From Octopus bimaculoides (Eukaryota), in contig NC_069003.1 in assembly GCF_001194135.2 (NCBI RefSeq), positions 31,608,639-31,672,638 on the forward strand: a DNA stretch of 64,000 nucleotides. Reading direction: 5' to 3'. Shown piece after piece: positions 1 through 64,000 of the stretch (position 1 is its first letter; the number at the start of each line of letters is the position of its first letter). The notes beneath the pieces were generated by a model. That model worked only from the letters and a program-made list of their open reading frames with translations. It was not told where the DNA came from and searched no databases. Position numbers and translations under genes: made by a program.

Positions 1-387
1 CAATTCTCATGCATCCTTATTTTTCCAACCATTATATACATGAATTACCATTGAACTTTAAAAGCTCAAAGACAATATAATGTATTGGTATATTTATTTT
101 TTTATACATTATTTTCTTCATTTTGTACTTCTTTGTAAAAAACATTTTCATTCTCCCTCTTCTTGAAAATTTGCTATGCAATGAAAGCCGGTTAGAAATC
201 TTTATTAAAATATGCTTCCAGTTAAGCATTCTGCCTTATTATTATTTTTCATTTTCCTATATATATATATATGTATTGGCAAAGACATTATATATGTGTG
301 GGTGTGTGTGTATATATATATATATATAATATATGAATGTGTGGGTGTGTTTATGTGTATATAGATATATATATGTATGTATGTATG

Positions 388-535
388 TGAGTCAGTGCTG
401 GAAAATTCCTAGCTTTAAGAGTATCATAAAAGGACTGGTTAGAGACCCAACCTTCTGAGTCCTATAACAGGGCTTAGAGAAACTGAAGGACTGCTGCAAT
501 AAATGTGTTTTCTTTTACTTTTCAACACCCCCTCA
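388..535. mobile_element. mariner-like MITE remnant
   Basis: Imperfect ends TGAGTCAGTGCTGGAAAAT / revcomp TGAGGGGGTGTTGAAAAGT, embedded in TA/CA microsatellite. Confidence 0.45.
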
Positions 536-2849
536 CACATACATACATATATATTTATTTACACACACACACACACACAGCAATAGCTTAGAAAACTCTG
601 GAGAAGCAATACGAAGAACTGAAGTGTTTTTCATTTCCTGAAGACTAGAATAGCAACAACAACAACAAAAGAACCATTCACTCTAAACAATGTGTACAAC
701 AAGGAACAGACAGTGGAAGTTCACAAGAGGCTCTCTCTCTCTCCTCTCTCTTTCCAAAATAAGAATGTTCATTTAAGATTAAAAAGTGAGTTGTTTATGG
801 AGAAAATTTAAAGGAGTGAGGGGAAAAAAAGCTCTATTCTAGATATTTCCAGCATGGAGTCATTACTTCATATTGTCTTCTGACCTTTTTTTTCTTCTTT
901 GAGTTCATAGCCTTCATAATAATAATAATGATAATAATAATAGTTGTAGTAGTAGTAATAATAATAATAATGTATTATTGTTATTATTAATAATTTGTCA
1001 GAATAAAAAAAAGAAAAGTTACACAGTAAAGACAGAAAAATAATTCAAAGTTTTAATTACTTTCGATATAATAATATTAGGCAGCCTCCAACCTTTTCTA
1101 TCCAAATGTTTTTCACCCAATATTTACATGCTGTTATTTATAGCTTTATCTGCTTCAAGATACACCGTTCAAAAAATCATAATAAATCTGTATTTTCTTC
1201 AAGGGCAAAAATGCTTAAATACTTAGCAGGGGCAACATTTTGGGACGTATTACACACAGACAGATACTAACACTCGTTCTTCCATATTTTTCTAGCCACA
1301 ATCCAAGGATTGTGGCCATGCTGGGCTACTTTTTCAGGGGTTTTAGTCAAAAATATTGAACCCCAATACTTAATCTGGTACTTATTTTATCAATTTCTAT
1401 CTGTTTAGCTCATTTCTTGAGTTACACAGTTTTTTTTTGTTTGTTCTTTTAAGGGTTTCCTTTACTTTTTAAATGTAAATAACATAGATATTTACATTGA
1501 TTTATATCTGGTATACACAGACGCATGCATAAACTCATGTACATGCATACAAAATAGAGATAATAATAAGAAGAATTATTATTATTATTATCATTGTTAT
1601 TATTTTATCGTTGGTTCATTGCACCAGAAATTCTCCAATTTCTGAAGAATTTGTGTCCCAGTTTTTGTTGTCTCTGCAAAGCCTGCATCTTTTTCAGTAG
1701 CAGACATTGGTTGAGGAGGCAGAGGGAGACAGTCTATTATTATGTCATCTCCAAGAATGTAATCCTTCAGCCCCACCACCACCACCACTACCACTACCAC
1801 CACCACCACCACATCATTCCTCGTTTCCATACTTTGTTGCTGCATAAACCTAGAAGAGTAATTAGATTGTTAATGGTTTATTTCTTTTATCAGATTATGG
1901 TTTTTTGGGTTTTTTTTTTACTTCAGCTTCAGGGGGCTTCATTGTTTTCTTCTCCCTGTGCATTACCCCCACCCTGCTGTTCTGGTGCAGCACTGTAGAA
2001 GACTTGTGTTTCAATCTAATGTCATTGCACTTCAGCCCCCCGCAAGTCACCCCTGATCCAGCAGATCTGTGATTAACACTGTTACGGATATCACCACCCC
2101 ATCTTATTTTCAATCTATCGATCCATCCATCCATCCATCGAGATGGTAGAGTGTATTATCTGAGAGGAGATTTGGCTGCTATTTCTTGTAGGCAGAGACT
2201 CGCATTCTAGCTCATCTTCTTTGGGTGTATATCTGGGACAAGTCAGTTTGACAAATTCCTTTCTCCCTCCCTCTCTCTCTCTCCCTTCATCCCTCTGTCC
2301 CTCTCCCCTAACTGTAATCCATACAAGAATTAGAACTTACTACTACATTGCCAGGTAATGATGAACCACTAATCAATTTCACACTGCTTCTTCAAGCCGC
2401 ATGTGGTCGGGTTGCTGAACTTGCTAGAAATAGCAACCTAATCACCTAAATACGGTTTTAATGGGATAGAATACAATGGATAATTTAGTCGTATATATAA
2501 TATATATAACTGTATCAATAACGTTCAACAGAATTTGAACAAAGCACTATTTCATTCGACTAACGATTCTGCCTTTCACTGTGCTAAATAATTATATTAT
2601 TCTTTTCTACTGTAGGCACAAGGCCCGAAATTTCAGGGGAGGGGACCAGTCGATTAGATCAACCCCAGTACATAACGGGTACTTAATTTATCAACTCTGA
2701 AAGGATGAAAAGGCAAAGTCGACCTCAGCGGAATTTGAACTCAGAATGTAACGACGCTCTACTGCTTTGGCCAGCTCGCTGTCCAGTAATAATAATGTCT
2801 CAAATCCTATTTGCTCTCTCTTTCCGTCTATCGCATATAAAATATCTAT

Positions 2850-3230
2850 TTTTTCATTCAAGGCTGATGGTTCATTCCATTGCTAATCACTACGTTGTAC
2901 CCTTAAAATTTATAGGATAGGTTAATCGCGTCAACACTCGAAGGATCGCCATTGGTGAGGGGTGAAATTATTAGCGTCAAACAAACCTAATTGCAACGAA
3001 CTACGGTTTTACGTTAGTTATCTCCCTTACACTACTAAACTTCACCAGCTTACCTATTGCGGTTTGACTATATAACTTTGTCTGTGTGTGTGACTCGGAT
3101 GCCTTCATGTTCGTGTGTCGTGTGCCTGCATTATAATGTACGCGCGATCCTGCGTTCATCACTACTTACTCATAACATAATTGATACTACATTAGGCAAG
3201 AAGAACAGTACTATCTCTCCCAACTGTAAC
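2850..3230. promoter_or_regulatory. CpG-enriched unique segment, possible promoter/first-exon region
   Basis: Many CpGs (e.g. TACGCGCGATCC, AATCGCGTC) versus the depleted background. Donor-like AG|GTAAGC on - at 3053 and TG|GTGAGG on + near 2955. Orientation unresolved. Confidence 0.35.
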
Positions 3231-3231
3231 C

Positions 3232-3450
3232 AACGGCAGAATCGTTAGCACGCCGGGCGAAATGCTTGCTTAACGGTATATTGTCTGTCGTTGTGTTCTG
3301 AGTTCAAATTCCGCCGAGGTCGACTTAGCCTTTCATCCTTGGGGGTCGATAAATTAAGTACCAATCAAGTACTGGTGTCGATGTGATCGACTATCCCCTC
3401 CCCACAAATTTCAGGCCTTGTGCTTATAGTAGAAAAGATTATTATTAATA
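3232..3450 (+). mobile_element. Family B SINE (other copies ~2600-2780 -, 3822-3962 +, 12315-12540 -, 59045-59260 +)
   Basis: Same head and core as 48982-49214. Confidence 0.8.
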
Positions 3451-4309
3451 GTAGTAGTAGTAGTGGTGGTGGTGGTGGTGGTTTAAAACCTACTAGTTAA
3501 CCAAGTTACATCTTAACACAGCGCAGTATATACCTCCATAGAACAAGGGAGCCTTTACGCGGTTGTTCGACCTGCTGGAAACAGCAGCAAAATCTCTAGG
3601 TCACAGCGTACAACTACAAGATGGCACTTATCTGTTATACCCTGGAGTTGTTGATTTTTTTAAATAATTTTTTTTGATTGGCTTTAAGTAGCTATAACTC
3701 TGTTGGGGGCTTATCTCGTTTTTTATGCCTTTCCTATATTTTCTAATTCCTGTTTTGTGTCCACCAACACCCCCACCCCCATCACCACCACCATTTGTAA
3801 TGTTTCTTCATCCGACTTTGTGGTGGCGAGCTGGCAGAAACGTTAGCACGCCGGACGCAATGCTTAGCGGTATTTCGACTGCCGTTACGTTCTGAGTTCA
3901 AATTCGGCCGAAGTCGACTTTGCCTTTTATCCTTTCGGGGTCGATAAATTAAGTACCAGTTGATGATATGCATGCACAAACATCTGTCTAGCCAACCATC
4001 CATCCATCCATCCATACATACATACTTTGTTCTATTTTCCTATATGTCAAGCGAAGTGCAATTGTAATTGTGGCCGATGCTGGTGTCATGTAACTGGCAC
4101 CCATGTCAGTGGCACGTAAAATGCACCCATTACAGTCTTGGAGTAGTTGGTATGAGGAAGGGCATCCAGCCGTAGAAACCATGCCATGATGATGATGATG
4201 GTATATATATGCAAAATACATCACTGGCCTAGAGTAATTATATGATTGAGAAATGGACTCCTTAGTTACACAGCCATGAAAGTTCTCGGATACATTGCAT
4301 CAAGTTTAC

Positions 4310-4560
4310 TTTGGAATTTCATCACTGTTGTTATTGCGACCATCATCATCACCATGGCTACCCTTGTCATTGTCACCATCACTATCCTTATTGTTGTCAT
4401 CGCTACCTTCATTATTGTCGTAATCGTTGCTACTATTCGCATGGTCTCCATGGCCTGTCATCATCACAACCATCATCATCATCATCATCATCATTACTCC
4501 CACTGCCACCTCTGTCACCACCACTACCACAGTATCACTGTTAGCCATCATCATCATCAT
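4310..4560. repeat. Degenerate (CAT/CAC)n trinucleotide tract
   Basis: Source of the His-, Met- and Val-rich ORFs in the track. Confidence 0.9.
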
Positions 4561-4939
4561 AATCCTATTAACTTAACATTGCTGTTACTAAGCTATTTTC
4601 TATGATTTTGTCATCTTAGCCTTTTTCAATGTTTGTGTGTGTGTGTGTGTGTGTCTCACCATCTCTCTCTCTCTCTCTCTCTCTCGCTACATAAATCTAT
4701 GCATATGTGTTGTGTCTATATATGTATATTTACCTATGTCTGTTTGTTTTTTCTCTGTGTGTGTGTGTGTGTGTTTGTCTTCATGTGTCTTTCTGTGGAT
4801 GAAATACTCTGGTCCTCCCTCCATCCTCTTCTTCCATCTTGCCACCACATCATTGTTATTTATCATTGTTCTCCTCCAAATCACCCCCCCACCCCCGCTC
4901 TCTCTCCCACCATCTTCAGGTTCCCCACCACCACCACCA

Positions 4940-5598
4940 NNNNNNNNNNNNNNNNNNNNNNNNNNNNNNNNNNNNNNNNNNNNNNNNNNNNNNNNNNNNN
5001 NNNNNNNNNNNNNNNNNNNNNNNNNNNNNNNNNNNNNNNNNNNNNNNNNNNNNNNNNNNNNNNNNNNNNNNNNNNNNNNNNNNNNNNNNNNNNNNNNNNN
5101 NNNNNNNNNNNNNNNNNNNNNNNNNNNNNNNNNNNNNNNNNNNNNNNNNNNNNNNNNNNNNNNNNNNNNNNNNNNNNNNNNNNNNNNNNNNNNNNNNNNN
5201 NNNNNNNNNNNNNNNNNNNNNNNNNNNNNNNNNNNNNNNNNNNNNNNNNNNNNNNNNNNNNNNNNNNNNNNNNNNNNNNNNNNNNNNNNNNNNNNNNNNN
5301 NNNNNNNNNNNNNNNNNNNNNNNNNNNNNNNNNNNNNNNNNNNNNNNNNNNNNNNNNNNNNNNNNNNNNNNNNNNNNNNNNNNNNNNNNNNNNNNNNNNN
5401 NNNNNNNNNNNNNNNNNNNNNNNNNNNNNNNNNNNNNNNNNNNNNNNNNNNNNNNNNNNNNNNNNNNNNNNNNNNNNNNNNNNNNNNNNNNNNNNNNNNN
5501 NNNNNNNNNNNNNNNNNNNNNNNNNNNNNNNNNNNNNNNNNNNNNNNNNNNNNNNNNNNNNNNNNNNNNNNNNNNNNNNNNNNNNNNNNNNNNNNNNN
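4940..5598. other. Assembly gap (other large gaps 26714-26828, 37986-38451, 52368-52563, 62178-62519)
   Basis: Runs of N; all long X-containing ORFs derive from these. Confidence 0.99.
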
Positions 5599-5670
5599 CT
5601 GCCCTTTACTTCTCACCCCAACAATATCTCCTTCGTTACCGCCTCTCCTCGCTGCCCTCTCCACTTCACA

Positions 5671-5713
<43 letters not shown>

Positions 5714-6272
5714 TTTCCATAAATCTTCATCCTTGGGCAAAGGGCTTAACTCATCAAACCAGTTGCTGCTTACCATTGGTGGTGGCGGTGGTGGTAGGAT
5801 TGGTTTAAGATGAACATAAACAAAACATCGGGTACCTCGGCCCCACCCCATACTTCCTTACCCCCACTCCACAAGAAAGAAAAAGCAAAAAAAAAGCAAG
5901 AGATGTTACCTACTTCTTAAGCCTACCATTACTACCGTCCTTCCTTCCATATCTTGAGTAGAGTGTTATAATCCCTTCCAGGAGCAAAATAATAAATATA
6001 TTCGGGTGGAGACCATGTGTGAGGTTCCCCTTTTCTTTCTCACACAAATAGGGGGTCTTTGAATGTAGGACTGTTTGATGGCAACCCATTTTTTTTTTTC
6101 TTTTTAATATAACTACTGCACCCCTTTAAAAAAATAGGTTACCATTTACACACACACACATTATTAATGCAGTACCTAGCACACTCAGCAGATATACATA
6201 CATGCCAACACATTCACTCTCACTTACACATGTACACACACTCACATGCATCTACTCTCACTCATCCGCATG

Positions 6273-6309
<37 letters not shown>

Positions 6310-7106
6310 TCACATGTGTGTACTCTCGCTGACACAAGCACTCTCATTTACATACCTGCATCCTACACATGCACTCTTACACCTCATTTACACTCACCCG
6401 CTCACAATCTTACACACATACTCATACTCACACACACACACACACATCCCATCCACCAATATAAAATATAACCACAACCTATGGTTTACTGCTTTTCCCA
6501 TTCTACCAGAATCCTACAGTGACTCTTCCACCTGTCTTCTTGTCTCCATCTTAATTACTATTCCTCTTCATCTTTACCCCTGTGGCAAATAAAAGAAATT
6601 ATAATTATAATTATGGTGAATTTGCCTTTCATTCTTTCAGGCATGATAAACTATGTACCAGTTGCACACTAGGGCTCGGTGTAATAGATTTATCCCCTCC
6701 CCTGAAACTACTGACCTTGTGTCAAAACTCGAGATCATTATTATTGTTCTTAGAGTCTTGCATGCATAGCTGGCTTGCTGCCTGCAATCTACGGCACCAT
6801 GCTATCTGTTCTTTTCAACTATCTAATACTTTCCTAATTATTCTGGCCATGCCAAAGAGGCAGACCTTTGGTAACAGTTCTACAGGGCACTCTATACTGA
6901 TTTCCTTTTTATTCCTCCTGATGCCTTCTGATACTATCCTCCAGGGACCCAATAATATCTGGCACTTTGCTTGGTGGCATTTTGTCCGTCTTTACATTCC
7001 GAGTTCAAATTCCACTTAGGTCGACTTTGTCTTTCAAGTACTAGGATCGATGTAATTTACTATCCCCCTCCTCAAAAATTTGAGGCCCTGTGCCTCCAGT
7101 AGAAAA

Positions 7107-7146
<40 letters not shown>

Positions 7147-7275
7147 GTATGGCAGCGAGCTGGCAGAATCATTTGCAGAGTTTTATCCATCTTTACATTC
7201 TGAGTTCAAATTCCACAAAAATTAAGCACCACTCTACATCTTGAGGATGAGACTGAGTTAACCTGGAAATGTTGA

Positions 7276-7521
7276 TTAACCCTTTAGCATTTAAACCAGG
7301 CATATCTGGCCCAACTGTTTCACTCGTTTTATGCTCAAACAGGTCAGATCTAGCTTCTCACACCTATCCTACAATGTCATTCTACAAAAATAAACAAAAA
7401 TAAACAAAAATAAACACATCATGAAAATGTTGAAGCCCTGAGATAATGCATGATTAATTCCAAACAGTGTGAATTGATAATCATTACATTTGACAGAGTA
7501 ATCTGAATTCTAAAGGGTTAA
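7276..7521. mobile_element. piggyBac-like MITE family F (copies ~16300-16515, 20947-21182, 40670-40860, 48580-48800, 50750-50969, 61725-62130)
   Basis: TTAA-CCCTTTAG...TAAAGGG-TTAA termini: TTAA target duplication and CCC-starting terminal inverted repeats. Confidence 0.75.
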
Positions 7522-9148
7522 ATGAATTTGGGAACTTTATCATTCGGAACAAACTACAAGAGTCTTATATGCAAATCAAAAAGAAAAAAAAAATCTGCTA
7601 TAAAAAAAATGGAACATAGTTGTGTTTACAATATATCATGTCTTAAAGAAAAGCTGTCCCCCACCTCAAATACACACACACAGACACACACACACACACA
7701 CATGTATGTACATACCAATGTTTGTGTATTTGTATATTTATTATTTGGGAATCGTTGTTCCAGTTAGTCAAGTTTATATTTTTTACCCCCTGTGCTAAAT
7801 GAAAACCACATGTGGGAAACTAAACCAATATGTGACTGGGGGGAAGATTTGGNNNNNNNNNNNNNNNNNNNNNNGGGGGGGGGGGTCAGTGCCTTCATCT
7901 TTATGTCTCCTTCACTTAAGTAAAAGCTGAGTTTCCAAGTCTTGTCACCATTTCATGTGTGCCTTCCACTGATGGTTCGGATTGCATTGTTCAACAAGAT
8001 CCATTGAGTTGACTGATCGCATCTCGCTCCAGTGTCTGAGTTTTGGCATGATTTCTACAGATGGATGCCATTCCTAATGTCAACTATTTTATATATACAA
8101 TCTAGCTGAATGGAATACTTTCATGATAGTATGATAGATCTGTTGACCCCAAGGTTGACCTTTGGCGAAACAGCAACAAGAAAGGTGCATCACTACATGA
8201 AATAATGACCCCCACCCCATCTGACACACAGCTTGGCTCTTCTTCAATTTGCTCCCACCATCATCAGCACCACCACACCAGTTCTTAGGAAAGGAATTTC
8301 TTAAATAAATCAACAGCAACAGGCATGATCTTGAGGTAAAATAAACACAGGTGTGGCTGTGTGGTAAGAAGCTTGCTTACCAACCACATGGTTCTGGTTC
8401 ACTCCTGCTATGTCTTCTACTATAGTCCCATACTGACCAAAGCTTTGTTAGTGGATTTAATAGATGGAAACTGAATGTATGTATATCTGTGGTGTGTTTG
8501 TGTTTTTGTCTTCCTCTACTGCTTGACAACTGGCTTTGGTAGTAGTGATGCATATTTTTTGTTGTTTGGCCAAAGGTCAGCCACAAGTCAACAGATCTAT
8601 TATATATATTATTATGAAAGCCTTCCATTCAGTTAGATTGTGTATTTGTGACTATACAGTTCAAAGTATGCTTTTTCCCTTTTTGTCTTTTTATTCTAAG
8701 ATGATTGGATGCAATTCAAGCATGATTTGGCTGCTACTTCTAGGTCAAGCAATTGCATGGCTGCTCTCTCATTGGCTCACGTTATTGGGGAAACTGTAAT
8801 AGAATGTGACCTAAGTTCACCTGGGAAGCCTTATAATTTCTTTGATCTTTCACCTGGAAATTTTTTTAATTTCTGGTCTAGTTCAGGAAACAAAAGCTCT
8901 TTCTCGGAAGTTTTTCTGTTATTTCTGGTTGAAAGCATTTGTAGAATGAGGATTTGAGGGGGCCTTTTTTTTTTTGTTATATAAATATAAATGTTGTGAA
9001 TAAATTATAAGAACAAAAGACTTGAATATGAAGACTGTCAGCTGTTGTATATAACAGCCACCTGCGATCGAGAAGGATTATTCTTTGCCTATTACTATTG
9101 CACCCCTGTTAATACATACTCACACACATACATATTAACACATGGATA

Positions 9149-9184
<36 letters not shown>

Positions 9185-9327
9185 GCATGCATGCACACAC
9201 ACACACACACCTGGAGATGACTTTGATGGGCTGGTTAGTGCTAATTTAGTGGAAACGGGTCTGATCTACTCCCTCGCCAGCCTCATTCTGTTTCCTGTGG
9301 GCATTGATGAAAAAAATGTAGTTACCC

Positions 9328-10082
9328 AGGCGCAGGAGTGGCTGTGTGGTAAAAAAGCTTGCTTCCCGACCACATGGTTCTGGGTTCGGTCTCACTGCAT
9401 GTTTCCTTGGGCAAGTGTCTTCTACTATAGCTTCGAGCAAATCAAAGCCTTGTGAGTGGATTTGGTAGATGGAAACTGAAAGAAGTCTTTTGTATATATA
9501 TACATATCAGTGACCTTATTTCTCTAGGAACAGACATAAACTTCCTGTTGAAAAAGAGTTCATAACTCCAACTAAAAACATTTGTCTCCCCTTACACACA
9601 CACTTCCTGTTGAAGAAGAGTTCATAACTCCAACTAAAAACATTTGTCTCCCCTTACACACACTTCCTGTTTTGACACCACACTTCCTGCTTAACACAAA
9701 CATTTAACCCTTTTTTTAAACCTAACACAACTGTCAATTCTCATACATCCTTATTTTTCCAACCATTATATACATGATCTACCATTGAACTTCAAAAGCT
9801 CAAAGACAATATAATGTATTGGTATATTTATTTTTTTATATATTATTTTCTTCATTTTGTACTTCTTTGTAAAAAACATTTTCATTCTCCTTCTTCTTGA
9901 AAATTTGCTTCACAATGAAAGCCTGTTAGAAATCTTGATTAAAATATGCTTCCAATTTAGCATTCTGCCTTCTTTTTCATTTTCCTATTATTTCTCCACG
10001 TGCGGTTAACACAACCTCACTATTTACTGACTTATATAATATTAGGGACAAAATCCAAAATTACAGGTAAAAACTCAATTAA

Positions 10083-10128
<46 letters not shown>

Positions 10129-10325
10129 TTCTGTGTCTGTGTTTGATCCCCCAACATTGCTTGACAATCGATGTTGGCGTGTTTATGTCTCCGTAACTTA
10201 GTAGTTCAGCAAAACAGACTGATAGAATAAATACTAGGTTTACAAAGAATAAGTCCTGGGGTCAGTTTGTTTGACTAAAGGCAGTGCTCCAGCATGGCCG
10301 CAGTCAAATGACTAACAAGTAAAAG
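9328..10325 (+). mobile_element. Family A SINE split by a ~580-bp insertion in its internal microsatellite
   Basis: 5' half 9328-9500 and 3' half ~10110-10325; family E element lies between them. Confidence 0.75.
9508..10085. repeat. Unclassified interspersed repeat family E (other copies 1-252 same orientation; ~37612-37985 inverted)
   Basis: Long shared stretch caattctcat..ccttatttttccaaccattatatacatga..aaaagctcaaagacaatataatg in three places; internal ~60-bp tandem units at 9540-9670. Confidence 0.8.
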
Positions 10326-10479
10326 AATACCCAAAATGAGAAAAAAAAAAAAACAGTATATAGTTACCCAAATCTGAACCTAACCCCAACCTCTCTTAAT
10401 CAACCTACAGGGAATGTAAATGTTTACTTCTGAGACTAGAGCTGAAAGACATACAGTTATATGTACATGTGCATACGCT

Positions 10480-10551
10480 TAGCAGAGCCTAGTTTTGATC
10501 TACAGACGTCTGTGTTATGGGCCCAGCACAGTTCCACTGCGCCACTCTGCT
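10480..10551 (-). pseudogene. Initiator tRNA-Met(CAT) gene, degenerate
   Basis: Minus strand AGCAGAGTGGCGCAGTGGAACTGTGCTGGGCCCATAACACAGACGTCTGTAGATCAAAACTAGGCTCTGCTA, 72 nt, closely matching metazoan tRNAiMet with an intact acceptor stem and CAT anticodon. Mismatches in D, anticodon and T stems, T-loop ATCAAAA, and no T4 terminator. Confidence 0.85.
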
Positions 10552-11956
10552 GCCAGCAGTTTTATTTCACTTCTTTATTTTTATGACTCAATTGGTTAAC
10601 CATTCAATTAACCAACTAGGCTTGTCAAAAGTCCTTTTGACACCATTTGCAACCTCATCAAAGACATGTCCTCTCTACCTGAAGGCTACTTCCAGTCTGC
10701 CTGCCTGTCTGTCTATCTGCTGTTTAATATATAACCCTATCACAGAAACATGTTATAAAAAAAAAAATGAATCCTGGAAAGATGTCTTATTAATGATGTA
10801 CTTTGAGACACCTCGTTATTAAAGTCTTAATTACATATTTCTCTATACTTCTGCATTTGTTTCCTATACATAATAAAGGAAAAAAAAAACAGGTACAAAG
10901 TTTTAAAATAGGAATAGTTTGAGTTCATCCAAGACAGAGTTGTGGGCATTGTTGACCATTTAAAGTGTGTTTGAATGTTTTCAACTACATTTATACTGAT
11001 CTAACTCAATGTAGATCAATAACTGTATTTTTTTTTTTTTTTTTTTTCTGTTATAAATAAAAGAAATATCCTTTACTCAAGAATTTAGCATTATTCAGAC
11101 TGGATTAGGTGCAGGCATGGCTGTGGTAAGAAGTTTGCTTCCCAACATCATGGCCTTGAGTTCAATCCCACTGCATAGCATCTTCAGCAAGTGTCTTTTT
11201 ACTCTAGCCCCAGGGTTGACCAAGGCCTTGAGTGGATTTCATAGACAGATGCTCAAAGAAGCTTATTTTGTGTGTGTTTCTGTTTCCTTGCTTTGACTTC
11301 ATAGGATTGTTGTAAATGGATGTCCCCATTGTGCTGGTGGTACCCTCTGTTTCTAATCTTCTCTGGAAACCTGTCTGGTCATGGGAAATATTACCCTACT
11401 CGGAAATAGGTGAGGGTTGGCAACAAGAAGGGAATCTGACTGGCAGTTGTAAATCCACCTCCACAAAATCCATCTGACCTATGCAGGCATAGAAAAGCAG
11501 ATTTGACAGTGAAAAAGAAAACATTGTCACACAGGATGCTTCAAAGGTTCTGCACACTGGAACTGAACCTAAAATCATGCCATTGCAAGGTAAATAGTAT
11601 TTTTTTTTTAACCACGTGACCTTCCTTATGTGCGTAACCCCTCAACCAAACCGAACCCACACATGTAGCTAAGTAGCATTTCCTATATATTACTGTGACC
11701 TGCGATCTTTTGGCAAAGTTAAACCAACATTCTGCCATGGGTTAATGAACCAGAAGTCATGGCCAATTTGGTAACCAATGGCGTTCTTCTGACTAATTTG
11801 GAACTAGATGTGTAACTTCTTTCTTTTGTGTTAAACTTAGAAATAGAAACTCTCTCTCTCTCTCTCTCCCTCTCTCTCTACAAATGTATTTGTATGTAAG
11901 TATATATATATATATAAGTTGTGACATTTATACACCAGACCTTAAACATGAGATAT

Positions 11957-11995
<39 letters not shown>

Positions 11996-13254
11996 CAAGC
12001 ACTGTGTCTCATTTTGTGAGTAAAAATATAAAATCGGCTTTTGACGTAGGCACTAAGTTTTTAAGGAGGAAATAGTTGTGTTGACACCAGTACTTGACTT
12101 GTACTTCTTTTGTCAAGTCTGGAATGATGAAAAACAGTAAAGTTGACTTGGTTAGATTAAAAACTCAGACCATAAAGAGAGATAACTAACTATTATACAG
12201 CATGGGTTTTTCGNNNNNNNNNNNNNNNNNNNNGGGGGGGGGGGGTCTGGCCTCGTATTGATTCTACCAGCTATTTTCTGAAATAATAATAATAATAATA
12301 ATAATGATGATGATGGTTTCACATTTTGGCACAAGGCTAACAATTTTCTGGGAGGAGGTAAGTCAATTACATTGACCCCAGTGCTCAACTGGTACTTATT
12401 TTATCGACCCTGAAAGAATGAAAAGCAGAGTCGACCCCAGTGGAATTTGAACTCAGAATGTAAAGATGAACGAAATGCTGCTAAGCATTTTTACTCGGCA
12501 TGCTAATACTTCTGCCAGCTCACTGCATTAATAATGATAATAATAATTCTTTCTACTATAGGTGCAAGGCCTGAAACTTTGGGGTAGGGGGTTAGTCAAT
12601 AACATCAACCTCAGTATTTGATTGGTACTTATTTCATCGACCCCTGCCAAAAAGCTAAAAGGCAAAGTCAGTCCCAGCAGCATTTAAGGTTGACTTTGTC
12701 TTCCATTCTACTATAGACACAATTTGGTGGGAGGAAACTGGGCGATTTCACCAGCCCCAGTGTTCAACTAGTGCTTATTTTATTAACCCCCAGATGCATG
12801 AAAATCAAAGTTTTAACCTTGGCACAATTTGAACTCAGAATGTAAAGAGCTGGAAGAAATACCACCGCTAAGCGCTTGTCTGGCATATAATTCTGCCAGC
12901 TCAATGGTAATAGTAATGATTTCTCTCCTTGTAACAAGGTCACACATTTGTAAAGTGGGGTCGGGTACAGATGGGTGGATCAGCTTCAGTACTTGAGTGG
13001 TTCTTGGGTAAGTCAAAGGAAATCTATTAAGACGTTAACTTACAACATAAAGGTGGTATAAGTAAAATACCACATGCTATTGTACTGTTTCCGCTATAAA
13101 ACTACCTTGTATTGGTTTGAAATTTTGGCACAAGGCCAGTAATTTCAGGGAGTGGGTATGTCAGTTACGTCAACCCCAGTGTTCAACTGGTATTTATTTT
13201 ATTGACCCTGAAAAGATGAAAGGTAAAGTCAACCTCGGCAAAATTTGAACTCAG

Positions 13255-13585
13255 AACGTGTGGCTGTGTGGTAAGAAGCTAGCTTCTCACTAGCATGGTT
13301 CCGGGTTTCAGTCCCTCCCACTGCATGGCACCTTGGGCAAGTATCTTCTACTATAGCTTCGGGCTGACCAAAGCCTTGTGAGTGGATTTGGCAGATGGAA
13401 ACTGAAAGAAGCCCATCGTGTGTATATATATATATATTTGTGTATCTGTTTGTCTCCCACACATCGCTTGGCAACCATGTTTACGTCCCCGTAACTTAAC
13501 GGTTCAGCAAAAGAGATCAATAGAATAAATACTAAACTTACAAAGAATAAGTCCTGGGGTCGATTTGTTTGACTAAAGGCGGTGC
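13255..13585 (+). mobile_element. Family A SINE
   Basis: Head, CORE-like motif, (TA)n and most of the 3' half are present. Confidence 0.8.
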
Positions 13586-16500
13586 ATTTTCTTTAAGATA
13601 GTTGGGTTTGGTTTGAGGAAGATTTAGCCACTATTTCTTGCAGACCATCAGTATTGCACGAGACAGATCACCTTGTATTTGGTTACAGCCCTTTACATTC
13701 CGAGTTCAAACCTTGCCCAGGTCATCTTTGTTATTTCATCCTTCCAAGATTGATAAAATAAATACCAAGACTACTGTACCTTTGAGTGTGGTACCTCCAG
13801 TATGGCCTCAGTCCAATGATTAAAAAAAATCAAAAACAAATAAATAATGACAAAGAATGAAAAAATAATTTAGCTTGTGGGTTAATGGTAGAAATTAATT
13901 ACACTATAGTTTTTAGTTTTTTCTTTTCTCTCCTCTCCCCACTTAACTGACACACATGTAGTTTTCAGCACAAAGGATGTATATATAATTCCAGTTGCAA
14001 AACTGGGTTACTGTAACTTTTGTATATTCACGAAGAGAGAGGTAGAGAGAGAGGGGGTTGGAAGGTTTCATGTAAATGTGAAGTTCACATATGTGGCATC
14101 TCTCACAAGTCTTATGATATTTTATTAAGTTTACTTTCTCTGCTGCCAACCGGGCTACATGTACCCTCTACCGATTGGTTGATTCCTTTAGCTTCTAGAG
14201 AAGGAAACTATATTTCCCAGATTTAATAACACTTCACAAGTACATCTTAAAACACAACAAAACCAACCAAAAGAAGAAAAAAAATTAAATAAAACTCAAA
14301 AAACAAACGAAGAATAAAGTGCCAACATAAGGCATTTTTCAAGTCTGAAATAGCAGCAGCGAAGACTATCTTAAGACTGTCTTTTGATATTCTTTCTGGA
14401 CATATATATTTTTCTGGTTCCTATTACATCCACTCCACGTGAAATTATTTACTGCGATATTTATGGATATTATTCACTGTTCCATTGTTAAGTATTTATT
14501 TCGAATTATTTCTTACTTTCTAACAGGATTCTCACATCTTGAATTTAAAGCAGTATTGTCTTCATTTTATTTATTTAATTTTTTTCTTCTTAATTTCATC
14601 TTCATTGAACTTTCCTTGTGTGTGATGTTATCAGGCATAAATAAAGCTGTTACAGTATTTCTTATCTGTTGCACACGTAATTATACAGAGGCCAATTTCG
14701 AACAAAGGACATTTATTGTTTTTATGGCAGAATCAGTATATAGCTTCATACAAAATATTTTGCGAGAGTTTGTTCTTTCATATCCGAGTTCAAATCACAC
14801 CAAGGTTAATTTTTGAAAACAAAATGGTTTTTTTTTTTTTCAATTTTTGTTTATTTGCCTTTTTTTTTTTTTCTCAGGGATTGATAAAATATTATCAATC
14901 AATAACTGGGATTGGTTTAATTAACTGTATTCACTTCCAAAATTTGTGGAATTATGCCAGCTTGTGACAGAAGTCAATTGTTTTTAATGCTCCAGTTTAG
15001 TTATTCACTTGGTAAATGCGTTTAGCATTAATAAACAAACACTATTAAAGGCCACATTTGTTTATAGTAAATACTGGATTTGTTGTGTTGTATATAAATG
15101 TTGTGTGTGTGTGTGTGTATATAGCTGTAGTCATGTAGGCTGAGTAATGTAGACTAGCTGAGAATAAAAGGGATAAAAATGAAAAGAATCTCTGAAGGAC
15201 CTGAAATTAGTGCCGACGACATTATTAAGAATTTGGTTACAATACTGAATAGTTTAGTATTGGAATTATGTAGATACGAGTATGGGTACCATATGGAGTT
15301 TGGTATTGGTGCTGTGGCTAAGTAGTAGTACTTAGATATTTAAAATAACACTTAAAATATTTAAACTACTTGTGTTTTTTATTTGAACAAGCATCAGAAA
15401 CTTAGAAAAACAATATGAATGTTGAAATAGTTTTGATAATATATTAAAGTGTTTTATTGTAAGCATCAGGGGCATGTGTGTGTTCGTGTGTGCCCACATT
15501 TCCCTAAGAATACTAGGGGCCTTTTCCGGCCGGAGGATTAGCCATGGTTGTCATGATTTACAAAGATTAACCTTGCATCGCTCCCCTCTGGATTGAAGTA
15601 CATCAGTATCACATGTGAATACACCTCCACCTCTTTGAAGGTCTGGTACTGAAATCCCGACATCTAAGTGTTTTTCTTTAGTACACACAAACAACAGTTC
15701 CTACACTGTTTCATCCTATCACCTTTTGAACCGGTCGTTGTTATGTATTTGGCCCCAGTGGGGTGGGTTGCAATTTATTTGATCCCGCAGTGTAGAGGAT
15801 CTAGTGTGTGACTCTTTAAAGCAGTTATTTCTCTAAACACTTTTTTTGTGTGTGGCACACTTTAGAACAAATAAAAATATTTCCGTGTACTTAACATGCA
15901 AAGTGAAACGAAAATGCATTTATAAAAGACAATTATATATTTAAACTTATATATATATGAATAATTATAACTACAAAAAAATTAAGAAATGGAATGTGGT
16001 TACTAAAATTTAATATTTAAATTTCAATTTGTATTTTTCACATATTTTAAACATAATTCTGTTGTTTTCACAGTACACACAACTCAGTAGTACATTGGTA
16101 CACACCAGTGTACAATGACTCAGTGTGTTATGGTGCACCAGCATGTCACGGTATACCAGTATGCCATGGTAGTGCACCAAATCCCTGTTTCAAAGAACTG
16201 ATTTTACCTAGCTGAATGTGTAATGATATATGCTTTCATTAGTAAGATTTCTCATAGTTATCTGCTACTGATATCTGCTTGTTTCAAGAAAATGTAAGGG
16301 TTAACCCTTTTGCATTCAGACTACTCTGTCAAATGTAATGCTCACTTATTCATTTATTATCTCGTAGCTTCAAGGTTTAGATGACGCAATTGTTTATTTT
16401 TAGAATGACATTTGGCGGTTAGGTGTGAGAGGCCAGTTCTGGCTGTTGAAAACAGAATAAACATTAAAGGAATCGAATATTTGGGCTGGAATGGCCAGTT

Positions 16501-16643
16501 TTAAAAGCTAAAGGATTAAAGTCATTAAACTGCCCTTCCTGAGATTAGTTTAACCCTTTTGAAACCACCAACCCACCTAAGACCATTCATGGTTCCATGA
16601 TAACAAATGTCCTCTTTTAAAGCAAAGAACTATAACCAATATC

Positions 16644-16858
16644 ATCATCATCATCATTGTTTAACGTCCGCTTTCCATGCTAGCATGGGTTGGACGATTT
16701 GACTGAGGACTGGTGAAACCAGATGGCTACACCAGTCTCCATTCTGATTTGGCAGAGTTTCTACAGCTGGATGCCCTTCCTAACGCCAACCACTCAGAGA
16801 GTGTAGTGGGTGCTTTTACGTGTCACCCGCACGAAGGCCAGTCAGGCAGTACTGGCAA
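16644..16858 (-). mobile_element. Family C element
   Basis: Reverse complement of the 21430-21642 copy with about 8 mismatches over ~200 nt (hand count). Confidence 0.8.
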
Positions 16859-18445
16859 TTGCACATAATTTTTAGCAAAATCTTATATTGGAAACCAGTT
16901 GAGAATCATTGGTCTAATGGTTCTTCCTTTCTTTCTTTTAGATAAGGTGTGGTCTGAGAAGTCTAGGTACTATTTCTTGCAAGTTGAGTAATCATATAGA
17001 GAAATTTGAAATATCTCTCTTACACTCCACACTATTTATGGATTTTTGTAAAATACAATGGTACCAATTCTAAGTTGTTTTTATCACAGTCTTAAAAAAA
17101 ATGGAATTATTTGATTTTCCCCGAGAAAGAAGAGAATTCTGATGTTTTGACCAGGACCCTCTGTCACTCCTCCGACAAAGGGCTCTGCTTGAAATATCAA
17201 CCCTATCTTCTTTCTTACTGCAAAACAACTTTTATTTCCTTTTATGAACTGTCAGTACTCCATTTACTGATGCAGACCATTACTAGTCTCCTCCAATTCA
17301 ACTGTTAGACATTACTTCAATCATTCCTATGACAGTTGTTGATAATCTGTCTTTAAAAAAACTGTCAGATTGTGTAGTGAATATGGTACATGGATTGACG
17401 ATAATTTGTCATTCATTTTCTCCTTCCCCTCCTTGGCCTTGTCAGTGTCTCTGTATCATTGTCTGGGAAGCCATTGGTGGTGAGACTTTGGTTATAGTCC
17501 TCTTGTATTTCTCCTAAAATGTCTCTTCATCTCTCTCTCTCTCTCACACACACGCAACTGTCACCTATTGCTCCCTGCAACATCACTCCACACAGACTGG
17601 CTCGGCCACAACACTGCCAATCTTGAACTTACACTAGACAGCTTTATCACAATATTAACAATGGTAATAATGTAATATTTAATTATGGTAGGAATAAGTT
17701 AAGCAAGTGTAGACATAAGTATGTTGGTCCAGAGAGGCCATATACCCCATCACCGTTATACACTCACATATTGACATGTAAGGAACCAGGAGCCAAATGG
17801 TACCACACTTGTACAGACTCTTCACAATATATGATTTAGTTATATGTCAAGTTCTCAAAATGTCACTGAGAAAATTCTTTAAGGAGTCATCAACTTGCTA
17901 GAGATAGCAGCCAGATCTTACTTAAATCATACCCCACCTTTTTATTAATGGCAACATAGCTATTGTAGTTCTAAATGTCATTTAAAAAGACAGGATGGTC
18001 ATGGGTGGAATGCCTTTGTGTAGGTTTGTTTAATCAGGTTCATGTGAGACTAAGCAACTGTTACTTTTTTTTTTTTTTAACTTCACTTGAAATTCATTAT
18101 GTTGCTTTGTTTAGCCCTAGGTCAGTTCCAGTCTCCCTTGGAACTATGATCAAAGCATTTTAGATATTCAGACATAGTATATCATTTATATATTGTTTCA
18201 GTCATTGGACTGTGGCCATAAATGTGGCCAAATAAATCAACCTCTAGTCAAACTACCAAGTTTCATATACAAACATTATTTGTGAAGCAGTGGGTGGGTT
18301 TCCATCTTTCAAATTCACTCACAAGGCATTGGTTGGTCCAGAGCTGTAATAGAAGACACCTGCTCCTGAAAGTTGGAACTCTTGTAATCTTTGGCAACAA
18401 TTCTGAAGAAATGTTCTTTTACATTTGAAAGGCACAAAGCTTTCA

Positions 18446-18800
18446 ATTGTTACCTCTGCCTGTTTCCAAGTGTGTTTGTTTGTTTGTCTGTGGACAAGAT
18501 ATCTCAAGAACCGCTGGATGGATTTGGATGAAACTTTCAGGGATGTTTGGCTTCATGACTGGCACGAACATATTAGATTTTGGAATCAATCCGGTTCCAG
18601 TCAAGGATTCTGAATTATTTTTCCGTTTTTTTTTTTTACTTAATTTTTGAGAGTGGTCAGGTTCATTTTTAGTATTCTCATTTGTGAGAGCAGTCGAGTT
18701 TATTTCAGATATTCTCATTTTAAAAATCATCTCCAGCTAATCATTGAAAGGATATTGGTGTTGCCTTGACAGTGGTTTGCGCTCTCTGAGTGCTCGTTTT
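18446..18800 (+). mobile_element. Helentron/HINE-like non-autonomous element
   Basis: Starts TTGTTACCTCTGCC, (GTTT)n-GTCT microsatellite, GATTTGGATGAAACTTTCAGG, ends GGTTTGCGCTCTCTGAGTGC; this architecture is recalled for Helentron-derived repeats. Confidence 0.55.
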
Positions 18801-20718
18801 TTTTCTTTTATTTTGTTATTGTTTGGCCCCAGTTCAGCCCTAATCAAGCAAATCTATGATTAAAGGTATTCTTTCAATAACTACCCTGTATTCGAATTTC
18901 AGCAATTCATATACAGTGCTGCCATCTTTAAGTTGGTGGGGCTATGATTTGAGGGTGGTTTGGCTGCTGTATCTAAGTTGTGCGATTTCATAGATGAGTC
19001 ATGGGCAAACTGCAGCCCACAGGACTTTCTGAATGGCATGCCTAATGAAAAATTACCTTGAATTCTTTTTTAACAGTGCATCCTGCCTGGTGTTTTGCCA
19101 TGTTTCATGTGGCTTGCTTCACAAAAAGGGTTGCTTATGTGTGTATTAGACACTGCTTTGCTTGTTTGAGTTATCACTGTTATTTCAGAAGGATATCATG
19201 TAGAGAAGGTTTTTTCAAGGTTAAATAATGAGGAGGAAATAAGGAAGTTTGTGAAATAATAGTTGGAAGGGCAGGGGTTGAGAAAACATTGAAGAGCGTT
19301 TGTAAAAACGATGAATGGGGCTTGCAAAATGACTAAGGTTTTGTGGAAACAAATGAAGTTTGTAAAAATGAAACAACCAAGCAACTGTTTATGACAATGT
19401 TTCATAAGCTACTTCCTGTAGTAAGGACGACACTACGTCATTAATTTAGCGTCTTTAATGAATCAGTGGATACTAATCGTTACCTTAACCCCTTTTAGTT
19501 ACCATATTTCTGTTGAAATACATTGCCTTCGTTTAAAGTAATTTTGAAAATAATGAAAAATTTATGGAAGTAATTTAGTTGTTTTGATAAAAACTTGAAG
19601 TGTGGTGGTGGAGGATGGAGTGTCAGTTTTGGGCAGGTGGGTATTAAAAGGGTTAAACTATGGCAAATCAAAATGAAAAGTTTTAAAACTGATTATCTCT
19701 CCAGCTTTGTCCATGTCAGAAGCAATTTTATAAATTATTTATTTAATGTTTTGTTTCGTCTGTCCTTTGTTAGACATATTTTGTGATTGTTGTTTATATA
19801 TAATATTTCATCTCCCAACCAAGGACATTATACCTCTGGAGTTTTTGCCATTAACTGAATTGTTTTACATATTTAATGGTTTGAATTTTTCAAATTGTTG
19901 ATTTCTTTGGGTTTTTTTATCACAATTGCATTGGGGTTTTCGTTTTGTTTTAATCTCAAGATTATAGGTTTGTAATCACACTTTTTTGTTGTTGTTCCTG
20001 TTGCTTTCATGGCGGAAGTGATTGACAGAATTAGTGGATTGATTTGTCATTGTTCTGCGTCTTAAGGAATAATTTTAGCAGATTTACAGCGATTAAACAT
20101 CACTGCCACCACCTTCAACATCAACAAACAACAGTATTGCTGCCATCACAACTGCTGCTGTGGCATACCTTGCATAAATGCAACAAAAACAGAATTTCTG
20201 AAGAAAAAAACCAAAAAAAAAACCCAAACAATCCATTAAGCTCCCTAATCCATCCCTTTTGATCTCGCCAATATAGATTTACATAGACACTAAAATAGCT
20301 TCCGTATCAGAGGACAATGAATGGACTTTAAAAGAAAATATGTTTTAATCAAATTCCCTTCTACTCAGCTTTAAATTTAAATAGTTAACCCAATAAAGGG
20401 TTTAATTTAGCAGGGATTTATATAGCTGCAGTCAATTGTCCTGCAGATTAAATAATTATATCTTTCTGATATAGCTGAGATTAAAATATTGAGTGTTACT
20501 GAGATCTGTTGTTTTGTTCATCCTGTTTTGATTGGAAGATGAAATTATGATAGTAATACATTGTTAGTGTAAAGGTATTTTATTATACCTGTCTTGTTGC
20601 TCTGCATTGATCTACTATAAAGATTTCATTATCTGCAGAGCAGTCAGCCTGATCTGATTGCGACAAGATTCTCCAGCTCTGTTTTATTTCAATAACACTG
20701 CAGCACGTCTTCTCTGCA

Positions 20719-20854
20719 ATGGGTGCTTCATTGTCCAGTTACAAGGGGAAAAAATCCTGCCTGCGTCATAAACTAAAGTGTTATATTATCAAGAGAATGG
20801 GTGTGTTTGCGGATGCTTCTAAGGTTTCTAAAATTGAACCAGAAACTGTTACAA
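20719..20854 (+). CDS. Probable first coding exon of a cytohesin isoform (MGASLSSYKGKKSCLRHKLKCYIIKRMGVFADASKVSKIEPETVT)
   Basis: 45 codons + 1 nt in non-repetitive sequence, ending at AA|GTGAGT. Phase 1 joins exon 39800 in frame (..ETVT-N-LTEDE..). Second in-frame ATG at 20797. Possible upstream 5'UTR intron around 20576-20638. Confidence 0.6.
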
Positions 20855-21349
20855 GTGAGTATATTTTATACTGTTCATCACTAATCAGTCATCTTTTGTC
20901 ATCCAGTTGCTTCTAGTCATATTTCCTTGTCTTCGTCTCTTGAAACTAACCTTTCACTCTTTAGCATTTAAACTAGCCATATCCAGCCCAAATATTCTAT
21001 TTGTTCTATGGCCCAACAAGCCAGATCCAGCTTCTCACACCTACCCTACAATGTCTTCCTAAGAATTAACAATCACATTATTGAAATCTCAAAGCTACAA
21101 GACAATGTATGATTAATAATAAAAACAATGTGTATACATAAATATTGCATTTGACAGACTAATCTGAATACTAAAGGGTTAATCCAAGAGGTGGTGGGGG
21201 AATCAGTAAAATTGGTAGAGCTACATACAAAGTGTCTTGTAGTATTTAATTAAAACATCATTTTTTAAATTTTACTTATTTAAGATGCTAAGCTGTAATT
21301 TAAGGGAGATTTGGTTGCTATTTCTTGCCGGTTAAGTGACTATGTAAAA

Positions 21350-21642
21350 TCTACGAGACCGTTGCCAGTGCCCCTGGACTGGCTCTTGTGCGGGTGGCAC
21401 ATAAAATACACCATTTCGAGCATGGCTGTTGCCAGTACCTCCTGACTGGCTTTCGTGCCGGTGGCATGTAAAAGCACCCACTACACTCTCTGAGTGGTTG
21501 GCGTTAGGAAGGGCATCCAGCTGTAGAAACTCTGCCAAATCAGATTGGAGCCTGGTGTAGCCATCTGGTTTCACCAGTCCTCAGTCAAATCGTCCAACCC
21601 ATGCTAGCATGGAAAGCGGACGTTAAACAATGATGATGATGA
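21350..21642 (+). mobile_element. Short retroelement with (GAT)n tail (family C, RTE-tail-like)
   Basis: ..GGAAGGGCATCCAGCTGTAGAAACTCTGCC..GCGGACGTTAAACAATGATGATGATGAT. Near-identical copies at 16644-16858 (-) and 38452-38676 (+). Confidence 0.8.
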
Positions 21643-22940
21643 TTGGCTGAGGTTTGTTTGTCTATTTTGTTTGTTGTTCAAATGTTGCCAAAGTTAACTT
21701 CATTTTCCATTTTTCTGGGTTGTTACTAAAATAACTACTAGTCATGTGTTGGGACTGATTCAGACAATTACACCCACTTCCCCCAAATGTGCCACAAAAA
21801 CAAAACAAAAACAATCATTATTGTGAGTAGTGGATACTAAATAGGAGTCATTTCAGTTTGTGCTACTCCCTCCACTACGAATATGTCCTTGTACTAAAAC
21901 AATAAACCAATATTTGGAGAATTGTAATTTGTTAACAGACATTAAAGTGTCAGGGTGTTCTCTTTCTCTGTTCCGATTTCAAATTTCACCAAACATCTTA
22001 GCTTAAAACTTCTCCTCCTTGGTTCCTTAGTAGATAAACTAAATACCAGTAGTATATTTATTTAAAACTTTTGTCACCATATTTCTATTGAAATAGACTG
22101 CCCTTGTTTCAATTAATTTTGAAAATAAAGGAAAATTTATTTATATAACTTCATTATAAGCTGAAAATTTATTAAAATAACTTCATTATTAAGCTGAAGT
22201 TTGTATTATAGAACCAAGGGTGATCTCTCTGGTGGGTTGGTACCAAAAGGGTTAATTTATTGCAGTATATTCGCTCGCTCACTCACCCATCCCCATGCAC
22301 ACACACACACACTCATGAACACAATTATAATACAGAGTTCTCATAAAAGAGACTTACATGTGCATATTAGGTATATGTGTAGTTTTCATCTCAAGATAGT
22401 TGGATGAGGAAATGTATTGTCCATATCCTTAGCAGGCCCATCTGCTAAGGATGTGTGTGTTTAATAGGGTGATGCAAAAGACTTTCCATTCTAGATTCAA
22501 TCACTTAGGATCTTTTCTTTTTTTTTTTTTTGCCTTGTGGGGACCCATCTTGACTCTTTTGTTATCATATTGCTGTGGAGATATACTCTGTTTGTTTCAA
22601 TTTATTTTGAAAATAAAGTAGAATTCAGTGAAATAACTAAAGCTGGTGTTTGGCACATAAACTAAAAAAAAGGATATTTTACTGAAACATTTAAATTTAG
22701 AACACTTTAAACAGGGAGTTTGTATTATAAGCACTATGGATAATTTTGGGCGGTTTGGTATCAAAATGATTAAAGAGTTTAATTATACAGGCTCCAAACA
22801 TTCCAAAAAATTCTGACATATGATACATCCATTACATCATATCTATTATAAGTTATGATGAGACTCTGACCTAAAAAAGGTTTCAAGTCCATGAAATTGA
22901 AAATGAAAGACTTCTTTCTAGATGCTAATGTTCCACAGGA

Positions 22941-23140
22941 GGCGCAATGGCCCAGTGGTTACAGCAGCGGACTCGTGGTCATAGGATCGCGGTTTCGATT
23001 CCCAGACCGGGCGTTGTGAGTGTTTATTGAGCGAAAGCACCTAAAGCTCCACGAGGCTCCAACAGGGGATGGTGGCGAACCCTGCTGTACTCTTTCACCA
23101 CAACTTTCTCTCACTCTTACTTCCTGTTTCTGTTGTGCCA
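22941..23140 (+). mobile_element. tRNA-derived SINE, separate family
   Basis: GGCGCAATGGCCCAGTGG (A box) .. GGTTTCGATTCCC (B box), followed by a non-tRNA body; CpG-rich. Confidence 0.7.
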
Positions 23141-24568
23141 TTGCACCTCCACTGTCCACAATCTATACGTACGTACATATATATATACATGTGTGTGAGT
23201 CATTTTGTGTGCCTCTCACCACTGCTTGACAACCAGTGTTGATTTGTTTGTCCTTGTAGCTTAGTGGTTTGGCAAAAGTGATGGTTAGAATAAGTGCCAG
23301 CCTTAAAAAATAAGCACTGGGGTCAATTTATTCAACTAAAACCCTTCAAGGCAGTGCCCCAGAATGGCTGTTGTCTAATGACTGAAACAGGTAAAAGATG
23401 AAATATAACTTGTGTGTGTGTGTGTGTGTTTTGACTAATACTATAATATGGAATTTATCTCCTACTCCTACCACCACAAACCTTTCAGATAGATACAAGC
23501 CTTAATGGTTTTATAATGTAGAATTAGAGTGTTGGACTAAAAGCATTGCATTGTTTAGTTGCTTCCTTTCATAATCAAGAGTGATTTTGTCTTTCCTCTT
23601 CCTGGGGGTCAGTAAATTAAAGTACTGGGAAGGGTTGTGTCAATTTAATCAATTATATCTCACCCACCACCACCACCGCAAATTTGTAGCCATCTGACTG
23701 TATCCCTAATTATTTTTGTCCTCTTTGCCTTTCTGATTTTCTCATTAGTTTGATATTTGGATATCTTCAATTGTTGTGGAACATCTAAGGTGGTTGCAGC
23801 ATGTGGGAGCCAGTTGTGATATATTTGTGTCGTTCGTTTGTAAAAGGAGTGAGTTGTGATATTTGCTTCATTCCCTTGGTATTCTGTTAATTCAAATCGC
23901 ACCAGGAGGGAGAGCAGTGGCTTCAAACTGGTTGTTTTACATCTGAAAAAAATTATAGAAGAATAATTAATGTGGTTTGGTAATAAATAGTTAACAATTC
24001 ATGTTATTAATTAGAATTAGTAAGGCAGCAAACTGGCAGAACCAGCTGCATGCTGGACAAAATGTTTAGTGGTACTTCGTCCATCTGTATGTTCTGGAAC
24101 TCAGACTCCACCGAGGTCACTTTTATCTTTCATCCTTTCAGGGTTGATAAAATAAGTATCAGTTAATCAGCTTCCCCCTCACCTCGAAAATTGCTGACCC
24201 TGTGCCAAAATTTGAAACCATTAATTAGAATTATTGCTTTTTTTCATTTGATCTTACATTTGCTTGAGACAGTTGATAATTCTCAATCTCTGTCTTCTCT
24301 ATATTCTGGCTGTAAATCCATATTCAATAGACACATGATTAAAGTCATTCCAGATATGACCACCACAGTATTTGTTTATCTACACAGTGTATTCACTTAC
24401 ATCAATTGCTTTAGAGGTTTTTTTTTTTAAAGATGATAAGATGTAATTTAAAGGAGATTCAGCTGCTATTTCTAGCTACTTAGAGCCCTTGATGTCTAAA
24501 TTTGTAGCTAGTGGGCACGATATTTATAGTATTAATATTAATGGTGTTGATGCCTGTCATCTCTCCTT

Positions 24569-24626
24569 ATGTTCCCTATAGTTACCCTGTTTATAATAAC
24601 CGATATGTGTATTCTGGGTGTGCTAG
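24569..24626 (+). CDS. Candidate alternative first exon (MFPIVTLFIITDMCILGVL)
   Basis: ATG to AG|GTAAGC, 19 codons + G, phase 1; restores the conserved D of DLT on joining exon 39800. No homology support. Confidence 0.25.
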
Positions 24627-25110
24627 GTAAGCGCTGCTCATCCACCAAAGATAGTAAATTATTTTTATAATTCTGTTCTTGCGGTTGTATCATGATATCA
24701 TCTGGTCGTAATTTGCTTTCAAATCTAATAATACACAGATACTCTGAAACAAAGATTAAGGCAGGTTGAAGCGGTGTTGTGTACAGAAATAGCCAAGAGT
24801 TTCTATGTTTGTAGTTATACCAGAGTAGCAGGTTTATCCCTTCTGTGTCAACAACCACCATACAGTATTGCTAGTATCCCCTCCAAACATGGATATGAAA
24901 GGGGGGAAGAAGAAAAAAAACTACACTATTTTGCTTGACATTATCTTTAAAATTTACTGTCAAAAAAAAAAAAGCAAAAAAAATTTCTTCACTGACTTTC
25001 AACCACATGGTTCTGGGTTCAGTTCCACTGTGTGGGCACCTTGGGCAAGTGTCTTCAACTATAGCTGACAAAAGCCTTGCGAGTGGATTTGATAGATGGA
25101 NNNNNNNNNN

Positions 25111-25149
<39 letters not shown>

Positions 25150-26659
25150 GGAAATTGTATAGTTACTTAGTGCTTTTAATTAATTATGTGCTGGTGCCAT
25201 GTAAAAAAAAAAAAACACCCAGTATACTCTTTTAAAGTGGTTGGCATTAGGAAGGACATCCATCTGTAGACACCATGCCAACGAACAGAAGAGCTTGATG
25301 CAGTCTTCTGGATTGCCAGCTCTTGTCAAACCATCCAACCTATGCCAGCATGAAAGATGGACATTAAATGTTTGATGATGATGATGGTAATAAATATATT
25401 CCAATCCCTGAATTCTGTTTACATCTATCAGCCTCTCCTTAATCCCAAACTGTGTGTGCCCTGGCTTCTTTGGTTTCTTTCTGAATTAGAAACGGTGGAT
25501 TTTGTTAGATAGCACCAAGATGACAAGGAAAGTCATATGATGTTCTGCTTGCTTAACTAAAACTATACGCGGGCGCTGTGTGCTACATACATATGTTCTA
25601 CATATGACTGTTTGAATTGACGTCACACTTCTTCTAGAGTTTCAGTTTGTTCAAGTTTACTTCATGGACATTCAGAAAAGCATAATTCTAAAGACAAAAA
25701 AATTATTAAGCCTTCCTTGTTTCCCTATTTTTTTTTTTAATAGCTTTATGAAAGAAGAGTGTTGTTAGTTTAAGTGTTTGTTTGTTCTAAGCAGTTTCAT
25801 TGACAGTGGTGGTCCACAGAGACTTAGTATACTATATATTTATGTATATGTATACTTTCTAATTTATATGCATATGTGTGGTTTAACTTGTGATTAATTA
25901 GACTTCCTGTTTAAGTATATGTCTCTTTGTGTTTGAGACACATTAAACATGTGTGTATCTGTGTAGTAGTATGTTTGCAAGTAGTAGAAGTAGTATGACC
26001 AATGTGGAGTGTACTCACTACATTTAGTTGGGTAAACAAACATCTTAGGGTTTAAGTTGACAACTTTTCAAATTTTGCTGACATAGACAATCATCAATTT
26101 CCTCATGACAATAGATGTCCTTTGGAGTTATGTAACCATTTTTGTATGAAGCACGAATCAATAAGACGGTATGGAGTATCAATAGGGCAATGATGGCATC
26201 AGTTGCCAATCAGTCGTCCTGATGGATGTGTGAATTTATATTAGTAAATTCTCTGTTAAAACAGATGGAAACTCAACTTCAAGTATCATAAGATATTTAC
26301 TCAGCTGGATGCATTGGTCACACTTCACAAGGGTTGTATTTCTACGTGCAGGCATTACACACACACACACACTTTAAATAATAATTATAAGCTTTAAGCT
26401 TATAAGTATTCACTGTGTTTTGGTTATAGAAAGTAGTCTAATATTGGGGGCATATAAGCCCTCAATTGTAAAAAAAATGGGTATTAGTATTCGTTGCACT
26501 AAGAAGTGATACACAGTACCAGAATATAACAGAGGAGTCCAAATAGTTGTTAGATTATCCCCATAAGTAGAATATAGACCAGCTAGTTTGTACTGGCATC
26601 AAGCCACAAAAGTTGTAACAATGAATAATATCACTATTTGATTTGACTTCATTTTTACA

Positions 26660-26713
<54 letters not shown>

Positions 26714-27172
26714 NNNNNNNNNNNNNNNNNNNNNNNNNNNNNNNNNNNNNNNNNNNNNNNNNNNNNNNNNNNNNNNNNNNNNNNNNNNNNNNNNNNNNNN
26801 NNNNNNNNNNNNNNNNNNNNNNNNNNNNGGACTGAGGATTGGAATAGGGATTTTTCATTCTCTTAACCATGAAACGATCGTATCCGATTAACTAAAGACT
26901 TGTTTTGTTTATGGTTTCCCCTCCGGTTTTTTGTTCTATGTGTGCCATAAATATCGCCATCCATTTAGAGAAAAATTTGTAGTTTAGAATCAGTAGTTCT
27001 TTGACTGCTATTTCTAAATTTTCAGTATGTTGGAGAAGCAACTCAATGCTAATCCCTGTATATTTATGATGATAAATGGTTTTACCGATAAAGGTTTTTT
27101 CATACTGAACTACTTGGCAAAATTGTTAATTGTTAATTCTATTATTAATTGACAATTCCCTGCCCTTATTCT

Positions 27173-27210
<38 letters not shown>

Positions 27211-27215
27211 GTGTA

Positions 27216-27408
27216 TACCATATTTCCCTGCATATAAGTCAAATTTTTCGACCCAAAATTTACAGCCACAAAAAGGAGGTCACCCTATACACCAAAGCAG
27301 TTTTGGGGGACCCAAAAATTCCATGTGAGATGCAGCAGGATTTGGAAAGAGTGTGACAATGTGTGTATGTTTACATTACTTACCCTATATACACTGGAAA
27401 ATACGGTG
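27216..27408. mobile_element. pogo/Tigger-like MITE (partial second copy ~37105-37230, -)
   Basis: TACCATATTTCCCTGCATATA... TATACACTGGAAAATACGGT imperfect terminal repeats; internal segment repeated on the minus strand near 37.1-37.2 kb. Confidence 0.55.
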
Positions 27409-28434
27409 TGTGTGTGAATATGTACCTACGCATTCATACACTGACATACATTCAATGTGTCCCAAAAACAGTAAGGTGAGATTTTGAAGTAGACTCGACA
27501 GTTATTTCTAGCAGGATGGGCAACCGCTTTAGAGGTTAGTTCATTAGTTCTGCTTTCAGGTAGTCAGTAAACCAAAAACAAAACAAAAAAACAAACAAAA
27601 AACAAAAAACACTAGGCGTCAAACATCCATCATTTAAAGAGGGGAGGATGTTAAAGGTCATGGAATTGACATGTGGCCAGTTTAAGATAAATAACCTTTT
27701 GGAAGTCAGTTGTAATTTTTTAACAACATTCACCCAGTTTCTTCTTATAATTAACTGCAAATGTTGTAGAGTATTGGTCACACACGCTGTCTTACTCAGC
27801 TTTCCTGACTAAATAAACAATATTTCTTAATTCCATCTCCTCAAATGATGACAGCAACTTTTCTTCTATTTATTTACTTATTATAGTAAAATATACTTAT
27901 TTGTTATAATAACAAATAAATAGAAGTAAAGTTGCTGTTATTTACTTATTGCGAAGGTGCATGGCTCTGTGGTTAGAGCATTGGGCTCACAATCACGAGG
28001 TAGTGAGTTCGATTCTTAGACTGAACTCTACAATGTGTACTTCAGCAAGACCCTTTGTTTCATGTTGCTCCAGTTCACTCAGCTGTAGAAATGAGTTGCG
28101 ATGTCACTGGTGCCAAGCTGCATCTGCCATTACTATTTTCAGCAGAGGCTACTTTGTTTACTGGTCGTCTTCGAGTCTCTTCTATATGTTGCTTTGATAA
28201 GAAATCTTTAGAAGATTTCCTTGAAATAGTTGAAATATTGCATACACCTGGTGAAACTACAACAACGTTAATTGTAATTTGAGACTCGTTCCATTAGATC
28301 TAGCCTGTTTGATATAAAGCTATCACTTCCTTGTTATAATTCTTAAGAAGATTTAATTTTATAGGTTTAAGCTTATCAAAATATTTATTCTCTAATCCTT
28401 CCAGCCCTATAATTAAGTGAAACAAATATTTAAA

Positions 28435-28477
<43 letters not shown>

Positions 28478-28695
28478 GAGTGAGAAGGAAGCCTATCATG
28501 TCCCTCACCACTGCTTGCAACTGGTGTTGGTGTATTTACATCCCCATAATTTAGCAGTTCAACAAAAGAAACTGATAAAATAGGTACCAGACTTAAAAGA
28601 AAAAAAAGTACTGGGATCAATTTCAGCAAAAATTCTTCAAGGTGCTGTCCCAGCATGGCCACACAATCTAATGACTGAAACAAGATCAAAGATAC

Positions 28696-28726
<31 letters not shown>

Positions 28727-30088
28727 CCAAACAGACAACAAAAATAGATATAATTCAGATATGAAATGTATTCCTGTGAAAAGTCTAACCAATCACCGAC
28801 ATTCATACATGTCCTGGGAATATTCATATTTGTTTGGTGCGTATATTAATGCCTAGAACTGTCCTTGACCAGCTAAACTACATATAGCTTACAATTCAGC
28901 TTGGGTATATTTTGATGAATAATTGAGTTTTCAGCAGTAAATGTTACTTTAGCAATGTTTGTTGATTGATTCACTCTGCTAGGTTAACCAACCACCAAAT
29001 AGTGGTGATTGGAATATCCATGATGTTGTGCCATATTTTTATGCTTTTATAACTTGACTGTCTCTTGTATATCTTGTTCAGATAGATCAGTGGTTTTCAA
29101 CCATTTTTTTTAGTTATGGACCTGTTTGTTTCTTTCTTTGACTCTCATAACTATTCAATGTTTTTAAAAAATCCTATTTTTATAATTAAATATTACTAGG
29201 AATTGTATAAAAGAAATTAAAATATTTTGTAGATTTTAGAAGTATAACCAGCTTCTTGTGCATAAATTTTAACAAATTAAACCTTATAAGGAACCCCACC
29301 CCAACAAGACTTATATGGACCCCAACTGAGGACCTTTGGGATAGATTCAGATCTAGTTTATTCGCTTCTGCTTGATTGACAGGACGGACTTTTGTACAGT
29401 GTCAGTTTGTTCGAGGATACCAGTTTTGTCTCGTGCTGATATATTTGTTTACTAAGTGGCATATGTGGTGACCAAAAGGGGTTAATGACAGGAAAGGCAT
29501 CCGATCATGAGATATTGACTCAGAAAATTCTGACCAATCTAAGCCTGCAATGGAGAAGTGGGGTGTAAAACTAAGATGATCGTGTTTAGATGTACTTGTT
29601 GATTGGCCAGTTTACCATCATAAATGTGTGAAATATTTCACAACTGGATTTCACGATATGCTACTTTAAAAAAGTTTCTTATTTCAAAATGTCAGGCTAA
29701 TTCTGATTGTTTTCCTGATGTTCAGAAATGAAAACCTTAAAAGCTTCAGTGCATCTACAGCCAAGTCTCATGTGATTCAGTTGTATTTTGTACATAAGTT
29801 GTTTTTTGTTTTCCGGTGCAAAAACTTAAGTGCTAAATACATCTTTCGTTGGAAGTGCGTAGTTTATTTGTTTACACACACACGTGCATGTATGTGTATT
29901 TAACTTTTTTCTATTTTAAAGAAATATTAGGAATCACAGAACATTTGCTGATGGTAGGGAAACTTGATATTAAAAGCAGAGTCCAATTTAATATATAATG
30001 TCGCAGAAATGGGATTGCGTATTATATAAACTGAAGCAAAGTTTTATTCAATCAGCTTTGTAGATGACTATACATACCTAGATTTATT

Positions 30089-30440
30089 TTACTCTTTTAC
30101 TTGTTTCAGTCATTTGACAGCGGCCATGCTGGAACACCCGTCTTTAGTCGAGCAAATCGACCCCAGGACTTACTCTTTGTAAGCCTAGTACTTATTCTAT
30201 CAGTCTCTTTCGCTGAACTGCTAAGTTACGGGGACGTAAACACAGACACACAAACACATACACACATACATATATATGACAGGCTTCTTTCAGTTTCTGT
30301 CTACCAAATCCACTCACAAGGCTTTGGTCAGCCCGAGGCTTTAGTAGAAGACACTTGCCCAAGGTGCCACACAGTGGGACTGAACCAGGAACCATGTGGT
30401 TCGTAAGCAAGCTACTTACCACACAGCCACTCCTATGCCT
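30089..30440 (-). mobile_element. Full-length tRNA-derived CORE-type SINE (family A) with internal (CA/TA)n
   Basis: Minus strand: head GCAT(A/G)GGAGTGGCTGTGTGGTAAG.., CORE-like ACCTTGGGCAAGTG motif, internal microsatellite and tail ..GACTGAAACAAGTAAAAGAGTA. Many copies in the window. Confidence 0.85.
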
Positions 30441-32499
30441 ATTTGTATAAATCTACTCTAAAAATAGTGGGTAGGGGAACATTAACACTCAGTCCATCAA
30501 AAAATAAGATTTAGATGTTGAAACATTAATGAACTTTGAAAAGTTAGTCCCAGACTGCACCATGCTTCGCTGTCTGTTTTGGCATGGTTTTTACAGCTGG
30601 GTCCCCTTCCTAACACCATCACTCTGCAGAGTGGGCTGAGTGCTTTTTACGTGGCACCAGCACAGGCGAGGTCATTTTTGGCATAGTTTTTTCTCTTTTT
30701 TTTTTTACTGTTGGATGCCCTTCCAAATGCCAAACACTTAACAATGTGGACTGGGTGCTTTTTACGTGGCACCAGCACCAGCAGGGTCACCAAGTAACTT
30801 GCAATACAAAGATCCTTTGAAAAGTGGGTGTGTGGCATTGGAGGAGGTGATCTTGTACCAGATGATGAAGAGTTAGGGTGTGACAGACAGACAGAGAGAG
30901 GTCAGATGAAAGGTAAGGTTGATCTCCATGAGATTTGAACTCAGAACATAGACATGACTAAATATCTGAAACTTTCTACATCAGTGATCTACTGATTTTT
31001 CTTTCTACTTCGAATCTCTTCTAAACATCAAAGAGAAGGAAGAAGACAGTTAAACTAACCATCAATGACATCATTTTATACTGAAAAAAACGCAAGGAAG
31101 AGAGGGATGATGATAAGACTATAGCATCTGACCTACCAAACCACCACCACCACCTAAGGCCTGTGGTCACTTAGGGAAAAGACGTGTGTTGGGTTGTCTA
31201 TGTGTATATGTATTTATACATATACACAGCTTGACTTTAACTGAACTCTCTACTTCACTTTGGTTAAATCTCAGAAGTGTCTCTGTGACACTTATATCTC
31301 AAGTATGAATCTGTAGTACCAGCATTGTGACTCACATATGACTCACACACACACACAGTACATTTGCATACATACACACACACACACTGGCTAATATCGC
31401 ATCTGTATAGTCTCAAATAAATAGAGCAGTTGAATCATCATCAGCATTGTAGCCATCATATAAAACAAAGTTAAATTATCTGTCCTAGACATGGCTGTGC
31501 AGTTAAGAGGCCTAGTTCCATGTCAGTCCTGGTTCAGCAAATCTTATGTTCTAAGACGTTTCAGTTATGTCTGTCATGCCTTTTACTTCAGACATAGTAT
31601 ATTTAATGCTACGTTAGTTAATGTCTCCTTCCATTTTTAGTACAGTAGGTTGTGGTGTTAAGGAGATTCGGTTGCTGTTTCTACAGGTTGAGCGATCATG
31701 CAGAGGGTCTGTCATCAGTTTGTTAAAGAGCTTTTGTGTTTAGCCCAAGTTTCGTGCCTCCTTTCGTCATACCCTGGATAGGACATCAGTCTCTCTCAGG
31801 TAGCATTCCCCAGGTGATGTGGTATTTATTCTTTCTGGTAGTGAGGTGGAGTGAAGAACGAAGTGGTTTTGACTATGAACTCCTGACCTCTGAGCAAGCA
31901 GTCGAGTACCTCTCATACTCTCATCTACCTCGCAAATAATGTCAGTCAATAAAGTGGAGTGTTTCTACTAACTTCCCTTAACCCACTTTCCTTTATAATC
32001 AGTCAGTTTTAGAACTTTCCTGAGATAGCTGGCAACTATTTGTTTGCAGAAGTATCCGTTTCCTTTGCATATTAGATGACAGACTCTTTATGTAGCTTTG
32101 CTGGATCGGAGCTGACCTGGAACAACTACTACTGTTTATGATCTATATGATAATAATGAGCATGATTGTGTGGTTTAAGAATTTTGCTTCACATTCACGG
32201 TTCTGAATTTGATCTCACTACATGACCCCTTGAGCAGGTGTCTTCTACCAGAGCCCTCTGTTGATCTGAACCCCTTGAGAATGAAATTAGATAGAGGGTG
32301 TTCGGAATCTTACCCGATGGATGGGATGCTGTCTTGGACGGTTCGACTTAATCTATCACCTGACATCCTTCAGCAGAATCCACACTGATGTGAGCACTCA
32401 AACCTAGTTGGAGAGTAATTTTTTCCATTTACCCTTCTAGTTTCAATGGGCCTGTAAGATTATGGATGCTGCCTTGGCTACAGAAAGAAGATACTACTG

Positions 32500-32900
32500 T
32501 CATAAATGTATGTTGGGTAATGGCCAAATGCACACTATTACAAATACAAGTGAAAATGGGATTCCTTCGAAGGATCTCTAGAGTACTGTTACTTGACAGG
32601 GTGCATAGCTCAGAACAAAGTGTCTCTTCAGGTTCAGCCACTACTTGTCCACATTGAGAGGTTACAGCTCCAGTACTACAGACATGACTTGAATGTCACT
32701 GGAAAGACTCACAAGATAGATTCTTCAAGCCAAGCCAACCAACAAGAGATCTAAGGTTAGAACAAGAAGGTTGGATAATATCCAGAGATTCAGTTGGTCA
32801 TACTTTGGAATCCAGCTGGAAAAATCTAATGATCGTTGATTCTGATGGAGCCCCAGGAGAAGATACCTGAGGACTCTACTCCAACGAACTTCCCTAGAAT
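32500..32900 (+). mobile_element. Decayed 3' end of an RTE-clade LINE ORF
   Basis: Across frameshifts reads CWVMAKCTLLQIQVKMGFLRRISRVLLLDRVHSSE / LQVQPLLVHIERLQLQYYRH / MSLERLTR*ILQAKPTNKRSKVRTRRLDNI, resembling the RTE C-terminus (EMxFLRRI..DRVRS, LRWYGHV.RM, GKRP.GRP..RW). Confidence 0.75.
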
Positions 32901-34175
32901 AGTAGGCAGAGAAGTTGGATGGATAACTGTAGGATAATAATGAGTTTTCGGGTTGACTTCGTGTTTGTCTGCTATGAGAGATGTCTTGACGCTACCATTA
33001 TTACTCCTTGTTGGATATTAGACTACTACATCATTGGTATTGGCTGTTTCTGAAGTAGCCTGTATGGATATATAGGAAGTATCCATCAGGAGATGCTTCT
33101 TGAAAAGGCAACTGAGCATTGAATGTAGCTAGACTTGACATCAGTAGACAGTGGAAGTTTGTCGGAGAGTGCAGACTTCCATTGTCAGCTGTTGGGCACT
33201 TTGGAAAGTGCCGGAGGAAGACAATACTTGTGTGTGTGTATGTGTATAAATAAATATAATAGATGGTGGAGGAGGAGTGTGCTACAGTGCAATATAGGCG
33301 TACAGTGATAAGGATAGTAAAATGCAGTTTTTTTTATAGATTGGTGATGGTGGTGGTGGTGGTGGTGGTGGAGATAGTTTTGTCAGTTAACTAAATGGTT
33401 CTGTCCTGCATGTGATATGTAAGTGATTATTATGAATGACGCATTTGGATTGACAGAATTGTCAATGTCAGACAAAATATCTGGCAGTAGTTTTTTATGG
33501 ATATTTTTATGTAATTTTGGTATATCTGTTAAAATGAGATGTCAGTGTTATTTTCATTTTTGTGTGATTTAGACGACAATTTATTCACCGCACCCTGTGT
33601 ATANNNNNNNNNNTATACATACACACACACAGCATAAAGCTACTCATACACACATAATGGCAATTAGTTTGTTTCCTTTTGTTTGCCATATTAAATGTAC
33701 AACATTTGAAAGATCACCAACCAACCAACCAACCTCTGCCTGAAAAATGATAAAGAATTTCTTTAACCCTCTAGGGATATGTATCCCATGCTCTAGTGTG
33801 TTAAATAAGGGCAGTGTTTGACCTTTCCTGATCATATGTATGTGTCAAATGGCGGCTAATCCGACTGACCTTTCCCAGGAAATCTGGTACCTATTGCTAA
33901 TAACTAGATTGAACAAGAGAACAAAGGAGCCAGCTTGGTCTTACAATGTTCCACAACATGTTGGAAATAGCGAGCAAATCTCCTCAAATTACATACGAAA
34001 ACAAACATTGAAATACTAAAAGCTCTATTTTATGAGATATTGCAATTGCTTGTATGCTTTTGATCATAAGTCTGTTCAAGCCGGGACTGTCCTTGGGTTA
34101 AACAACAACAACAATTGTTAGCTTAACTCTTTTTGTTACCATATCCAGCTTTTGTTGCAATTGATTTTGAAAATA

Positions 34176-34550
34176 ATACTCTTTTACTTGTTTCAGTCAT
34201 TTGACTGTGGCCATGCTGGAGCACCGCCTTTAGTCGAGAAAATCGACCCCAGGACTTATTCTTTGGATGCCTAGTACTTATTCTATCGGTCTTTTTTGCC
34301 GAACCGCTAAGTTACGGGGACGTAAACACACCAGCATCGGTTGTTAAGCGATGTTGGGGGGACAAACACAGACATACAAACACATACACACACATATATA
34401 TATATACATATATACGACAGGCTTCTTTCAGTTTCCGTCTACCATATCCACTCACAAGGCTTTGGTCGGCCCTAGGCTATAGTAGAAGACACTTGCCCAA
34501 GGTGCCATGCAGTGGGAATGAACCCTCAACCACGTGGTTGGTAAACAAGC
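34176..34550 (-). mobile_element. Family A SINE inserted into a piggyBac-like MITE
   Basis: Highly similar to 30089-30440; MITE sequence (ttgaaaataat.. / ..ctggtgtttg) resumes on both sides. Confidence 0.8.
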
Positions 34551-35879
34551 TGGTGTTTGAAACCTGAATTAACATGAAATTTTGAGGGATTATTTAAACA
34601 CTTTAAAACAGGATATTTGCGTCTTAGAACCAAGAGCAGTTTCAGGCAAGTTTGTATCAAAAGAGTGAAACTGGAGCAAAGTAGAATAAAATGTTTTTTC
34701 TTGAGAAATATTTAGAATTCCTGTATGAGATTTGAACTCTGAACCTAAGAGCTTGTGTACTAATTACCTTATCCATTCAGCCACTTCACTTCTACAAACA
34801 TTTACAATATTCACTTTGAATGGATCAGTGACAGAATTAAAAGATAACTAAAGAAAAGTGCCTTGTGGTATTTACTTTTATCCCTTTTCATTCTGAGTCC
34901 AATTCCACCACAGGTGATTTTGCCTTTCATCTTTCTGTGAATAATAAAATATTTACCTGTTGTTATTTAACCCAAGGTCAGCTCTGATTGAAGCCATGAT
35001 CATCCTGTTCTGGAGATTTAGCTGTAATTTTTAGCAAGCAGAATGCCCATCTACAGGTCTCCTTGTTGGCTCATCTCAACACCAGTTGAGTTCTTGGGTC
35101 AATGCAATCGACTACACAATCCTCAAACATGAGAATAGAAATCAATATTTCTCCATGAATCAGTGAACATTGATGCGGTTATTCAGGGATTATTGATGAC
35201 TGTTCAGCATCTGGTGTGATGTGATGTCTCCTGACAGATATTGGGTTTATGTTCTGCAGATAAGATTTCATTAAAAATGACAACATAAAACAAAATATGC
35301 TTCATAATAATAATGCATTATGAAAGAGAAAAAATAGTTTGGAGCTTATTTCTGTTATAATTAATGAAAACAGTTAATTCATTGTTGAATAAGTTTGCTT
35401 GTTTTATTTTTATTTTTTAGTACATTGTTAAAAAAAAATATGGAAAATAAGAACTTAGAATGAGTCTTTTACAATAATAATAATAATGATGATAATAATA
35501 ATAATGATAAAAGTATTAGCTTATTTTATTCTATATTCTTCTTCTTCAATATTTTCAATATTTCAGACATTTGATATTTGTTCCAAACTCAACAGCTTCG
35601 TCATTTCTTCTTGTTTCTAGTCTCATTTCAGTCAATGATTCCAAGTTTCCTACTGAATCTATTTTTAGTTTCTGATATGACTTTCTATATATGTCACGGT
35701 TCCTTTTACATTGGTAAGAAGCTGTCTCCATTTACAGAAGTTGATTAAGTGGATGTATGATGGTTTGAACTAGAAACTTCTGGCAAAGTTGTTTTGCATG
35801 TCTTTCGAAAAATATCTCAGAACGTTATCTCTATATCTTGCAAGTCTTTTTATTTTTCTCTGTGTGTGTGTGTCACTAA

Positions 35880-36060
35880 TATATAATTGAAATTTACTGA
35901 AAAACAAAAGATGAAGACAGGTGTATAAACAACAAGCAAGTTTGACGATTGGGAAGGTGAGAAAGTCTTTTACGTTTCAAGTCTATGCTCTTCAACAGAA
36001 AGGAACACGAGGAAATAAACAGAGAGAGAATTTTAAAAATTTGTGGATTTAGTGGTCAAT
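35880..36060 (-). mobile_element. Penelope-like non-autonomous fragment (second partial copy ~37491-37560)
   Basis: Two copies share gtttc(g/a)ag..ctcttca(a/g)cagaaaggaaca(c/t)gaggaaataaacagagag. Both abut (TA)n tracts and contain a hammerhead-like fold on the minus strand. Confidence 0.5.
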
Positions 36061-37556
36061 ATATATATATATATATAAATTAAAAACGTAAAATTAAAAC
36101 AGAACACAAAGGATTCCGCGGTACACGTGTTTCAAGCTTTATAGTCGTTGCATCATTATATGAGTATATAGGTATATATATATATATATATATATCTTTA
36201 TAGGGTACTTTATCTTTTATTTCTTTCAGTCATTACTGGAATAACCATGAAATTTAATTTAGCAGTTAAAGGTTTAAGACAGTAGGGAGTGATTTCTGGA
36301 AGATTTGGCTGCTATTTCTAGTGATTGAACAGCTACTACCTGGATGTTCTCTCATTGCTTCATTGAATTGCATCTTTTGATACAAAAGTGGCTAACAAGA
36401 AGAAAAAGATACTCAATGGGAGAAGAATTGTCAATGCTTAATGCGATTGATTTCTATTTATTCCTCCAATAGAATTTCTTTTCTCAATTGCATCATTTGT
36501 TTGTTTTGGCTTTTATTCATGTTTTATTTATTTTGCTTTTAAATACTATTCATGTCCAATTAGCTTCTTTAATATTTTAATTTATTCTTTCAAATGGAGA
36601 CTTTCTTAGAGATCTCTTCCTTATATGCTTGTAGAATCTCATAAATTCTCATCTAATTTCATGTCAGTATTAGTTAGAGCTCCTAGCGAAGCCTAAGCTA
36701 ATTTTGGTATCTCCATCACCAGCGCACAACCACCACCATCACTTACCTAAATTCAGATTTTTATAATCAAAGCATAAGGGAGGAAAAAATGCATTTTCAA
36801 ATAATAAAGAATAATGCAGAGAAAAGAAAATAGTTTACAAAAAGGAAAAGGCAAAAAAAAAACAAAACCTCAAATAACAATAACAATATTTATAAAAAAT
36901 GTTTAAATGCACATGAATTTTTTTAAAAAAGCATTCTAACCACCCATTTCTTCTTACTCTAATATTCAGCTTTCAATTCCATTAAATGTATTGATTGTTG
37001 TTCTTTGTTGTAGAATGGTTTAGAAAAATCTTCAGTTGAGACTAACTTAATTTTGTGGTTAGAGTAGAGCTATTTACTATCATTGTTACAGCTGAGCGGT
37101 TCTGCCATGTTTTCTGGCATACATGTCGGTGTAGTATATAGTGTAAACATTCAAACATTGTCACTGTCTTTCCGAATCCTGCTGCATTTCGCATGGAATT
37201 CTTGGTCCTCTAAAGTCGACATACAATTACTGCTACTTCTGCAACAGCTAACTACAGCAATAATAACTATTACAATGGTTATGGCATCATCCTTAATAAA
37301 TGATGCATTTATATATATTGTTGATCTGATGAGCTATATAATTGTTGATCTGCATTCATTTGTAAGATGTACATTAGTACTATGCAATTCATAACATATA
37401 CATTAATGCAGACATGTAAAATGAGTTATTATACACTGAAATAAGTTATGGATATCAACTGGTGAAATAAATAAATTCAGCCTCCTACCTCCTGATGTTT
37501 CGAGCCTACACTCTTCAGCAGAAAGGAACATGAGGAAATAAACAGAGAGCGAATGA

Positions 37557-37614
37557 AAAGAGATAGTTGTCTTACTATATATATATATATATATAGTAAG
37601 ACAACTATCTCTTT
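37557..37614. repeat. Perfect 58-bp palindrome centred on (TA)10
   Basis: AAAGAGATAGTTGTCTTAC-(TA)10-GTAAGACAACTATCTCTTT. Confidence 0.95.
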
Positions 37615-37901
37615 ATTTTAATAAAGATTTCTAACCAGCTTTCATTGCGAAGCAAATTTTCAAGAAGAGGGAGAATGGAAATGTTTTTTACAAAGAAGTA
37701 CAAAATGAAGAAAATAATATATACAAAAATAAATATACCAATACATTATATTGTCTTTGAGCTTTTGAAGTTCAATGGTAATTCATGTATATAATGGTTG
37801 GAAAAATAAGGATGCATGAGAATTGAAAGTTGTATCAGGTTTAACAAAAGGGTTAAAAGTTTGTGTTAAGCAGGAAGTGTGGTGTCAAAACAGGAAGTGT
37901 C

Positions 37902-37985
37902 TGTAAGGGGAGACAAATGTTTTTAGTTGGAGTTATGAAAAAAAGAGTTCATAACTCCAACTAAAAAGATTTGTCTCCCCTTACA
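37902..37985. repeat. Inverted repeat, 38-bp arms (1 mismatch), 8-nt spacer, abutting a gap
   Basis: TGTAAGGGGAGACAAATGTTTTTAGTTGGAGTTATGAA / TTCATAACTCCAACTAAAAAGATTTGTCTCCCCTTACA. Confidence 0.9.
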
Positions 37986-38451
37986 NNNNNNNNNNNNNNN
38001 NNNNNNNNNNNNNNNNNNNNNNNNNNNNNNNNNNNNNNNNNNNNNNNNNNNNNNNNNNNNNNNNNNNNNNNNNNNNNNNNNNNNNNNNNNNNNNNNNNNN
38101 NNNNNNNNNNNNNNNNNNNNNNNNNNNNNNNNNNNNNNNNNNNNNNNNNNNNNNNNNNNNNNNNNNNNNNNNNNNNNNNNNNNNNNNNNNNNNNNNNNNN
38201 NNNNNNNNNNNNNNNNNNNNNNNNNNNNNNNNNNNNNNNNNNNNNNNNNNNNNNNNNNNNNNNNNNNNNNNNNNNNNNNNNNNNNNNNNNNNNNNNNNNN
38301 NNNNNNNNNNNNNNNNNNNNNNNNNNNNNNNNNNNNNNNNNNNNNNNNNNNNNNNNNNNNNNNNNNNNNNNNNNNNNNNNNNNNNNNNNNNNNNNNNNNN
38401 NNNNNNNNNNNNNNNNNNNNNNNNNNNNNNNNNNNNNNNNNNNNNNNNNNN

Positions 38452-38676
38452 ATATGAGCATGGCCGTTGCCAGTACCGCCTGACTGGCCTTTGTGCCGGT
38501 GGCACATAAAAGCACCCACTACACTCTCGGAGTGTTTGGCGTTAGGAAGGGCATCCAGCTGTAGAAACTCTACCAGATCAGATTGGAGCCTGGTGCAGCC
38601 ATCCAGTTCACCAGTCCTCAGTCAAATCGTCCAACCCATGCTAGCGTGGAAAGCGGACATTAAACGATGATGATGA
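38452..38676 (+). mobile_element. Family C element (5' end in gap)
   Basis: Same body and (GAT)n tail as 21350-21642. Confidence 0.8.
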
Positions 38677-39799
38677 TGTGTAAGTTGTCTCTGTCCCTCC
38701 ATTATACTTCCAGTGATTCTACTCCTTCTCTCAACTAAGAGGTCTTTTGTCTCACAAGCTACTTGGCAACCCCACTGGTGCTGCTGTCATGTAGGAAGAA
38801 CCTGTGCTGATGCCATGTAAAAAGCAGCCAGTACACTCTGTAAAGTTGATGACATTAGGAAGAACAGCCAGCTGTAGAAACCAGGCCAAAACAGACAGCT
38901 GGAGGCTTGGTTCATCACTACAGCTTGCCAGTTCATGTCAAACTGTCCAGCTCATGCCAGCATGGAAAATGGATGTTAAATGGTGATGATACATATAAAA
39001 CAAGGATGTGGTGGTCAAAGATGGAATAATTTTACTATTGATATACTTCTGTTTAATCAGAACTGACCTGAAGCTAAACAGCCAGAACATCCTCTTAATT
39101 GCTATTGCAGCATGACTCACAATGTTGTGTTGTATTACTCAATAGTTTTTAACTGACACTGTGTGTGTTTGAGTACATGTATGTGTGTGTGTGTGTGTGT
39201 GTATGTCATCGTTAACTCATGCCATTATCTTTGACTGTTAACATCTCAACACAATCTGCTTTCACATTGCTGCCTGTGCGTGTTTGTGAGTGAGTGTGTG
39301 TGTGTGTGTGTGTGTGCATGGTTTTAATGAAATGATGACGAAAGTACAAAATGCCATGTACTCTTTGCCCTCTACCCCCACCCCCTCTATAAACCTTGTA
39401 GAGAAATTAAACTACGAAAAGTATTTTGTATAAGTACTTGTGTGTGTGTGTGTGTGTGTGTAAACATGTCGGTGATAATGCACACACACACACACACATT
39501 AATGGTAAGGAACAGATGAATAGGACTCTGGTGACAGAACATAAGTTTGTACATCTCAAATCAAAAGTTGGCTGAAGATTCCAGCTTCTGTTATGCTTTG
39601 TTTGTATGGTCAAACCATCAACGTTTGTGTCCATTTATTCTATGTTCTATGTAACCTTGTGTTCTCCAGGAATTAACCTTACATCGCCTGTATTATATGT
39701 GTAATAGAGATAGGCAGATATTTGTTGTCTGTGAAGAATTTGTCCCAAACTGTCTTAACTTTTGCTTATTATGTGTCTTTTTCCTCTTTTAATTTCTAG

Positions 39800-39873
39800 A
39801 CTTGACTGAGGATGAACAGCAACTCCTGATGACAATAAGGGGACGGAAGCAGCAGCTTGAACTCGACATCAAG
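39800..39873 (+). CDS. CYTH1: Cytohesin (Arf-GEF) coiled-coil exon, equivalent to vertebrate CYTH exon 2
   Basis: Pyrimidine tract + TTCTAG acceptor, 74-nt exon, AAG|GTTGGT donor, phase 1 in and 0 out. Translates (x)LTEDEQQLLMTIRGRKQQLELDIK, aligning without gaps to recalled CYTH1 DLTAEERQELENIRRRKQELLADIQ. The paralogue number is not resolvable; the symbol denotes the family. Confidence 0.92.
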
Positions 39874-42800
39874 GTTGGTGAAGTACAACATACTCTCTCT
39901 CTCTCCTTTTCACAAGCACACTCTTTCTGTTTCTCACTCACTCCCCTTTGCATTTTATGTCTTTCTCACCATTCTCTTTCAGTCAACCTGATAACTGTTG
40001 TTTGTATGGTGTGTGTATGTGTGTGGAGAGAAGTGAAGGCTATCATTATTGTTAGAGGCAATCCTCTGGTGAGGCTTCATTACACACTCAGTATGAGTGA
40101 TTTCACATTGCTGGTACCTCTAATGCATGAATTTCTCACCCGTGTAAGTTTCCGACTTAATTCCACTTTGTAGCATCTTAGGCAAGTGTCTTCTATGGTG
40201 CTGGGTCAACCAAAGCCTTGTGAGTAGATTTTGAATGGGAGAGAGAGAGAGAGTGTGTGTATGTGTGTTCACATTTGTACTTTCTTCTCTAAAAGTTGTG
40301 GGCTTTGAGTGATAATGTCACTTCTCTCAACAAACTTGCTTTGTGCCTTCAAAGCCATGTGAAATGAAACATACCTTGTTTGAAAAACAGGTGAGGATTA
40401 GTGACTGGATGAGCATTTAGCTGTAAACAGTACCTCAGTAACGTCTGACCCATGGAAAAACATGTCAGCATGAACAAGTATACAGTCTCTCATCATGTGT
40501 GATCTAATAAAGAAGTCTCTTGTGTGATCACTTGACATTCTAAGATAGCAATGAAATCTCCCTTAGATCTCATCCAGACCATATTGGTTAATATATACCA
40601 AGATACATTATGTCTGAGAATAAAAAAGAGAGAGAGAGAGAGAGAGAGGTTGGTGTTGACATGAATGTCAATCTATTTTATGTTTTATGTTCAAACTGAC
40701 CAGATCCAACCTCTCACACCTACCCTACAATGTCGTTTTCAAAATGCACAAACATACCATTGGAATCTTAAAACTATGAGATAAGGCAAGATTAATTCAA
40801 AACAATGTGAATAAATAAGCAATACATTTGACAAAGAAATCTGAATGCTAAAGGGTTATTAAAGGCTTGAACATCTTTAATTATAGTTCTACTTGATCAA
40901 AAGTGATCTGGAGCTTTAAAAAAAAAAACAGCTGTTGCATTAACATCTCATCACATCAAATATGTGACAAGTGAGTCACACTTCATGGTTGAGTTGTTGC
41001 TTCCTGATAAGTAATTTATCCAACTGTAAAAACACTTCAGATTCTTGTTTGGTCTCTTCCTCTTTTATAGCTTCTCTAAGCTTTTAAGTGTTTCAGTGGA
41101 CTGCTTCTTGTTCATAGTATGTTCTAGAAAATCAAGGAGGATGACTCACTTATTATCCCACCGCCCCCCACCAAACCAAGTCAGTCACCATAACATTGTT
41201 TTGTTTTTTTTGCCCTTGAACTTCATAGGCTTTGGAGAAGTGTGGCACCAGATTGAAGCTTGATTTCTGAAAAATTAAAAAAAAATGTCCTTGTTTCATC
41301 CCCTGTCACCAGATTGGAACAAAAAAATATATATCCAAAATCTCCCATATTCTGTGATGCATTGTAGCTGCAGCCATTGTGCAGCAAGCTCACAATAAAG
41401 TTATGTCCATTTTTGCATTACTTTCTGTTTGATCAAGTTTAGCATTGTAGAAGATGAAACAGCAGCTCCACAAGAACCAAAGAGATAGGAGTCATGTACC
41501 AAAACGTCCCAGTTGATTTGGGTGGAAATTGACCTCTGTAATTGTTTGTATTATTAGTAGTTTTTCTAGAAGAATATAAGGTTACTATTAATTAGTACAC
41601 ACACACACAAACACACACATACATACATATATACAACTGGAACCAACTGGAAATAGCCTGGGCAATTACAGTATAAATTAATTGCACATATGATGCCATG
41701 GTATTCTGGACTGTTACTAAACAATGAAATTGACTATAGCCTGGAAAGCTGCCACCAATTTTTCATCCTCATTACACATCAGTAGGTCAGATAACCACAT
41801 ATAGGCTCCTTTGTTAATTTAATGCATCAAGGAAATAGAATTAAATTTTCTGTATATAAGACTATTATATTGTTCCTATGTTACAAAAGCAGTGAGATTC
41901 TGTATGATCAAGAAGCTTGCTTTGCAACCGCATGGTTTCAGGTTCAACCCCACCGTGCAGCACTTTGGGCAAGTGTCTTCTGCTAAAGCCCTTGGTGGAT
42001 TAATACCTTGTGAATGAATTTGAAAGCTATTTTGTGAACGTGTGTGCCTTTGTGTTTGTGCTGCCTGACTGGCACCCGTGCCAGTGGTACGTGAAAAGCA
42101 CCATCTGAATGTGGTCAATGCCAGTGCCCCCCGACTGGCTCCTATGCCAGTGGCATGTAAAAAGCACCCACTACACTCTCAGAGTGGTTGGCGTTAGGAA
42201 GGGCATCCCGTTGTAGAAACCTTGCCAGATCAAATTGGAGCTTGGTGCAGCCTACTGGCTTGCCAATCCTGTCAAACCATCCCACCCATGCCAGCATGGA
42301 AAATGGATGTTAAACGATGATGATGATGTTCAAATGCTGCCTATTACCTTTCATCCTTTAGGTCTCAATAAAATAAGCACTAGTTGAGCACTAGGATCGA
42401 CGTAATTAACTAGGCCCCTGCCCACTCAAAATTTCAGGCCTTGTCCCTATAGTAGGAAAATTTATTATTATTTGCTCTCACTTCAGTAGACACCCTTCCT
42501 TCATTTTGAGTTGGAAAAAAGTCATTGTGGCATAGTATGAATAGTTAATTTGGTTAGTTTGTTTATAGTTCATTAGAAGTTTGTTATTGCTTTATTGTTT
42601 GGATAAATAATTAACTAAGGATAGGAATAAAAAAATGTAGCTTATTTTTCTATCTGTAGTAATTACATTAAACTATAATTAATAATTTAGTTATGTATGT
42701 TATTAAAACATACATAAAAATTATTAAGGTCGTTGGAATGTTGCTGTTGTTTAACCATAGGCCTGTGCTCAAAGGTGTTCAAGCCATGACTATCATGTCT

Positions 42801-43514
42801 TCTATTCATAATGATTCTGGCTATATTGTCTGTGTCCTTCTTCGTTATTTAGCTTCCTTGTTGGTGAGCCCCAATCCAGTAGAACTGTGATCAAAGGTAT
42901 TTCAGCTATGGCTGCCTTTGTCTATTATTCAGACATTGTGCATCTAGGACTACATTATTCAAAGTGTCCTTTTTTATAGGAGGAAGGGTAGTGTTTTTTT
43001 ATGCTTTTCAGGATTTCCGAGACTGATGTTGGGAAGGGAGGAAAGTCTTCAGATCAAAGATCGGGTCTGAATGCATGCGATGTGAACCCTGCTGAAAGAA
43101 CCCAGACACTAGGTGGTACTTTTAAACCTGGCAAGAAAATAAGGTCACTATCATGCAGTGGAGGAGAAGTCACCCTTAGATCACACTCTACCATTTTAAT
43201 ATGAGTAGAACACATTATGGCCCTGAGTAAAAGAAGGCATAGTTGTGGTTGGAACACCTTTTGGCCCTGAGTTTGTTCTGTCTGAGCTGATCTGGGACTA
43301 AACAACATCTTCACAATTGAATGTTAGCAGATTCCACCATGCTCTATTATCAGCTGTTGGATGCTGTTATACACCAGTGGTTCTCAACTACAAGCCATAT
43401 GATCCTTGTGGGGGGGGATAAGATTTTTGTTGTTAAAATTTATCTGTAATGAATTGGTTATACTTCTTCAATGCACAAAATGTTTTAAATTATTTTATGC
43501 AATTCCTAATAATA

Positions 43515-44125
43515 GGTGCAGGCATGACTGTGTGGTAAGAAGCTGGCAGAATCGTTAGCACACTGGGCGAAATGCTTAGCGGTATTTCGTCAGCCGTTAT
43601 GTTCTGAGTTCAAATTCCGCCGAGGTCGACTTTGCCTTTCATCCTTTCGGGGTCGATTAAATAAGTACCCGTTATACACTAGGGTCGATATAATCGACTT
43701 AATCCGTTTGTATGTCCTTGTTTGTCCCCTCTGTGTGTAGCCCCTTGTGGGCAGTAAAGAAATAAGAAGCTCACTTTCCAACTACATGGTTCCAGGTTCA
43801 GTCCCACTGTCTGACACCTTGGGCAAGTGTCTTCTACTCTAACCTCAGGTCGACCAAAGCCTTGTGAGTGAATTTGAAAGAAGCCCATTGTATATGTATA
43901 TATTTATGTGTGTGTGTATCTTTGTGTGTCTGTGTTTGTCTCCCTCGCCATCACTTGGCAACTGATTCTGGTGTGTTTACATCCCTGTAACTTAGCAGTC
44001 TGGCAAAAATGACCGATAGAATAAGTACTACAATAAGTCCTGAGGTTGATTTCTTCAACTTAAAACCCTTTAAGGTGGTGCTCCAGCATGGTCGCAGTCA
44101 AATGACTGGAACAAGTAAAAGAGTG
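43515..44125 (+). mobile_element. Family A SINE interrupted by a family B SINE (~43545-43765)
   Basis: TAAGAAGCT repeated on both sides of the B copy; the A head resumes afterwards. Confidence 0.75.
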
Positions 44126-44605
44126 GATTTTTTTTTTTTATGTATATATATTGAATGGCTTATGGCAGTCCAGGAAAGTGAAATAGGAATTAAACGGATC
44201 CATAAACAAAAATGGTGCGAACCACTGTTATACACTCAGCCACTCTGCACTTCCTTGTGTTGTAGTTTTCAAATGATGCCAACCCAGAGGCTAGCTGGGC
44301 AGGCCTACATTTCCTCTGAATGGGATGCTAATCCATCAAGGAGTTACTCATCTTACAGTTAAGTGGACAACATAAACCTATATAAAATAATAATAAAAAT
44401 AAAAAATAAAAAAAAGAAATGCAAATAAATGAAAAATAAAAATAAAAATAAAAGTTGACCCAGTAAAATTTTGACCCTTTCTGAAATTGTTTCCTCATTT
44501 AGACATTGCATTTCCTCATTAGTTTAAAAATTGTTCAGATGGGTTTTCACTACTAATTAATAGTTTATTAGTCACACAAACGGATAAATTTGCAGCTAGC
44601 CAGAA

Positions 44606-44650
<45 letters not shown>

Positions 44651-45349
44651 GGAGTATATTGCTGGCATATCCAGAGTACTTGTCTTTCTATGTAGACACA
44701 ACTACATGTATAAACTGTTGTTGACAATTAAGTTTCAATTAAAGAAATAGCTATTACATGACCTCTGTTCTCCTGTTTCTGACCTCAAATTACGTACTGA
44801 GCTCCTCTTTAGTAGGCACCAGCGTCGTTACATCGTTCGTTATCAAGGCGAATAGAATTCATTTCACTACTAATAGTAGTAGTCTCTTCAGTTCGAGTAA
44901 AAACACTTGTGCAATTTTTCTGCTGAGCATCCTGCACAGATAATTCGTTTATATAGTGATCGTTCTGCTACATGTCCGACTGATATCGAAGCGATTCCAG
45001 AACAAGATGGAGTGTTTTGCTCAAGAACACAACGCACCACCCAGACCTGATCTGGCAACCATGAGTGCAACACCCTAACCTCTAGGCCACTCTAACCTCT
45101 AGGCCACCCTCACTCAAAAAAAAAAAATTTTTTTTAATTGGTACCTGTTGTAAATATATAGTAGGTAGGTGGTCATGTTTTTGACATCTCTTTCAAATAG
45201 TCGTGGTCCTGTAAATCAAATCCATTCTGTGACCTGTCATTATTTAAGACAGGGGGTTCTCAATCATTTTTCATCTACGAACCCCCTTTAATTACTATTT
45301 TGTTTTATTCTGTAGCCGTTTGATAGTTAAAAACTAGTTTTTTAGATAC

Positions 45350-45543
45350 TGTGGTATGACGTCAGCGACTGGGGAGCTGACCGGAAGAGGAAGAAGGGCA
45401 GAGGGAGCTTTGATCGGGATTTCGTGCCCTTTTTTGAACGGGGCTGTTGTCAAGAGAGGACGTGCGAAACGACGGTCTAGGTTTGGGAGAAGCAGCTGCT
45501 ATTCCTAGTGTTCTTCGGGTCGGGGCAAGCTTCGAGGATCACA
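45350..45543 (+). mobile_element. Probable solo LTR inside a family H MITE
   Basis: 194 bp, TGTGGT...ATCACA ends, CpG-rich against an AT-rich background, TGACGTCA near the start, interrupts MITE sequence. No clear TSD. Confidence 0.45.
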
Positions 45544-45994
45544 CATTAACTTGTATAGGTGGAATTATGTAAAATGTTAGAGACAGAAACCTGGCTGTTT
45601 CTTGCAAAATATACCAACACATACATCTAAAGGACCATTCAAAAAATATTGTGGATCCCCAGTTTACTATTTTGTTGTGCAAACCCCCCAAAATTTTATA
45701 TGGACCCTGGTTGAGCACCACTGATCTAAAGACTACATTAGCTAATGTCTCCTTTTACTGTTGTTATTGTGATTTAATTCTAGATCAGCTCTAATCTATC
45801 ATATTTATGACTAAGAAGTGTACCAAACATAACTGCCTAGTCTTTTAATCAAATCCAATATATCATGGACTGTATAATCTAACAGGTTCTTTACTGTTGT
45901 TTAGCCCTAGGTCAGTTTGACCTAGTAACCACAATCAAAAAGTATTTCAGCTGAGAAAGATGCTGTTTTTTCTTCATGCATGTGTCTCTTAGAT

Positions 45995-46333
45995 CAGGGG
46001 TTTTCAAACTGTGGTCCGCGGACCACAGGGGGNNNNNNNNNNNNNNNNNNNNNNNNNNNNNNNNNNNNNNNNNNNNNNNNNNNGGGGGGGGGGGGTCTGT
46101 GGACAGCAAATACTTTTTATGGGCAATTTGATTTTATATATGTTTTTTAATCGAAATCTTTTTAATTGACAATAAACCTATTTTGTTAAATACTGTTAAA
46201 TAAATAAATGTAAAAATATATGTTTTTTAAGCAAATATTTATGTATAAATTTCATAAGCGTTTATAAGGGGGTCCCTAAGGTAAAGCCTGAAATATAAAG
46301 GGGTCCGCAAGTCAAAAAGTTTGAAAGCCCCTG
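45995..46333. mobile_element. hAT-type MITE with perfect 8-bp TSD
   Basis: CAGGGGTTTTCAAAC...TTTGAAAGCCCCTG terminal repeats; TCTTAGAT at 45987-45994 and 46334-46341. Confidence 0.85.
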
Positions 46334-48981
46334 TCTTAGATTATCTAATGATCTTCCTTTTTTAAAGATTCTAATATGCGATTTGATGGAGATATAGCTG
46401 CTATTTCTAGCATGTCGGATTATCACGTGTGGCCTCCCTTGTTGACTGGTACTGTTATTTTTATAATTTTTCCCTAGAAAGACGCCAAGCCTGCAGAACT
46501 GTTAGCATGCCAGACAAAATGTTTAGTAGTATTTCATCTGGCTTTACGTTCCGAGTTCAAATGCTGTCGAGGTTAACTTAGCCTTTCGTCCTTTCAGAGT
46601 CAATAAAATAAATACCGGTCATGTACTTCTTGATGTAATTGACTTCCATCCTGCCCCCTCAGAATTTCAGGCCTTGTGCTAAAACTTGAAAGAAAGTATT
46701 ATCTATCCCCAGACGTGGGGGGGGGGCTTCATCGCTGACTCTCTTTCATCATCCACTGTCCTGTTGAATATAAACCGATGTGTGGGCGATTGCAGTGAAG
46801 GGGAAACCTTCTCATCATCATCATCTTCTCTTTAAATAATAAGTCGATTGTTATAATAAGAAAATTAAAGCAAAAACAAAACGAAAACAAACATCGGTTG
46901 GTCTGTTGATAGGAAGAATTTATATTGACAGTAACTAATGAAGGGGGGGGGGTTGTATTGTCATTTAATTCTCTCGAGTTCTGTATAGAGTTTGAAGTTG
47001 CCCTGACATGCTGCCAGTTTCTCAGACAGGAATACACTGGACATATTGTGTATTTGTGTGTGTGTGTGTGTCCCGGCTTAGAAGACTGGTGGTCATTGTT
47101 ATTGTACCACTGGTTAGACTTCCCATTTTTCTCTCTCTCTCTCTCTCTCTCTTTATCACAGTCATCATCTTACCATGCAATTGTCCATGCTTGCGAAGGT
47201 TAGACAGAAGTTATTCAGGCTGATCTTCTATGGCCTGGTGCCCTTCCTGTCAACAACCCTTATCTATTTACAAGTAAAGCAATGTGTGTGTGTGTGTGTA
47301 CATGCATACACACACACATACAGTGAAAGAGAGGGGATAGTGTTAGACAGAAGTGGGAGACCTAGATAGAGCCTAAAGTTCACATGTAGCCTTTGCAATC
47401 CTTAATTGCTGCCTTCTGGATGAAGTTTGAATTATTTTTTGCCTAAGAAATACATTTTTGATTAATTACATAGTATTATATTTCATTCATTAAATACATA
47501 ATTATATCATTAAAAAAAGGTCAGTTTTATTTCTTAGTTTAATATATTTATGATGTTTGTATTTTCATAGTAAATGTAATTACACTTTCCCATACATTTA
47601 ATTACAATTTTCTTTATATTACATTTACTTGAATGTTGTGTTTGAATAATTAAGATTTCCTGTATTTATGCAAGGGTATATAATAAACTAGGATAGAGGG
47701 TGTATATAAAGTAGGGTGTTTATATTTGAGGGTTTATAGACTAGGAGGGTATTAAGTAGCTTATAGTAGAGTTCAGTTTATGTTGGTGTGTTCATCTTTT
47801 TCTACCCTTTCTTTTACCTTCTGTTGTGTGTGTGTGTGTGTGTGTACGGAGGGGTAAATATTCAGTTTTCATCCACCTTTAATGTTATCTCAGCTGTTTT
47901 AGGCACCACCACCTTTATTTTCTCTTTTTCACTCTTTCTCTTTCCCTCTTCCCCCTCCTCTCTCTCTCCCCTCACCCTTCTCACCCTTCTCACTGCCTAC
48001 CTGCCTTTTGTCCCTTTTCTCTGTCTCTAATTCTACCTACCTACCTGCCTGCCTGTCTCCCCTGTAGAATAGAAGAGTTCTTCCCAGAGCTTAATATATT
48101 CCTCAAATATATCCACTCCACCCTTCCCTCCTCGCCACCTCCTCCTCCTCCTTTATCTTTTTATTTCGTTTATTTATGACATTTCTAAAATGAGGTCTGA
48201 ACTGGTGGAAATGTTGAATGGAGGGGTGAGACCAACCAGTCATCTGATGGAGATTTGGATGTAGGAGGTTAGCAAATGAGTCATTCCTTTGTGAGTGTAG
48301 CAGCCTCAACTTATTTTTTAAAGCCTGGTAGTTTCAGAGTGTCCTCTTTTCCAAAGTGGAACAAATTAAACTTATCTTCATATAGAAGCATATTGTTCTT
48401 TTCCACTCATTGGACAACAGCAAACAGATCCGGTTGAAGGCATCTCAATCTCTAAAAAATTTGTTACAATATTTTATGTCATGCAAAAATATAATCAATT
48501 TACTGCGCATAAATTTTAACAACAAAATTTTATATGCACCCCAGGGGTCTTATAAATCCCAGTTAAGGACCACTGCTCTAACCCTTTAACATTCATATTA
48601 TTCTGTCAAGTGTAATGCTTATTATGTATTCACGTTGTTTTCATTTAATCATGCATTATCTTGTAGCTTTGAGATTTCAGTGTTGAGATGGTTTATTTTT
48701 TAAAATGACATTGTAGGTTAGACATGAGGGGCCAGATCTGGACGGTTAGAAGATAAAACAAGTAGGATATTTGGGCCAGATATGGCCAGTTGAAATGTCT
48801 TTTTGATATCAACCCACCTGTGACCATACCTTCTATGATAGAAACTTCCTGATTGAAAAGTGATCTAAATTAAAACCTTCCACCAAAATTCCGTGTCAAT
48901 TTATGTTCCAAACGCAACAAGCTGGCAGAATAGTTAGCATGCCAGGCAAAATGCTTAGCAGAATTTTGTTTATCTTTATGT

Positions 48982-49214
48982 AAGGCGGCTAGCTGGCAGA
49001 AACGTTAGCACGCCGGGCGAAATGCTTAGCGGTATTTCGTCTGCCGTTACATTCTGAGTTCAAATCCCGCCGAGGTCGACTTTGCCTTTCATCCTTTCAG
49101 GGTTGATAAATTAAGTACCAGTTACGCACTGGGATCGATGTAATCGACTTAATCCCTTTGTCTGTCCTTGTTTGTCCCCTCTATGTTTAGCCCCTTGTGG
49201 GCAATAAAGAAATA
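48982..49214 (+). mobile_element. Young tRNA-derived SINE (family B) with 22-bp target-site duplication
   Basis: GGCGGCTAGCTGGCAGAAACGTTAGCACGCCGGGCG.. with core GTCGACTTTGCCTTTCATCCTTTC..GATAAATTAAGTACCAG (Deu/Nin-like, inferred). AGAATTTTGTTTATCTTTATGT at 48960-48981 and 49215-49236. Confidence 0.85.
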
Positions 49215-49676
49215 AGAATTTTGTTTATCTTTATGTTTTGAGTTCAAATTCTGCTGAAGTCAACTTTGCCTTTAATCCTTCTGGGGTCAATGTAATCAAC
49301 TTACCCTTCCCTCAAAATTGCAGGCCTTGTGCCAAATTTTAAAATTTATATTCCAAATACCAACTTAACAATGACAGTTATTTTACTAAATTCTTCATTG
49401 TTTTCGAAATTAGTTGTAACAAAAGGCAGTGTTTCAACAGAAATATGGTAACAAAAAGGTTAAAAATGGGAAGGTTTTGCAAGTTGGAATCAGTGGTCTC
49501 AGGTGGATTGCCATCAATAGGATTAAACTGACTTTTTAAACCTGACTCTAATCAGCAATGACTATACCCAGGTTCCAATTGTTCTTGTTTTTCATTGAAA
49601 TCTTCCAGTTGTATCACTTGGTGCTTAACTTTTCCTTGTACCCCCTCCTTCCATCTTTATCACCTTCCACCTGTCC

Positions 49677-49730
49677 ATGAAAGGAACAGGTTACCTGTTA
49701 CTAACGATGATGATAGTGGTGATGCAATTA
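49677..49730 (+). CDS. Candidate alternative first exon splicing to cytohesin exon 55480 (MKGTGYLLLTMMIVVMQL)
   Basis: ATG to TA|GTAAGT, 18 codons, phase 0, in frame with RLKEEIA; unique-looking sequence. No homology support. Confidence 0.3.
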
Positions 49731-51282
49731 GTAAGTAATTTCCTGTTAATGAGGTAACTTCTAATTAGGTCTTCTACACTGCCAGCACTTTACTACTACT
49801 ACTACGACGACGACGACTATTTCAGCGGTATGAATTAGTTTGTTTAAATAACCCCCCCCCCTCCACACACACACACACACACACACTATCTCATACTTTC
49901 CTTTTCTTTCTCCTCTCTTCTGTTTACCTTTCTCTCTCTCTTTCCTCTCTCCGCTAAAACCAATTGACTTCATTGATAACAAGATAAGTCCATTGGTAAT
50001 CCAGGTTAAGTCCATAATAGAATGGTTAATGTTAAATAAATTCTGAGTAGGGCACAAAAACAAACGAGCACCCCCCCTCTCCCCACCAAAAAAAAAGAAA
50101 GAAAAGAAACAAGAATACAGTCAATTTAATATTGCTGTGGAAGAAAGGAAGATTATATTGACAGTCTAAATCTGGTATGGACAATCTTTCTCAAGAAGTG
50201 GGCTACATGAGACATGGCTCATCATCAGGTGGGCCACACCACTAAAAAACTTCAAGGTAATTTTCCGTTGGGTGTCATCATCAGCATTATTTAACGTGTG
50301 TCTTCCATGCTAGCATGGGTTTGATGGTTTGTCAGGAACTGGTAAACCAGAGGACTGCATCAAACTCCACTGTCTGGTTTGGTATGGTTTTTACAGCTGG
50401 ATGCCCTTCCTAACACCAACCACTTTACAAAATGGACTACTAGTTGTGCCATTCAGAAGATCCACAGACTCATGGCTGGTTTAAACAGTTGTCTTTTGCC
50501 AAGAATAGAAGGAAGGAGACTAGATGTTGGGTTAAATACAAAAGGGGGAAATAACTATGATAAGTGTAAAAGTATTCAGTAAAGTGAAATATAACAGAAA
50601 ATTTGGTAAAATAACTAGTGTTAGAAACATATATTGTGTTTAGTGGCAAATTTTAATTCAGAACTTTTGACAAGACATTTGTACTACAGAGCCAGAGCTG
50701 GGTTGGTATCGAAAGGATTAAAGTGTCTTGAACTGACAGTGCGCATGCCTTAACCCTTAAGCATTTAAACCAGCCATATCCAGCCCAGATATGCTACTTG
50801 TCTTATGTTCGAACCAGCTACATTCAGCCAATCAAACAACCCTTCAATGCCATTCTAAAAATATCATCAAAATTTCAAAGCTATGAGATAATGGATGGTT
50901 AGTTAAAAACAATGTGAATGAAAAAACATGACATTTGACTGAGTAATTTACTGAATGCTAAAGGGTTAAAGCAGCACTGGTCTCAGATAGATTATGCCAG
51001 AGACAAAAAACATATTAAGTTGGGATGGTGATGGCTGAAATGTCTTTGACAATAGCTTGGTCTCTGCTGACCTGAGGTTAAACAGCCGCTGTATGTCATG
51101 TCAGAATGTACAATGTGGCTTTGTTCCTCACCAGAAGAAGATTGATATAGCTGATTGATATATTGCATCTGTGTGTTGCCACCCAGCATAGATCTGCTCA
51201 ACCTGCACTGACCTCCACTGGACATACAACTACAACAAAGAAATACACTTTGACATTGAATCTATCAAATAGAACCCCCACC

Positions 51283-51340
51283 TCTCCCTCTCTCTCTCTC
51301 TCTCTCTCCCTCTCCCTCTCTCTCTCTCCCTCTCCCTCTC

Positions 51341-51388
<48 letters not shown>

Positions 51389-51455
51389 CCTATCTATCTA
51401 ACTCTCTATCTATCTCTCCATTTATCTATCTGTCTATCTATCTCTCCCTACCTCC
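51283..51455. repeat. Compound (CT)n/(CTCTCC)n/(CTAT)n microsatellite
   Basis: Directly visible homopyrimidine-rich tract. Confidence 0.95.
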
Positions 51456-52212
51456 TCTGTAGGCATCAACTGCTACTACGTATAATTTACTGAACATTTA
51501 AAACAACCAGACATTCTTAATAAAGCCTCTACAGAAACAAACTGAATCACATTTTCAAAAATGTATGTCTTTTGTTCAATATTTTAAGATTAAGTCTGCA
51601 GCTGCGAATTGTAGTGTGTGTGTGTGTGTAACTATTTAAAAAGTAATTAAAAGTAATTCCTGTGTAGTAAAGTCTACATAGAACTTACAGATGTATATAT
51701 ATATTTGTGTGTGTGTGTGTGTGTGTGTTTGGATATAAACTTTGTTTCTTCCTGTCTTTATAGAATCAATGAATGAAGTAACTGTAATAACATCACATCT
51801 TAGACGGGAACTATTGAAAAAGACATTTAGCTTATTGTTTAGTTTCATTATTGTTCCTTGGTCTTCCATAATCTCCAGTAACGTAGAGAGCGAAATAGTG
51901 ACTATTTAATATAATTAATTAAATTTATAGTTTAGTGAGTTAGAAGCTATATTGTAATCTTGTTATTGAGTGCATCTGTGTATGTCTGTGCATGTTTGTG
52001 TGTACATACTTGTATGTGTGTATATATATATGGGTGTGTGTATGTAAGAGGAACACAATAGACCTAAGAACCATTCTAAGACCTGTGCGTGATTCCAATT
52101 GATGTTAACTTAAAGCATTATTGATTTGTGGCTTAAGAATCTACTAACTGTACAGTTGATGGAAGACATTATAACAGAAGTATGTAGGGGCAGGAGGTGT
52201 GATTGAGCTGTT

Positions 52213-52245
<33 letters not shown>

Positions 52246-52774
52246 CTTCTTGTTTTGACATTATATGAGCGTTGTTGACAGGAAGGGCATCCAGCTTTAG
52301 AAAATCTACTTCAGCAAATTCTATGCAAGCATGGAAAAGTGTATGATAAAACGATAAATATATATATNNNNNNNNNNNNNNNNNNNNNNNNNNNNNNNNN
52401 NNNNNNNNNNNNNNNNNNNNNNNNNNNNNNNNNNNNNNNNNNNNNNNNNNNNNNNNNNNNNNNNNNNNNNNNNNNNNNNNNNNNNNNNNNNNNNNNNNNN
52501 NNNNNNNNNNNNNNNNNNNNNNNNNNNNNNNNNNNNNNNNNNNNNNNNNNNNNNNNNNNNNNNTATATATATATATATATATATATGCATATATGGGTGC
52601 AGGACATCACAAACCATAAACAACATGAAAACTGAAAACAAAAGAGTTGAATCAGCCGACAACTAATGAAGGGTCGTTCTTTATGTTACTTGTCCTGTTT
52701 TCCATTTGTTTCTCTCGTTTACAGTTTGTGACATCCTGTACTCATATATGCATATATATGTGTGTATGTATACA

Positions 52775-52809
<35 letters not shown>

Positions 52810-53389
52810 CGATTAAATGTTAAAGGCTTAAATGACACTACCACGATGTTTTGGTTCATTTGTTCTGTTGTATCACTTTGCCAATCCTGTATATGATGGT
52901 GGTGTTGGGGATAGGGGTGAAATGAAAGGACATTTACATTTGGTAGACAGACGACAGATTTTTTAGATTAAGTTTAGCTTTAACTCCTGCAACAAGAGTG
53001 AATCATGGGCCCTTCGCCTGCCTCACCAGTCTCACACACACATGCAAGCTCTTCGTTCTGTAATGGCTGTGTATTTTTCTGTGGCTGCAGCAGTACCAAA
53101 ACTTTTTATCCTGCATTCCATGAAGGAAGACACCTGTCTTCTCTCTCTCTCTGGAATTTGGTTGTGTGTGAGCGCATGTATTAGGCATTTAACAGCATAA
53201 GTCTTATATCTTTACAGTAAATATAGTTGATTTAGAGAACAAGAAACTAGGAAGGCTGTAGGGGAAGGAATAAAAACAAAGCAATAAAATAAAATCCCAC
53301 ATCTATAATAACTGGCTCTGTGTCGGTTACATCGATGAGTGTTCCAGTTGATCCGATTGATGGAACAGCCTGCTTGTGAAATTAACATG

Positions 53390-53620
53390 CAAGTGGCTGA
53401 GCACTCCATAGACACGTGTACCCTTAATGTAGTTCTCAAGAAGATTCAGTATGACACAGAATGTGACACGGCTGGCTCTTTGAAATACAAGTTCTATCCA
53501 ATTTTGCTGGCTAGGTGGACTGAAGCAACGTGAAATAAAGTGTCTTGCTCGAGGACACAACGCACCACCAGGAATCGAACTCATAACCTTGCGATTGTAA
53601 ACTGAACACCCTAACCACAT
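53390..53620 (-). mobile_element. tRNA-derived SINE related to family J, with a different 3' part
   Basis: Minus strand head GGTTAGGGTGTTCAG..GAGTTCGATTCCTGG followed by the same AAGACACTTTATTTCACGTTGC body. Confidence 0.65.
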
Positions 53621-54446
53621 GTCTAAAATAACGAGATGGTTAATCATCACATCCACTTTTCTATTCTTGCATGGGTCACCACCACTACTATCTTAGAAGA
53701 AACACTGCTGCTTCCCACCAGCGTTTGGGGGCCAGTTAGGCTATTATTTGTTTCTCTGTGTGCTATTTAAGAGGTGGTGATGGTGATTCTGTAGTAGCAG
53801 TAGTAGTACTGTGGGGTGGTTAACTATACTGATGGTGTTGTAGTTGTTCTCGGCAGTAGACAGAGTTGAAGTGAGTCCAATGTGTTTCACTGTTTGCTGG
53901 ATCGATTTCTGTCAACTTGAGCCCAAACTGTTTCCTCCTTTGTATTTATTGTCGAATGTTTGTGTTTGTGGCTAATGTCGTCTTGCTGGCACACTCACAC
54001 AAGAGTTCCGGTTTAAAAATAGTTATTGACATTCAGTCTAACTATAAAAGGGACTGAGTTGATACCTTTCGCTTTGCTGTGTCTTCTTTATGTTCTTAAG
54101 GGACAGAATGGTGAGAATAAAACAAAAGGAACATTTCTCTTTGCTTTTCTTTTATGCAAATGCTTTAACTGTAGCTTTTATTCGTTGTTAATGTGGTGAC
54201 AAAAACCCAAAGTTGTGTTTAGTGATAAACTCTTTAGTATGTTGATGATAAAAATAAAAATAAAATTGTCACAGGTGCACCTGTGGCTGTGTGGTTGAGA
54301 AGCTTGCTTCCAAACCATGTGGTCTTGAGTTCAATCCCACTGCATGGCACCTTGGGCAAGTGTCTCCTACTTACAGCCCAGGACTGACTAAATCCTTCAG
54401 TGGATTTGGTAGATGGAAAGTGAAAGAAGCCCATCATGTGTGTGTG

Positions 54447-54765
54447 AAGGTGCATTGCTCAGTGGTTAGAGTGTCGGGCTCACATTCATGAGGTAATGAG
54501 CTTGATTCCAAGACTGGGTTGTGTTCTTGAGCAAGACACTTTATTTCACGTTGCTCCAGTTCACTCAGCTGTAGAAATGAATTGCGATGTCACTGGTGCC
54601 AAGCTGTATCGGCCCCTTTGCCTTTCCCTTGGATAACACTGGTGGCACGGAGAGGGGAGGCCAGTATGCACAGGCAATGGCTGGTCTTCCATAAATAACC
54701 TTGCTCAGAATTGTGCCACATAGGGGAACTTTCTGGGTGCAACCATGACCAAGGGGTTCTTCTCC
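54447..54765 (+). mobile_element. tRNA-derived SINE family J (copies 27953-28130, 57463-57795)
   Basis: GCTCAGTGGTTAGAG head and shared body TTGAGCAAGACACTTTATTTCACGTTGCTCCAGTTCACTCAGCTGTAGAAATG. Confidence 0.75.
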
Positions 54766-55479
54766 CTTTTATATAGAGACTGTATAAGATGCACTCTTCC
54801 ATAACATAGACCTCTACTTTTACATGTATATTCTGTGGAAAAAACAAATTTAGTATGTTTTCTCATACACCATCTCACCTTGATATTCCATCCATAATAT
54901 GGCCACATTAAAGCACATGGAAAATTGTTAGATTTAAGAATAAAAAAGGCATGTCTTATATGCTGGCATATACAGTATGAGTGTGTGTGTGTGTTACTGT
55001 GTCCTTCTTGACCTCATGTGAATGTTGTAAATGAGTGTGATTGTAACTATCATGAAAGAAGTGTCCTTTGTTTACGATATTCTGTGAAAACCTGTCTGGC
55101 CATAGGAAAATATTACCTTACTTGATAACAAGTGAGAGTTGGTGACAGGAAAGGCATCCGGTCATAGAAAAAATCTGCCTGAATAAAAATTGTATTTGAC
55201 CCATGTGAGCATGGAAGAGTGGATATTAGAACGATGATGATGATAATGATGGTTTTTTCAAATTCTTTATCTAGTTTTTATTTATCAGAAATGTGGTAAT
55301 ACAAATCCAAAAAGTCACATTTAAAAATAAACTTTTTGCAACATTATTGATAAACAAACATTGTCATATTAATAAGAAAATAAGCTTTTCAGCCAACACA
55401 GTAGTGAAAATGTTGTTGAATATTGACTGTGTGTTCTTAGTCTTTTCTCATTTCTTTGCTTTTCTTTGTGTTTTTCCAG

Positions 55480-55544
55480 CGACTCAAAGAAGAAATAGCA
55501 GATGTTACAGCAGAACTGGAAAGTATGGATCTTCCCGAAGACAC
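55480..55544 (+). CDS. CYTH1: Cytohesin coiled-coil exon, equivalent to vertebrate CYTH exon 3
   Basis: Long pyrimidine tract + TTCCAG acceptor, 65-nt exon, AC|GTCAGT donor, phase 0 in and 2 out. Translates RLKEEIADVTAELESMDLPED(T), matching recalled CYTH1 RLKDEIAEVANEIENLGSTEER; in frame with the 39800 exon. Confidence 0.92.
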
Positions 55545-58500
55545 GTCAGTATTTAGTTTTTGTTGTTATTGTTGTTGATTTCTGTTTCTGAGTTCAAATT
55601 CTTCAAGGGAGGTGATTTAATAAAAAAAAAAAAAAGAAGAAAAAAAGGTAACCAGTTCAGTACTGGGTCCAACACAATCAACTTATTCTACATAAAATTC
55701 ACAGCTTTCTGCCAAAGTTAAGAGATCATTATTTTTCTTATTGAGATCACATGAAGCCAAGGCCAACTTTACTGTTTATCCTTCTAGGGTTGATAAAATA
55801 AAGTACCAACTAAATAAACAGTTGGATCCGAAGAAATTAGCAACAGTCTATATTGGCAAATGAGTGTAAACAGCACAAAGGCAGCCTAAACTAGGTTTTG
55901 CTTTGTAGAAGAAGAAAAGTCTAAAATCCCCCCTTCCCCATTGCAAACACATTTATTCCGCTTTTGATCTGTTTTAGTCCTTGGTTTAATTAAATTAAAT
56001 ATTCCCCCACCATCCAACACCATGTGTCTATTTTAGTATTGAAGGCTAGTGACTTGACAGAATTGGTGGGGCAGCTGACAAAAATACCTTGTAGTATTTA
56101 ATCATTTTAGGTTCTGAGTTCAGTTGGTAAGAAAGTAAGAAAAAAAAAAGGTCAAGTTACCGTCTCACATCATGCTGACGCATAAGGGCTGGTTTCCATG
56201 GTGTATAAATATCCCACCTGGACTTGATGCCAATCCATCACAGGATTATTCATTGTTGATTACATTATTCAATGTGTCCCCTACCCCTAATTATTAAAAT
56301 GCTAGTATTCGATTTGAAAGAGATTTGGCTGCTATTTCTAGCAGATCAAGCAGAGGCTCCCTAGTTGTCTTGAAGTGTGTGTGTAGGAGAGTGGGTGAAG
56401 TAAGGCCAATATCAATATTGTTAATTCATTGTTGACACATGTGCAGTGACCAAGGGCTCTTATGGTACATTATTACTGTACCCAAGTAAACTGTTGACCT
56501 AATTACTGGTTGACTTCAGGATTGGTTGGTTTAGTTTTAATTTTGGCCTGAGAGTGTACTAAAAAGTAGATGGCAGAGAAAAATATCTTGGTGGGGGGGG
56601 GAGACATCAACCAAGGTTTTTACCCCACCAATGTTTATATCAGGAACAACTCCCAAAGCATACAGTTTTAAAAACCATATCATTGAACTAGGCTACATAC
56701 AGCATGTATTATTTGCTTGCTTTCCAGCTGTGTCTCATAAAAATGAAGGGTTTATATTAAAATTGGATTTGTTATTTGTATCCCTTTATATATCCTCAAT
56801 TTATATCCATTTATCTATCTTCGATGATGATGATGAGCATTTGTTGCATTCATGCAAGAACTACCACCATGGGGTAGTATGAGTTTGTGTGAATGAGTTA
56901 AAAGTCTTGCTAGGCCACCTTTGCCTTTCATCTTTTCTGGGGGTCAGCAAGTGCCAGTCTACAATTATTGGGTGTGGTATGGGTAGTGTGACCCCTCCCC
57001 CAGCCCATCCTACTCTGTGGCTACTGTCCAATGACTGAAGCCAGTCAGAAAAAAAAAAAAAAACAAACATCGCAACACAATGAAAATATTTTTTCCTGTC
57101 CTCTGGTGTCTATTTATATATTCTGTCATTTTGACCTAAAAATTTAGGGAAAGTAGGGGAGAAGATTTGTTTTTATATTGCACAAAATCGATCTGGTTTT
57201 CCTCTTTGTTATACATACGGACTGTGGTAACACCCGTGTACATAGGCATGCACACACACAAACACACACACATGTATGTGTATATATGTATTTGGCTGTA
57301 TGGTAAAAAGTCTTGTTTCCCAACCTTATGGTTCCGGATTCAGTCCCACTGCAAGGCGCCTTGGTTGACCAAAGCTTTGTGAGTGGATTTGGTAGACAAA
57401 CTGAAAGAAGCTCTTCATATATGAATATACATGTATATATCTATGTGTCTGTGGCTTTGAGTGAAGGCACATGGCTCAGTGGTTAGAGCGTCAGGCTCAC
57501 GATCATGAGGTAGCGAGTTTGATTCCTGGACCAGGCTGTGTGTTGTGTTCTTGAGCAAGACATTTTATTCACTCAACTGTAGAAATGAATTGCAATGTCA
57601 CTGGTGCCAAGCTGTACCAGCCCCTTTGCCTTTTTCTTTGATAATATCAGTGGCACGGAGTGGGGAGGCTGGTATGCATGGGCAACTGTTGGTCTTTCAT
57701 AAACAACCTTGCCCAGACTTGTGCCTCAGAGGGTAACTTTCTAGGTGCAGTCACATGGTCATTTATGACTGAAGGCCGTCTATACCCTTTTTACCCCATG
57801 GCTTTGTGTTTGTCCCCCACCACCACTTGCCAGCTGGTGTTGGTTTATTCTTTTATTTGTTTCAGCCATTTGACTGCAGCCATGCTAGAGCACTGCCTTT
57901 ATTTACATCCCAGTAACTTAGTGGTTCAGCAGAAGAGACTGATGGAATATGTAATAGGTTTTTTAAAAAAATGTAAGTGCTGAGGTCAGTTTGTTCAGCT
58001 AAACTCCTCAAGGCAGTATCCTTGAATGGCTGCCATCCAATGACTGAAACAAACAAATGATAAAAGTTGTGTGTGTGTGTGTGTGTGAAAATGAATTTTG
58101 AGGCAGAAGACATTCTAGTCGATAATTATTGACTGGATTCTCTGACAATGAATAGCCTGAGTGGAAGGAAGGAAGGAAGGAAGAAAGACTTCCTTTAAAC
58201 TTCCAGTCTTCATCATCGGTCTGCAAGATCTTGCTCTCTGTTTAGTTGTCTGTTGCCCACCTCTGAATGTGTTCAGTTACATATTTCAATGGTTTTGACC
58301 AAGTTAATTAATGATGTCTGTTTTGTTCTAATTAATTACTGTCTACCAATGTCCATTAAAGAATGGCCCAGAACTAGTAATTACTTATCTTTTCTCATAT
58401 ATAGCATATATTTCTCTTNNNNNNNNNNNNNNACACAGAATGCCTTTTCTGTGCTGTATGGAATAGGAAGAAGTTCCATTCGACCAATCTCTGATATTTC

Positions 58501-58695
58501 ACATATGCTGGACTAATTAAGGTTTTTATCTCAGACGTTACTACCCTCTCCAGCCCCAGCTGAGTTGATTAAACTCGACAGACTAATGATTGTTTTCTCG
58601 TTAGCTCTATTCCTCTCACTTCCTCTTCAGCTGTTGTGCAGCTTATTTCAAACTCTTCTTCTTCTTCTTCTTCTTCTGCTGCTGCTTATGTTGAA

Positions 58696-58740
58696 ATGGC
58701 CAGTCTGTATTTAATTGGATTGCATTATTTTAAAAACGAG
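58696..58740 (+). other. Candidate internal first exon (MASLYLIGLHYFKNE) in cytohesin intron 3
   Basis: Strong GAG|GTAAGG donor after about 450 bp of non-repeat sequence. Phase 0, so not in frame with an expected phase-2 exon 4. Confidence 0.2.
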
Positions 58741-59320
58741 GTAAGGATAATGTTAGTGCCAGTGACGGACATTTTAACAGAATTTGTGGAGTGTCGGTCA
58801 AAATGCCTTGCAGTATTTAAGTTATATACCTTTAAATTCTAAGTAAGTCCATATCCACCTTGACTCAATTTTGCCGTTTATCTTTTGGGCTGGTGGGTTC
58901 CAAATAAAATGAAGACTAGGGTCAGTTTAATGGACATACAAAAGAGAGAACAAACTGCCCATGTGAAAAATTAATATTGCAATTGTTATCAATGACTGTA
59001 CCTTCTGTTCCTAATTGTGCCTGTATTAGAAATTATCATCTAAGATTGTGAGCTGGCAGAATCGTTACCATGCCCGGCAAAGTACTTATCGGCATTTTGT
59101 TCATCTTCATGTTCTGAGTTGAAATTCTGCCACAGTCATCTCTGCCTTTTATCTTTTCGGGGTCAATAAAATAAGAATCATTCGAGCACTGGGGTCAATG
59201 TAATGAACTAGCTCGCTCCTTTAAAATTTCAGGCCTTGTGCCTTGAGTAGTAAGAATTATTAATAGGGTGAGGGAATTGACAGAATCTCTCAGGTCAGTG
59301 TGTACCAGAGTAGAATTTTT

Positions 59321-59528
59321 TCACCCTTTCATTACCAAATTTCTGTTGAAATACACAATCTTTGTTGCAGTTAGTTTTGAAAATCATACAGAATTTGTGA
59401 AAATTGTTTTGCCATTATAAAGATTGTTTGACGTGAAATTTTGATGGAAGGTTTTAACTTTCATCTCTTTCAAGCATCTGTCATAAAACTAGAAGCAGGT
59501 TTAGGCATGATGGTACCAAAAAGGGTTA
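59321..59528. mobile_element. piggyBac-like MITE family G (copies ~19487-19655, 22065-22255, 22560-22770, 34125-34665, 48800-49463, 50600-50720)
   Basis: CCCTTT..TTACCA.ATTTCTGTTGAAATAC... GGTA(C/T)CAAAAGGGTTAA termini, repeated across the window. Confidence 0.7.
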
Positions 59529-61837
59529 ATGGGTCTTTTTAATAGCATTTAGTTACATCCCTTTACTTTCTGAGTTTAAATCCTGCCAAAGTTGATTTTG
59601 TGTTTCAACTTTCAACAAGCAATAAGTTAAAGTACCAGCTATATATTGGGGGAGAGGGGGTTGCTATTTCTCTTTCTTTTTCAGAATTTCTGACTTTCTG
59701 CCTTTGTTTGAGAAACCATTATTTTAAGAGGAGAATGAAACTGGCACAATTCCCTTCTCCTTCTGTAGAACTGTTTAAAATTATTCAGTTGTTAAAGATT
59801 GTCAAAGTGATTTGCCCTGTATGGGAAATGTACTTTTGTGGGGCTGTATTTCAGTCAGTATTTTCACAAGTTGGCTACAATATAGAATACAACATAGATT
59901 GTTAAGTGTGGAGGGCTTTGTCAAATCATTCTTTGCTGTTTTTTTTTTTCTTTCTTTCTGACGATAGTTTTATTCTTCTGTTTACGCAATTATATAGGAG
60001 CATGTATAGGTTTGAGGCTATGAGGTTTATTTCATAACCAAGTGGTTCTGAGATCGGTTCTGCTGTGTGGCATCTTGGAGAGATATCTTCTGCTATAGTC
60101 TTGAGTTAACTAATCAGTGCTTTGTGACTAGAATTATTTGACAGAAACCGAGAAGCCATTGTTGTGTGTGTGTCATTTCACTCATTTCACATGTCCTCAT
60201 TAACAACTTCTCAGAAAAAAAATTAGTATCTTCGTTTAAAGTCCTGAAGTTTCAGCTTTTAACATGCGAGGACCAGTGAAATGAAAAACCAAACCTTTAC
60301 TTAGAAAATAGCTAAGAAGGCCCTTGTGTGTTATTTGTGTCCCTCTTGTCCACTGCTTGACAACCAGTGTTGGTGTATTTATGTCCCTGTAACTTAACGG
60401 TTCAGCATAAGAGGCTGATAGAATAAGTACCTGGGGGTCAATCCATTTTACTAAAAATTCTTCAAGGTGGTTCCCCAGCACAGCCGCACAGTCTAATGAG
60501 TGAAACAAGCAAAAGATAGATATATCTAGGCTTACACATTATTCAATGTAATAAGAGTGGTGTGTATTTCTAGATTTCTAGCAAGTCAAGGGACCACTTA
60601 GTTGCTCCATCAGCATTTCATGGTAGAACATGTAGAATGTGGCAATGCAGTCATGTTTGAACTGCAGTTCAGTAATTTAATATGCCACATGGGGATGGTG
60701 TGAAGAACATTTAGTTGCACTTGTCTGCTTTCATTTCAGATTATAAATGAAACAAGTAGTTCTTTTTTCATTTTTTTGGGGGGGGGTTTTCTGTGTTTTT
60801 CTTGTTTTTTTTTTTACCGATTCTTACAGAGAACTTGCATTAAACATAAGAATTATGGTACTTGAGATATTCTTAACAAGTTTCCTACTCCTTTGTTATC
60901 TGTGAAGAGGTTTAGCTAAATATAAGAGGTTTTGTTTTTGTTTTGTTTTTTTTGTTTGTTGTTGTTGCTTATTGAATGACAGTTCTCTGTGGTTTATATA
61001 GCATTGTTAGAGGTGAGGTGATAACTGAAGGAGAAACAAAAGAAAGGGTGGAGTTCCTTCTTTTGGAGGAGTTGTACTGAAAGGATGGTTCAGATATTTA
61101 TTATTATTAGTCACTTGTAGAGTATGTGAGTAATTGAGTGAAGAACTGCTGCTGCTGTTGTGGTTATTTACCTGTGGAGATGAAATGTTATCTGAGATTT
61201 AATTTCTCTTTAGACTTGGAAACCTAGAGGTGTGTGTGTGTGTGTAAGTATAATATCTGTATATGTATGAATATCATATCTGTATATGTGGACATGTATA
61301 TGTAGTTTTTTAAATATAATCTATGCTCCAAATGTATTGTTCTTATTTTAAATTGTGTGTGTGTAAGCAGTAGAGGAGGAATATGAGAGATAAAGGACCA
61401 TTGGAGAGAGGGAGGGATGGAGACATAAAAGACTATAAAGGTAAGAAGAGATATAGAAAGAACTGCCTTCTGATAATGAGGTTGAGGTTTCAGAAACGGT
61501 TTTTGAAGGAAAGCCATTTTGTTTTTATAAATAGCAACAACCATTGGAGAATTCTTAATGTTCTTGAAGGGAATTTCCGTAAATAATTACAGGAATAATG
61601 AAACAGAATGAAGAAAATTAATAAATTGTATTGCCTTAATGCCATAATTAATGCTAACGAAGGTTGAGAATGGCTCTGTTTCTCATTCTCAGAGGTCAGC
61701 CTTGATCATGCAAATCTATGATCAACCCTTTAGCATTCGGATTACTTTGTCACATATAATGCATATTTATTCATATTCTTTTGAATTAATCATGGATTAT
61801 CTCATAATTTTGAGATTTTGATGATGTGATTGTTTAT

Positions 61838-62032
61838 ACAGTTCTATATTTAAGGATGAGGAATTATGTACATTATTTACATTATTTACATTTGATGGAT
61901 GTTTGTCCTCATCTTGTTTGTTATTAATTTCCCCCCATGACACCTGATGACGGCTGGAGGGTATATCAGCCAAAACGTTGTGCTAACAACAAGCAAGATG
62001 AGGACAAATATCCGTCAAATGTAAATAATGTA
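61838..62032 (+). mobile_element. Palindromic Penelope-like fragment with minimal hammerhead-ribozyme core, nested in a piggyBac-like MITE
   Basis: 9-bp direct repeat ATTGTTTAT at 61829-61837 and 62033-62041. 50-nt inverted arms 61877-61926 / 61984-62033 (46/50). Central GACAC-CTGATGA-c-GGCTG..CAGCC-AAAA-CGTT-GTGCT. Confidence 0.65.
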
Positions 62033-63095
62033 ATTGTTTATCTTTAGAATGATATTAGAGGCTGGATGTGGCCAGTTTGAACTTCAAACAGAACAAATAT
62101 TTGCGCTGGATATGGCCGGTTTAAACACTAATAGGTTAAAGATATTCTAAATATGCCACCTCTGCCATTTCTTGCTTNNNNNNNNNNNNNNNNNNNNNNN
62201 NNNNNNNNNNNNNNNNNNNNNNNNNNNNNNNNNNNNNNNNNNNNNNNNNNNNNNNNNNNNNNNNNNNNNNNNNNNNNNNNNNNNNNNNNNNNNNNNNNNN
62301 NNNNNNNNNNNNNNNNNNNNNNNNNNNNNNNNNNNNNNNNNNNNNNNNNNNNNNNNNNNNNNNNNNNNNNNNNNNNNNNNNNNNNNNNNNNNNNNNNNNN
62401 NNNNNNNNNNNNNNNNNNNNNNNNNNNNNNNNNNNNNNNNNNNNNNNNNNNNNNNNNNNNNNNNNNNNNNNNNNNNNNNNNNNNNNNNNNNNNNNNNNNN
62501 NNNNNNNNNNNNNNNNNNNCCCCCCCCCCCCCCGTCACCACTTGAAAACTGGTGTTGGTGTGTTTACTTCCCTGTAACTTAGCGGTTCAGCAAAGAGACC
62601 AATAAGTATTAGGCTTTAGAAAATAAGTCCTGGGGTCGATTTGTTTGACTAAAACCCATTCAGGGCGGTGCTCCAGCATGGCTGCAGTCAAATGACTGAA
62701 ACAAATAAAAGAATAGGTTTATATGTATATCATAATCCATGTATGGTATATATCTGGTATATAATGTGCAGTTGCAACCTGTACATAGCAGGTTTAGTTG
62801 TTGTGATTCAGCCACAGATCAGCCCCAACCTGATCCCAAAAATTTTTGAATAATATTCCAGACATTAACCATCCCATCATCTACTCAAATGTAATCTTTC
62901 TGGTACAGCATTATGCTATTTCATTATTATTTTTTTCCCTTGTCTTTTTCTCATTAGAAGGTAGTAGATATGATTTGGGAAGGTTTTGCTGTTATTTGCA
63001 GTTAGATGAGCAGTAGCATAGAAACTCCTTTGTTGGCTAATGTCTTGACTGCATGGTAATAATCAGCGGTAAAAGTGGCTGGCTTCAGTCTAGCA

Positions 63096-63405
63096 TAGGG
63101 GTTCTTAACTATTTTTGTAATTCATGGACCCCATTGTTTGCTATTTTATTCTGGTGGACCCCCACCCCCCATAGCCATTCTTCCAAAAGTCCTATTTTGT
63201 TTCTCACACATTGTGTAGGTTCAACTTCGTAAATTGTTAGAGAAAGAAACCTAGCTGTTTCTTGCAATACATACCAATGCATACATCTAAAGCAAACTGT
63301 TTTCAGAGGCCCTTAAAATACTATTGTGGATCCCCAATTTACTATTGGGAACCCCCTCCCCACCAAATCCTATATGGGACACCCTCCCCCAGTTGAAAAC
63401 CACTG
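63096..63405. mobile_element. hAT/Charlie-like MITE family H (related copies ~29088-29335, 43374-43510, 45250-45722, 63787-64000)
   Basis: (C/T)AG(G/T)GGTTCT(C/T)AAC...GTTGAAAACCACTG ends; flanks GTCTAGCA / GTCTAGAG fit an NTCTAGAN-type 8-bp site. Confidence 0.7.
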
Positions 63406-64000
63406 GTCTAGAGGTTGGCTAGTTGTGAATGAAGACTGGCAACAGATGTAGACAAAAAGCATAGTTTATTGTTGAAGGACTTAATTGTTAGCACACAGGA
63501 CAAAATATCTAGCAGCCTTTCTTCGTTTCTTCAGGCTTTTGTGTTGCCCAAATTCCATCGAGTTCAATTTTCGATCATAGGTTTGCTGTGTCAGATCCTG
63601 CAGAGACCTAAGTTGCTGGATCAGATCAGAGGTCATCAGCTCCAAGGACAGATTTATATCAACATTACAACAATTTGGGAGGGTGGGGATGAGGGTGTTT
63701 CATAGCTTCTGTGTGGTTGCTAGAAATAGCAATTAAATCTCTCTCCTCATTCTGTACTATCTTTAAAATGGAAGGATGCATTAGATTAGTGGTTCTCAAC
63801 TGGGGTCCATACAAGATTTTATTGTTAAAATTTATGTGCAATAAAATAGCTAATACTTCTGCAAATACACAAAAGATTAAAATTTATATTTTAATGTTTT
63901 TACACAATTCCTAATAATATAAAAGAATATTTTAAAACATCGAAAGGTTATGGAGATCCGGCAAAGTAAAATAGGAAATGGGAATCGAAGGAGTCCATAG

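What the first reader, a model, noticed from the sequence alone, without database searches (positions are those of the whole stretch)
20719..20854. Cytohesin isoform with a predicted N-myristoylated, polybasic N-terminus
Seen: 45-codon exon with a strong donor in the correct phase, beginning MGASLSSYKGKKSCLRHKLKCYIIKR. Established: Met-Gly-x-x-x-Ser is the NMT consensus; myristate plus nearby basic residues or cysteines gives stable membrane anchoring (Src-type). Typical cytohesins have a short acidic N-terminus and are recruited conditionally via the PH domain. Inference: this isoform could be a lipid-anchored, phosphoinositide-independent Arf-GEF, while the internal ATG at 20797 gives an unanchored form. 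I do not know whether it is already annotated.
Basis: partly seen in the sequence, partly recalled or inferred. Interest (0 to 1): 0.7.

Follow-up and report, generated by a model that had tools for sequence, protein, structure and literature searches.

The report
Possible lipid-anchored cytohesin first exon
An open reading frame 19 kb upstream of a cytohesin gene's coiled-coil exons could be a first exon that gives this Arf activator a fatty-acid-plus-basic membrane anchor, but nothing available here shows it is expressed, and a chance ORF is almost as likely.

Summary
The sequence facts hold. ATG 20719 opens 45 codons plus 1 nt (MGASLSSYKGKKSCLRHKLKCYIIKR...). The frame ends at CAA|GTGAGT, in phase with the acceptor at 39799/39800. 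A second ATG lies at 20797.

Exons 39800-39873 and 55480-~55544/8 encode a cytohesin N-terminal coiled coil. Their only significant PDB hit is cytohesin-3 residues 15-58. Sec7 and PH lie outside the window.

Met1-Gly2 fits the PROSITE N-myristoylation pattern and residues 1-26 carry net charge +8. Met27 does not fit the pattern.

Nothing shows the exon is used.
- An equally good exon-like candidate arises by chance in about 20% of comparable 40-kb stretches.
- MGxxxS occurs at about 1% of random ORF starts in this window.
- Only codons 27-45 look coding-like.
- The junction gives Asn where 152 of 153 cytohesins have Asp.
- No orthologue, transcript or annotation could be retrieved.

My estimates are rough:
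- real first exon, about 0.55;
- myristoylated Met1 isoform, about 0.3;
- ordinary Met27 start, about 0.25;
- chance ORF, about 0.45.

"Phosphoinositide-independent GEF" overreaches, because cytohesins remain autoinhibited until the PH-domain allosteric site is engaged. No natural myristoylated cytohesin was found in the literature. If real, this is a new variant of two known kinds.

The parts
20616..20622 (+). TATAAAG, a candidate TATA box 103 nt upstream of ATG 20719
   Evidence: Read directly. TATAAA is expected about once per kb per strand at this base composition, so this is weak support only.
20642..20650 (+). Inr-like CAGTCAGCC, 26-30 nt downstream of the TATA. Inferred transcription start near 20646, giving a 5' UTR of about 73 nt
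   Evidence: Read. This is inference from TATA-Inr spacing rules and was not tested.
20719..20854 (+). Candidate first coding exon: 45 codons plus 1 nt, MGASLSSYKGKKSCLRHKLKCYIIKRMGVFADASKVSKIEPETVT
   Evidence: It is unique in the window. No pyrimidine-rich acceptor lies upstream.
20719..20796 (+). Codons 1-26: Met-Gly start that fits PROSITE PS00008, net charge +8, no acidic residue, Cys14 and Cys21
   Evidence: The composition is not coding-like: aa-LLR -5.2 and G at codon position 1 in 11.5%.
20797..20854 (+). Codons 27-45 from the second in-frame ATG (MGVFADASKVSKIEPETVT). The start fails PS00008 because Asp occupies position 6
   Evidence: The composition is coding-like: aa-LLR +4.8 (top 2.3% of the null) and G at codon position 1 in 47% (top 1.8%). 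With the donor it is the best-scoring first-exon candidate upstream of exon 2.
20855..20860 (+). Splice donor GTGAGT (CAA|GTGAGT), phase 1
   Evidence: 9.4 bits.
39780..39799 (+). Polypyrimidine tract and AG acceptor of exon 2. An in-frame TAA at 39790 blocks any 5' extension of the exon
39800..39873 (+). Cytohesin exon 2: (N)LTEDEQQLLMTIRGRKQQLELDIK. Enters in phase 1 and leaves in phase 0; donor AAG|GTTGGT
55480..55548 (+). Cytohesin exon 3: RLKEEIADVTAELESMDLPED(TS). The 3' end is uncertain: 55544 (donor CAC|GTCAGT, 5.2 bits) or 55548 (GTATTT, weak)

Best explanation
The exon is most likely a genuine 5'-terminal coding exon of a cytohesin (Sec7-PH Arf-GEF) gene. It would be spliced from 20854 to exon 2 at 39800 across a 19-kb intron, and it would supply the residues that precede the dimerising coiled coil. 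Which AUG opens the frame is unresolved, and that question decides the biology.

Case (a): transcription starts at the TATA/Inr-like site near 20646, or anywhere upstream of 20719. Met1 is then the first AUG and sits in a strong context. Its product would lose Met1, be N-myristoylated on Gly2 (GASLSS fits the NMT pattern), and be held on acidic membranes by eight Lys/Arg residues within residues 9-26. Cys14 and Cys21 are possible palmitoylation sites. Because the coiled coil dimerises, each dimer would carry two such anchors. That would pre-localise the GEF at the membrane independently of PH-phosphoinositide recruitment. The Sec7 site would still need release of autoinhibition.

Case (b): transcription starts between 20720 and 20796. 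The protein then begins MGVFADASK..., is not an NMT substrate by the pattern, and is an ordinary cytohesin with a short N-terminus.

What is shown: the ORF, the phases, the motifs and the cytohesin identity of exons 2-3. What is inferred: use of the exon, the transcription start site, AUG choice, acylation and localisation.

Rough probabilities: real exon 0.55, of which (a) about 0.30 and (b) about 0.25.
For: A coding first exon with a phase-1 donor must exist upstream. Exon 2 starts in phase 1 behind an in-frame stop, and its first residues LTEDEQQLL align with conserved cytohesin residues that precede its only Met.

Within the 39.8 kb available, this exon's donor plus codons 27-45 give the best combined score of all ATG-to-phase-1-donor candidates. 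Codons 27-45 are as coding-like as the known exons 2 and 3.

No pyrimidine-rich acceptor precedes the ATG: at most 0.65 pyrimidines over 20 nt, against 0.80-0.85 for the real acceptors. An in-frame TGA lies at 20650. Both fit a first exon.

Both ATGs have a purine at -3 and G at +4. TATAAAG lies at -103, followed about 30 nt later by an Inr-like CAGTCAGCC. A 172-nt ATG-free stretch precedes 20719, a length reached by only 3.4% of inter-ATG gaps.

For case (a): the PS00008 match, the +8 charge and the absence of acidic residues. Myristate plus about five basic residues within 20 aa suffices for plasma-membrane targeting of PRMT8 and is enhanced by dimerisation (PMC6827574). The Src myristoyl-basic 20-mer can replace the membrane-targeting PH domain of the GEF Tiam1 (PMC2139766).
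Against: The exon-like structure is not statistically exceptional: p is about 0.18-0.23 per comparable stretch.

The NMT motif occurs at about 1% of random ORF starts here. One such start, 12971-13007, also has a strong in-phase donor. The motif therefore does not discriminate a real exon from chance.

Codons 1-26 look like translated AT-rich non-coding DNA. A polybasic segment would be penalised by those measures anyway.

The ATG-poor zone extends into the intron, over 20340-21008, so it is not specific to a UTR.

The junction codon gives Asn where 152 of 153 cytohesins, nematode to human, have Asp.

No homologue of the 45-aa peptide exists among 1.84 billion representative proteins or in metagenome contigs. 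This is weakly informative, because alternative N-termini are hidden by clustering.
Confidence: 0.55

Rival explanations
1. Chance ORF. An 88-codon stop-free stretch in AT-rich intergenic or intronic DNA happens to contain an ATG-GGT and to end at a GTGAGT in phase 1. The real first coding exon of the cytohesin gene lies elsewhere: either a short exon in the window or one beyond its 5' end.
For: Comparable or better candidates arise in about 17-23% of equivalent stretches. Examples in the real window are 17329-17479 (50 codons, 8.7-bit donor) and 11316-11409 (31 codons, 10.6-bit donor). MGxxxS and a charge of +8 or more each occur at 1% of null ORF starts. Codons 1-26 are not coding-like. Asn replaces the conserved Asp at the junction. 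Cytohesin first exons are usually very short, and short candidates that end in G and restore Asp exist, for example 19615-19636 MECQFWA|D with the best donor in the region. No related peptide was found in any database searched.
Against: Codons 27-45 fall in the top 2% of the null for two correlated coding measures. The candidate is the top-ranked one upstream of exon 2. Kozak context, a TATA box at a suitable distance and the absence of an upstream acceptor all fit a first exon.
Confidence: 0.45
2. Real exon but an ordinary protein (a sub-case of the best explanation). Transcription starts inside 20720-20796 and translation starts at Met27. The product MGVFADASKVSKIEPETVT-N-LTEDEQ... is a short, slightly acidic, non-lipidated N-terminus like that of other cytohesins. 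The upstream in-frame ATG lies in the promoter and is never in the mRNA.
For: The coding-like signal is confined to codons 27-45. Met27 has a strong context and gives the highest combined score. Its N-terminus fails PS00008. Net charge over residues 27-45 is -1, and canonical cytohesin N-termini are short and acidic.
Against: It requires a 5' UTR shorter than 78 nt. An unconstrained in-frame upstream ATG with no intervening stop is expected only about 20% of the time (my estimate from ATG and stop-codon frequencies). The only TATA-like element would place the start upstream of 20719.
Confidence: 0.25
3. Real exon and Met1 is used, but the basic N-terminus acts mainly as something other than a myristoyl-electrostatic plasma-membrane anchor. 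Candidates are a nuclear-localisation or mitochondrial-presequence-like signal, or the Gly is simply not acylated.
For: The segment is rich in Lys/Arg/Ser/Leu and free of acidic residues, like a presequence or an NLS. The isolated PRMT8 myristoyl-basic 20-mer mislocalises to mitochondria when not oligomerised (PMC6827574). The Aplysia cytohesin coiled coil is reported to have a nuclear-export role (title of Jun et al. 2016, cited in PMC9104363).
Against: The start matches the NMT pattern cleanly, with small uncharged residues at 3-7 and Lys at 9. Hydrophobic moment is low, at most 0.44, so there is no amphipathic presequence-type or Arf-type helix.
Confidence: 0.05

Closest known systems
Cytohesin family Arf-GEFs (cytohesin-1, ARNO/cytohesin-2, Grp1/cytohesin-3, cytohesin-4; Drosophila Steppke; Aplysia ApSec7)
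   Same: Exons 2-3 encode a peptide 49-56% identical to the N-terminal coiled coil at the same position, residues ~10-58. Cytohesin-3 is the only significant PDB hit. The first-exon/exon-2 junction lies just before the coiled coil, where vertebrate alternative first exons also join.
   Different: Described cytohesins have short acidic N-termini (MEEDDSY.., MEDGVYEPP.., MDEDGGGEGGG..). They reach membranes through the PH domain, the C-terminal polybasic region and Arf6/Arl4-GTP (PMC6948192, PMC9104363). No natural N-myristoylated cytohesin was found in the literature searched. Sec7 and PH of this gene are outside the window.
Myristoyl-electrostatic anchors (c-Src, MARCKS, PRMT8)
   Same: Met-Gly start that fits the NMT pattern, followed by a basic cluster within about 25 residues. 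In PRMT8, 20 residues with myristate plus 5 basic residues suffice for plasma-membrane targeting, and dimerisation strengthens it (PMC6827574). Here there are 8 Lys/Arg followed by a dimerising coiled coil.
   Different: There is no sequence homology. Acylation and membrane binding are untested. The charge density (+8 in 26 residues, with no acidic residue) is higher than in the PRMT8 N-terminal 20-mer, which carries 5 basic residues (PMC6827574).
Tiam1, a naturally N-myristoylated Rac GEF with a membrane-targeting PH domain
   Same: A GEF that combines an N-terminal myristoylation consensus with a PH-domain recruitment module. The Src myristoyl-basic 20-mer can functionally replace the Tiam1 N-terminal PH domain (PMC2139766).
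   Different: Tiam1 belongs to a different GEF family (DH-PH, acting on Rac). [quoted passage not shown] The candidate here has the basic cluster.
Vertebrate cytohesin-1 alternative N-terminus MGTVSELC[AV]SSFQAFLCP
   Same: An alternative first exon of a cytohesin gene that starts Met-Gly, contains two Cys, and joins just upstream of the coiled coil. It is conserved from rays to teleosts, birds and turtles.
   Different: It shows no similarity to MGASLSS... beyond Met-Gly. It has Glu at position 6, so it fails PS00008. It has no basic cluster. No homologue of it exists in the window.

Membership tests
Cytohesin (Sec7-PH Arf-GEF) gene | N-terminal heptad coiled coil homologous to the cytohesin CC, at the N-terminus | tested here: met
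   Spliced exons 2-3 against human CYTH1 residues 10-56: 49% identity, 46 bits, pairwise E=1e-11. They are 52-56% identical to lamprey and teleost sequences. Cytohesin-3 (6u3e) residues 15-58 is the only PDB sequence below E=0.01 out of 177,635.
Cytohesin (Sec7-PH Arf-GEF) gene | Sec7 catalytic domain | not testable with these tools
   tblastn finds no Sec7 exon in the window. The gene runs off the 3' end of the window, at least 8.4 kb after exon 3.
Cytohesin (Sec7-PH Arf-GEF) gene | [quoted passage not shown] | not testable with these tools
   Outside the window.
Genuine first coding exon | Start codon, open frame, and a donor whose phase matches the next exon | tested here: met
Genuine first coding exon | Signal stronger than chance in this sequence | tested here: inconclusive
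   p is about 0.18 in Markov simulation and about 0.2 from the empirical null. Codons 27-45 are in the top 2% for coding-like composition, while codons 1-26 are not coding-like.
Genuine first coding exon | Transcript evidence (junction reads, TSS) | not testable with these tools
   No transcript data for this organism was reachable. Exact-sequence look-ups of four window ORFs were not on record.
Genuine first coding exon | Conservation in related species | tested here: inconclusive
   No hit was found among 1.84e9 representative proteins, among 90%-identity clusters of similar length, or in metagenome contigs. No cephalopod or mollusc cytohesin could be retrieved, so absence of a hit is not evidence of absence.
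N-myristoyltransferase substrates | Met1-Gly2 and the pattern G-{EDRKHPFYW}-x(2)-[STAGCN]-{P} (PROSITE PS00008, quoted from my own knowledge) | tested here: met
   GASLSS matches. The Met27 start (GVFADA) does not. The same pattern fits 1.0% of null ORF starts in the window.
N-myristoyltransferase substrates | Gly2 is the real N-terminus of a translated protein and is acylated | not testable with these tools
   This needs TSS mapping, N-terminomics or metabolic labelling.
Myristoyl-electrostatic anchor (Src/MARCKS/PRMT8 type) | Basic cluster close to the acylated Gly | tested here: met
   8 Lys/Arg, 1 His and 0 Asp/Glu in residues 1-26. A net charge of +8 or more occurs in 1.0% of null 26-mers, and most of the others derive from poly-A runs.
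Dual-acylated N-termini (Fyn/Lck/G-alpha type) | Cys at position 3 or within the first ~6 residues | tested here: not met
   The Cys residues are at positions 14 and 21. Distal palmitoylation, as in eNOS (from my own knowledge), is not excluded.
Arf-type myristoylated amphipathic helix | High hydrophobic moment in the N-terminal 11-18 residues | tested here: not met
   muH is at most 0.44 for 11-mers and at most 0.26 for 18-mers within residues 1-30.

The most novel reading that the evidence does not exclude
This (probably cephalopod) cytohesin gene makes, from its own TATA-type promoter, an isoform whose N-terminus is myristoylated on Gly2 and carries a +8 basic cluster about 20 residues ahead of the dimerising coiled coil. 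Cys14 and Cys21 may add palmitoylation. Each dimer would then sit constitutively on acidic membranes through two lipid-electrostatic anchors. Recruitment of an Arf-GEF would be uncoupled from PI3K/PIP2 sensing by the PH domain, leaving only the allosteric step (Arf6/Arl4-GTP) to gate activity. This would be the first natural lipid-anchored cytohesin.
Probability: 0.3. Interest if true: 0.5.

Novelty: new variant of a known kind. Interest (0 to 1): 0.3.

Why it matters
Cytohesins are the textbook case of conditionally recruited Arf-GEFs, with PH-phosphoinositide binding plus Arf/Arl-GTP feedback. A natural isoform with a permanent myristoyl-polybasic anchor would separate recruitment from allosteric activation within one gene. 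It would give a natural experiment on how much of cytohesin signalling is recruitment-limited, and it would point to isoform-specific Arf6 control in cephalopod cells, for example neurons.

The side observation also matters. Vertebrate cytohesin-1 has a deeply conserved Met-Gly/Cys-containing alternative N-terminus, which suggests that N-terminal isoform diversity in this family is under-studied.

If the exon is not real, the case is a useful warning. An NMT motif occurs at about 1% of random ORF starts in AT-rich DNA, roughly the order of frequency I would expect among real proteins (my estimate). The motif by itself therefore says nothing about whether an exon is genuine.

Tried and rejected
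1. I searched the 93-aa spliced product in the 5.8-billion-protein collection and found nothing. later showed that this tool collects only candidates of a length similar to the query (at most 250 aa for a 144-aa query). The negative therefore says nothing about full-length cytohesins.

2. I built a chimeric query (window N-terminus plus universal Sec7/PH motifs) meant to float mollusc cytohesins to the top. It returned only short fragments, mostly vertebrate or insect-like, with no N-termini.

3. A human CYTH1 query returned 2005 hits, but the 120 listed are all vertebrate.

The 45-aa exon peptide alone gave 0 hits.

5. A metagenome scan with the 65-aa read-through ORF gave nothing.

6. Exact look-ups of four window ORFs were not on record, so the source organism was not identified by any tool.

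7. The exon tail (KVSKIEPETVT) appeared similar to the vertebrate first exon MVLKTEEEDVPS. It is not above chance, since 67% of null peptides score as well.

8. tblastn of 95 vertebrate cytohesin N-termini against the window found no homologue of any vertebrate alternative first exon.

9. Pfam shows no domain in the ORF. The window contains no tRNA or Rfam feature.

10. GC-rich peaks at 21300-21640 and 22940-23100 were considered as CpG-type promoters. They were rejected because they read as SINE-like repeats.

11. The 'MTET' mini-exon at 23378-23390 was rejected because it lies at the end of a stretch that reads as a SINE-like repeat (the resemblance to an octopus SINE tail is from my own memory, and repetition was not tested).

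12. An internal-cassette reading was rejected. An exon from the AG at 20637-20638 would be 216 nt long and would carry the in-frame TGA at 20650. No upstream AG has a good pyrimidine tract.

13. Literature searches found nothing: myristoylated cytohesin/ARNO/GRP1/Steppke, the peptide strings themselves, and cytohesin plus cephalopod.

Full report
**The observation**

- ATG 20719 sits in the context GCAATGG and is followed by GGT.
- The frame is open for 45 codons plus one base, reading MGASLSSYKGKKSCLRHKLKCYIIKRMGVFADASKVSKIEPETVT.
- It ends at CAA|GTGAGT, with the donor G at 20855. The donor scores 9.4 bits on a generic metazoan matrix.
- An in-frame TGA at 20650 closes the frame upstream.
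- A second in-frame ATG at 20797 (AGAATGG) starts MGVFADASK.
- The phase-1 end fits the acceptor tttcctcttttaatttctag|AC at 39799/39800, and the junction codon A+AC encodes Asn.
- The exon region is unique in the window. A ~230-bp interspersed repeat begins only at 20951.
- No AG upstream of the ATG has a good pyrimidine tract: at most 0.65 pyrimidines over 20 nt, against 0.80-0.85 for the acceptors of exons 2 and 3. If the exon is real, it is therefore a first exon.

**What gene this is**

Only two downstream exons lie in the window.
- Exon 2 is 39800-39873, encoding (N)LTEDEQQLLMTIRGRKQQLELDIK.
- Exon 3 starts at 55480 and ends at 55544 or 55548, encoding RLKEEIADVTAELESMDLPED(TS).

Each exon alone gives a weak tblastn hit to human cytohesin-1, but the two hits are collinear and adjacent.

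Spliced together, they align to CYTH1 residues 10-56 at 49% identity (46 bits). They are 52-56% identical to lamprey and teleost cytohesins. Against 177,635 distinct PDB sequences, the only hit below E=0.01 is cytohesin-3, residues 15-58.

The cytohesin call is therefore sound for the coiled coil. The Sec7 and PH domains lie beyond the window and could not be checked.

Exon 2 begins in phase 1 behind an in-frame TAA. Its first residues are homologous to conserved cytohesin residues that precede its only Met. A coding first exon with a phase-1 donor must therefore exist somewhere upstream.

The organism was not identified by any tool. The window has 36% GC, 15-19-kb introns, many assembly gaps and SINE-like repeats.

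**Is the exon more than chance?**

Not demonstrably.
- In first-order Markov simulations of the 39.8 kb upstream of exon 2, a phase-1 candidate of at least 45 codons with a donor of at least 9 bits appeared in 17.5% of runs.
- The real sequence holds comparable decoys: 17329-17479 (50 codons, 8.7 bits) and 11316-11409 (31 codons, 10.6 bits).
- I combined donor score with an amino-acid-composition log-odds and used the other strand and phases as an empirical null. About 0.2 equally good candidates are then expected per comparable stretch.

The features that made the finding attractive do not help to decide.
- The PROSITE N-myristoylation pattern fits 1.0% of the 617 open ATG-initiated 26-mers in this window. 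That is, by my estimate, the same order of frequency as among real proteins.
- One of these, MGGSASVLEWFL at 12971-13007, even has a strong in-phase donor.
- A net charge of +8 or more is also found in 1.0% of null 26-mers.

**Evidence inside the exon**

The two halves behave differently.

| Segment | aa log-odds (bits) | G at codon position 1 | Rank against null |
|---|---|---|---|
| Codons 27-45 | +4.8 | 47% | top 2.3% and top 1.8% |
| Codons 1-26 | -5.2 | 11.5% | like non-coding translation |
| Exon 2 | +4.3 | 25% | known exon |
| Exon 3 | +8.2 | 48% | known exon |

A Lys/Arg-rich segment is inevitably penalised by both measures, so the low score of codons 1-26 is not decisive.

With the donor, the Met27 version is the top-scoring first-exon candidate in the whole upstream region. 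The Met1 version ranks sixth.

Points that fit a first exon:
- Both ATGs have strong contexts.
- TATAAAG lies at 20616-20622, with an Inr-like CAGTCAGCC 26-30 nt downstream. This would start the mRNA near 20646, upstream of Met1.
- 20719 is preceded by a 172-nt ATG-free gap, a length reached by only 3.4% of gaps. However, the ATG-poor zone also covers the start of the intron.

Point against: the junction gives Asn where 152 of 153 cytohesins in hand, nematode to human, have Asp. An exon ending in G would restore the Asp.

**Evidence from elsewhere**

None could be obtained.
- The 93-aa spliced product found nothing. One search showed that this tool gathers only proteins of similar length, so full-length cytohesins were never candidates.
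- A human CYTH1 query listed only vertebrates.
- The exhaustive HMMER search accepted only the 45-aa peptide and found no relative among 1.84 billion representatives.
- A metagenome scan and four exact ORF look-ups were empty.
- The literature held no myristoylated cytohesin, none of the peptide strings, and nothing on cephalopod cytohesins.

**How it would work if real**

If the mRNA includes 20719, scanning ribosomes meet Met1 first, in a strong context. The expected sequence of events is as follows.
1. Met1 is removed, because the next residue is Gly.
2. NMT acylates Gly2. GASLSS fits G-{EDRKHPFYW}-x(2)-[STAGCN]-{P}, and GVFADA at Met27 does not.
3. Eight Lys/Arg residues within residues 9-26, with no acidic residue, add electrostatic binding to acidic membranes.

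This is a Src/MARCKS/PRMT8-type anchor and not an Arf-type amphipathic helix, because the hydrophobic moment is at most 0.44.

Several published results bear on the mechanism.
- In PRMT8, 20 residues with myristate plus five basic residues suffice for plasma-membrane targeting, and dimerisation strengthens it (PMC6827574).
- The Src myristoyl-basic 20-mer can replace the membrane-targeting PH domain of the GEF Tiam1. The lone myristate of Tiam1 is not sufficient (PMC2139766).
- Cytohesins dimerise through the coiled coil that starts about 20 residues after the basic cluster (PMC6948192). A dimer would therefore carry two anchors.

Recruitment independent of PH-lipid binding is thus plausible by analogy.

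Activity independent of phosphoinositides is not plausible on present knowledge. The Sec7 site is occluded by the Sec7-PH linker and the C-terminal helix/polybasic region. It is released by Arf6-GTP binding at the PH-domain allosteric site, aided by membranes (PMC5752578, PMC6948192).

**Comparison with what is known**

Described cytohesins have short acidic N-termini. The 2022 review lists only the di-/tri-glycine PH-domain splice variants (PMC9104363).

Vertebrate cytohesin-1 does have a deeply conserved alternative first exon starting Met-Gly, MGTVSELC[AV]SSFQAFLCP. It is found in rays, teleosts, birds and turtles. It fails the NMT pattern because Glu occupies position 6, it has no basic cluster, and it has no counterpart in this window.

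Two RefSeq models begin with MGxxxS: Neofelis CYTH3 X2 and Dromaius CYTH1 X2. They occur at about the chance rate.

A myristoyl-polybasic cytohesin would therefore be a new combination of two known modules.

**Verdict**

My estimates are rough, and they rest on the chance rates above plus several small likelihood ratios.
- Genuine first exon: about 0.55.
- Met1-initiated, myristoylatable isoform: about 0.30.
- Ordinary Met27-initiated isoform: about 0.25.
- Chance ORF: about 0.45.

Interest is modest at 0.3. The idea is neat and cheaply testable with public RNA-seq, but it is unproven, and even if true it is a variant within known mechanisms.

Noticed in passing
Not in the window: proteins P0022, P0023, P0073, P0256, P0259-P0263, P0266: Vertebrate cytohesin-1 genes (rays, teleost cyth1a/b, birds, turtles) share a conserved alternative N-terminus, MGTVSELC[AV]SS[FL]Q[AT]F[LM]CP. 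It starts Met-Gly and has two conserved Cys residues. It fails the PROSITE NMT pattern because Glu occupies position 6, and the cytohesin review I read does not mention it. It might be a lipidated (palmitoylated?) isoform.
   Followed up: partly
window 20951-21185; also 7276-7521, 16298-16521(-), 40672-40858, 48579-48797(-), 50750-50969, 61720-61837(-): A ~230-bp interspersed repeat family has at least 7 copies at 67-77% identity. One copy starts 97 bp downstream of the candidate donor.
   Followed up: partly
window 22940-23100 and 21300-21640: These two segments have 45-52% GC in a 36% GC background. The first has a tRNA-like head (ggcccagtggtta...ggtttcgattccc), although ARAGORN finds no tRNA. 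The second ends in (ATG)n. Both read as SINE-like repeats and not as CpG-type promoters.
   Followed up: partly
window 19615-19636: A short alternative first-exon candidate, MECQFWA|D, has the best donor upstream of exon 2 (CAG|GTGGGT, 11.6 bits). Its final G would restore the conserved Asp of 'DLT'. It has two upstream ATGs within 60 nt and a W/C-rich peptide, so it is not convincing either.
   Followed up: partly
window 12971-13007: A second ORF starts with an NMT-pattern N-terminus (MGGSASVLEWFL) and ends at a strong phase-1 donor (TGG|GTAAGT, 8.8 bits). It shows how easily such motifs arise by chance here.
   Followed up: no
junction 20854/39800: The residue before Leu-Thr/Ser at the start of the coiled coil is Asp in 152 of 153 cytohesins retrieved. 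The proposed splice gives Asn.
   Followed up: yes
window 4246-6592, and N runs at 4940-5598, 37986-38451, 62178-62519 and elsewhere: The window contains CAT/CAC and CA/TC microsatellite tracts that give long His-rich pseudo-ORFs. It also has eleven assembly gaps totalling 1,905 N. This is a draft-quality assembly, so a missing first exon inside a gap cannot be excluded.
   Followed up: no
method: The word-indexed protein search appears to collect only candidates of a length similar to the query: at most 250 aa for a 144-aa query. Short spliced N-terminal queries therefore cannot retrieve full-length proteins, and negatives from such queries should not be read as absence.
   Followed up: yes
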